Source of the DNA: Macrostomum lignano
Taxonomy: Eukaryota
DNA: 64,000 bases
Direction of reading: 5' to 3'
Assembly: GCA_002269645.1 (NCBI GenBank)
Contig: NIVC01002176.1
Location: forward strand, 62,001-126,000
In this document: in pieces, positions 1 through 64,000 of the stretch
Numbering within the stretch: the first letter of the stretch is position 1
Layout of the letters: each line of letters starts with the position of its first letter
Made by a program: the position numbers and the translations under genes
The notes under the pieces: model-generated
The model's database searches: none
Told to the model about the DNA's origin: nothing
The model's input: the letters and a program-made list of their open reading frames with translations, nothing else

Positions 1-477
1 CATCATTTTCAGTAGTCGTTTTGATTATATTCTCATACTACGAGCGTACAAGCGGAACCTGTAGATATCCAGTTTGCATCTAAATAATTTACACACAGCT
101 GTATCTAAACTTCTAAGCCAAAGGTAGTACATTCTCGTAATATTTTTTTTGAAAAAAACTTTAAAAACATCTCAAAATTTGACCAACTATTCTCGTTTGA
201 GTCATGATTCGCGCATTGTGACGCCTACGCTCTTCTAGTTGACGTGGGGTGCTTGCGCGCTTGTTTTGACCTTTGGCCTCTAGGTTCTGGATGGTCGCTA
301 GTCGATTGGCTGGGTTGTGGCGCCCCTCTCTCTCCTCTCTCTCTCTCTCTCTTGTACCCCTTGATTGCGACCTAGCACCTCCTCAACTCTCTTCCCCCTT
401 TGTCTGTGACCATCCTTCTGATTGGCTGATTGCTCTGATTGGCTGGGCTTTGCTGTCGTCTGTTTTCTCTTTTTGAT

Positions 478-750
478 TTATAGAGGCAGTTAGCTGTGCG
501 CACCCCGGCGCACATAAGTGACATTGTCACACTGGCCCATTCTGCCTACTCCCCTGAGCAGGCAAACAGTCACACAGGAGTGTACAGCGGCCCTAACTTT
601 TTATCGTCAGGCATGTACACTTCACTGTGCTTTCTGAGTTGCCTGTCAAGGACGTTATTTTCACGACCAAAGCCAAGCCGAGATTCCCATGTAGCCCCAA
701 ACTAAATGTGACCATGAGAGAAGCACACTAGACCACTTGGATACGCCACT
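478..750 (-). mobile_element. tRNA-derived SINE, family 2 (degenerate)
   Basis: Minus strand starts with an A-box-like GGCGTATCCAAGTGGTCTAG. The body (TTTGGGGCTA..GAATCTCGGCTTGGCT..GTGAAGTGTACATGCCTGACGATAAAA..TACACTCCTGTGTGA) aligns by eye to 48265-48457 plus 52635-52800. Its GTCAGGCATGTACACT motif recurs at ~30886 and ~57630. Confidence 0.5.
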
Positions 751-2574
751 GCTCTCTCACCGCTTCCCCGATTACTATTTTTATCCCCTCTGGCTGCTCC
801 ACTAACTTTGGCTCGTGTGGCGACATCCTGAGTGATTGATTCTTTCCCACTTGGCGTGTGTTAACAATGTGTCATTGCAAAGACTCAATCTACTGCATGT
901 TAAAATTGGAACTCCAGTGATTCATAGTTACTGGCACTGGGAGGTGGAAGCGACCCCTGTTGCCACAAAATGTTTATTTGGCTGCTTGATGGTTACGATT
1001 TGTTTGAATAATTTCTGCGCAAATGCCAGAAACCTCTCCAGACACAGAAAGAGTAGGGGGATAGAGATAGAGAGAGAAAGCAGTAAATTGACAATAAATT
1101 AGGAGTGCACTTGGCCCAGTGAATGCGTAGCTTAAATATCGCAAAGCTGAAAAACTGGGAAGCAGAAAGGAACACAACGGCTAAAAAGCCATTGCCAAAA
1201 ACGGATGTAGATCGGGAAACCATGGCTGACTGGGTTATACTTTTACCATGGCTGATACAGACTTCGAAATCTGAAGTGAAGCAGTTCGATGATTCATCCT
1301 TTCTAGCCAGAGATCCGTCCTTGATATGCCAGGTCGGGGTTCAGGCAGACAACTTCATCTCAGTAGGAGGCTGGGGATTATCGGAGATTGGAGCGAACTC
1401 CCCTATCTAGCGTGGGTGGAGCGGTCGTTAGGACATCAGAAAAAAAGTTTAAACGCTCATTAGTTCGGCAGTAAAAACGGTTGGAAGAAGATATGCGCAT
1501 TGAACGGAGAAGGCAGCAGTGGAGGACATTAAGCTATCGAGGCTATAGAATGACGGGATTTGCAAGGAGGACACGTTAGAAGATTATCACACCACAATCA
1601 AGCTGGGAAGCAGATATTGCACTCCACCCGATGCCGCCCTGCATTCCGCCTGCTATTATTGATCCCAGGCGGGCAAATTTCGGTCGCTCACCCTTGGCTA
1701 TGCGGCCTTCTGGAGGCGAATGGAACTCGTAGGACAGGGGAGACGGTTATAAATGTCGGCAGGGGTGGGGGAGATACGAGAGAGGGTCAGTCAGTGGATG
1801 GAGGGAGGTTCCGGTCGGCGGCAATTGAACAGTTTTTTGGTATAGTTGGCAGCCTGGCTAGGGCGATCTGGAACGCCCACCCTCCCTCGCTCTCCTTTTT
1901 TTCTCCTGGGCGTTTTGCGCAAATCATATTTCGCTACGGGGTTCCGAACATCCTCCCTTTCCATTGCGCCCAAGCTTATCCGCTTGGCAAATGCAATCTA
2001 GACCGCTGCGTCTTCAGTGCGGCTTTTCTCTTGTTCAGCTCCATACTTTCTTTTCTCTCGGTTAGGCTAAGGACGCCGTTATTTAAACAAGCCAGGCAAA
2101 TTTTTCTGCTACACGTGCCACCTCCATCTTGGCCTTTCTTTTTTAGTTTCTGCCTTTCTCTCTGTATTTGTTTTTATCTCTTGTCTTTTCTATCGACATT
2201 GATTCTTCACTATCCACAGTCTCAGTAAGAAAACTAGGGGATCAGATCGGTGCCCGCAAAAGTATAGACGGAGAAAAAGAAGTAGTTTAACTGAAGTCTT
2301 TTTCTTAGGATATTTGTTATCGTTAACCGATATTTTCACTTTCGATATTAACGCCTTTTGCTCATTCGCTGTAGCGCTTCACTTTAACGTTTTCACATTT
2401 CTTTTAGTGATTGGCAAGAATCACTTTTCTTTGTAAGATATTTTTCTACTAGCTAACATTTCGGTTTCCGAATGGAAGACAAACGACTTTTCAGTTCGGC
2501 GTTTCACGGTGAGAAGTAAACTATTTGACGCATGCTGGCTTGCTTGGTTGGAACCATGTGCATTCTCTCGAATC

Positions 2575-3060
2575 CTTTGGAATCTGCTGAATCATTTGGA
2601 ATCTGCTGAATCATTTGGAATCTCCTGAATCATTTGTAATCTGCTGAATCATTTGGAATCTGCTGAATCATTTGGAATCTCCTGAATCATTTGGAATCTC
2701 CTGAATCATTTGGAATCTCCTGAATCATTTGGAATCTGCTGAATCATTTGGAATCTCCTGAATCATTTGGAATCTCCTGAATCATTTGGAATCTCCTGAA
2801 TCATTTGGAATCTCCTGAATCATTTGGAATCTGCTGAATCATTTGGAATCTGCTGAATCATTTGGAATCTGCTGAATCATTTGGAATCTGCTGAATTATT
2901 TGGAATCTGCTGAATCATTTGGAATCTGCTGAATCATTTGGAATCTGCTGAATCATTTGGAATCTGCTGAATCATTTGGAATCTCCTGAATCATTTGGAA
3001 TCTGCTGAATCATTTGGAATCTGCTGAATCATTTTAAATCTGCTGAAGCATTTATAATCT
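2575..3060. repeat. 19-bp minisatellite (GGAATCTGCTGAATCATTT), ~25 copies
   Basis: Direct tandem repetition visible; main variant is G/C at one position. Confidence 0.95.
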
Positions 3061-3419
3061 TCTGAACCCCTTGGAATCTTCTGAATATTTTGAAATCGGA
3101 TGAATCATCTTCTGAATCTCTGGAATCTTTTGAAGCTATTAGGATCTATTGACTTCATATACGACCTAAAATAGTTTAACTAGTCTGCACTGTGCAGAAT
3201 TTATTTAGCATTCATTTTTCAAGATTAATCTGCGCATTTTGAATCAGTAGCGATGCCCAAGATGGATTTTGTTGGTGCCGTCAGTGATTGCTAGTTTTCT
3301 AAATAGCAATTGCTTGTAATCAGTGCTACAAGCTATCGTGGTAGTGGGATCGCATTTTAAGATTTTACCGTCTTAAAAGATTTCAAAAGCAGATTTTCAT
3401 TGCCCTGACTCCATTCCAG

Positions 3420-6221
3420 CAAGCGGCGGAACTTCCGGCAGCTTTGGCAGGCAGCAGCATTCGACGAATAGCCAGTGGAGCCACCAGAGTCGCCCCACAG
3501 CAGCCAGTAGGGTCTCCCACCTAGCCGCAGGCGGTGTCAGCAGGCAGCAGGACTTTGGCGACCCGCTGCAAGATCTGGAGCGACTTTTGAATCGTCTTCT
3601 GAACGATGCAGATGTGGATGGGGAGCCTCAGACGAAGTCTAAACGGCATCCTGAAACGTTTCAGCAATCGAAAAAGCACGGAAACGTCGATTGGAAGATT
3701 CGGCAAGATGCGATTGTTAAAGACAGGGAACTGAGGGATGGCGTTTCAATGCGCAGGAAAGACTTTGTAACGAGTGAGTCAGTTGTTAGAACTGCTTGCG
3801 TTTACTATAACAACAAATCAAGATTAATAGTTCTGTCTAGTTCTGTATTCTGTATAGTTCTGGATACCGGATATAAGATATTAAAAAACTTTGTGACATA
3901 CAATTAGCTCGTATGTTCTTGTAACACAGGCTTCATTAAACATTTGATACAATATTTAAAGATGTCAATGCTTTCCATCTTCTAAATATTTTTTTAAAAT
4001 TTGAAGCAATACTTTTGTGGGATGCTTGACCAAATTTAACATTAACATTTTCAGATCGGCCCAACAACCATCATCGTTCACGCCGTAGTGCAGTCGAAAC
4101 GGCTGTCACCAGCAATTATCAAATTGAGAAACCTGGATTCACCGAACAGAATCAAGGTACCGCAGGAAATTATGATCACTGTAAGTAATCGTACTTACGG
4201 AATGCATCTGATTAAGTAGTGTGATAGATTTCATGAAAAAGTCGAACCTTCCAACTACATGCAGGGTTCGCTGGTCAGCAAATTTCGACAGACCACACAC
4301 GAATCAGCGGCATTCAAGATATCGATCCGATTTCGGAGGCGATGAGCTCAAAGCTCCAGAACAGAAAATGGTCGGCCGGGTAAGGTCATAGTTATAGCTC
4401 TTTATGAAGCTCTAGATGTCAGATGGTCTCTTAGATTTCAAATTGTTTCTTAGATTTCACATCGTTTCTTAGATGTCACATCGTTTCTTAGATGTCAGTT
4501 GGTCTCTTAGATGTCAGTTGGTCTCTTAGATGTCAGTTGGTCTCTTAGATGTCAGTTGGTCTCTTAGATGTCAGTTGGTCTCTTAGATGTCAGTTGGTCT
4601 CTTAGATGTCAGTTGGTCTCTTAGATGTCAGTTGGTCTCTTAGATGTCAGTTGGTCTCTTAGATGTCAGTTGGTCTCTTAGATGTCAGTTGGTCTCTTAG
4701 ATGTCAGTTGGTCTCTTAGATGTCAGTTGGTCTCTTAGATGTCAGTTGGTCTCTTAGATGTCAGTTGGTCTCTTAGATGTCAGTTGGTCTCTTAGATGTC
4801 AGTTGGTTTCTTAGATGTCAGATGGTTTCTTAGATGTCAAATAGTTTCTTAGATATCAGATGGTTTCTTAAATGTCACATCGTTTCTTAGATGTCCCATA
4901 GTTTCTTAGATGTCCCATAGTTTCTTAGATGTCGCATTGTTTCTTAGCTGTCCCATTGTTTCTTAGATGTCCCATAGTTTCTTAGATGTCCCATAGTTTC
5001 TTAGATGTCGCATTGTTTCTTAGCTGTCCCATTGTTTCTTAGATGTCCCATTGTTTCTTAGCTGTCCCATTGTTTCTTAGATGTCCCATTGTTTCTTAGA
5101 TGTCCCATTGTTTCTTAGCTGTCCCATTGTTTCTTAGATGTCATTGGTTTTAAATATTTTATCATTTAAAATTGTTTGAAAATGAGATCACTAACCAGAC
5201 TTCGCATAGTTTTTGAGTGACTAATAACTAAACTGCGCATTTATTTATATCTTTTCAAGATTATGTTAAAGCATTTCTATCCTCACTAATATAAAAGTAA
5301 GCAAAAATCCAAGTCCTATTATTTTATTTTTCTTAAAAGCCATAGCAAATACTTGCATGAACAAAGGCAGCCATTTTTTCCAGTTTAGAATAAAATTTAT
5401 TACTTGCCAACCACGCAGCTGGCTACTTTATTAAAACAAATTTACTCAAACCCCGTCGCAGGTACCACCGTCGCCTTCTTGGCCATTTAACTGCGTGAGT
5501 TTCGGTGTGCTCCAGGTGCATGCAGCGATATTCATTATCAATGTGACTTCTCAGTAGCTACCTGTGTTACATCGCTTGAAAAATATCGACAGACATTATA
5601 TATTCCCCATGTAGTGCAAGCCGTGAAACATGATCGAGTCTGCTAGGCTGATTTTAAAACTTCGTAGGTGTCCGAAAATGCATTAAAACATGTACTTTCG
5701 AATTGATGAACTTTATGACACGTGTATTTTTATCGACTGAGACGAATTTTGTTACTGCGTCATCTTCTACGATGCCTAAAACCAATTATCTAAAGTGTGG
5801 TTATTGCTAAATGACAGCCCATATGCTCAGGTGTAAAATTGTCCAATGGGCAGCACCATTTTGGCAGCACTATTTGGGATGTGCGATGTGTGTAAAGGCA
5901 ATGTAAGCATGTCAGTGTCAGAAGATTATTGAATAGCATGGCGGGTGTAGTAGTAGTGAATTAAAACTACAATTGCAAGTTTATATTTAAGAAGGTTGAT
6001 TAATTTTCTAAGAAACATAAAGAAACTTTTTTGTTTAAATTGACAGCCAATTCACAATCCGGCAACATTAAAGCAGCAGGAGCGTCAGGTTGGTCGCGAG
6101 ATTGAGATCACAGATCTGCGAAATCAGCGCGAACGAGCTCCACGGCAGAGCTCCACGGCTGCATTTGGATCCGATGCTTCCGTTGCCGGGGGAAGCCAGC
6201 GGGCGGTCAGTCATCGCAGAG
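3420..6221 (+). CDS. Putative upstream exons of the tensin-like gene (3420-3773, 4055-4180, 4265-4379, 6047-6221)
   Basis: AG/GT-bounded open segments; the first encodes ...DFGDPLQDLERLLNRLL.... Exon 6047-6221 joins exon 8863 in phase 1. Phases between the 4055 and 4265 exons do not reconcile, so this model is tentative. Confidence 0.45.
4420..5150. repeat. 19-bp intronic minisatellite (TTAGATGTCAGTTGGTCTC grading into TTAGATGTCCCATTGTTTC)
   Basis: Tandem array starting ~40 bp after the GTAAGG donor at 4380. Confidence 0.95.
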
Positions 6222-6565
6222 GTAAAAACCCGTTGCTCAGCTTGATGATTAAAGCTCGTTTTTTCTAGAGCTAGTTTTATTTTCCACTCGGTTGTCTTAG
6301 ATATGAGATGTTAAATATATTTTAGAAACAATACATAGTATGCCTGCCATTTGATAAATATTCAGCATTCAGATGAAACAACCTACTCTGCAACACCATG
6401 AGATTGTAAAGCCATTGCCTTGCAGCTGTAGAACTCAACAAGTCCACCCAAGATGATGAGAATTTTTGAAAACATAAAGAAAATACTGCCGTTTTTCAGT
6501 TAAAACTTGGCAATACGCTCGTAAGTCACTGTCGGTGACCTGTTTCACAAATTTTAGAATATAGA

Positions 6566-8770
6566 ATTTAATTATGTAAACTTGTTCGTATTTGGACCCA
6601 TTATAGCTGGGCATCGAACAAAGTTGACTCAGGACAGAACTTTATTTTTTTAGTAATCGAGTCTACATTTGAAAATACAGTAGATTTAGCAGCAGATTGA
6701 ACATTTTCACCAGGCACACTTTGCATATTACGAGTAATTAGATTTGAGTTGCGCTCTAATCGCTAGCGTCTGGAATATCGAAATTCAGAGAATTTCTTCA
6801 ATAAATATTTGGAATAAAAGTTTCAAAGTAAACTACTAATATCTTCTCAATTTAGCCCGATGTTGAGCTTAAGTGATAAACAGTTCAGTTTAGTAAACTA
6901 CAGTAGGAATAGAGCCTTCGCGGTGAGAATCACTATTCTATGTCAAATGGTGACACGCATTCACAAAACGTGCCATCTACGTAGTCATGGCCGATACTCC
7001 GTAGAGATATCGGACAGTCGTTCATCAATGACATGCCTTTCCATGTGCACGCATAATTCTCAGATTTCCCACCGTTGTCAGGCTGTTCTTTCTGCCACAG
7101 ACTGGGATCGATGGGGATCCGGCAGGTGTGCCAAAACCAGCCGCCTGCTGGTTCCTTGCTTCCGGGATCTTAACGGCCTCCAAGGAAGAAACTTCTGGAA
7201 CCTCGTGGCGGTCTGAACCATCTGGCATGCAGCTCCTCCAAGAAAAAATACTTGGCCTTGTCGATCGGCTCGGCCATGATGGTGAGTCCCCGCTCCGCGT
7301 TGCAGCTGGCCAAGGCCGAGTCCCAGCGACGCGAGCGCGGCCGAACGAACTTGTACTTCACGCCACACCTGGCGAATGATTGGGTAGAAAAGCGTTATCG
7401 CCTTTGACTCTCGTAACAAGGACACTCGTTAAAAAGTCAGCAAACCCATTGGCCGCCCTCGGAAACACATCGCTGTCTGGCACACAGGAAACCCAAAAGA
7501 CAGCCCAGGGCGCTAAACGAAACAAAAACGCACGCACCTGTCGTGATGAAAGTCGGCCGGACACAAGGCGCCCGGTCGCAAGCCCGGCTGTCGCCTCACG
7601 TACAGCTTGGCAGCGCGATTGCAGCTGCACTTGCGCACGTTCTTGCTGCACTTGTCAAACAAAAACAGTCTGCAGTGTCCACCCATCGTTGTGAAGGCTT
7701 GGCAGGTCTTGAATAAACTGCAGACTGCTGCGCATCTCTTGCGCGATTTTATGAAAACGAATCTTGAAACGTACTTGGACTCGATGCAGTCCCAGCCGAA
7801 AACTGGATGGTAGTTTTTCAGATAAGCTGGCTTGTCTGAATCTGGCTTGTCTGAAATCGGTTCAAAGCGGTATCAGAGGCTTGCACAAAGCTATCTGTGC
7901 GGTACCTGGTTCAAAGAAGATAATACTCTTGGAAATGTGGGACCTTCTTATTAGCTCTCACCTGCCCAGTCAGCGGCTGCAATCAGGCTCAGGGCGAGAA
8001 CAACCAGTCCGATGGCGAGCTTGTTATAATTGCTCATGTTGGGCAGCAATTTTGGAGTATTGTATTTTCCAGATAGAATGCTTCTTGAGCAGTGCGGTAG
8101 CCACTGCTTATTGCACACACACTGCTGTGAATTCACCTGTATATATATTCAATAATGCAGTTTTAATTCAGGGATATGTAAGAGGGACGAAAGCGAAATC
8201 TTTGCCACTCACAAAAAACGTTAGGTTTCCCGGTTTTGTTCAGGCCGGATATCTTGGATTTCCGAACTCGTAAATTCGCGGCATCCTGTGTGGAATATCC
8301 CGGCTTCTTAGCATATTTAATAACACAATGAGAGCGCCAAAGTAAGTGCACTAATTCTGTTTGAGCTTGGAATAGGTGTACAGTTTATTTTTGGGCTGGA
8401 GTGGAGAGAGAAGAAAAAAGAGATGGTCGCGCGCTTCACCTTGGCATGATGCTGTGATGCCCAAGAAGCGACGAGATGAAATTCTTTCAAATGCGTTAGC
8501 TATTTTTTCCAACTTACAATAGTGAGTCGCGTAAAGTGCGTAGGCAGCACAAGGACCACTAGAAGTAATCTGGAAGCAACACCCATTTTGTTAAACTATT
8601 AGAAGGCTCATTTGTTAGGATTGCACCTAAGATTTAAGTGCTCATAATTCTGGATTAACTGCGCTTGACATGATAAATTTTCGGCAGGTTGCTTGAAATT
8701 TTGTTCTCTCTAAGACTGCAACTTCTGGGTTGGAGATACGGCTATCTGAAATTGACTATAATTTGCAGCC
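6566..8770. repeat. ~2.2-kb duplicated block, paralogous to ~21934-24500 (contains the PAN-CLECT gene and flanks)
   Basis: Collinear by eye from TTATGTAAACTTG.TCGTATTT to GGGTTGGAGAT.CGG...TCTGAAAT; near-identical across exons 1-2. End points are approximate. Confidence 0.85.
6933..8037 (-). pseudogene. Secreted PAN/apple + C-type lectin protein, copy 1 (exons 8037-7962, 7850-7538, 7368-6933; in-frame TAA at 7172-7170)
   Basis: Signal peptide MSNYNKLAIGLVVLALSLIAAA; PAN cysteine pattern SRKRCAAVCSLFKTCQAFTTMGGHCRLF; CTLD CPADF..C..YKF..W.SA..C..FLGG..WFW..W.KEQPDN..ENYAC..MNDC..FCEC. All introns are GT-AG and phases are consistent. TAA stands where copy 2 has CAA. Confidence 0.85.
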
Positions 8771-8862
8771 ATACAACTAAAATTTAATTTTTTGTTTTTC
8801 TAAACTAGCATTGCGTAGCGTAGCAGCCTATGCGGAGTGCCTTGATACTTTTTCTTCCATAG

Positions 8863-12961
<4,099 letters not shown>

Positions 12962-13524
12962 TGCCATTTGCTTCAAGCCTGAGTGACTCACCTGCAAAGC
13001 AATGCATTGCTAGCAGCAATTATTACTGCATCTCGCTAGTTCTAATGAAAGGCGTTCCCCTTTTCATCGGAGATCTGGAAGGCTTCTGCTCTCCCTCTCG
13101 TGGGCCAGCGCATCCCAGGCTCCATCGGCTCCCTCATCAAGGCTGACTGACACCGGGGCTGACACACGCAGGGTCTGAGGGGATTTTTATCCCATCCCAG
13201 TTTTTTCCAGGCGTTTTTTTTCTAGCGATCCCAATTTTTCCTTCTCTAACGTTATTGCAGTCTTCGTGTTGGACCAACTTGTTAAACATATGCATAGCAA
13301 TTATAGCAGCCTAACAACGCATATTTATGTACCCTATAAGTGGTTGTAATGTTTTTGCACACTTTTTTTCACGAGTTAATTAATACTTTAGAGCTCACTT
13401 CAGCTCGAATTAATTCAAAAACTGCTTCTTCCAATGATGCTAACTATGTTAAATCTGACACGATATTTATTTATTTATTTATTGATATTCTTTAGGACCG
13501 ACCGTCTTAGCTGATGAGTGCCAA

Positions 13525-14635
13525 TTGTCTTAGAGAAGAGAGGCTGGGGTGTGAACAACGATCCAGTCACGAGTGTACATTGCTTTGGAGAAGAGAGGCT
13601 GTTGTGTGAACAACCATCCAGTCACGAGTGTACATTGCTTTGGCGAAGAGAGGCTGGGGTGTGAACAACCATCCAGTCACGAGTGTACATTGCTTTGGCG
13701 AAGAGAGGCTGGGGTGTGAACAACCATCCAGTCACGAGTGTACATTGCTTTGGAGAAGAGAGGCTGTTGTGTGAACAACCATCCAGTCACGAGTGTACAT
13801 TGCTTTGGAGAAGAGAGGCTGTTGTGTGAACAACCATCCAGTCACGAGTGTACATTGCTTTGGAGAAGAGAGGCTGTTGTGTGAACAACCATCCAGTCAC
13901 GAGTGTACATTGCTTTGGAGAAGAGAGGCTGTTGTGTGAACAACCATCCAGTCACGAGTGTACATTGCTTTGGAGAAGAGAGGCTGTTGTGTGAACAACC
14001 ATCCAGTCACGAGTGTACATTGCTTTGGAGAAGAGAGGCCGTTGTGTGAACAACCATCCAGTCACGAGTGTACATTGCTTTGGAGAAGAGGGGCTGATGT
14101 GTGAACAACCATCCAGTCACGAGTGTACATTGCTTTGGAGAAGAGAGGCTGTTGTGTGAACAACCATCCAGTCACGAGTGTACATTGCTTTGGAGAAGAG
14201 AGGCTGTTGTGTGAACAACGATCCAGTCACGAGTGTACATTGCTTTGGAGAAGAGAGGCTGTTGTGTGAACAACCATCCAGTCACGAGTGTACATTGCTT
14301 TGGAGAAGAGAGGCTGTTGTGTGAACAACCATCCAGTCACGAGTGTACATTGCTTTGGAGAAGAGAGGCTGTTGTGTGAACAACCATCCAGTCACGAGTG
14401 TACATTGCTTTGGAGAAGAGGGGCTGATGTGTGAACAACCATCCAGTCACGAGTGTACATTGCTTTGGAGAAGAGAGGCTGTTGTGTGAACAACCATCCA
14501 GTCACGAGTGTACATTGCTTTGGAGAAGAGAGGCTGTTGTGTGAACAACGATCCAGTCACGAGTGTACATTGCTTTGGAGAAGAGAGGCTGTTGTGTGAA
14601 CAACCATCCAGTCACGAGTGTACATTGCTTTGCGG
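13525..14635. repeat. 55-bp minisatellite (GAGAAGAGAGGCTGTTGTGTGAACAACCATCCAGTCACGAGTGTACATTGCTTTG), ~20 copies
   Basis: Head-to-tail near-identical units with no spacers. Confidence 0.95.
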
Positions 14636-15379
14636 AAACAGTAGGTTTTAGTCACAGAAGTACAAGCCAGCCTAGATGTCAGATTTGTCAGTCCTTTCTT
14701 AAGATGTGATATGTCGGATCGCAGAACAGAAATGCGGAATAAAAATCGATCGCAGTTGGTAGACCGATCTTTATTTCGAGCACTTCTACATGCAGCTTGT
14801 AGATTAAAGCTTTATAAGTGTCCAAAAATGAAATAAAATCTGTTATATAAAAAAATTGATGCAGTTTTTTTACATTTTCGATAAAATTACGAGTGCACCG
14901 ACTTATGAAACTTTTTTACTTTCATCAATTGAATCAACTATTTGGTGCTTGAAGTACATTAGCTCTTTAACTCCAAAGCAAAAAGTGAAGAACCGCACAG
15001 AATCAGTGTCTCACAGTGCGATTTCAAAATTCTAAATAAGGAAAAAGCGTTAGATAATAGAGAGAAGCCGTTTTCGGGGTAACACCTCCGATTCCTTGCA
15101 CAAAAAGAATGTTATATTTTGAATCTTGTTCAAGCACGTATTCTTATCAGTACATTTAGGTTAACTTCAAAATCACCAACGTTCTATGATGCTTACAGCC
15201 AATTATCTGAGGCAGAGTAGAGCAAATGGTATCCCATATACTCTATGTATACAATTTTCCGATGGGCTCAGTTTTTATAGCACTATTTGAGATGCGACGA
15301 TTGTAAAAGCAACAACTGTCACTGGAACATTTGTTGAATTTTTGGATTTTGCTGACTTTAAACAATGTGCTGGCACTGG

Positions 15380-15900
15380 TGCCGGATATTGCCAACGACC
15401 TGCTGGCGAGACGACGAAGACTGGCCTGGGCTGCGTTTCGTTCTGTGCGCTCCGAGCTTTATTCTGAGGCCCTGGATGACGACACAGGGCTCGGCTGGTT
15501 CAGGCAGTCGTTGAGACTGTCTTTTTGTACAACGCCGAGACCTGGATCCTGACGGATGCCTTTGAGAGGCAGCTGGACGCTGCGTGCGACGTTCGGAGAG
15601 CGCAGTGGTCCAGGCAGCGCGACCAACGCCGCACTTTCCGCGCTCTATGCAAAGGCGCGCCCGATGCGGCCTTCTGACCTGCTTCGCGGGCGACGACTTC
15701 CGACTGACTGGCCACGTCATGCTCTTGAGACGCTCGATGGTCAGCGGCTTTGCCTGTTTGCATAGCACGCCCAGATGACGTTTGGCGCCGCGGAGAGCCA
15801 GCTGCACGGTGAAGACTTTTGATGCGTCAGGGGCGCTAGTGACTTGGTGCAGAAACGAGACGGCGTGGACGCAGGCTCAGAGACTGGAGAAGAACGGAGC
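15380..15900 (+). mobile_element. RTE-type non-LTR retrotransposon, 3' fragment (frameshifted)
   Basis: Post-RT motifs across frames: RRRRLAWAAF..., FQAVVETVFLYNAETWILTDAFERQLDAA. Confidence 0.75.
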
Positions 15901-16687
15901 CAGGTGCTCAGCAGGTGCCCGATGTAGCGGCACAGGAGGTCAGTGGAGATGAAGGGCGGCCTGCGCTAGCACAGAAGACTTCCCAAGGAGCGCAGCTGGC
16001 TGAGGTAGGATCGCCAGGAGTTCTCCGCCAGGCCGAGGCGGCACAGGTGTCCGGCGGACACAGCGGAGGGACGGGCGGCGTCTCCGGAGGGCGAGGTCGA
16101 CCTGCAGAAGGAGAGGAGATAGAGAACGCGAACTGAAGCGGGCAGATCACGAGCGTACGGTAGTAGCGGCAGCAAAAGTTATTGAGCTCAGATTGCGAGG
16201 CAAACATGCGGGAGGCGGCATCAGCAAAAATCTGCATGCGACCAAGTAGGTGAAAGGCCTCCAAACTGATGCTGTTCCTGATGCACAGCAGAGCCACAGT
16301 CTGGTACACCTGCAGGAACCGGGAGTAACGCCAGCTCAGCCGATTGATCATGCCGGTGAAGATGACAATTTTGCAGTTTTTCAGCTGAGAGCGACGGTGC
16401 AGGATGATCAGTGTTGTAAAGTGAGTTTACTCACTGGTTTGTTTTGCTAGTCGGTGTTTGGGGGTCAAGGGATGCGATGTACATGCGCGCTCTGTTTGTA
16501 TATGTACATGCGTTTTCGAGTAAATATAAGAATAGCTCCACCCTTCGGGTGAGGGTTTGAATTTTGTTTTTTGGACTAAACCTGACTGGCTTTCTCTCGC
16601 TCACTACATTTTGGCGTCGCGCGGAGAAATCAATTGATTTGGGCCAGCGTGATTCAGCACAAGCGCGAACTCTAAATCTGCCAAGTC

Positions 16688-17629
16688 ATGAGCAGCACAG
16701 AAGGCGCAAATGCAAGTGCAATTGGCGACCCACAGCGAGGGTCCCAACAAGCAGCAGCCCAACAGTCAAGCAGAGATACAGCCAACAGAATGAGTATCAA
16801 CATTTCGCCACCGCAGCCGTTTCTGCCAGCCGCTGGAGCACCGCTGATTGAATGGAACCGATGGAAAGCAATGTTCAGCAATTACCTGCTAGCATCGGGA
16901 GCCATCGATCTGCCGGAGCAAAGAAAACAAGCGTTGCTCATCCACTGTTTGGGTGCAGAGGGACAAAACATCTACATGTCTCTACAGGCCAGCAGCAATC
17001 AGGAGGAAGGAGAGCAACCGCCATCAACAGTTGATGACACGCTGGAGCTTCTGGACACGCACTTCGGACCCAAGGTCAACGTAGTTGCTGAGAGGCACAG
17101 ATTCCGACAGAGAGCTCAGCGACCGGGCGAGAAGATCAGCGACTTCGTTGCCGCGCTGCGAAACCTGGCTTCAAACTGCGACTTCAAGACCTTCCAGGAG
17201 GAGATGCTGCGTGACCAGCTCGTCGAGAAAGTGCTCAGCAACCACATCAGGGACCGACTGCTTATGGAGCCGGAGCTGACCTTGGCGACAGCTGTGCAGT
17301 CGGCGGAGCGACTGGAAACTGGACTGCTGGAGGCCCAGGCCATCAAGGGAGGCAGCCACGCAGACCCAAGCAGCTCGTGTGGAGTCCAGCAGATCAGCAA
17401 GGCCAAGAACAGTGGAGCAGCGGCAAGACAGCACGAGGCACTGAAGCCGACAACCGACGGCCGGAGCTGCGGCTACTGTGGCTCAGTGGCGCATTTCGGT
17501 GGACAGACTTGCCCAGCGAATGGGCAGAAGTTCAAGTCCTGCGGCAAGCGCGGGCACTTTGCCAGAGTCTGCAGGAGCGGCAACCGAGTGCGGCAGCTTC
17601 AGGATGAGTACTCCATCTGCACTGTGTAG
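16688..17629 (+). CDS. gag: Gypsy gag (capsid-like region + zinc knuckles)
   Basis: IEWNRWKAMFSNYL..LLIHCLG..VVAERHRFRQRAQRPGEKISDFVAALRNLASNCDF..LRDQLV; knuckles CGYCG..H..C and CGKRGHFARVC. Confidence 0.9.
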   Translation: MSSTEGANASAIGDPQRGSQQAAAQQSSRDTANRMSINISPPQPFLPAAGAPLIEWNRWKAMFSNYLLASGAIDLPEQRKQALLIHCLGAEGQNIYMSLQASSNQEEGEQPPSTVDDTLELLDTHFGPKVNVVAERHRFRQRAQRPGEKISDFVAALRNLASNCDFKTFQEEMLRDQLVEKVLSNHIRDRLLMEPELTLATAVQSAERLETGLLEAQAIKGGSHADPSSSCGVQQISKAKNSGAAARQHEALKPTTDGRSCGYCGSVAHFGGQTCPANGQKFKSCGKRGHFARVCRSGNRVRQLQDEYSICTV

Positions 17630-17659
17630 ACAGCTGCGGCAGCAAGCAAGCACTGCGAA

Positions 17660-18538
17660 GTGCTGCTGAACGGGAGGCCTGTCAAGCTGCTCATTGACTC
17701 CGGTTCGCGAGTCTCCATCATCACCAAGACGACGTACAACAGACTTCTGTCCAACGTGCCCCTGCAGGCGTCATCACGGAAGCTGGTCGCTTTCAACGGC
17801 AGCAAGATCTGCGTGCTTGGTGACATCCTGACCTCGGTGCAACTCAAGGACAAAGTACTTGACGTAATGCCTTACGTCAACCTTAGCGTGGTCAATACTG
17901 GATCTGACATCCTGGGGTGCGACCTCATGGATCAGCTGGGACTGTGGATCGTCACTGCAGACGGTGGGCGAGTGCAGACAGTCGGCACCAGAGCCCTGCC
18001 TGACTGGATCCCAGGCCGGTTCGACCAGTTGACTCAGGGACTCGGACACATCAAAGGATTTCAGCACAGGCCGCGAGTCAACCCCGCGGTGCAACCGACT
18101 GCTCAACCGTTGCGCAGAGTGCCGCTCAGCTTAAGAGAGTCGGTTCAAAAGAAGTTCAAGTGTCTCGAAAGAACCCGACCGCCCCAATTCCGGGTCGGCA
18201 ACCTGGTGCGAGTGCGATCTCCGCGGATGCGAGGCAAGCTGCAGAGCCACGTGTCACCACCTCTACGGGTCAGCGACATCATCAGCCAGACGATCGTCAG
18301 GTTAGAGGACGGCTCAAGGTGGCACACCAGCCTCTGTATGCCTCATACGGAGCCCGAGGGTGCCAGCACGACTTCGGCAACGGCAATGCCGCCACAGCCG
18401 CTAGTGGCTGCAGAGCCGGCAGCGCCAGAAGGCCCGACGGACCCGCCGCCGGCGACCGCTGAGGCCGACGCGGAGCTGCGGCGCAGTACGCGACTGCGGG
18501 CACCACCGTTGTGGTACGGCCAGGTCGTGACGCATTGA
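17660..18538 (+). CDS. pol: Gypsy pol remnant: aspartic protease + pre-RT segment fused to the integrase C-terminal tail (RT, RNase H and integrase core deleted)
   Basis: LLIDSGSRVSI protease motif; QPLRRVPLSLRESV (just before RT) runs directly into FRVGNLVRVR..RRSTRLRAPP (post-integrase tail). Confidence 0.85.
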   Translation: MLLNGRPVKLLIDSGSRVSIITKTTYNRLLSNVPLQASSRKLVAFNGSKICVLGDILTSVQLKDKVLDVMPYVNLSVVNTGSDILGCDLMDQLGLWIVTADGGRVQTVGTRALPDWIPGRFDQLTQGLGHIKGFQHRPRVNPAVQPTAQPLRRVPLSLRESVQKKFKCLERTRPPQFRVGNLVRVRSPRMRGKLQSHVSPPLRVSDIISQTIVRLEDGSRWHTSLCMPHTEPEGASTTSATAMPPQPLVAAEPAAPEGPTDPPPATAEADAELRRSTRLRAPPLWYGQVVTH

Positions 18539-20699
18539 TTGCCAGCTGTGAAGGGAATTAGTGACTGTTAAGTAGGAGGGTGAATGTTGTAAAGTGAGTT
18601 TACTCACTGGTTTGTTTTGCTAGTCGGTGTTTGGGGGTCAAGGGATGCGATGTACATGCGCGCTCTGTTTGTATATGTACATGCGTTCTCGAGTAAATAT
18701 AAGAATAGCTCCACCCTTCGGGTGAGGGTTTGAATTTTGTTTGTTGGACTAAACCTGACTGGCTTTCTCTCGCTCACTACAATCAGCAAAGGTGCCGGAG
18801 CCTCCTTGAAGTTGATATGAAAATCCTTGAACACACCACCGCAGTCCAGCTCCCAGTCGATGGCACTCCAGAAACTCTCGGCACCCCAGATGACTGCGGC
18901 TGCGCCCGACCGGCTGCTGTCAGTCTCCATGGCAAACTCCTCATCAAAGCGCGGCCACAAAGCCACCGGGAGAGCCAAGCCAGGGCTCTGAGCCACCAGG
19001 ACAGGTTGGCGCGGGTCTCATCGGTCACCCAAAGCTTGCAGTCAACAGCAGTTGTCAGCCAGTCGAAGGCGGACGCAGGAAGACTCTGACATGAGGGACA
19101 ATCTGACAGAACCAGCAAAGCTTGCTAATTAGCTTCTGAGCAGAACGCAGGTGCACCCGAGTCTCCGAGCAGGTTTAAGTCAGCAGCTTCGTCGCCTCGA
19201 GATTCTTCTCCTCGGGCAGCGACTTGGTGTCGGTAGCGGTGTTGATGCGCACGTCAGGGAAGTCGATGCATTGCGTAGGCCTGACAACCTTATCCCAGTT
19301 GATGGTCAAGCAGAGGTGCTGCAAGATGTCCAGCAGGCAATTGAAAGCAGCAAAAGCCTCGGACTCAGATTTCTCAGCAGCTGCCCAGTAATCCAGGTAG
19401 TTCACCGTAGCAGAAAAGCCAAGCCGGCGCATGTGCCGGGTAACGGCGGCTGAAAGACGGTGGAAAACTTCGCAAGCAGCTTTGGCGCCAAAGGAAAGCC
19501 TGGTGTCGCAGATCAGACTGTCCTGTCTGTCTGAGTCAAACCGCCAGGCGAGGCCGACGAGCCGGTAGTCAACAGGCCTGATTGGCACGGACTTGTAGGC
19601 GCTTTTGAGATCACTTTTGGCCATGTAGCGTCCCGGACGGAGATGACGGACCAGCTGCAGGACAGTGCAGTACTTGATGTGCTTCCTTTGGTCGTAAAAG
19701 TCCTTGACAGCCTGGCCGGTCGGATAGGACAGATCATGGATCAGGCGGACCCGCTCGTCGGACTTGAGAAGGGCGCCGATGGGGCTGACTTAAGTTGATC
19801 TGGCCTTTTGGTTCAGCTGAGGGGGCTCCTCACCCCACGCCATGCCCGTCTCCGCCACCAGCCTCCAGTAGTCCTCGTCAAACTCTCAGATTACGGACTC
19901 CGGGTAGTCAGCGGCCAGCAGCTCTCCAATCTTGTGATTGTACTCAAGGGCAGCTTCGGCTCCTGCTTTTTGAATGTGTGAGAGCAATTCTCTAATGTAG
20001 CGACCAACTGCTCCTGACTAGCTGAGCCAGGTCTTCTGGATAGCTCGATGTAGTCTCGGACCAGATGCAGCTTGCGACTCGGAGCCTGAAAATTAGCGGC
20101 ATGAAGCTGAGCCGCCTCCCTTATCTCAGGTTCAAAAACCTCGGACAACTGCAGGCCGGCATGTGAGTTTTTTCTCACCTGATGATGATGCTGAGCCGTC
20201 AAGCGCTGCTGAGTGTGAAGCTGTTGCTGAAGATCCTGACGACGGCCTTCCAGGACTTGCAGTTCGAGCAGCGCCACATCCTACTGCAGCGCCGCCAGCC
20301 GGTCGCTCCCGCCCCCGGAGGCGCCGATGCTGTCCTCGGCGTCAGGAGTAGAAGAAGTCATCTTGGAGTCGTTGAAGTCTTCGTCAGCTTGCTCTAAGCC
20401 GAGTGCAGTGGACAACCGTTTTGCGAGCTGTTTTTTGCAGCTTGCAGTCTTGCAGCTCAGGCTTGAATTGGCTTGACTTGGCACACGTTGAGTCGCTTTG
20501 GGCTGGCGGCAGAGACAAGCCGGGCCGGGGTGCAGAGGCTTTGAGCCGGCTGGCAAGGCCAACATCCTCATACCTCAACCCCCGCCGTAGTACAGAGGCA
20601 TGTACAGCGGGACTCTCCGGCGAGTCTAACACACCCTACTCAGAGAGTAACGATAGCAAGAAAACATGGAGAAAATATTGCAGTTTTTCAATTTGCACT

Positions 20700-21700
20700 C
20701 GCCAAATACTGGTATGTCTTGACTTACGTGACCTAGCTTCATGGGGCGTCCGGCGGATGCAGCGAGGAGGCGGAGGAGACCGCCCATTCAGCTAGTCCCT
20801 GGCGACCAATGACTTCCGTTGAAGTGATGTCGCTCATGGGGACTTGTCGGTCTCACCCACAGCGCGGTCCTCCTCACCGACGGTGGGGAAGAACTCAGCT
20901 CGTCCCGTGTCCCTGAGGTACCGGGCGAGCAGCGGGATGCTCTCGGGTTTGCAAACGTCGGAGAGAACCAGGTTTGGTCGGAGGTGAGTGAGCCTGGCCC
21001 TGGTGAAAACCGGGCAGTGGCAGATAAAATGCTCGGCGTTTTCACTGCCTGAGCGGCAGAAGGGGCACCGCTCCTCGGGTACTTGGCCCTGGAAGAAGCG
21101 GTGGCGAGAGAAGCAGCCATGCCCGGAGAGGGCCATGCTAACTGCTCTGAGGTCTCTGCGGTTGAGCCTGAGGAGGGCTCTACGCAGGAGAGGAGAGGGG
21201 CAGTGGACGGCCGCACGGGATTGCCTACAATTCCGGGGGTCGTGCCACCTGCGGAGATGCTCGGAGTCAGTCCAGCGCTTAACGCGGGAGTTGATCACCG
21301 AGGCGGGGATGGGGGCCCCGGGCCTGGCCCCAGCAGCACGCCGGCGGAGCCAGCTTTGGCCAGCAGGTCGGCGCGCTCATTGTTGAGGAAACCGGCGTGG
21401 CCCGGGATCCATCTGAGCTCCACCTGGTTGCCTGGCGCAAGCCCGTTGATCTGGGGTTGCAGTCCAGTACGGACCTGGAGCTGGTGGTGCTGCGGCAGAG
21501 GGCCCGAAGGGCTGCTTGGCTGTCGGAGTGAAAAATCCAACCGCTAAGCTGCCTTCGGCGCAGCTCTGCCGCGCAGGAGCTGATGGCAAGCACATCGCTC
21601 GAAAAACACTGGAGTTGAGCACAGTGTGCTGGGAGTAGCTCCACACAACTTCTTCCTTAAAGAAGAGGCAAGCTCCGAAGCCTGAAAGACCATGCCTCAT
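20700..21700 (-). mobile_element. RNase H-bearing non-LTR retrotransposon (I/R1/LOA-like), 3' fragment
   Basis: RNase H motifs HSDSQAALRAL and WIPGHAGFLNNERADLLAK; C-terminal LSGHG..CPFC..ENAEHFICHC zinc finger (ORF 20834-21298). Confidence 0.85.
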
Positions 21701-22306
21701 AGAGCCGTCAGTGTAACAGTCGGCTTCGGAATCGCTCCAGCTGTCACTCGCCTCGTGTCAAGGCTGAATAGTGACCTTATACCTTTGGCTCTGGAGGAGG
21801 GTAGTGAGGATGTTGAGCCCGCTACACTCCTCGAGAACCTTGAGGCAAAGGTCAGAGTGCAGGATAAGCGACCGCCAAATAAGTCACTGTTTGTGTCCTC
21901 TCACAAATGTTATAACGTACTCCGTAGAAGTTATTTATGTAAACTTGCTCGTATTTAAACGCATTCTAGTTTGGCATCAAACAGGGTTGATTCTGGACAG
22001 ACCTTTATTTCTTTAGTAATCGAATCTATATTTGAAAATACAGCAGATTTAGCATTGGATTGAACAATTTCACCAGGCACACTTTGCATATTAACTGAAT
22101 TTGAGTTGCGCGAAACTGAAGCAGCTCCAATCGCTGGAGTCTGGATTAATAAAATTCAAAGAATGTCTTGAATAAATATTTGAATTAAAAGTTTCAACAA
22201 AGTGAACTACTAATATCTTCTCAATTTAGAGCGTTTCCGAACTCAAGTGACGAAAAGTTCAGTTTAGTAACCCACACTAGGCGTAGAGCCTTTGAAGTAA
22301 GAATCA

Positions 22307-23516
22307 CTATTCTATGTCAAATGGTGACAGGCATTCACAAAACGCGCCATCTACATGTATATGGCGATGTTTGCTTCTCAGAAACATCATACAGTCGTTC
22401 AGCAATGGAAATGCGTTCACACTGCACGCAAAATTTTCTTCTATGTCTTTAGCGTCATAATTATCAGGCTGTCCTTTCTGCCACAGACTGGGATCAATGG
22501 GGATCCGGCAGGTGTGCCAAAACCAGCCGCCTGCCGGTTCCTTGCTTCCGGGATCTTGACTGCCTCCAAGGAAGTACCTCCAAGAATCCCGTGGCCGTCT
22601 GAACCATCTGGCATGCAGCTCCCTCAAGTAAAAGTACTTGGCCCTGTCGATCGGCTCGGCCATGATGGTGAGTCCCCGCTCCGCGTTGCAGCTGGCCAAG
22701 GCCGAGTCCCAGCGACGCGAGCGCGGCCGAACGAACTTGTACTTCACGCCACACCTGGCGACGGGTTGCGTAGAGAAGCGTTATCGCCTTTGACTCTCGT
22801 AACAAGGACACTGCGTTCGATTCTTGATTCGTTAAAATCAGCCTGGGGCTATTCATGGAATTCGAGTTAATGAGGACCAACCCGAAAGCACAGAGTGACA
22901 AAGCACCGAGGGCGGCCAATGGGTCAGCAAAGCGGCAACACTTCCTACTCGCTTGCTGGCACACAGGAAACCCAAAAGACAGCCCAGGGCGCTAAGCGAA
23001 ACAAAAACGCACGCACCTGTCGTGATGAAAGTCGGCCGGACACAAGGCGCCCGGTCGCAAGCCCGGCTGTCGCCTCACGTACAGCTTGGCAGCGCGATTG
23101 CAGCTGCACTTGCGCACGTTCTTGCTGCACTTGTCAAACAAAAACAGTCTGCAGTGTCCACCCATCGTTGTGAAGGCTTGGCAGGTCTTGAATAAACTGC
23201 AGACTGCTGCGCATCTCTTGCGCGATTTTATGAAAACGAATCTTGAAACGTACTTGGACTCGATGCAGTCCCAGCCGAAAACTGGATGGTAGTTTTTCAG
23301 ATAAGCTGGCTTGTCTGAATCTGGCTGGTCTGAAATCGGTTCAAAGCGGTATCAGAGGCTTGCACAAAGCTATCTGTGCGGTACCTGGTTCAAAGAAGAT
23401 AATACTCTTGGAAATGCGGGACCTTCTTATTAGCTCTCACCTGCCCAGTCAGCGGCTGCAATCAGGCTCAGGGCGAGAACAACCAGTCCGATGGCGAGCT
23501 TGTTATAATTGCTCAT
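22307..23516 (-). CDS. Secreted PAN/apple + C-type lectin protein, copy 2, intact (exons 23516-23441, 23329-23017, 22754-22307; 278 aa)
   Basis: 76+313+448 = 837 nt open frame. Signal peptide, PAN domain, and CTLD with QPDN and LNDC motifs; canonical GT-AG introns. Confidence 0.9.
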
Positions 23517-24714
23517 GTTGGGCAGCAATTTTCCGGATTGAATTGAGACGGCTTTTACGCTATAAATAATTGTATTTTCCAGATAAAATACTTCTTGAGC
23601 AGTGCGGTAGCCACTGCTTATTGCACAAACACTGCTGTGAATTCACCTGAATATATATTCTATAATTCAGAAATAATTCACGGATATGCAAGAGAGACGA
23701 AAGCAAAATATCTGCCTTTCTCACATGCAGAAAACGTTAGTCTCCCGGTTTTGTTCAGGCCGGATATCTTGGAGTTCCGAACTCGTAAATTCGCGGCATC
23801 CTGTGTGGAATATCCCGGCTTCTTAGCATATTTAATAACACAATGAGAGCGCCAAAGTGAGTGCACTAATTCTGTTTGAGCTTGGAATAGGTGTACAGTT
23901 TATTTTTGGGCTGGAGTGGAGAGAGATGGAGTGGAGAGAGAAGAAAAAAGAGATGGTCGCGCGCTTCACCTTGACATGATGCTGTGATTCCCAAGAAGCG
24001 ACGAGATGAAATTCTTTCAAATGCGTTAGCTATTTGTTTAAGATTACAAGACTTGAGTGGGGTAAAGTGCGTAGGTAGCACAAGGACCACTAGAAGTTAC
24101 TTGGATGTAACATAAAAATTTTGCGAATTGCAAAGCTTTATTCAAAATCATTGAGGCAACTTCTAAATCCTGACACACCGGTACAAAAAGAATTCTATCA
24201 CTTCAAAATTCCAATTTTTCTGTCCAAACGAACAGTAGGAGTCAAAAACCGCAGCTGTATTTGTTGCATTTAACCTCGCTTTCGGAATCTCTATACTTGG
24301 AATATCATCATGAAAAGCTTGGGACATAAGAGAACAAAGCTGCAAACAAAGTCATCAAAAAATTCATTTAATCTCACAAAGCCCTATTGAATCCACGGTA
24401 CCCAGTCGTGGTGTAGCCCAGCTGGCATTGACAGACTGGGAACCTTCGGGTTGGAGATGCGGCACATCTGAAATGAACTAAAATATTCGTGCAGGTTTCT
24501 TTAAAGCAGCCAAATAGAATGTTTCTTAAAGGCAGGTATTGCTAAAATGCATTTAAACAAGCCAGACCTCATATAATTTTGCAATAGTTTTGTAGGCTAC
24601 GACTGTTACGTTCTGATAGGAGTACTGCAGCGGTAACTTATAGTGGTACCTTGAAGCTATATGCACTGCATTGTTAGCAGATTAGACTTATTGTGTAAGA
24701 CCGATAGCAGAAAA

Positions 24715-24900
24715 TCCCCTCTCCTCTCTCCTCTCTCCTCTCCCCTCTCTCCTTTCTTCTCTCTTCTCTCACCTCTCCCCTCTATCCTCTCTTCTACCTC
24801 ATCTCACCTTCTCTCACTTTTTCTCATTTCTCCTCTCACCTCTCACCTCTGTCCTTTATTCCCTCTCCTCTACTTTGTCTATCTTTCTTCTCTCTTCTTT
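24715..24900. repeat. CT-rich low-complexity tract
   Basis: Pyrimidine-rich run built from CTCCT/CTCT motifs. Confidence 0.8.
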
Positions 24901-25539
24901 ATTCCTGCATCCAGATGACTCATTCACTAATCCAAGCTATTCTACATGTATAATCCATTTCCCAGCGTTTAATTTTAACTACAAAAGACCAAAAAATTTC
25001 GACCATAAATTTTCTGTACATTCTACTAATTGGAAGTAGCATATGATACGAAAAAACGTTTTAATCAAAATCAGCAAAATACGGTCTTTATAAAATACGT
25101 TATATAAGGTACTCATGTTATATAAGTAACACCGTCATAATGACCAATTATAATTTCAAAAAAACTGTTTCAAAAAACCAAATTGGATGATTTATTTTGA
25201 CGCTAATCAATTTAGTTTTTTTTAATTTGCAGACAGAACGGCAAAGTTGGCTGCAATTTCTGGAGCTCACAGTGGAGAAGAGAACAGTTGATATTTATTG
25301 TCTCAAAAATGCAATTGGGGGACTGGGATACCGCTGTCATTTCAATGTGAATTGCTCGGTAAGAATAAGGCAGAGGAGAACCAATTATTACGCCGTAAGA
25401 TCTCCTAAGGCATGAGGCTCTGCGCCTTCCTCCAGCTCGCCCACTCTCTCTATCTTCCCTACTCATTCCTAGCTCTTATTCCTCTCTCTCCTATGCTAAT
25501 GTACTACCATGCCCTATAGTGACCGAATTTTACTGCTTG

Positions 25540-26035
<496 letters not shown>

Positions 26036-26067
26036 TATCTTTGTCCTTCACTGTTTGTTTCAGTTTC

Positions 26068-26290
26068 TGTATCAGTGCCTGGATCAGTGCCTGTATCAGT
26101 GCCTGCATCAGTGCCTGTATGAGTGCCTGTATCAGTGCCTGTATCAGTGCCTGTATCAGTGCCTGTATCAGTGCCTGTATCAGTGCCTGTATCAGTGCCT
26201 GTATCAGTGCCTGCATCAGTGCCTGTATCAGTGCCTGTATCAGTGCCTGTATCAGTGCCTGTATCAGTGCCTGTATCAGTGCCTGTATTC
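26068..26290. repeat. 12-bp minisatellite (GTATCAGTGCCT), ~18 copies
   Basis: Direct tandem repetition. Confidence 0.95.
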
Positions 26291-27007
26291 GTACTTGTCC
26301 TTATCCTGTCCTTTCATGCCTGCACGCATGCCAGTCAATACGTGGCATTCGGGTTCAGCCGAGCCATGCCAAACTATATCAGTCAGCCGGTCCCAAGCCA
26401 AGCCACCAGCTCCGGCCATTATTCAGTGAGCAAGTCGGTAGTGAACTCAAGCCACGCTCAACATTTAAGAAATTTAGCAATTAAAATTTCTTGAAGCTCT
26501 CTGCCATGTGAGCTCCCTACCCCATTGCTGGCTTGAGCTGAGCTTCAGGAAGCAATATGCTGCCAGTGTTGGAGCAGGAACCCAGCCAGAGCTGGGCCAG
26601 TCTGCAATCAATTGGAATCCAATAAATGGAATCAGCCTTCGAAGGCAATAAAAAGTGTCGTCTTCAATTTCCTAAATATATATACACGTAGGAGGGTATC
26701 TGTCCTTTCTTGAATTGCTAGGATCTGCGATCCGAAACACGGTAAAAGGCAGGAAGTCAAAAAAGCATTGTAGAATCCCTAAATTTTCCCGAACGTTTCC
26801 GCTACGAGGCGCGGTGGTTGGCTGGGGAAGCAAAATTTCCCCAATAAATATGGGATCCGACTCGAAGTGGAGTAGTGATTTCAGCTCTGCAGCCACCAAC
26901 TGACAATTTCTTGAGGGCTCGGAGCTGCTCAAGTGCGGTGAGTTTGACATTGCTGGATTCTAGCGAGATTTTTATTGTCTCATTGTCTCATCTATTGTCT
27001 ATTGACA

Positions 27008-27335
27008 TCTTGCTTGATGTCTCACTGATTCTCCTCTGACCCTCACTCGATTTTCCTTTGGTTCTTGCTTGATGTCTCACTGATTCTCCTCTGACCCTCA
27101 CTCGATTCTCATTTGGTTCTTGCTTGATGTCTCACTGATTATTCTCTGACTCTCCTCGATTCTCATTTGGTTCTTGCTTGATGTCTCACTGATTCTCCTC
27201 TGACTCTCCTCGATTCTCATTTGGTTCTTGCTTGATGTCTCACTGATTCTCCTCTGACTCTCACTCGATTCTCCTTTGGTTCTTGCTTGATGTCTCACTG
27301 ATTCTCCTCTGACTCTCACTTAATTCTCATTTGGT
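27008..27335. repeat. 54-bp minisatellite, ~6 copies, just upstream of the MFS gene
   Basis: TGCTTGATGTCTCACTGATT... recurs every 54 nt (e.g. 27121, 27175). Confidence 0.9.
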
Positions 27336-27425
27336 CTCACTGATTCTCACTGAACATTCTCACTGACTTGATGTCTGACTAAAGTTGTCAAGGCTCAGCA
27401 CAGAACCCCCGTCGCCAAACTCCAG

Positions 27426-30400
27426 ATGGAAGTCAAAAATGCAGCAGCGGCCCCCAAATCCAACGGAGACCCTCCGCAGTTGCAGTCGCCTCGGCGACAC
27501 CTGTCGCTGCTGCGGTCCAACCTGCTGCGGACGGTGAACTACTGCCTGCTGTTCTCCCTGGTCGGCATGTCGGACGCCAGCTTGGGGCCGCCCTGCCTGG
27601 ACTGGCCTGTCTGGCGAGAACAAGCGAGCAGAGAATCGCCTTCCTGTTCCTCTTCCACGAGCTGTCAGTGCTCATGGTCACCCTGGCGGTGGGCTGCCTG
27701 AATAGAAGGCAAGTTCAACACAAATAATGAGACAAATCATCACTGATGGCAGACACAAATCATCACTGATGACAGACACAAACCATCACTGATGACAGAC
27801 ACAAATCATCACTGATGACAGACACAAACCATCACTGATGACAGACACAAATCATCACTGATGACAGACAGACACAAACCATCACTGATGACAGACAGAC
27901 ACAAATCATCACTGATGACAGACACAAACCATCACTGATGACAGACAGACACAAATCATCACTGATGACAGACACAAACCATCACTGATGACAGACAGAC
28001 ACAAACCATCACTGATGACAGACAGACACAAATCATCACTGATGACAGACACAAATCATCACTGATGACAGACACAAATCATCACTGATGACAGACAGAC
28101 ACAAATCCTCACTGATGACAGACAGACACAAATCATCACTGAAGACAGACAGGCACAAATCATCACTGATGGCAGACAGACACAAATCCTCACTGATGAC
28201 AGACAGACACAAACCATTACTGATGACAGACACAAATCATCAGTGATGACAGACACAAATCATCACTGATGACAGACAGACACAAATCATCACTGAATAC
28301 AGACAGACACAAATCATCACTGATGACAGACATAAATCATCACTGATGACAGACACAAATCATCACTGATGACAGACACAAATCATCACTGATGACAGAC
28401 AGACACAAACCATCACTGATGACAGACAGACACAAACCATCACTGACGACAGACAGACACAAACCATCACTGATGACAGACAGACACAAACCATCACTGA
28501 CGACAGACAGACACAAACCATCACTGATGACAGACAGACACAAACCATCACTGACGACAGACAGACACAAATCATCACTGATGACAGACACAAATCATCA
28601 CTGATTGCAGACAGACACAAACCAACACTGATGACAGACAGACACAAATCATCACTGATGACAGACACAAATCATCACTGATTGCAGACAGACACAAACC
28701 AACACTGATGACAGACAGACACAAATCATCACTGATGACAGACACAAATCATCACTGATGACAGACACAAATCATCACTGAGCAACTCTCCCAAAATCTC
28801 AGCGCTGACTCAAGAGGCAAAATATTCTATCCATTCACATAAATATTCGAAAACTGGCTCCAAAATATTTAATCTGCCATTTTTCAATCAAAGCAAGCTA
28901 TTTCATATTCGCACTAATCTCTTAATCCGCCTTTGTGTAATTTTTCAAAGAAATGAAAATTGTCAATAGTCAAAGAAAGCCTGAAATAAAATCATTTCAA
29001 TCCCCAGCCTAATAAATTTCAAACTAAAACCCACCCTCAAAATTCGATAAAATTGCAGGAATTTCTTCACCGTGGAAACGCGTCGAGGCAGGTCAGTTTT
29101 CTGGGGAGATTTTCTAAGGGGATTTCAGATTTGTTTCGAGGATTTCAGAGCAGCTCAAAGGTAGACAGGTCTGACTCTCGTGCCGCGATTCCTGATTCTC
29201 CCGAAGGCACAGTGAGTGTTCATCGCTGACGATTAGAAAGTCCGAGAGGCCGATATGTACACCAAAGGAAGTTATTCATCCGGTACTGGATAAAGTGAAG
29301 TTATTCGTCCGGCACAGTACGGATGTGGATATGTAATAAAAACTTGTAAAACACAGGGAATACTCAAAAAAGTAGTGTATAGTTCACTTTTAGGCTAGAA
29401 GCAGAAGATTTTTGTTGTGATTAGATAGTGCTGTTTCTCAGAAATTCTAGAACTTTGAGCAAAAACTACTTGGGCATAGTCTACATGTCATTGCCCGATC
29501 CAGCAGTTTTGTATAATTTTTACCTTTATTATATTTCGTTCTATACATATCGGTATGTTTTGGTTTCACAGTAAACAGTAGTCTTAGTACAGTCAAAATT
29601 AATAACGATATTTGCTGCTCTATAACACAAACGCCAAAGTAAGGACTTAGGGTTATTACAATAACACTTGGAGTTGTAACAATAAAAAAGTGGAGTCTTC
29701 ACTACAGACTCGAACTCAGTACTGACACTCTAACATCACGCTAGTATACCTAGCTAGAAAAGATGCGCAGAGTGCCAACTCACGCAGCTCAGCCGGTACC
29801 GGACGAATAGTCACTGCCAACTAAGAATCATAAAGCAGAATGGAGTTTTTCATTTTCTCAGCACAAAACTTTGTTATTGCTTTTGATAGGACGCAGGCCC
29901 AGTGTTCATCTTTTGATGTGCTGTGCCTTTCTTATAGCTCTTATTGATATTCATAAAGCTTATAGTTTAGAAAATTGGGGTACTAGAATACAGATGTGTC
30001 AATTATAAAAATAGCACAGATAGACTCTGTCAGCTAGCTGTCAGCTATGAAAACAAAAAGGTCCTTTGAGTATATACTCAACAACATTGAGAAGTTGCCA
30101 CATGCTCCAGTGAGCAATCTCTCTTGGACTATTCTGAAATAAAAAATACGAGGAAACTGATTGGGGTAGCTTTAATCCGTCCAACTCTCGCACAAAGCCC
30201 ACCCCACTTCATTCCCCAACTAGCTTAGTTGCGTCACTCGCAAAGATTGAGAGACTCTGCCTGCACTCTCAAAAGTGGCGACCACAGACGGAATCCTCTG
30301 TGATGGCGGCTTTTCAATGTTGCTGAGTATTGTATAAATAGAGCTATAAGAAACACAGGGCATGATATCAACAAAAGATGAACACTGGACCCACCTCCTA

Positions 30401-33400
30401 TACCGAAGGCAATTACAATGCTTGTGCTCAAAAATTGAAAACCTTCATCTCCGGAATGCACTATTTTCGGTAAATCCTGCCTGATCTTAAAAATATTCCA
30501 AGTCTCCTGATAATAATAATAATAATAATAATTGATTACACCTGCCCAATGGGCAGATGTGCAACCGACAGCTCAGCCGCAGCTATTGCGCGGCGCATCT
30601 GAAGGCTGCGTACGGCTGTTCAGTCCAAGGACTGGGGGGTCGCCACACACACCCTCAATTACCCCAGCTAATGCTGGTACCCATTTTACAGCTGGGTAAA
30701 CTGAAGCAACGCAGAGTTAAGTGTCTTGCTCAAGGACACAAATTGTTGCAGAGGGATCGGGAATCGAACCCCCGACCTTCAAGTCGTGAGTCCGACACCC
30801 TAACCACTAGGCTACAACCCCAGTCTCCTGAGCAAATTACAAGTGCATTAACACCTGTACTATCTCTTGTGACTCTCTAATCGTCCAGGCATGTACACTG
30901 TCTGTGCTTTGAAGGGATAAATTTAGCGGAATCAACCAGAGTCAGGCTAGACGCGTTTACACCAGCAGAGCTGCTCCGTCATAAAGGACCCAGGCTACTC
31001 AGCTGACTATTTAAAGAGCCTGAACAATAGATTCCTGTCTCGCTGATGCACCCGGCAGGCTGGGAGTCCACCTGCTGCTGCTGATGGTGGCCACCCTGAT
31101 GCCCTGCTGCTTCCTGCTCGTGCCGCTGTGTCGCAGCCTCACCGGCCTGGCCTTCGCCTTCAGCGCCATGGGGCTGCTGGAGGGCTGCCTGGAGTTCTTC
31201 TGCAACGCGCAGCTGCTGCAGCTCTACAGAAGCCAAGCCGGGCCATTCCTGCAGGCCATGTTCTTCTGCCAGAGCCTGGGCGCCTTCGTGTCGCCCCTCA
31301 TCATCGGCGCTTTCCTGTCTCACCCGGCGCCGCACGAGTGGCTGAACTGCACCCTGCCTGAGGCGGAGGCAGCGGCGGCTGCTGCACCTCCGGCCGCTCG
31401 CGAGGTGTCCTCGGCCACAGTGTACACAGTGGACGACGAGCTAGAATCAGTGCTGTCCCAAGTTCGATACCCCTTCTTTGTGATCGCCGCTTTTCAGGTG
31501 AGAAATTTATAAAATTTCAAGTTCAAACTTTTGGTTTGAAATTGCAATTCGCAGCACCGCACTTTGCAGGCTCCGATAATGGTATCAATGTGCGTGCTAA
31601 CCTTCAAGGAGATGCTCAGAATTAACAGGACGGAGATGGAGATTCTCACGGATGATGGTGAGGCTGGAGTGGCCGTTATGTTTAGAAAATTTTTTATGCA
31701 ATCCTACATTAGATCCATGCCTCCGAGTCTTAGTTGAATATTCCAAATCAGACAACCTGCTTCTAAACCTGTCTTAAATCTCTAATCACCTGTCTCAGAT
31801 CCCTAATCATCTGTCTCAGATCCCTAATCACCTTTTTTAGATCTCTAATCATCTGTCTCAGGTCTCTAATCACCTCTCTCAGATCTCTAATCACCTGTCT
31901 CAGATCTCTAATCACCTGTCTCAGATCTCTAATCACCTGTCTCAGGTTTCTAATCACCTGTCTCAGATCCCTAATCACCTGTCTCAGATCTCTAATCACC
32001 TGTCTCAGATCTCTAATCACCTGTCTCAGATCCCTAATCACCATTTTTAGATCTCTAATCACATGTCTCAGGTCTCTAATCACCTGTCTCAGGTTTCTAA
32101 TCACCTGTCTCAGATCCCTAATCACCTGTCTCAGATCTCTAATCACCATTTTTAGATCTCTAATCACATGTCTCAGGTCTCTAATCACCTGTCTCAGGTT
32201 TCCAATCACCTCTCTCAGATCCCTAATCACATGTCTCAGATCTCTAATCACCATTTTTAGATCTCTAATCACCTGTCTCAGGTCTCTAATCACCTGTCTC
32301 AGATCTCTAATCACCTGTCTCAGATCTCTAATCACCTGTCTCAGATCTCTAATCACCTGTCCCAGATCTCTAATCACCTGTCCCAGATCTCTAATCACCT
32401 GTCTCAGATGACAAATCACCTGTCTCAGATCCATAACACCTGTATTGAACCGGTCCAAAATAACTCATAAACATAAATCCAGTATCTTTGCCGTGCACTT
32501 TAAGACCAAGATGAAGCTGAAGATGCTGATCCAGTTGCAATCAGCTCGTCAGCCACCTGCTGCATCCTGCTGTTTGCTTCGCTGTGCGCTTTCGCACTGG
32601 ATGGCATTCTGGTGAGTGACAGCCAAGGTTGCTGAGTTCTTGTCATGCCGTGTCTCCCTCATCCACCCCTCTCTACCCTCCCGTGTCTCCCTCATCCTCA
32701 CCACTCTCTACCCTCCCGTGTCTCCCTCATCCTCACCACTCTCTACCCCAGGTGTCTCCCTCATCCTCTCTCCTCTCTACCCCCGGTGTCTCCCTCATCC
32801 TCCCCTCTCTACCCTCCCGTGTCTCCCTCATCCTCTCCACTCTCTACCCTCCCGTGTCTCCCTCATCCTCTCTCCTCTCTACCCCCGGTGTCTCCCTCAT
32901 CCTCCACTCTCTACCCTCCCATGTCTCTCTCATCCTCCACTCTCTACCCTCCCATGTTTCCCTCATCCTCCACTCTCTACCCTCCCATGTCTCTCTCATC
33001 CTCCACTCTCTACCCTCCCATGTCTTCTTCATCCTCCACTCTCTACCCTCCCATGTCTTCTTCATCCTCCCCTCTCTACCCTCCCATGTCTCTCTCATCC
33101 TCCACTCTCTACCCTCCCATGTCTTCTTCATCCTCCACTCTCTACCCTCCCATGTCTCCCTCATCCTCCACTCTCTACTCCCTGGTGTCTGTCAATTTGC
33201 AGGGCAGCTACAGCAGCCTGATCTTCGCATTCTCCATGCGAACTTTGAGAACTCGAGAGGATAGAGGCAAAACTGCCTACCTGCCCGCCACTTTTTGGGT
33301 GAGTACAGCTGATACGCTTACGAAGCTCTTAAAAAATATTTTTATTAAACTAAAATGTAAGAATATTAACCATTGATATGAATAAAATTATACACAGGGC

Positions 33401-35029
33401 TTCACTCTGATTGGCCGGCTGTCGGGCATATTTTTAAGTCTCAAGCTGAGTAGCATTGGCATCCTGTCTATCGATATGGTGAGTAGGACTTATGCTGGAA
33501 TTGCAACTATAGTCTTAAGGATAGATTTGTTATACTTTTGTGATAGGTGTTTTTAATAAAGAAGCTACATGTTACGCTTAACTGTGAGTAGATTATGGTG
33601 AAGGGGTTGTGGTGGTGGTTAGTGCGTCTGATTCACGACTTGAAGGTCGGGGGTTCGATTCGCGATCCCACTGGAACTATAATTTGTACCCTTTAGCAAA
33701 TAACTTGTGGCTATGGTTTGATTTCACATTCAAATGAGAATGACGTCCTATTTCGATTAAACTATCAATAAAAAATGGTGTTAGATCGATGTGCCTCACT
33801 TTTTACTATAAGTATTCAAATGAGCAAAAGCTGGATAATATTTTCTATTTTAGTAAAAATGACGTCGAAATCTGATTAGAATTTTATACAAAAACTATAG
33901 ATATGTTGAACTTTTTACTTCAAGTAGACAAATGAGCGTATTTGTACAAAATCAAAGGTCGGCCTGGTCGCGTCGGCAATGCTGTTTGTGTTCGGGCAGG
34001 ACAGCATCGGGCTGCTGTTTACAGCCACGGCAGCTACAGGGTTTTTCGTCAGCCACTGCATGCCGGCCCTGCTGGCACTGACTGAGCAGCTCATTCGGGT
34101 CACCAGTGAGTTCCACTTGATGCAACGCTTATACTTTAATTGGTTGTTATTCTTTGTAGAAACTCTAGCGGGATAATTGAGTTAGAGGCTAATGAAAATC
34201 AACTTCCCATTGATCATTGGCATCTCTTGGCCGATTAACCGATGCACAGGCTGCCGTCAAAGACCCGCCAAATTTGCCATTTGCAGAGGACGCCACACTT
34301 TGCCTAGTGTCTTCAGCCGCTCTTGGAGAGGCTGTGCTTCCAGTGGTGATGGCTGCGGTGAGTTTGGGATTGCTGGCAACCAAGGGGATCATAGAGAATA
34401 TCTCAGGTAACCAAGGGGTTCATAGAGAATATCTCAGGTAACCAAGGGGCTCATAGAGAATATCTCAGGTAACCAAGGGAATCATAGAGAATATCTCAGG
34501 TAACCAAGGGGATCATAGAGAATATCTCAGGTAACCAAGGGGCTCATAGAGAATATCTCAGGTAACCAAGGGGCTCATAGAGAATATCTCAGGTAACCAA
34601 GGGAATCATAGAGAATATCTCAGGTAACCAAGGGGCTCATAGAGAATATCTCAGGTAACCAAGGGCTCATGAGGCCAGTGGAGTGCACTGTTATCGCAGA
34701 CAGAGTATGCGTGGTTTACCTTTTCCAAAATACTCCAGGCAATGCACGGCATCAGCTCGGGCGCCTACCCCATCGGTCACCTCATGTTTGTGCTGCTGGC
34801 GTGCTGTCTCAGCTGCCTGTACATGGGGCTGGGGCACAGCCTCGTGCCGCGCCCAGTCGGCCCAGCTCAGTCAGCTGCAGAGCGACTGTTTCTAAGCGAG
34901 ACCAGGCGGACATCAAAGTCGGCGGGGGGTTTGTCGAATAATGGATTGGCTGCTGCCGCGATGGCACCTGGTGAGCAGCTGCGAGGTCCGCCAGCAAACT
35001 ACGGTTCTCAGTTCAATGAAGCGCAGTAG
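27426..35029 (+). CDS. MFSD4: MFS transporter, MFSD4/NaGLT1-like (exons 27426-27708, 31059-31497, 31570-31657, 32505-32611, 33203-33298, 33398-33478, 33958-34105, 34287-34357, 34739-35029); one-base frameshift near 27590-27602
   Basis: Hydrophobic helices with family-like motifs (GMSDASLGP, LLQLYRSQAGPFLQAMFFCQSLGAFVSPLII, YLPATFW-GFTLIGRL, SAALGEAVLPVV). All internal exon phases join. Intron 1 has a GC donor (AAG|GCAAGT). Subfamily assignment is by motif recall. Confidence 0.82.
27730..28780. repeat. 23/27-bp minisatellite (GACAGACACAAATCATCACTGAT), MFS intron 1
   Basis: Tandem array starting ~20 bp after the GC donor. Confidence 0.95.
30512..30821 (-). mobile_element. tRNA(Val-like)-derived CORE-type SINE, full length, with (TTA)n tail
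   Basis: Head GGGGTTGTAGCCTAGTGGTTAG..CTCACGA..GGTTCGATTCCC (A and B boxes); CORE-like GTGTCCTTGAGCAAGACACTTAAC..GTAAAATGGG. Second copy at 60105. Confidence 0.85.
31770..32440. repeat. 21-bp minisatellite (TCTCTAATCACCTGTCTCAGA), ~32 copies, MFS intron 3
   Basis: Direct tandem repetition. Confidence 0.95.
32645..33185. repeat. ~33-bp pyrimidine-rich minisatellite, MFS intron 4
   Basis: CCCATGTCTCTCTCATCCTCCACTCTCTACCCT units fill most of the intron. Confidence 0.9.
33602..33706 (+). mobile_element. 5' fragment (tRNA head) of the CORE-type SINE
   Basis: GGGGTTGTGG..TGGTTAG..TCACGACTTGAAGGTCGGGGGTTCGATTC matches the head at 30821. Confidence 0.7.
34376..34670 (+). repeat. 31-bp minisatellite (GTAACCAAGGGGATCATAGAGAATATCTCAG), ~9 copies, last MFS intron
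   Basis: CAG|GTAAC junctions every 31 nt from 34406 to 34654. Confidence 0.95.
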
Positions 35030-36237
35030 AGCTGATCGAGTTAACAAGCCTTGCAAATTCATCTTTATACACAACTATATATATAGAAATTTGTTCGTTT
35101 ATTCATATTGAATATTTTAGTAGTTTAAGGCTGCAGACACGTTATATAGCAAAATCACGGCCCGTAAATTTTCAAAATTGTGTGCATCAAGGTAGTGGTG
35201 TGCTAGCTAGTGGATGTGTTACATGCACTTTTTGGGAATCTTTGGATCTACATGGGAAAACTGACTTTAAACAGTTACATCATGGGAACCATTTGACTAT
35301 AAGGAAAAGTTGAGAATTTCTACTAGTTAGGAATTGTTATCTTAATTGCACTATATAAGCTATGTACTAACCGCGACCAAGTCTGCTTAACTGGGGGCAT
35401 CTAAATAACAGCCCATAATGAAAATTTATTTTCAACACACAGATTCTTGTAATGGGATTTTGTATTAATTTTAACTTTCTTCACGCACTACTACTCATGG
35501 TATAAGTCTAAGTAGTCATTATAAATTAATTGCTTCTCTAATTATAATTAGGAAATCAAGCGGTGAAAAGGGATGCACGGCTGACTGACTGTTTTAATAG
35601 CCTCTCAAGCTATACCCAAACTTGCTGCAATCGCGTGTTTCAGACGTCAACTTGCTAATATTTTTCCCAGAAAATGTTTTCATTCGAATTTTATTAATTA
35701 GGGACACAAGAAATTTGCATTCTTTCCCCGTTTGCTTTCAAAAACTCATTGAGATTCATAATAACAAAATGTATTTTGTTTAATTGAAATAAAATGCCTA
35801 CTGGTTTCGGTTACACGTATAGCTCGCTTTTAAAAGATGATGATATATCTTAACCAAACAATTAATTATGTACTCTTTAGTTTGCTTATCCGTACGAGTA
35901 CGTAGTTATAAACTAGGATTTAAAAAAAGAAGACAAGCAGAAGACTGCGGCAGCATTCAACGAGCATCGATCGCCGACTCCGCCTCACTAGCTATAGTCT
36001 GGGGACATATCATCTGGCCGTCCTGGATTTAGCGCATTCACTGGCTCACCTCCGAGGCTGACCTGCATTGGTGAAACACAGAAGGGACAAAGAAGCGATT
36101 TTTTGAGAGTTTGATAGAACTTTTGATCAAGTAAGAGTTGAGTCAGAGTTAATAAGTAAATGTTTTTTGTTTTAACACTAGCTGATGCTTTTACCATTAA
36201 AATATAACGTAATTACATAAGTAGCTAAGACTTTTAG

Positions 36238-36882
36238 CAGTAGAAAGACCACGCTATTTTTCCCCATGGGGAAAGACCACGGGGTGTATTACAACTACAC
36301 ACGACCCATTTCACGATAGCTCGCAAACTGAATTACCGATTTTCGTTAAAGTCCACCACATGGATCAAAATTTTCTGCCTTTCCGACGAACTAACTTTCA
36401 AAGTCAGCCGACGTCAGCATCGTCGAGATATTCAACGATTCTTGTCGAAGACACTGGTGGCAAGGACAACCAACACTACACTGTATAAACCTTTATGATG
36501 AATCCATATTGGCTCATATCATACAGACACAGCATCCCAGGCAACCAGGGTCCCCTTCATCACCGTCTGGAGCATCGGCGGCGACCGTCGGGACCTTCAA
36601 CAAAAGCACCCGATATGCATAGTTTGTTGAGCCGACGTGGTTTCATGATGAGATTTTTTGAGCAGAAAAATTTTGCCAATGTTGGTGCTTTTTGCCCCGA
36701 GGAGAATTGTTGAATATCTCAACAATGCCGATTTTTAGTGATTCTCGAAGTTGCTTCATCGAATGGAGCGGAAAATGTTAGCCCGTGCTCTGGATTTTCA
36801 TTGCAATTGGTTGAATATTTTTGGAGATACAGACAAAAGAAAAATGTGTGTATTTGAAATGCACCCCATGGTCTTTCTACTG
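36238..36882. mobile_element. Possible MITE with 14-bp terminal inverted repeats (CAGTAGAAAGACCA)
   Basis: 36238-36251 is the reverse complement of 36869-36882, with longer degenerate similarity inside. No clear TSD. Confidence 0.4.
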
Positions 36883-38454
36883 TTAACAGCGCCAAACACT
36901 AACAATAGGGAAAGCTTAAACTCGCCTTTTCGTCTCGAGCTCAATTGTGATAGATTCAATAGACATTGTATCTCGGACATGCAATGCAAGGAAATGAGTT
37001 GAATAAAAAGGCGAATCAATCAATTGTGACCCGTAATGGGAATCAAGAGTTTTGCTTCAGGGTGCCAAGATGAGTGTCTGTCTGTGGCGCACAATGCAGG
37101 ACTGTCTGTCTGCAGCGCCCCAAAACTACGAGTGTCTGTCTGCGGCGATAAAGAGTGCTAACACTGATTCTCAAAGTAATGTAGCAATTTAGTCATAAAC
37201 AGTAAATAGGAAAAAGATGTTCAGAAACTGGACTCAGTGCTTCTTAGAAAATTCCCGTAAAAATTAAAAACGTACTGAACTGAACTCAATTCTAGGCCTT
37301 TAAAAAGTTTTCCAAGAAACGAATATAATTTCTTCACAGTTTTTGGCTCATTCTATTGATCCTATTAGACTTTTACTACACCTAGAATCAGTCAATTGCA
37401 TCGGCAGGTAAAATTAAATTGACATAGTTTTAAAACATTTTCTTTATAAAATCAAACCCTCGGTTTTTCAAATTAAAGTTGACTCGAACATTGACTGTGA
37501 ACTTCTGAAGCAAACAAAATTCTAATTTACAATCCTTGAGACTCTAAATGCAGGTGTGAGTAATATTGGCTAGCAAATTGCATTTTAAAGCTAATTTGGC
37601 ACTAGAAATGCAATTATTTTTATACCTGATTTGATTTGTCAATGTCTCATGGAACTGTCTCACAAAAATAGCCTTAACCAACAAATACACAAGACAATAC
37701 AATAGGCATTGCAACTGATCAAATTTAAAGCTGCCGTCAGTATCTTTGTCAATGAATTTGAAGAAAAAAAACACAAATTAAAAAAAATAGCTCAATATAA
37801 ATGCGACTCGTCAGCAAAAGCCCAACCCCTCTGCAGTGTGCTCAAATATTATCTTTTTTTCTAGCGTCGGTCAGCAACGCATTTGATGTCCCCCAACGCA
37901 CTGACTCTGCTACTCAGCTGAGCACAACAGAGATTTTCTCAAATAGAAACTCATGAAAAAATGCAAGTTATGACGGCTCATAGTAATGTATATAATAGAG
38001 ACAAGTGGTACCAGCATGGCAACAAACAGGTATTGCTTTAAAAATTTCCTGCAGTTATTCTTTAGCGAATTTCATCGCATTTTTTCTTATTTTTTAGTTG
38101 CAGGATTATATTCAGTTATTATGAATATTTTTCTATTGGACGCATAGCATGAAACTGTATAGTTTCAAATTACAGTAGAACTGAAGCAGATCAAAGTACA
38201 TGTTGTACTATTAAACACAGAATGAGACGCGATAAAACAAAAGGTTGGTAAAGACATGCAAGCGATTCGAGGGTCCACAGATGCAGATAGGGGGTGTGGG
38301 CAGAAACACAAAATCAATTTGTTATAATACAAGCAAGAAAACAGAGTAAATGTAAGCGACAGATACTACTAACATACCCATGGTGGTTAACAACGACTGC
38401 ATCTATTAATTTATTAATAATAAGCTTATTTGCAATTTTAAGAGCTCTACTGGG

Positions 38455-38900
38455 TCAATGTGCACAAGAGGTTCTGTGGGTCAATGTGCTTATGAGGTTC
38501 TGTGGGTCAATGTGCTTATGAGATTGTGGGTCAGTGTGGTCATGAGGTTCTGTGGGTCAATGTGCACATGAGATTGTGGGTCAGTGTGGTCATGAGGTTC
38601 TGTGGGTCAGTGTGGTCATGAGGTTCTGTGGGTCAGTGGTCATGAGGTTCTGTGGGTCAGTGTGGTCGTGAGGTTCTGTGGGTCAGTGTGGTCATGAGGT
38701 TCTGTGGGTCAGTGTGGTCATGAGGTTCTGTGGGTCAGTGTGGTCATGAGGTTCTGTGGGTCAATGGGTTCACGAAGCTTTGCAGGTCAATAGATACCCG
38801 AGGCTGTGGGTCAATGGGTTCACGAAGCTTTGCAGGTCAATAGATACCTGAAGCTGTAGGTCAATGGGTCAAGCTGACCCGGTTGAGGCAATGGGTCAGA
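38455..38900. repeat. ~26-bp minisatellite (GAGGTTCTGTGGGTCAGTGTGGTCAT) with degenerate ends
   Basis: Direct tandem repetition. Confidence 0.9.
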
Positions 38901-39088
38901 CACTAATTGTATCAAAAAAATCTGAACTTTAAACCAACACTAAAACCCAAGCATTGCAGTTCTCAGTCGCTGTGTCCCCACCACGAAGTGAATATAAAAA
39001 ACAGCCAGTCAGCGCCAATTTCACCGCCAGTTTGCCAGTTTCAGTTAGTCAAAAATAGTCACAAAAAGTCCACCCAGAAAGCGGCAGT

Positions 39089-41839
39089 TCACAGCGCCAA
39101 CTGGCTGATCGCGTCATTCCGTCGTTTGATAAGGAAGTTGCGCAGATCCTCGTTCGACCGACTGCTGCCAGGGGAGTCGCCGCCGCTGCCGCCGATGCCA
39201 GCGGCAACTCCGCCAGTCGGCGACGAAACTACCGAGGCGGAGCCTTCGCGCTGGTGCCGACGCTTCCGGTGCCGATGCTTGTGCCGCTTCTGCTTGGAAT
39301 GCTGGCGGCGCTGCTTCTTGGCTTTGCGCTCAGAGGAAGACGGTGGTTGCTGAGCCACCGCAGCAGCAGCTGTCGATGCCGCGGCTGCCGCAGTCCGCTT
39401 GCCGGCCGTCACCACCGACACCATGGATGTCGGCGCCAATTTACTGCGTCGCTGCTGCTGCTGCGGCGAGGACGACGAAGCGACCGACGACGAGGCAGAA
39501 TTTGCCGAGTCGGCCGACACGGCACGACGATGTCGAGACCGACCGGAGCGACCGCGACTGCGGCTTCGGCTGCGCCGATGCTCGCGCGGCTGCCGTCGGC
39601 GCTTCTTCTTGCGCCGGTCGGCTGCAGAGACCGAAGCCGACGAGCTCGAGCTCGAGCGGGAACGCGACCTTCGGGGCGGCTCGCCCACGGAACTGCCTGC
39701 CACCGCCGCTGGAGCAGCAGCCGGAACCGAAGCCGCCGAAGACACGGCAACAGCAGCAACAGCAGCAGAAGCCGAGGAAGACGGCGCCGTTGAAGCTGAC
39801 GACAACTGCAACGGCAAAGACATCGGCGGCAGTGGCGGCTGCTGCTGCTGAGGATGCTGAGGAAGATGATGATGATAGTTCTGAAGCTGCTGATGGTGCG
39901 GCATCATCAAAGCGGCAGCCGGATTCGGGAAACCGGCACCAGCCCCGACCGGAACAGGAGCGAATGACGGATGCGGAGGCTGATACAGTTGAGGATGCTG
40001 CTGAGGATGATGAAGCTGAGCATGCTGCTGCGGTGCCATCTGCTGCATAGGATAGCCAGCCTGGTTGATAAACACAGGCGGCCGAAACGACTGATTGATT
40101 TGCATCGCCTGCGGCGGCATAGAACGAGGCTGATGAGGCTGTATTGGCGGATGCTGAGGCGGATGCAATACTTGATGATGCTGCTGATGCTGAGGTTGTT
40201 GCTGCTTCTGTTGTTGCGGCTGCTGTTGCTTCCGCTGATGCGGCTGGCTTCTTCTAGCAGACGACTGACGACGATCTGAAGGCGATGACGATTGCGACAC
40301 TGTCCTGGCCAGCTGCCGCTTGGCTCCCGTTGATGAGGCGGATGAAGCAGCCGCAGCGTCATCGGGTGCAGCGTCAACTGGCGGCTCGTCGAACAGCAGG
40401 TCGGTGCAATCGTCCAGCACGAGCTCGTCCACTGAGTTGAAGATTTCTACTGAGGACTCTCCCTCATCGTCCTCCTTCACAGCATCCGAGTTTGCTTCAG
40501 CCTCATCATCCTGGGCTTCTTCTTGAACCGGCTGCTCCTCTTTCTCGTCGGCAACCGACGCAGCGGCTGAGGAGGCCGCCGAAGGCGACGACGATCTGAG
40601 CAGCGACTCCTCCTCGTCCGTGTCCAGCGTGCACGGTGCCGATTCCACTGGCGGCGCCGTAGCGCCAGATCTTTGCTGCGGCGGGTTCGCCTCCTCGAAT
40701 CCGTTGCCTAGCAACAGCGACGCCGACGCTTGGGCGACGATTTTACTATCGGCTTTGCTCTTTTGATCTTTGCTATCAGCATCCTCAGAATCCTCAGCAT
40801 CCTCATCATCTTCATCATCGTCCTCTTCGACATCGTCTCGAATTCGATCAAATTTCCCGTGTCCTGTGAGTCGCTGCTGACTTGTAGTTGCTAAGGGCTG
40901 CTGCGGCTGTTGTTGCTGCTGCTGTCTCTGCGGCTGCTGGGTGACTGGAGCTCTACTGGCCGTGCTGGGAGCTGGCGGAACCGCCGAAGCCGCTGCAGGT
41001 TTGGCATCCCCCGGCCTGTGCTGTCGCCGAGTCAACACCAACAGGTTGGCCCGACGGTTGTGCTGGGAATAAATGAATAAGAAAGTTTGTTAGCTGGTGC
41101 TGTGACGTGAGGCCACTGACATTTTAAACCAATGAGTCGAGCTTTGCCATGCATTTTTATAATATTTAGGTACAGGAAATGTACGAAGAATAACAATATT
41201 TATTCTACGTAGGATAGCAATAACAATTTTTGTCCTTCATCCTTCTATCCTAATTGACCTGTGTGATCTGCAACGCGTCTGAAACGACTCTGGGGTGACT
41301 CCGGGACGCTTCTTGGCCTTGGCCAACTATCCTTTCTTTTGTCCTTAAGGTAGTAGGCAGAATTGAGCAATAGAATTAGACACGGGACAATATGCTTTTA
41401 CACTACTGTCAGTAGTTTTAACCAGAGAAAATAATTAGGTCACGTGACGCTATTGTGATGCAACAGTTGCCACTGAGTCGCATTAGACGCGTTTGAGTTG
41501 TTAAAAGAGTCACAAGAGTCGACCCAGACGTACAAGAGTCACAAGTCACTAGATAGGTATCGTTTTCAATGGGGTAATTAGAAGCACACCAATACTGGTC
41601 TTTCTGATTTCTCTCACCTGATAGCTACCAGCTCGAGCATCGAACCTCTGCCCAGAAGCTGTAGCAGTTGAAGGGGCAGCAGTTGCAGCCTTGATACTGT
41701 TGAGTTTCTGCTCAGGCTGAGCAATGGCAGGCTTGCTACTGACAGGCGGCTTGGCAACTGGAGCAGCGGCAGGTGCGGCCGGTTTGACTTTGCCACGCAG
41801 GCTGGCCAGTGCGGCAAGCCGGAGACTCTCGAGATCGTC
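39089..41839 (-). CDS. Low-complexity (acidic, Q/P/H-rich, RS-like, K/R-rich) probable nuclear protein; exons 41839-41618 and 41062-39089; start exon not identified
   Basis: 1974-nt open exon plus a 222-nt phase-0 exon (DDLESLRLAALASL...), both with canonical splice sites. SRSRSRGRS and KKRRR/KHRHRKRR tracts suggest an RS-type nuclear protein. No family recognised. Confidence 0.75.
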
Positions 41840-44479
41840 CTGTGAGTTCAGAGTTGAGCATTGTGGTGTAATGAAGATTTGGTTCATTTTTTTAATACCA
41901 CTACATCTCCATCTAGGTATAAATTTAAATAAGAATATACGATTCTGATACATAGCGAATGACATTGTATCAGATTTGTATTAATTACCAGAATTACAAT
42001 CCATATTACATAAATTTCTCTGTAATTATTGCAATCAGGATTTTCATTTTAAAATGCAACAAAGTCTATACTTTGTTAGCGTTTTAACTAGTGCAATACA
42101 GAATTGTTTTATTGCCATAATTGTTGTGAAAACTTGTAAAAACTGATAAATTGACATTGTATTTGGCTGCAAGTTAGTTGCTAGTATTAGTTGCATCAAA
42201 ATATTTTTCTTGTATTTAGACATGGTTCCACGACTTACTATAGACTCTAGGCAGTGACCTTATGTCTAACTACAAGTTGAATGTTTTTACATTTTATTTT
42301 ATAGCAAATGGATTTAGAAATTTTTCACAAAAAGTTACTAGATTTCACACTAAGCCATTGTGCAATGACTTCTTTCTATTATGGTGTTTTGAAACTGTGC
42401 TCAACTCTTCAGTATTCTCTTACAATGCTGCTGCACTGCAATCTATTCTAACAAAGGGCAAAATGTGAAAATAGAGAAAAAAACAAAAGAGAAAAGGCCA
42501 TCTTTAGCCTAAGGTTTTATGGTCAAACTTGTAGGTGCATCAAAACTACTTGATATTGCACTAGAAGACTTAGAAATTCTAGATACTGACACTGTTATAT
42601 GAATCAACCTTGATAGCATAAAGATTCTATCTAAACAGACAACTCAGATAAAAGCTCAGATGCTAATACTAGTTCTAACATTGGTCCACTAGCTACTGAG
42701 ACTTTTAACAATTGTATCATCTAGTCCCTCATCATATCATCATCATATTTGCATCATCATATTTGTTAAGAGGCTGTCAAGCTCTTTGAGATACTCAGCC
42801 AAATATGACTTAAACTTAAAGGGTTGCCTAATACCTAATAGGTATACAATATTCAGTCAGCTGACTTCAATACAAGCATGCCTGATGTCATGAAGCAATT
42901 GCTTAGAGAACAAAAGCAAACAAATTGGCTACTAGTAGCAGCTTTTGAAAAAAAAACAAGAAGTGACAAACTCGATTCAAATTGAGAATATAGCTGAGTT
43001 TACCTACCACATTGGACAAATAGTTGACTTCAAATCAATTAATTATAGTGATCCCAACAACTGACATTCGCTCTAACATTTGTCACCATTGTTTATGGTA
43101 AACAAGCCCTCAAGGGTTGCTTGCTATCAAGCATAGGAATTACCAAGCAAAAGTTGTTTTCACTAGTTGAGTACAAAGATGTATTTGAAGTAATAAATGC
43201 TCACTTTCTAAAATGCTTTTGGTATACAGTAGAATCTCATGAGAATTAGGAACTTATACATGCAAACTTTTACAACTTAACTAGTCTATATATACTTTTT
43301 AAACTTTTTAAATAATGTTAGCAGTCTAATTTTTATTGTTTCTTGTAGACTTAACTTGCTCACAAAGAATGTCATTACATCTCTTTGACATTTGCTTGCT
43401 TTATCTTGTTTATTTAAATTAAAGTGTATTTTTACAAATGTATATGCATACGAGTATTGTACTGTAATTAGTTCATAATATAAAATATACTCTATATTCA
43501 ATGAGCCAATATTTTCTAACTGACCTTTACTTGCAGATGTGACCTGCTTTCAAAGTATGCCATTACATCTCTTTGACCTCTTCTTGCAAAATGCAAACTA
43601 CTCTTAGAGTAGGCCAAATTGCTTGTTTTCTCTACTATTTTCTATTTTTTAACTAATTGCCAAGTGTTATTTGATTCTTTACATTTGTCTATGTTGCTAT
43701 TTTATACTTTTTATTATTGCTTTCTAGATGTGTTAATTGTTATGTTTAGATATATACAAAAAATCAGGTTATTTTGAACTGATAATATGGCATTTAATAG
43801 CAATCCAACTTATCAAGTTAATAAGAAGTTTGACCATATTGATTATTTATCTATTGAGATTTATGTTGAATCTATTAGAATTTACAGTCTTTAAAAAGAA
43901 AACTTTAACTACACTTTGGAATTGGACTTTAGCTAGTAAAATTGAATTAGATAAATTATGTTTATTACAATTGGAAGTACTAAAAAAGAATAACATTTGG
44001 AATTTTTTAATTGCCAAAATTACAATTTTAATCAAATAATTTTAATTTATGCTATATTTTTTGTCCCATAGAAAGAGAAGAAAGAGATAAGAGAAAAAAA
44101 TTATATAGATAAATGAGCTAAGAGAAGACATTAACTTTTAGTATGCTGAATTACTATTATAATGTTTAAAAGGATCTGAGAAACAGATTTTTGAGTTTTT
44201 AGCTCTTTAGGCTACATTTGGCCTGCAAGCTAGATTTTGCCAATCCTTAGTTTGCTTTACCATTAAAAGATGAAAATTATTAGCAAAAAGTACATAACTC
44301 ACTCAATGCTAATGTGGTAGCTAATAAGGTTAAATGTTTGAGATATAGTTTATGGGCAAAAGTTGACAGAGACAAAGTAGTATAGTTTGTAGCTAAGGCT
44401 ATTAATAGAGGGGCCATGGTTACCTAAATACTGAAACTAAGTTAAACTTGTTTGACAATTATTTGTAATATATATTCAT

Positions 44480-44800
44480 GTGCTCTGTGCTCCATTTTGA
44501 GGCCTTGGACAATGGGCTCAGAGGCCAGAGTGAAGCTGTTTCAGGCAGATTGTCTTGCTATATAACACTGAGACCTAGACCCTGACAGATGCCTTTGGAG
44601 AGGCAGCAACCCAGGCAGCAAGATCAACACTGAACTCTATGCAATGGTATACCTGATATGGCTTTCTGACCTACTGCATAGGTAGCAACTTTGACTGCTT
44701 GGCCATATCATCTGCTCAGAGGCCTGCTGCCCTGAGCTGCTATACATTGTACTGCTACCCAAGTTTCAAGGACTATGTAGGCAAGACCAAGGGTGAATGG
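44480..44800 (+). mobile_element. Hypermutated copy of the RTE LINE seen at 15380-15900
   Basis: Aligns by eye, e.g. TATAACACTGAGACCTAGACCCTGACAGATGCC vs TACAACGCCGAGACCTGGATCCTGACGGATGCC. Confidence 0.8.
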
Positions 44801-45015
44801 CATATACTAACAGGCTTTGACTGATTCTGGCTCATTAGACCAGGTATGACTTTTTAGGGCTATGGCCTAGAAATACTTTCTGATTCCCCCTTTGTTGGCT
44901 ACTGCATGGTAGGGGCAAGTATTTTGTTGCTGTTTCATGTATACAACTTGTAAAATGCATTTTATTATTGATTTCTCTCATTTTAACATGATAAAATTTT
45001 GTTATTGTTGTGTCT

Positions 45016-45378
45016 TTAACCAACAAATAAAAGGTGGAGGGTTAATAGAAAATAAAATGCAGCCAAACTGGAGTAGGCATCCACTAATACCAGTAGGTAG
45101 TGCCTGTCAATTGGACCGGCAAAGTTCATGTAGACTCTGGTCCATGGGCCATCTGGCTTGGGCCATGATGTGCGAAACTTTCTGTTCCGTGGCTTTGATG
45201 TCTTGCAGACTTGGCATGTTCCCACACATGATTCTACCATCTTGTCCATCCGAGGCCACCAGTAGTGTTCTTGTAGTAGAGATTTTATGTGTGCAATCCC
45301 AAGGTGCAATCCCATACCTGTGGGCCAAGATGCTGCTATTCCAACTGCCAAAAAGCTTTGCTTTCCACAGCTAGCCAA
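45016..45378 (-). mobile_element. Gypsy integrase fragment (H2C2 zinc finger + start of core)
   Basis: HLGIAHIKSLLQEHYWWPRMDKMVESCVGTCQVC..PWTRVYMNFAGP..LVLVDAYS. Confidence 0.85.
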
Positions 45379-45394
45379 CCTGACCTAGGGCCAT

Positions 45395-45795
45395 ACCAAC
45401 TTGGTAGCCATGTGGGCTGCAAACTGGGTGAGGACTAATACAGCTGCACTGGACACTGATGTGCCATGGCTGGTAGGATTAGTAACTGCTGCTGCGTACT
45501 TCTGCGTGGCTCTGGGATGGGCCAGTCTTGAGGATGGTGATGTCATAACCAAGGCTGCGCCTGGCATGCTTGATGATGCAGGCAGAGACACAACCAAGCA
45601 TTTAATAGAAAAAGACCAGGGCTGCATGTGCCTAGCAGCTAACCTGGTACTAGGAACCAAAGTGATGTGGTGGCAAACCAACTACTATACAGGTGGCCAC
45701 ACCCTGCAAGGCTACATCTTAAAGGTACTGAAGATGTGGCCTAGGTTTGATGAAGCTCGGCTAGACATGTATATAGAAATGGTGCATACCATCAG
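45395..45795 (+). other. Unassigned protein-coding fragment; possible endogenous RNA-virus nucleoprotein
   Basis: Globular-looking ORF segment (AANLVLGTKVMWWQTNYYTG..GYILKV..MVHTI) between the Gypsy and mariner remnants. The resemblance to qinvirus-like nucleoproteins is from memory only. Confidence 0.3.
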
Positions 45796-45799
45796 CCTG

Positions 45800-46235
45800 G
45801 AGAAGAGTCTGGGCATTGATGCCATATTGATTTGGAGGATCTTGCATGAAGATCTTGGTGTCACCAAGAAAGCTGCCAAATGGGTACCACGAATCCTCTT
45901 GCCTGAGCAGAAGCAGTAGAGAATTGATTTTTGCAGAAATTTCCAAGATCAGTTCAAAGATGGAGTATCTGCAAACTTCTAGAACATCATCACAGGTGAT
46001 AAAGCCTAGTTCCATCAGTACGACCCGCCAACTAAATCACAGTCAATGCTTTGGTCACTCAAAGAAGCCCCACCTTCCCAAAAGGTGAAGTGGATGAGGT
46101 TAGCTGGGAAAATCATGTTTGCAATTTTCTTCTAGCCCAGAGGCATCATGGCTTCAGTGCCAGTTGAGCAAGGCCACACTGTGACCTTTGATTGGTATCT
46201 GACCAGCTACTTGCCCGCTGTGTTCAATTCCATTG
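45800..46235 (+). mobile_element. Mariner transposase pseudogene fragment
   Basis: ILHEDLGVTKKAAKWVPRIL..IITGDKA*FHQYDPPTKSQS..AGKIMFAIFF..GHTVTFDWY; several TAG stops. Confidence 0.85.
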
Positions 46236-47518
46236 CACCAATGCATATGTATATATATATGACTGCTAGGCTAGCTAACCTGGTCAATCTAGCCACTGAA
46301 AATTGTATTGGACCGAGGATAAGTAAAAAATTTCTATCCAAAAAGAATATAGAAGTACTACTAATTAGATGATAAGGCACTTAGCCTTCAGAAGACAATC
46401 ATATTCCCTAGGTTTTTTAAGGTTGGAAATCTAGTTGCCAGCTGGCCCTTAGTGCTCAAAATCCAGATCTAGGTAACTTGTCATATTTTTATTCATCAAC
46501 TATGTTGACAAGTTTATCATGGTTTGCATAGTGCGTAAACTGATATGTAATATAACAAAGTGTATAGAAGCAAGAGATGGAAATAGAAGCAAAAGCAATA
46601 AGGCTTGAATTTATATGTGCATACAAAGTTACTTAAGTATTCTTTTTTATTAAATTACATTTATTAAAACTGATTAGAATTAAAATTGATTTTACCATTG
46701 CCAATGACATCCTGACAATTAATTGCAGTTCCTTAGCTACTTATTGAAATGGAAGATTCTTAGTTTCATTGTTTTAATTGTATCATCATTGTATCTTATA
46801 TTTGATCATGTTGTACATGGTAGACTGCTGGGTGCTGCAGTGTGCTGCTGTATCTTATCTAGTCAATCTACCAAAAAGACATTCTGTAGCAATAGACAAT
46901 CTGCCTATCTGGCAATAGTAAAGTAGACATTGTCACAATTAACAATTGTCATGTCTTGTGCCTAAAAACTAGCATTACAATGACATGGCTTAGCTCATTG
47001 CTTTTATAAATCTGTATTATCTGTGTACTAAGATAGTTGCACATACTGTACTTTGCTGAGGAAGTTACCAGTTGATAAATTTACTAGCACCCTAAAATCT
47101 AGTTTTAATGACTATTTTTAGTTACCTATTGGCAACTATCCAAATTCTTGAAGATATTTTCAAGGCTAAGTTTAAATAGCAGAAATTAGTTCTCTCAACT
47201 CTAAGATTACTATGGTGCTATGGTTTCTATAGTGCAAACAATAACAAACTAATAATACCATCATATGATTAATTTATATAGCATATTTAACACACTTATA
47301 AAATCATTTTTTAATTGGCAATTGGCATAGGGAAAATAAAGTTGCCAGATTGGCCTCTGATACCAAAACTTCAATTGCCAATAAGATTTTCAAGAGGCCA
47401 AAAAACCTTATACAGTCCAAAAACCCAGGTTATTCCTACTATTTGAGGTAAGGTAGCACGCTTTAGAAGGCAGAGAAAAACAAAAGTTAAAATCAACATA
47501 GATTACAATTAATTCTTT

Positions 47519-47563
47519 CTACCGACGCGTTTCGGACCAACAATGGCCATCTTCAGGGTCTAG
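47519..47563 (-). ncRNA. Minimal type I hammerhead ribozyme in the Penelope pLTR
   Basis: CUAGACC-CUGAAGA-UGGCC-AUUGUU-GGUCC-GAAA-CGCG-UC^GGUAG: intact CUGANGA/GAAA core, stem II, palindromic stem III (ACGCGU), GUC cleavage triplet. Confidence 0.8.
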
Positions 47564-48120
47564 TGTATTTTTAACACTCACAACAACTTTATATAAGTGA
47601 ACAAATGTTAACTGTACAGTCCAAAGGGCATGTCATGGGCAGAATTTTCCAAAAATGTTAAGCATAGATTGCAAGTACATTGTTCAGACTTGTGCCTTTA
47701 CTTAGAATACCTTGAGCAAATGGCCCGCACCACTATGGGAGAGCTGAATATTCAGATTAGGTTTTTGGTCTTTAATGTACATGGATTCAAGTATGTTGAG
47801 TCTAAAATCAGTTCTACACCGATCAATAATTTTAAACTGCTGAGTTTGCTCAATTTTGCAACAACTGTTGCAACTGAGCAGGTGGTCTTGGATAGCCGAC
47901 CTTTTCAACCAATGCTCTCTGACTCTGGTGTACAGGTGCCTTTTAGTTTTACCTATATAGGTAATGTTCTGGTCAACAGAACAAGAGAATTTATACACAA
48001 CACCTGCCGCCAGAACAAGAGGAACATGGGATTTCAGTCTACTAACGTATTGGCCAACCTTAGCAGACTGAAATCCCATGTTCCTCTTGTTCTGGCGGCA
48101 GTGTGAGTGTTAAAAATACA

Positions 48121-48165
48121 CTAGACCCTAAAGATGGCCATTGTTGGTCCGAAACGCGTCGGTAG
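48121..48165 (+). ncRNA. Inverted hammerhead copy with core mutation CUGAAGA to CUAAAGA (G5A), predicted inactive
   Basis: Identical to the 47519-47563 motif except A at 48130. Confidence 0.7.
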
Positions 48166-49549
48166 AAAGAATTAATTGTAATCTATGTTGATTTTAACTT
48201 TTGTATTCCTACTATTTACTTAGTTATATATGCATATAAAGTAATTTTACTCTTTACTTTTTTAAGGGAGGCCATAGCCCAGCGATCTAGCATAGGCTCT
48301 AGTGTGCCAGTGACCTAGGCTCAATTCCAAGTGCAATCATAAATTTGGGGCTAAATTAGAATCTCGGCTTGGCTCTGCTTGTGCAATTAACAGCCTTGAG
48401 AACCAACCCCCCCCCCCAATGTGCAGTGAAGTATACACGCCTAATTATAAAATAAAGGGTCACCAATCACTTTGGCGACAGGTCACTTTGGCGACAGTCA
48501 CTTCAGCAACACATTTGGCTTACTTTGGTGATAGACATATATTGCATAAGCAGTAACCCTGGTAGTGCCTAAAATAAAAAAGAAAGCAATTAAAAACAAA
48601 TGCAAGAATAACAAATTTATAGCACCAAGTTTTTTACGCATTGTAATAGAAAGCATTGCAATTATTTTGTTCTAAAAAAATACTGGTATACTGAATACAT
48701 TACACACTTATACATATACAGTGTTTAGATATTCTTGTTCAAACAAAATTGTCTTTCATTTCTCCATCTCTCTTCTCTCTTAATCTCTACCTGTTCCCCT
48801 TCTCTCTCTCTCTTTTTCTTTCTCTCCAATGCATTAGTTGTACAGGTTAACTCGCATAGCTGGGTATTAGTAGAATGGGAAAAGGCTGTCCTTCTCTGAA
48901 TACATTAAATACATGTACGAGCTGCCTACATGTACATATAACTTTAACTGCGCTGCAGGAAACATTTTCTAATTTTTTTTCAGAGCACGTGGATACAGAG
49001 CACGATGTATTTGCCACGAGAGATCAGTCTACAAAAAAGCCACTCGAACTAACAATGACATTGAGAGCTTTCACAACCGTTTGAACAGTTGGGCTCAACG
49101 CAGTCAGCTCCAGTTCTACCTCCTGGTCAAGCTGCTACACAACGAGGGCCGCATGGTCTCTATTGACTCGCGGTTGGTGTCACAAGGTGCTCTGAGGCGG
49201 TTGCAGCGAAAGAAGTACCGCCAGCGACAGTCCAAATACTTCAAACTTTGGTTGGAATATCAAAGTTGGAGACCAATCGATTCAGTCACTTTTGGAGGCT
49301 TGCAGCAAGCTGAATAGACTGTAAGCTGTCTAAGGTGCATCTGCATATGCTTAACTTCTGTAATACTAAGACTTCTTTGTGTGCTACATATAACATCTTT
49401 GCTTTTAATGCATGTTTATTATTCTCTTTCTTTTTTTTTATTTCTGCAACAGAGTGACAAAGTGTATATGCTTGTATTGTACATATACTTGTGTATGTCA
49501 AATAGATTTATCACAATACTTCCTATATACTAAAAATGGTCTGTCTGTG

Positions 49550-49582
<33 letters not shown>

Positions 49583-50149
49583 GTGATCGATTAGAGAAAA
49601 AATGGCTGGACCGATTTTGTTCAAACTTGCACTGTTCGATCAGAAATTTTCCCGTGACTGTACATGCATCGCGGCTAAGAAATTGCTCGATGCTAAAGGC
49701 ATTAAATATTCGAAAAACATGCTTTTTTGCAAAGGTCAAGCAAACTTTTCGACTTGAAATGCATTGTAAGAATGCTAGAGAAAAAACTGACTGGTTGAAT
49801 TCTGATTCTGAAATAGATTGCATCATCACTGAATTGTAACTCCGACTTGAATTGAAAATGCAGTGTGGAAGCGTAGCACCAGACTTGATTTAAATTGCGT
49901 AACCATATTGTTAACTGATACTGACTGACTGAGAAACTGATTATGTCATAACTGCTTCGTGTGATTTACTCTATGCTTGGATTTTAAACTGTTGAATTAT
50001 ATATATATATATAAGTGCAAAATTTGATGTTATCAAAAAGATGAGAACTAGCCTAGAGGTGAACAGACTGAACTGCTAAATGCAGCGACGATGGTTCGAA
50101 TTTTCATAGAGTATAATTTTTTTAATTAAAGCTTTTCAACGTCAGGAAA

Positions 50150-51185
50150 ACTAAAAGACTTTTTAAAAAGAAGCGTCATGTAAAAATCATAGTAGCGTCA
50201 TGTAAAAAATCGTAGAAGCGTCATATAAAAAATTATAGAAGCATCATATAAAAATCATAGATGCGTCATTTAAAAAATCATAGAAGCATCATATAAAAAT
50301 CATAGATGCGTCATTTAAAAAATCATAGAAGCATCATGTAAACAATCATAGAAGCATCATGTAAACAATCATAGAAGCGTCATATAAAAATCATAGAAGC
50401 ATCATATAAAAATCATAGATGCATCATAGATGCCTAGAGGTGAACAGACTGAACTGCTAAATGCAGCGACGATGGTTCGAATTTTCATAGAGTATAATTT
50501 TTTTAATTAAAGCTTTTCAACGTCAGGAAAACTAAAAGACTTTTTAAAAAGAAGCGTCATGTAAAAATCATAGTAGCGTCATGTAAAAAATCGTAGAAGC
50601 GTCATATAAAAAATTATAGAAGCGTCATATAAAAATCATAGATGCGTCATTTAAAAAATCATAGAAGCATCATGTAAAAAAATCATAGTAGCGTCATGTA
50701 AACAATCATAGAAGCGTCATGTAAAGAATCATAGAAGCGTCATGTAAAAAAATCATAGATGCGTCATTTAAAAAATCATAGAAGCATCATGTAAACAATC
50801 ATAGAAGCGTCATTTAAAAAAATCATAGAAGCGTCATATAAAAATCATAGATGCGTCATTTAAAAAATCATAGAAGCGTCATGTGAAAATCATAAAAGCG
50901 TCACGTAAAGAATCATAGAAGCGTCATGTAAACAATCATAGAAGCGTCATGTAAACAATCATAGAAGCGTCATGTAAACAATCATAGAAGCGTCATGTAA
51001 AAAATCATAGAAGCGTCATGTAAACAATCATAGAAGCGTCATGTAAACAATCATAGAAGCGTCATTTAAAAAATCATAGAAGCGTCATGTAAACAATCAT
51101 AGAAGCGTCATGTAAAAAATCATAGAAGCGTCATGTAAAAATCGTAGAAGCGTCATTTAAAAATCATAGAAAATCATAAAAATCA
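50150..51185. repeat. ~22-bp minisatellite (AAAAATCATAGAAGCGTCATGT), with a ~380-bp tandem duplication (50050-50430 repeated from ~50432)
   Basis: Direct repetition; the unique segment GCCTAGAGGTGAACAGACTG... occurs twice. Confidence 0.92.
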
Positions 51186-52014
51186 AAAATTAAATGCAGC
51201 TATAATGCTGTGCTGGGGAGAAAAACTGAGACGTAAAGGCTCTCAGAGAATAACTGCTGAGATTATGGGGGGGGTTTCTGAGATGTCAAAGCAAAAGTCA
51301 GAAGCTACTTCAAAGTTCATGTACTTTACTCAATTTTTTTATTGCATTCTTTGTTGGCTCGCCACGGGAGGCGCTTATAGAAGAAGAGTCATGTAAAAAA
51401 TAAAAGTAGCACTACGAGCGTATGTACGAGCTATACATAAAAGAAAAGTCATGTTCAAGTTAAAAGATTCATTTGGGAATTGCTACGATGTCAAAGCTTG
51501 GTGGAAATCGTTATAGTGCTGTGATTCTTAAAGAAGGAATCACTAAAATGTCAAGGCTTAGGGGAGAAGAATTGCTGAGATTTCAAGGCTTTAGGTTGGG
51601 TTAAAGTTAGGTTTAGGTCAGGTGTGGGTTGAGGGTTATATTTTATCGGGTTTCAAGGTTAACAGAATAACAGGGGATTTTTTAGATTTCAAGGTTTATG
51701 GAGGCCATCGCTGACATGTTAAGGCTTACGGGGGAATAGCTGAGATGTCAAGGCTCACGGGGTATAAATGAGATTTCAAGGCTAAAGTCAGAAGCTACAT
51801 GTAGTTTATTGAAAACTTTTTATTACATTATTTGATGCCTCCTCAGGGGAGGGATCGCTGATAAAAAAAGCGTAATGTAAAAAATAAAAGAAGCTTCATG
51901 TCGAAGTTAAGAGATTCATTTGGGAATCCCTACGATGTCGAGGCTTGCAGGAAATCGCTATAATGCTGTAATAGTGCTATAGTGACTCTTAGAGAGAATT
52001 ACTGAAATTTCAAT

Positions 52015-52077
52015 GTTAGGTTAGGGTTAGGGTTAGGGTTAGGGCTAGGGTTAGGGTTAGGGTTAGGCTAGGGTTAG
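52015..52077 (+). repeat. Interstitial telomeric repeat (TTAGGG)~10
   Basis: Mostly perfect TTAGGG units with two variants; a degenerate tract lies at ~51595-51640. Confidence 0.9.
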
Positions 52078-55000
52078 AAGGTTGACAGATATTTTTAGAT
52101 TTCCAAGGCTTATTGGGGGCATTGCTGAGATGTCAAGGGGGGAAGTTGATATGTCAAAGCTTGTGGGGGGGAATTACTGACATGTCAAGGCTTACAAGGT
52201 TTGACAGGAGATTTTTTAAGATTTCAAGGATACATGTAGCTTATTAAAAAAACGTGTATTGCATTTATTTGGCTCCCCAACGGGGGGCATAGATTGCTAG
52301 TATATTACTATATAATGCAAATCAATTCATTTTGTACTTTATTGTAATGGGCAAATATCAATCAAGGAAACGTGATATCAATCTGTTAATTTAATTATTG
52401 TTCATAACAAAATACTAAAAATTTGCATTGCTTTTTTAATAAATCTAGATAAATCATACTTTTTAATCGTCAAGTTTCATTGGCAAAAAATACGTGTTAT
52501 TATAAATGTGCTCTAAACAAAGAACATATAGTATTTAGCTAATTGTCGCTGAAGTGATCCAAATATGTCGCCAAAGTGACTGTCACCGAAGTGACTGTCA
52601 CCGAAGTGACTTGTTGCCGAAGTGATTGTAATTCAAATAAAGCTATACACTCCTATGTGAGTGTGGGCCTGTGTACGTATCTGCGCACTTATATGCCTAC
52701 TCAAGGGAGTCGGTGGAATGGGCAATAATGCCTCTCGCCAGTTGTGTGCCTATGTCGCTTAAAGTGCACCAGGGTGCGTACAATCTACTAGCCTCTAATA
52801 AAAAAAATTACTCTTTTAATCTTTTGTATAAGAATCTTTGCATGGCCTTTTGAAGTACCTCTATATAATGTTACTGTGTCAGTAGGTTTTGGTAATTCTA
52901 TTTCAATAGGATTTTAGAAAAGTACAATAGGCTATGAAATAGTAAGATTGCCATTGGTATTTTGGCATTAAGCCCTATAACGCTATAATATAACATTATT
53001 TAAGATCTTTATTAATAAAAATATTAAAAAACATACATAAATATATATTTGTCCATTGTAATTATTATTAGATTACTTACTAGCTCATCGTCACAATGAT
53101 TTTGTCCTTGATTGCCTGCATTATTAGATTCCATATCAAGCCCAACCAACTGAAGATTGGCAGGCAGTTTTGGCAGATAGTTTAGCCTAGTCAATTAGCA
53201 GAGATTAAGTGTAAAGCTTTTAATTTTTTTGAATGCATGAAAACTATATAGCCAACCTAAATCTATGATTTCAATGGCTTCCAAATATACTGGTACAACT
53301 ATTTTTATTCAAGCACAAATATATAGCACTTTATAGTAGGCCTGTCAAGTCTATGGCTATAATGGGGCTATTCCTTTCGCATCTATGGTTTAGTTTATTT
53401 AAAGTAATGTAGAGAATTTTAATAAAATACAAAACGTTATTCTTTTTTATAAACTTATGCAGTAAGTGTGAGAATGAACCAGTAAATACGATGGATAAGG
53501 ATAATACTTTAGCAGGCTCTTTAAATTCGTATATTTAGAAATAGGGGCCCGGCGCAAAAATGTATCAAACAATAATATTTGAATTTTGGTCAAAGTAAAA
53601 CAAGTACCAGCTAAAACAATAGAAAAAGCAGCATTAGAACAGATGCAGTAAAATTTGGTAAAAAAAGTAACTTTTTAAACCAAAAACGGCAATCAAAAAA
53701 AACTATCAAGAACCTAGCACAACGCTATAAACGCTATAAACGCGCGCTATCAAAATGATGCCTAGGTGTTTTTTGAAAGAACCTAAATAGAACGTCGACA
53801 GGACATTTCATAGCCCTTTTGTCAAATAGTCATTGTGTCATTTTGTTCAACGGCAGAAAGTAGATGCGTGCGTGGTGATTTAAAAGTTAAACTGGAGTAC
53901 TCTGCTTTCTACTTGACTTAACATTCTGACTGGAAAACCTCTTGCGGGAAAAGCTCGCGCGGGCAAACAACCTTGGTGGGAAAATTCTTCCTCAATTCTC
54001 AAAACGCACATTTGAGAATAAACGTACAATTTTCAAAACGTACAAAATGTACAATTTTTACGTACATGAATATAGTACAGTTAACTAGTACATGTAGGTG
54101 TACGTGCACGATAATCTGCGGATTCGTTTTCTCTGTCTGCTGAATTTAAATGTCCTACCTCGTCCATGTACGCTTGTACATATAAAATATCATAAACCAG
54201 CCGTCCAAAACCGCTGGTTTTGCTATAATTTAAAAATGCCATTAAAGCTGGGTTCGCAGCGCGATCCCGTTATGGAGAGTCCAGCATGAGGATGCTGGGC
54301 GGTCGGGAACTGGGGCCGGAGATGATTTTGGGCCTCGTGGTCCCCGGCAGATCCAGATTTGCATGGGGCAGCCAATTTAAGCCAGGGGTAACTGGCGTCA
54401 GGCTGCGCCCAATGCAAGGACTGTAACTTATGATAATTAACACATTCCTGCTGCATGCACGCCTACCGGTGTAGACAATCGTGTTGAATCGACCTTTCGC
54501 CGCTATTCACTGGGGGCGCTTTCGGTTGCCTGCTTTATCAGTTTTGGCTCCTGTATCAGATTATGGCTTTCTAAATTTGCAATTTCCACTACGTTCTGAT
54601 TCTCACCCCCCCCCCCTAGCAAACGATGACGAGCCGTACTACTGGGTGATTACCACTACCCTAGATGACATTCTGTTTCTCAAACTTAGCAGATCTTGTG
54701 CCATTCTTAGCAGATCTTCTCAATCTGCTCGGTTCTTGCATTGCAGTATCTTCTAAGAAGGGACGTACATTTGTTTTGTCATTCATTGGCTAAAGTGTTC
54801 TAGCTGAACTCTAATTTGTTTCATGACAAAAATGGGACAACATATTTAAGAAGTATGCGATTTGAAGCTATAAATAAAAAAATATAAAAGTTAAGATCTT
54901 GTACGATGTAGCAAGTCGCTCAGATCTTGTAAGTTTACCTAAGTATCACAGCGAAGATCTTGCACGCTCTTGCAAGTACTTGCGCAGCAACCCAAGAAGA

Positions 55001-55859
55001 TCAGAAGCTCCTCTGACCGCGAATCAGTCCGTTTACAGTGATTTTTTTTATTTTACGAGGTAGACGAGATTTCATTGGATTATTGCCCATACTTGCCGTA
55101 ACCTCAGCACCTGGCGGGGCTCGGAGAGGTTAGATAGACAGGACTCGTTGGTCAAGCGTGGAGCAAATCAAAGAAGAGAAGAGTGCTCAAAACGAGATTA
55201 GGACATTTTAGAAGATGGAGTTCACCCTTTCCAAGTTGCAACGCCAATTTATCGTACTTATACATGTAACATCAACCTACTACGTGTATCTCTAGGTAAG
55301 ATAATACATTAATACCCCATGAATATATTTGCATACAAGCTTTAAAAGGCTCTAAGCTACGGTTAGCTAAAGTCTTGGTGATGTATATTGATCTAAAAAC
55401 TGCAAATACAGAAGCAGCTTAAAGGCGCAAGTGAGAAATTTGATGTTTGCTGTTGCTGAGAATCAGGGGTCTGAATTGTTTGGCTTTCATTGTTTCAACT
55501 TCCGGTGTGAAGCCTCGCTTTACCCAGCACAGCGAGGTGCCTGACTTACTCAGGCTGAAGTCACCCGATCTGCTTCCTTTGCTCCTGCTTTCTACTTGTA
55601 GAAGTTTTACAGGAAACTGGGGAAGTCAGAAAACGGATTTTTCGGTAGTAACATGCGTGTTAGGAAGACTTCCTGGTCGTTAGCTAGGAAGTAGAAAAAT
55701 TTCGTAAGATTTTGGTCGAAGTAAAAAAAGTTTTTCTTCTCATAAACTTGTCAAACTTTATTTATAGATTCTGTATTCGAGGTTTCATTTGACAAAAGAC
55801 AGGAGATCGAAAGCAAAAACAAACAATTCTTTAATAATATCAAATTGCAATTTTATTCA

Positions 55860-56900
55860 TCTTTGCGCGACATGTTTTGCCGAACAATCGGCATCTTCAG
55901 GCAATAATATAGATCATGCAGAGAGGATGTGGTAATTTTTTAGTAGCCTAGTAAGTCAACATGATGCAAGTATGGGTAGAAGAGTTAGATGGCCCTAAAT
56001 AAGAGGCAAGCGCATGGGGTCAGAACACCCTTAGATGGACACTGATCGCCCCTCTACCACCAAGTTGGATTGTTCATGGCGGGCTTTAGCTGTTTAATGT
56101 ACAACGCCTCAAGAATAGACAACTTCATACTCTGGCGGTTACAATCGATAATTTCAAATTTTTCAGCATGTCTAACTTCAGCGCATTGGTTGCACATCGA
56201 TTCCTCCGAGTCAATAAATCATATCCGACATCCTGCCAGAATCGGAGACCTGCTAGATTTAGACTTCGATCGCACAAAAGTCATGCGATATATGATGATG
56301 AATATCGGCTTCTCCAGCATGACGGAACGCGATCGAGTGCTGCTTAGCGCAGACCTGGGTCTGGTGGCAACACACTTGATGGCACCAATCAAAATGATAA
56401 AAGCGACAGTGCCTAAAAAGCAAGCACCGCCACCGGTCTGTAGCAGCTGCGAGAGTACTAACTCAATGCCGCTCATCAGTGCCACAGGCGCTCACAGCTG
56501 CACTCCAAAATCCGAGCCAAAAGCCGATGGAGACTCGGACCAATTTAAAAAAAAACAGCGTCTCAGGTGAGGGCTTAAGACTCAAGCCTGCCGCCGGGCC
56601 ACCCTGCTATGCCCTAACGCGTGAGCTGTCCTCAAATGAACCGAGTTGAACAGAGTCGATTGAAGAAGAGGCTGTTAAATCCTGTTTGCAGAAGCTGATA
56701 GGCAAGTTAAAATTTGCGTCGGGAGAGTTTTCCTCCGAGCTCTAATCGACAATGTCAACGAACTTCATTGGCCTCATGACAGGGGGGTTCTTGTGAGCCG
56801 CTCTGTGTTTCACCACCTCTCCTGATGGCGAGACGAGACGGTGTGTTGGATTCTGAGGCGAGGTGTCTCCAAGATTCGCGACTGATGTGGTTGCTGCAGT
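55860..56900 (-). mobile_element. Decayed Penelope-like element with a degenerate hammerhead (55867-55902)
   Basis: EKFEIID..LSILEALYIKQLKPAMN (GIY-YIG tail, ~56065-56170) upstream of CUGAAGA-UGCCG-AUUGUU-CGGC-AAAA-CAUG-UC. The upstream limit is uncertain. Confidence 0.6.
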
Positions 56901-57619
56901 CTGCTGCGTTGCTCTGTCGTGCGTGTTGACGTTAAATTTAAGGTGTTTTACGTTCCTGGTGTCTATATATCACCAGGATTCTCTTTTCTGAATACCAGGT
57001 TCTCCTTAGTTGCTTAGTTTTGTTTTCTTTGCGTTTATGAATGACCCTCTGGAAATTTACCCCGCTGAGTTTTCGGATCATGCGTTTTCTACGCACACAT
57101 AAACATATGCGAATATATACATGCATACATATGCGAAGAATCAAGAATAGTAAAAACGTTACATGCTAAACAATGGACTGACTACTATTCAATTCTAACA
57201 AGATTGTTTTTGCATAAAATAGACAAAAATCAGTTTTTACTCATGCTCATGTAGAACCTTAGCCAAAGTAAGGTTCTCCAACAAAAAGGTGCGCAGTAAT
57301 TTGGATTCGAACATGCTACTTCAACTCGACGATAACTCTTGACTGAAACTTTTGTCAAGAGACACAAAATGTATAACAACGATCAGAGTGGATTCATGCG
57401 GGTACTACCAGGTAAGGCTACTACGAAAAGATAAGTTTATAATAATAAAAATGATCGCAGGAGGGCTGCGGACAGTCTGGCGATATCCGTGAGATCGTCT
57501 CACTACCAGGGCTGAGGCAATAGGCCCATTCCAATGACTCCTGACCACGTGCAAGCTTGCAGATACTGCGCGCAGGAACACACTAACACATAAGCTCACA
57601 CAGGTGGTACAGTGGCGAT

Positions 57620-57770
57620 AAAATGTACTCGTCAGGCATGTGCACTCTTTCTGCCTTGGAGATTGGCCCTCATTGATGTGAATCGCACGATCCGACCGCC
57701 CCGTGGTCCGAATTGTGGCCCGTGCACGGAATTGAACCGCGAACTGAGCTACACTCTAACAAGACAAGCA
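57620..57770 (-). mobile_element. tRNA-derived SINE fragment
   Basis: GTAGCTCAGTT..GGTTCAATTCC (A and B boxes, anticodon arm missing), followed by the GTGCACATGCCTGACGA body motif. Confidence 0.45.
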
Positions 57771-57970
57771 GCTACACTTAGTACGAGCTTACTTGCAATT
57801 TCGTCCCCAGGAATCTATAATGTGTATCCTTTAGACAGACGCATGAGTCGTTTCATGTCAGTTCCAGGATTTATTGTTTATTGAAAACCCAATTTAAAAC
57901 CAAAAAGCAACTTGATTATTTCGCACAGAAAAACCTTTAAAGTACCAAGCTTGTAAGGAGCGAAATGATA

Positions 57971-59556
57971 TCAGGTGAGCATGAGAATCTCCAGCTGCTT
58001 GAAGCTGTAATAGAACCCGTCAGTAATGTTTTTGGGAGAATTTGAAGCCCAAATTATGCCCTTGGCTCGGTTTGCATCTCCAACATCCAGCGCTGTCGGG
58101 TAGTTGAAGTACTTGCCGAACGGACCTGAGGCATGGCAGCATGTGTGCCAGTGAGGCTGCTCAAATTTAACTGCACAATTTACTGAATTGACTGCACAAC
58201 CGGACAATCCGTAATCTCGGGTGACGAACTGCCGGTTCAAGCCTGGGAACAGGCAGTCTCCAAGGCCTCCAGCAGGCTCAAACGTGAATTCAGACACCGT
58301 GTAGTTGGTGCTCTCGGCCAGAATGAGCACGTTCAGGTAGTAGGCGTAGATGTAGGTGTCGTTCCAGTACAGCAGGTCGACGCGGAACCGGTTGCTGCTG
58401 GGCTGAGCGCTGGTCCGGGCGTGCAGCCACTCCAGGCCTGTTCGTAATTTTTTTCACGATAGGGCTGTCATTCTGACAACAATCTGTTGTGCTGTTTCTG
58501 CAAGTCTACGGTGCTGTATAACTAAAGAAATTCCAGGAGTTACTATCCAATAAGGAAAAACTGACAATTAATGATGAGGTTATGATCAATCAAAAATTTA
58601 AAACCGTTCATTCTATTCGATACTGATAATCTCTTCCTTCTTACCAGCAAACTCACCAACAAAGTAGTTGCCGTGATAAGTGCCGAAGCCGGTCTTGTAC
58701 TCGGCCCAGAGCCGGTCGAAGCTCAGCGCGTCCGACACTCGCAGGTTGACGGTCTCGAAGCACTGCTGAGTGCCCACAGTGTGAAACTCCTGAGTTGGAA
58801 ATTCAAACGATTTATTAGATCGGCTATCCATAAAAGTGCATAAATGATGTCAGAAATCCAGCACTGCTTCCCAACACTCACATGGACCGCTAGCTCAGAG
58901 CTGTTCGAAGGCTGCTCGAACCAGCGGCACAGCGGGTAGTCGGTGAGCAGAGAGCAGTTGCTGGAGTTGAACACAATCCCACGACAGGGCGGAACCTCGC
59001 TGCACTTGGCAACGCAGCCAATGAGCGATGAGACAGCCGGCTGGTGCTGAAGGAATGCGGCGAAGATCTTCACCGAGTTGTTGGGAACGTGGACCCGCTT
59101 GTGAGTCACGTTCTGAGCCACCAAGTACTCTGAAGTGTCAAGACTATGGAATCAACTTGTGCTAGAAAGTAAAAGTACGAGCTTAGTTGCGAATGGAACT
59201 CCGGTCTCACCAGTCCAGAAGCTGCTCAACCTGTCGCTGGAGGCCAGACCGGACTGTCCACCACATGACGAATTCCAGCCGAGCAGCGCGGTCTCCGCAG
59301 TGAACAGTCGGCACTCACCGAGCTGCTCGACGCCATCAGCGGTGCTGGCAGCATCCAAGGTCAGAGCTGCGCACCAGAACTGCTTGACGCAGAGCATCGC
59401 GCACTGCTGCTTGGTGACCGGCTGCAGAGACCGCCACCCGGAGCTGGGGTCCGCTGGGCAGCCGGGGAACCTCGTGAGCTTGAGCGACGGCTGCTGGCAG
59501 CCTGAGCTGTACGACAGAGCCACCAGGCTCAGAAACGTCAGAATTAAAAAATTCAT
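57971..59556 (-). CDS. Secreted PAN-PAN-fibrinogen-related domain (FReD) protein (exons 59556-59211, 59129-58882, 58789-58657, 58437-57971; 397 aa)
   Basis: Signal peptide; two PAN patterns (QQCAMLCVKQFWCAALT..CRLF; IGCVAKCSEVPPCRGIVFNSSNCSL); FReD SFDRLWAEYKTGFG..NYFVGLEWLH..RFRVDL. 346+248+133+467 = 1194 nt with consistent phases. Confidence 0.9.
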
Positions 59557-60104
59557 TTTCGACCTTAGCTATACGGTAGGGCAAAAACTTTTTGATGGTT
59601 TTTCCTGCAGTCAAAGCATCTGAATGCAAGGCAGTTCTAGCCGTTTTATTGGGTGAAAAAGTGCTCAGCTGCTGCTTGTTTGTGGGGTGAATTTTAATTG
59701 GCTAAATCAGACTCGAAGCGCTTACGCTACTGGATCCCATCTGCTCATTGGCCAAAGGGAAACTGAAATATGAAAATTCATTCTACTCCGCTGCACAAAG
59801 TATGGAAAGGTAGACTTGCAAGGTAATTTCTGATTCAGTAATTTTTTCGATTTGGAGCCAATTTTATCTAAATATAACAAAATACTCGCGTCTAATAGTC
59901 TAGTGAAAATTTTCAATACTTTGCTCACCGATGATAAACAGACAGACGGCGGCATCCATAGAATACGAAAACGCCTGCTGGTTTTCGTTATAAAATTATT
60001 TCAACTGTGAGCTGAGGAGGATAAATGGAAGGTTGTAAGGGAAATATTTCGCACCATTTTACCGTATTAAGCAGCTATATTTACCTTTTGTTGATATTTT
60101 TGTA

Positions 60105-60433
60105 GGAGGTTGTAGCCTGCGGTTAGAGCGTCGTACTCACGACTTGAAGGTCGTGAGACAATTGAAGCAATCTGTGTCCTTCAGCAAGAAACGCAACTCT
60201 GCATTGCTTCAGTTCATCCATCAGTAAAATGGGTGTCAGCGTTAGCCAGCTGGTGGGGTTATTGAGGGTGTGTGACTGTGTGAGTGTGGCGAACCCCCCC
60301 CCCCCCCCCAGGCATTGGGCTGAACACTTAACAGCCGTACGCAACCTTCAGGTGGGCCGTGCAATGGCTTCGGCTGAGCTGTCGGTTGCACATCTAGCCC
60401 AATTGGGGCAGGCGTAATGTGTTATTATTATTA
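60105..60433 (+). mobile_element. CORE-type tRNA SINE, second copy, with (TTA)n tail
   Basis: Collinear with the reverse complement of 30512-30821. Confidence 0.8.
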
Positions 60434-60629
60434 ATATTTATGTTCAGAAAATTTCAAAGCGTCAACTTTAATAAATTAATAAGACATGATTGATAACATC
60501 AAAATTTTAAATGCTTGTAGTTGGCTGATAGTAGTATGAGGCAACGCTGCTTACCCATTTATTTAGTCAATAAAAATTAATGAAGAATTATAGGCGCAAG
60601 TACGAAAGTACATGAAGTTGATTCGACGC

Positions 60630-60920
60630 TTTACCAATCCATGCACGTGCCATTCAAACACGTTCGACTGTTAAAAGTGGCGTAGCCTGACCATCGCGTC
60701 AACTGCGGTGAATTTGTCCCAATTGTTTTTAGGAAAATAACCTTCTGCACTGTTGCTAAAGAGCTAGGAGTCAAGAAATTGCCTAGAATGCAACGGCCGT
60801 TGAGAATTTGAGAAGACAATGTCTTGTACTTCCACCTTAACGATCCAAATATCGTGTTTAAAGCACGCTTAAGACATTCCAAAATATCCTCGTCAGTCAC
60901 CTGCACCGAAACACCCCACA
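60630..60920 (-). CDS. Possible exon(s) of an unidentified small gene
   Basis: Open frame (VTDEDILECLKRALNTIFG...) with plausible AG/GT sites; no family recognised. Confidence 0.25.
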
Positions 60921-62239
60921 GCCGCTGGATAACTTAATTTCTCAGATTAGAGTACTTTTTTAATTATTTTTACCACCCATGCAAGACTTTCTTCCAAAGC
61001 ATTGATCAGACTGAACTTTCATGCAGGTAAATTCTTTTTTGTATAATTTTTTTACATCAAATAATTATCAATATATACGAGCGTAATAACGTGCAGCACT
61101 GTTCTGCTCAAGTGTACAAATCCGGTCTAATTCAGCCAATATAATTTGGCGCATTTTGGCGGAGTTTAACGTCACTTAAATCGTAGGGTGCGCGGTCACA
61201 CCCAACGACGCCGAAGAGTAGCGAAAAACGACCAGAAGTCAACTTGCATCAACTTGTACTGTACAGCAGGTCTTAATGAAACTCACAAATCATATTTGAG
61301 AATATGAGAATGAATGCGAACATTTATTCTGTAGGTTGAATCTCATCTGGTTGAAAGCCAGCATTACCGTGCATGTACGAGCTAGCTAAAGCTCCAGGCT
61401 AATACATTTTACTAGCATCAAATGAACTTCACTGCTTCTAAAATTGGTCCGTTTAAGTGTACAGTGTGGCAGGTGTCTTTGTGTTACGAATTTAGATCGA
61501 TTATTTAATTAATAATGAACGATGTCGATGCAGCGCGTGCTGAGAGTTTATTTCAATCAAATCACAATAATAATAATCTACTCTTAATATTATAGATAGC
61601 AACGAGCGTACCATAGTACTCGTAGTATTGCAATGAGAAAATGTGAGGGAAGGAGAGCGAGAGGAAGAATACATTTTATATACTGCTAGATATTTCTATG
61701 AATCATACGGTAAAACAAAAAATACGTTAATGCTAAATAAGAAAGTAAGATTTAAGTATAATGTGGAAGGAGATTACGAATATTAAGCTGTACGATACAA
61801 AAAAAGAAAAAAGGTGAAATAAAGGAAGTGACATCGTTACATTTGTATCTGAGTAGCTTTTTCATGAGTGAATTTTATTTGGTAGGTAGCATCGACTGAA
61901 ATGTATTGAAGAGCTTTTGTTTGATTCAAACGAAATATTCTGCCTTTCGGCTGACTGTTGCGAAGAAATTTACGATTCTTACAAAGTTACATGTAGAAGA
62001 TTAGGAGAGAGACGCCAGTTCAGGTGCAGCAGAATTCAAAACGGGAATTATTAGGCAAAAATGAGTTAAAAAGAGAATTGAAAATACAAAAGGAATAATA
62101 AAGTTATTCATGTAGGCCTTTGCGAAACAGTTTCAGCAGCAAGAAATGCCAAAGAGGCTGCTTAACGTTTGCTGATTGACTGGCGAAAAGGGGCTGCAGG
62201 TGGGTTGGGTCAGAGGAATATTGCGATGAAATCCTCAAC

Positions 62240-62730
62240 TCATATGAGTTTCCACGCTTCAAGGTGAGTGTTCGAAACCCAAATGAGTTTCCATGCTTCC
62301 GGGTGAGTGTTCGAAACCCAAATGAGTTTCCATGCTTCCGGGTGAGTGTTCGAAACCCAAATGAGTTTCCATGCTTCCGGGTGAGTGTTCGAAACCCAAA
62401 TGAGTTTCCACGCTTCAAGGTGAGTGTTCGAAACCCAAATGAGTTTCCACGCTTCAGGGTGAGCGTCCGCAACCCAAATGAGTTTCCATGATTCAGGTTG
62501 AGTATCCGCAACCCAAATGAGTTTCCATGATTCAGATTGAGTATCCGCAACCCCAATGAGTTTCCATGATTCTGGTTGAGCGTCCGCAACCCAATTGAGT
62601 TTCCATGATTCAGGTGGAGTATCCGAAACCCAAATGAGTTTCCATGATTCTGGTTGAGCGTCCGCAACCCAATTGAGTTTCCATGATTCTGGTGGAGTAT
62701 CCGAAACCCTAATGAGTTTCAATGATTCAG
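62240..62730. repeat. 39-bp minisatellite (GTGAGTGTTCGAAACCCAAATGAGTTTCCATGCTTCCGG), ~12 copies with a divergence gradient
   Basis: Direct tandem repetition. Confidence 0.95.
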
Positions 62731-63188
62731 AGTCTAGAAGGAAAACTCTTTTAAAGAACAAAAGATCGTCCGCTTTTTCATGTTTTTTAGCGCCAGTCTG
62801 CCGCAAATTTCCAGTGCATGAATCATTGTTTGAGTGCAAACTGACAACTTAAAAGAACGACTTAAACATGACGAGTTAAGGAAAAAAATGGTACAGTTGC
62901 GGCGTGGGGACCAACAGCTGAAAGCTACCAGATATCTTGTTTGATTCAGGTAAACCAAAGAACCTCGTTTGCGACTGAAAAGTCTGGATAATTATTTACA
63001 TTGCAAGGAATCGATGAGCAGCTCGATTTACGAGTAAAAAGCCAGGACCGCTGCTGACACTGCAGAAATTGCCATTGAAGCCTACATGTGCACAACCTTT
63101 CACCATACTGGTTCTGTGAGTTTACTCTCGTTCAATAAGATTTGAAGTCAGAGAACCCTATGATCAACAATTAAACCCAATACAAAAC

Positions 63189-63649
63189 TCAAGTCAGCAT
63201 GAGAATCTCCAGCTGCTTGAAGCTGTAGTAGTGCCCGTCAGTGATGTTATTTGGAGCATTTGAAGCCCAAACGATGCCCTTGGCTCGGTCTGCAGCTGAC
63301 ACATTCAGGGCTGTCGGGTAGTTGAAGTACTTGCCGAATGGACCTGAGGCATGGCAGCATGCGTGCCACTGAGGCTGGTACATTTGGGCACAGTTCTGTC
63401 CATAACTGCAGGTACTCAAGCCACGATCTCGAGTCTGAAACTGGATGTTCTTGCCACCGAAAAAGTCCTGCTGAAGACCTCTAGCAGGCTCAAACGTGAA
63501 TTCGGACACCGTGTAGTTGGTGCTCTCGGCCAGAATGAGCACGTTCAGGTAGTAGGCGTAGATGAAGGTGTCGTTCCAATACAGCAGGTCGACGCGGAAC
63601 CGGTTGTTGCTGGGCTGAGCGCTGGTCCGGGCGTGCAGCCACTCCAGGC
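63189..63649 (-). CDS. Last exon of a second FReD paralog (upstream exons lie beyond the window)
   Basis: Same acceptor phase and GLEWLHARTSAQP..FKQLEILMLT* frame as 58437-57971. Confidence 0.85.
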
Positions 63650-64000
63650 CTATTTGTGAGAAAATTTACATGGCTTGCTTTAAAATTTCCCATCAGAATT
63701 AATAAGCATCGCCTGCTTGATTTTGATTTTGTTCCTATGTAAACACAGTGTGTCCCCATTTATCTCATATAAACTGCCAAAGCAAAGCTTTTACACAGCT
63801 ACTTAAGATGCACAAGGCAAACACATTTGGTCTTTGACAAACGAGAATATTTCATGTTCCCGCTTGCCTCATCTTCATCAGATAAGTAGAGCTTTTAATA
63901 TTCTAATATCCTATTTTAATATAGGAAAAGAAATCTAAAAGATTTGAACATGCAGAGTACTTTTAGTGTAGCTTAGCGGAGTGTACTTTTACGAGTAGCT

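Follow-up and report, generated by a model that had tools for sequence, protein, structure and literature searches.

A CpG-depleted domain of old transposon debris as a probable footprint of germline CpG methylation

Results and Discussion

A single block of strong CpG depletion was found in the 64-kb window (the whole stretch of DNA that was analysed) and, judging from its nucleotide composition and from the substitutions in one of its transposon fragments, it most probably represents the mutational footprint of long-term, heavy germline CpG methylation in a metazoan genome with mosaic methylation, the greater part of which is unmethylated. The depleted stretch, 5–7 kb in length, is old transposon debris adjoining a gene; old TE fragments and AT-rich filler make it up, and its position is either immediately upstream of the gene at 39–42 kb or within a 5' intron of that gene. 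The preliminary description had inferred here a heavy-methylation or RIP-like process. The first half of that inference fits the data, the loss being CpG-specific, strand-symmetric, extended to TE and non-TE sequence and matched by a gain of TpG and CpA, while the RIP-like half, i.e., CpA>TpA mutation, was left without support. Since CpG was lost as long-term germline methylation predicts, without a sign of RIP, the domain would be nothing unusual for an animal genome with patchy methylation, and such a footprint in a mosaic genome is already known biology.

Extent and edges of the depleted domain

The core of the domain (nt 42232–47473, no strand assigned) has a GC content of 0.36 and a CpG o/e of 0.11, with o/e values of 1.32 for TpG, 1.23 for CpA and 0.90 for TpA. 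It contains 18 CpG, as compared with ~136 expected at the o/e of ~0.82 typical of the window (Poisson P ~3e-37), and none at all occurs between nt 43452 and 45116; a first count of about 15–20 CpG in nt 42240–47460 was therefore accurate, 17–18 being counted in nt 42232–47473. A CpG o/e ≤0.19 was obtained in 11 out of 11 500-bp windows from nt 42001 to 47001, against a median of 0.83 and a 5% quantile of 0.45 in the other 95 windows of complex sequence, and the core is the sole long block of complex sequence so depleted within the 64 kb. All of its sub-parts are affected, TE and non-TE alike (CpG o/e 0.00–0.20), with values of 0.06 and 0.09 in the AT-rich parts free of TEs; the domain is AT-rich wherever TE fragments are absent (GC content 0.23–0.36).

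The domain had been described as sharply bounded, which holds for its left side and not for its right one. At the left edge (nt 41957–42231, no strand assigned) the change takes less than 300 bp, at ~42.0–42.2 kb: the last dense CpG is at nt 41956, followed only by those at nt 42080 and 42231, in the same place as the 5' end of a minus-strand gene and a fall in GC content from 0.42 to 0.29. The right edge is graded over 47.5–48.9 kb and includes a zone (nt 48211–48900, no strand assigned) having a CpG o/e of 0.30 and SINE-like pieces at nt 48342–48534. The usual CpG density is back at ~48.9 kb, and a CpG-rich patch is located at 49.0–49.25 kb.

Neighbouring gene and possible transcription-unit membership

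The neighbouring gene (nt 39089–41965, minus strand) has two coding exons, nt 41618–41887 or 41965 and nt 39089–41062, with a GT donor at nt 41617 and an AG acceptor at nt 41063, and codes for a Q/S/R-rich low-complexity protein. Its exon 2 (CpG o/e 1.08) and its intron (0.79) are rich in CpG, and exon 1 together with the 5' end, at 0.62, is in the usual range. The gene being undepleted, the domain is unlike the classic gene-body methylation of the annotated gene, and the proposal of gene-body methylation of the 39–42 kb gene finds no support in the form in which it was made.

A modified version of this proposal, in which the domain is methylated as part of a transcription unit, either as a 5' intron of the 39–42 kb gene or within an unannotated transcript, and thus by gene-body-type methylation and not by TE targeting, is possible, although less likely than not. 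A candidate 3' splice site ('ctcacag|GACGAT', at ~41.85 kb) precedes the coding-looking part of exon 1 (DDLESLRL...), so that upstream exons are possible, the CpG-rich patch at 49.0–49.25 kb could be a promoter, and the methylated domains of Ciona mostly overlap genes (PMC3827831). On the contrary, the rest of the gene is undepleted, neither an exon nor a homologue was found within the domain, and the core shows no clear strand asymmetry of the transcription type (C 920, G 951; TG 408, CA 361). Methylation of the domain could have been recruited either by TE/heterochromatin targeting or by membership of a transcription unit.

Dinucleotide balance

Within the domain CpA/TpG is enriched, the residual left after correction for GC content being +0.22 (p 3e-4) and single windows reaching z-scores of 3.3, and GpC is retained (residual +0.20, no depletion). 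Enrichment was also observed for AG/CT (+0.17, p 0.0015), a second-order marker of methylated-CpG mutability (2026 preprint, bioRxiv 10.64898/2026.09.02.747768). In the core, the mass balance amounts to -119 for CpG, +103 for TpG plus CpA and +23 for TpA. A CpG survival of 0.11/0.82 corresponds to ~1.0 hit per CpG cytosine and, with a non-CpG rate of 0.11–0.21 per cytosine, the CpG/non-CpG ratio is ~5–9, within or below the range of mammalian 5mC. A CpG o/e of 0.11 is below that usual for methylated invertebrate gene bodies, which counts against the methylation reading.

RIP-like or non-CpG (CpA) methylation-driven hypermutation, added to CpG decay and converting CpA/TpG to TpA in a bounded heterochromatic domain, is very unlikely in view of this balance, as CpA/TpG has accumulated instead of being consumed. 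RIP is indicated by a TpA/ApT of at least 0.89, a (CpA+TpG)/(ApC+GpT) of at most 1.03 and a composite index above 0; the core gives 0.98, 1.46 and -0.48, respectively, the latter two pointing the wrong way. TpA is indeed slightly raised when the domain is compared with low-GC windows alone (0.90 vs 0.80, p 0.012), but no TpA excess was left after GC correction (residual +0.03, p 0.55; window z-scores all from -1.1 to +1.3) or in comparison with the GC-matched flank (TpA o/e 0.90 vs 0.88). This flank (nt 49301–55000, 5.7 kb) has a GC content of 0.36, a CpG o/e of 0.88 and TG/CA values of 1.09/1.13. Moreover, as far as repeats within the window can tell, the depletion does not follow duplication: it covers sequence having no detectable in-window repeat, whereas the repeated, young-looking TE nest at 15–22 kb is untouched, with a CpG o/e of 0.82.

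Substitutions in a pair of RTE copies

Only one TE pair was usable for comparing substitutions, namely an RTE-type non-LTR reverse-transcriptase 3' fragment in the core (nt 44475–44746, plus strand), which has no CpG (o/e 0.00), and its CpG-rich sibling (nt 15442–15754, plus strand; 33 CpG, o/e 1.10), of which it is a decayed relative. The sibling was taken as a stand-in for the ancestor over ~263 aligned sites. Identity between the two is 67% (~33% diverged), reaching 87–89% when only the purine/pyrimidine class is considered. Not one of the CpG aligned from the sibling survives in the domain copy, in which TG (8), CA (6), TA (5) or other dinucleotides (4) stand in their place. Transitions affect 24 of 48 CpG cytosines and 17 of 105 non-CpG cytosines (p 2.5e-5); non-CpG C>T changes (17/105) are comparable with T>C changes (14/101, p 0.70), with no directional excess in these 263 sites of low power, and a directional excess is thus confined to CpG cytosines. 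C>T (22) and G>A (20) occur in similar numbers, indicating that both strands were affected.

The motif changes cited in support of a RIP-like pattern (GGCGCGCC>GGTATACC, CCACGTC>CCATATC, CCTGG>CCTAG, TGTACA>TATATA) are all present in the alignment. However, at 67% identity, C>T/G>A account for only 55–58% of the substitutions (42/73 or 48/87), the remaining differences being 14–16 reverse transitions, 17–23 transversions and several indels, which is far from the two copies differing 'almost entirely' by C>T/G>A.

As for the CpA>TpA preference on which the RIP-like reading relied, CpA was changed in 26% of cases vs 11% for CpC plus CpT in a transition-lenient alignment (Fisher p 0.09), but the p value rose to 0.35 when TG<->CA swaps were removed, since they mark ancestral CpG, and the excess was gone after MAFFT realignment (CpA 9/36, 25%; CpT 11/39, 28%). 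The same reading may draw on six TG>TA or CA>TA changes in the pair, on a TpA o/e of 0.80 in the fragment vs 0.27 in the sibling, and on CpG>TpA double hits (5/19), the last being compatible with a per-site background of 0.16–0.21; against it, the non-CpG C>T changes are offset by T>C. The premise that 5mCpG deamination gives TpG/CpA and 'then stops' overlooks the background transitions acting on TpG/CpA in a ~33%-diverged element. In old repeats, CpG>TpA double hits can therefore mimic RIP unless the CpA/TpG mass balance and the reverse transitions are checked.

A further argument for RIP-like mutation came from the mariner transposase fragment (nt 45751–46235, plus strand; CpG o/e 0.20), which is in one frame, without indels, and carries four in-frame stops, all TAG and none TGA. 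As to the proposed TGG>TAG change, only one of the four stops is aligned to a conserved W of Mos1.

Proposed course of the depletion and remaining alternatives

Under germline CpG methylation, 5-methylcytosine at CpG would be deaminated to thymine on either strand, leading to TpG or CpA, a step documented here by both the composition and the RTE pair. Background transitions would then turn about one fifth of these TpG/CpA products into TpA, as suggested by the rates given above, and the younger insertions at the right edge would have lost fewer CpG because they were exposed for less time.

That no methylation was involved, the domain being old AT-rich DNA subjected to a general GC-to-AT mutation bias or to selection against CpG, is improbable to much the same degree as RIP-like mutation. 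The AT-richness outside the TE fragments and the age of these fragments (67% identity to the sibling) would agree with it, but the GC-matched neighbour at nt 49301–55000 holds a CpG o/e of 0.88, GpC is undepleted, the CpG loss is matched by the TpG/CpA gain, and the directional excess in the RTE pair is found at CpG cytosines only.

A CpA-directed germline process (DNMT3-type non-CpG methylation plus deamination, or a RIP-like deaminase) acting atop 5mCpG decay in bounded heterochromatic domains is a shade less likely still. It would speed up TpG/CpA>TpA conversion, creating stop codons in TEs; with ~263 aligned sites, the RTE data are too small to separate an approximately two-fold CpA>TpA effect from none. 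Such a mutator in an animal germline would, if true, be new and important, and the present evidence gives no call for one.

Editing of retroelement cDNA by an APOBEC/AID-type deaminase prior to integration, reportedly documented for LTR elements in vertebrates (PMC4866542), would account for the prevalence of C>T/G>A in a retroelement fragment, but is contradicted by the strand symmetry of the changes, which are moreover CpG-centred, and by the equal depletion of a DNA transposon (mariner) and of non-TE sequence; we regard it as hardly credible. Equally implausible is an assembly chimera or a foreign insert from a CpG-depleted genome, as the sharp left boundary and a composition unlike all else in the window might suggest, given an internal RTE fragment related to the window's own RTE (87–89% by purine/pyrimidine class) and a graded right edge with native-looking SINE and PLE insertions having relatives elsewhere in the window.

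Comparison with known systems

The genome of Ciona intestinalis is a mosaic of methylated and unmethylated domains (PMC3827831), as reportedly also described by Tweedie 1997, Simmen 1999 and Suzuki 2007/2013. The present case resembles its methylated domains in being a discrete, kilobase-scale block beside unmethylated DNA, with CpG-specific loss and a background CpG o/e near 1. In Ciona, however, the domains mostly correspond to gene bodies and TEs were described as unmethylated, whereas here TE debris is found beside an undepleted gene and the depletion is deeper (o/e 0.11).

CpG methylation targeted to TEs is found in cnidarians and other invertebrates (Ying et al. 2022, PMC8857917) as well as in arthropods (Lewis et al. 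2020, PMC7343188). What they share with the present case is the methylation of CpG in transposon-rich sequence, within a genome lacking global methylation. In the cnidarian and arthropod studies, however, methylation is reported to be highest in the youngest TEs, whereas here decay has gone furthest in the old fragments, in keeping with their cumulative exposure, and the young-looking TE nest at 15–22 kb shows no CpG loss. In the CpG decay of old vertebrate repeats (bioRxiv 10.64898/2026.09.02.747768) the conversion of CpG to TpG/CpA with mass balance, the AG/CT enrichment and the strongest depletion in TEs are alike, but the decay is genome-wide there and limited to one 5–7 kb patch here. Neurospora RIP, consisting of CpA>TpA mutation of duplicated sequence only (>~400 bp, >~80% identity; PMC3318451), likewise inactivates TE copies through C>T/G>A on both strands and makes stop codons; RIP nevertheless consumes CpA/TpG, which accumulates here along with a CpG-specific loss that extends to sequence having no detectable in-window repeat.

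The domain may serve as a clear, local illustration of transposon erosion and of the changes in sequence composition brought about by mosaic germline methylation in a genome of invertebrate type, and indicates that past methylation can be traced from CpG o/e with sub-kilobase resolution.

Other elements in and beside the domain

The core also contains an LTR-retrotransposon fragment (nt 45016–45750, minus strand) with an integrase H2C2 zinc-binding domain in the ORF at nt 45016–45378 and a CpG o/e of 0.16 (nt 45061–45750). No hammerhead, the motif to which a CTG>CTA change had been ascribed, was retrieved by Rfam at E<=1 in 41.5–49.5 kb. The SINE copy at nt 48342–48452, thought to fit the C>T pattern, has no clear directional bias (G>A 6, C>T 3 vs T>C 3, A>G 1). 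Like the SINE insertions, the Penelope-like element at the right edge has related copies at other places in the window. This younger insertion (nt 47474–48210, no strand assigned; CpG o/e 0.51) is in hairpin form, its 109-nt arms being 97% complementary, and contains a 45-nt inner palindrome as well as a GIY-YIG ORF on the minus strand (nt 47702–48079).

CpG depletion at 42-47 kb

Per-kb and 250-bp dinucleotide counts revealed only 3, 2, 0, 9, 5 and 8 CpG in the successive kilobases from 42 to 48 kb, against the 25-120 CpG per kb usually found elsewhere in the window, and CpG is wholly absent between 43452 and 45116. The core of this domain (nt 42232-47473; 5.2 kb, GC 0.36) contains 18 CpG, in agreement with the 15-20 reported in the preliminary description, corresponding to an observed/expected ratio (o/e) of 0.11. 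At the usual o/e of the window (about 0.81-0.82), ≈136 CpG would be expected (Poisson probability ≈3e-37). All of the 11 windows from 42001 to 47001 showed an o/e ≤0.19, compared with a median of 0.83 (5% quantile 0.45) in the other 95 normal-complexity windows of 500 bp; the remaining low-CpG windows are nearly all explained by micro- or minisatellites. The CpG depletion is real and far outside chance. Sharp bounds had been claimed, and this holds for the left edge, which lies between the final dense CpG at 41956 and nt 42231, but not for the right one, where CpG content recovers gradually through a Penelope-like element (PLE) hairpin (47474-48210, o/e 0.51) and the following segment (48211-48900, o/e 0.30), becoming normal from ≈48.9 kb.

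Every part of the domain is depleted, transposable element (TE) and non-TE sequences alike. An AT-rich left part without recognisable coding remnant (42232-44474, o/e 0.06) is followed by an RTE-type reverse-transcriptase 3' fragment (44475-44746, 0 CpG), a minus-strand LTR-retrotransposon fragment (45016-45750) carrying an integrase H2C2 zinc-binding domain (Pfam, 1e-12), a mariner transposase fragment (45751-46235) and a second AT-rich part (46236-47473, o/e 0.09). The mariner fragment is a single frame with four TAG stops and weak similarity to Mos1 (E 0.009). A TGG>TAG origin, as formerly suggested, fits one stop, aligned to a conserved Mos1 Trp in the PDB alignment; the other three face E, H and D and cannot be polarised, and the Mos1 alignment is too distant for more than this single Trp>TAG to be recovered. 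Neither the mariner nor the integrase fragment had a match in word-indexed protein searches.

Dinucleotide composition of the domain

Strand-symmetric dinucleotide odds ratios were regressed on GC content using 95 control windows. The domain residuals were -0.70 for CpG (p 8e-7), +0.22 for CpA/TpG (p 3e-4), +0.03 for TpA (p 0.55), +0.17 for AG/CT (p 0.0015) and +0.20 for GpC (p 0.024), and z-scores in windows starting at 42001-47001 ranged from -1.1 to +1.3 for TpA and reached +3.3 for CpA/TpG. The AG/CT excess agrees with the enrichment derived as a second-order effect of the mutability of methylated CpG (bioRxiv 10.64898/2026.09.02.747768). The cleanest control, the GC-matched, adjoining AT-rich 5.7 kb (49301-55000; GC 0.36), has a CpG o/e of 0.88, TpA of 0.88 and TpG/CpA of 1.09/1.13, versus 0.11, 0.90 and 1.32/1.23 in the core. 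When a mass balance was drawn up for 42232-47458, a deficit of 119 CpG was accompanied by a gain of 103 TpG+CpA and of 23 TpA, so that about four fifths of the lost CpG persist as first-step product.

In Neurospora-type repeat-induced point mutation (RIP), CpA is converted to TpA and repeats end up CpA-depleted (PMC3318451). The RIP indices of the core are 0.98 for TpA/ApT, 1.46 for (CpA+TpG)/(ApC+GpT) and -0.48 for the composite index. RIP is called at (CpA+TpG)/(ApC+GpT) ≤1.03 and a composite index >0. The RIP-like C-to-T hypermutation previously proposed for 42240-48900 is not supported by these two indices, nor by the positive CpA/TpG and flat TpA residuals.

On the plus strand of 42232-47458, TpG (408) outnumbers CpA (361), with excesses of +78 and +25, respectively; this difference, statistically weak, may reflect strand-biased deamination linked to transcription or replication direction. 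Overall GC and AT skews in the same interval are near zero.

Comparison of the RTE copies

The only in-window pairs retrieved by blastn, tblastx and blast in a purine/pyrimidine alphabet were the two RTE copies, short SINE pieces and a single PLE match at 56.07-56.19 kb. The sole usable pair is the decayed RTE copy of the domain (44475-44746) and its sibling at 15442-15754 (33 CpG, o/e 1.10), which are 87-89% identical in the purine/pyrimidine alphabet, where the pair was recovered more fully than by blastn. Since CpG sites do not co-arise by chance, the CpG-rich copy is a safe stand-in for the ancestor. A scan of metagenome DNA with a degenerate RTE pattern gave 0 matches.

From sibling to domain copy, the transition-lenient alignment (263 sites) contains 22 C>T, 20 G>A, 12 T>C and 2 A>G changes and 17 transversions. 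The sequence examples previously quoted are all present in the aligned pair; the claim that C>T/G>A changes account for nearly all of the differences was excessive, as they make up 55-58% of the substitutions, at 67% identity. None of the aligned CpG of the sibling is kept, their fates being TG (8), CA (6), TA (5) and other (4). Cytosine transitions affected 24/48 CpG, 9/34 CpA, 6/39 CpT and 2/32 CpC sites in the transition-lenient alignment, and 25/49, 9/36, 11/39 and 3/35, respectively, in an independent MAFFT alignment.

CpG transitions clearly exceed non-CpG ones (p 2.5e-5). The claimed CpA>TpA preference is not supported: CpA showed no significant excess over CpC+CpT (p 0.09) and did not exceed CpT in the MAFFT alignment. 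TG<->CA swaps, the mark of an ancestral CpG whose decay took a different route in each copy, account for 3 of the 9 CpA events, and without them the p value rises to 0.35. The ≈263 aligned sites leave room for a roughly two-fold CpA effect, a reading considered highly improbable. Outside CpG, C>T (17/105) and T>C (14/101) balance each other (p 0.70), with no directional non-CpG hypermutation. Second hits at former CpG (5/19) are in keeping with a background transition probability of 0.16-0.21 per site (binomial P 0.18-0.37).

The CpG survival of 0.11/0.82 corresponds to about one hit per CpG cytosine, and non-CpG cytosines show 0.11-0.21 transitions per site, an upper bound because changes in the lineage of the sibling are counted too. 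The resulting CpG/non-CpG rate ratio of ≈5-9 is within or below the excess known for 5mC in mammals. An extraordinary mutator is unnecessary for the CpG loss of the domain.

Origin of the CpG-depleted domain

The loss is CpG-specific, strand-symmetric, contiguous regardless of sequence type and offset by a rise in TpG/CpA, next to DNA in which CpG is retained, as expected of a germline-methylation footprint, and the heavy methylation earlier put forward for this region is supported accordingly. On these sequence features, we consider it quite likely that the domain bears the footprint of germline methylation in a metazoan whose genome is methylated as a mosaic. Such domains are already known: in Ciona sperm DNA, methylated domains alternate with unmethylated ones across the genome, with ≈98% methylation inside the former and non-CpG methylation below 0.5% (PMC3827831). 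TE-directed CpG methylation is known in cnidarians and other invertebrates (PMC8857917).

As to why this patch would be methylated, most of the probability left by the reading discussed next goes to TE or heterochromatin targeting. Methylation of the patch as a member of a transcription unit is possible, though less likely. The neighbouring gene (39089-41965, minus strand) has two exons separated by an intron with GT (41617) and AG (41063) splice sites, and CpG o/e values of 1.08 in exon 2, 0.79 in the intron and 0.62 in exon 1 plus the 5' end. A candidate acceptor lies immediately before the coding-looking portion of exon 1, so that the domain could be either an upstream region or a 5' intron. 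The product, a low-complexity protein with poly-Q and abundant Ser, Arg and His, carries the motif 'DDLESLRLAALASLRGK' near its N terminus and has no Pfam match; its 650-aa ORF gave 0 matches against 1.84 billion representative proteins (HMMER), probably owing to composition filters, and none of 10 proteins of the window, a spliced model of this gene among them, was found by exact cluster look-up.

RIP was rejected, with CpA/TpG enriched, TpA flat and non-CpG C>T matched by T>C. APOBEC editing, AT bias alone and assembly chimera were each rejected as readings of the domain.

Other features of the window

The PLE (47474-48210) forms a hairpin with 109-nt arms, 97% complementary and mismatched at 3/109 sites (G/A, T/A, T/C), and an inner 45-nt palindrome (48004-48101). 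Its GIY-YIG ORF (47702-48079, minus strand) has its N-terminal peptide mirrored at the end of a plus-strand ORF, and a related GIY-YIG stretch occurs at 56072-56194. An Rfam search of 41.5-49.5 kb, even with the cutoff relaxed to E ≤1, recovered no hammerhead, the motif in which a CTG>CTA change had been described. The SINE piece at 48342-48452, said to follow the same C>T pattern, shows no clear directional bias against its relative at 599-703, and has CpG where the relative has TpG. A metagenome scan with a SINE 16-mer returned chance matches only, with 0 hits when the window was compared with those by blastn.

The TE repertoire of the window comprises Penelope-like elements with GIY-YIG, RTE, mariner and an LTR element with reverse-transcriptase-bearing relatives, and favours a metazoan source. 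The CpG-rich TE nest at 15-22 kb (o/e 0.82) contains LTR-retrotransposon gag (313 aa, intact) and protease ORFs (16688-18538, plus strand), whose closest protein is from Macrostomum lignano (47% identity), followed by holothurians, sturgeon, sea star and ticks; exact look-up of the gag ORF found nothing. A 154-aa ORF at 20834-21298 (minus strand) bears at its C terminus a Cys/His motif, 'CPFCRSGSENAEHFICHCPVF', characteristic of the ORF2 tails of non-LTR retrotransposons, and suggests a second non-LTR element nested in this cluster.

The window is unusually dense in micro- and minisatellites (2570-3108, 4413-5143, 10900-12627, 13533-14632, 25549-26040, 27732-28781, 31767-33178, 50169-51171 and 62237-62730), with examples such as (TCTA)432, (CTGT)123, a 55-bp unit x20, 27/77-bp, 21- and 33-bp units, 44 copies of a 23-bp unit and two 19-bp arrays. 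Each repeat of the 23-bp array (50.2-51.2 kb) contains one CpG, hence its o/e of 1.59. Finally, an Rfam tRNA match at 30752-30821 (minus strand; 35 bits, just above gathering), not called by ARAGORN, probably represents either the head of a tRNA-derived SINE or a pseudogene.
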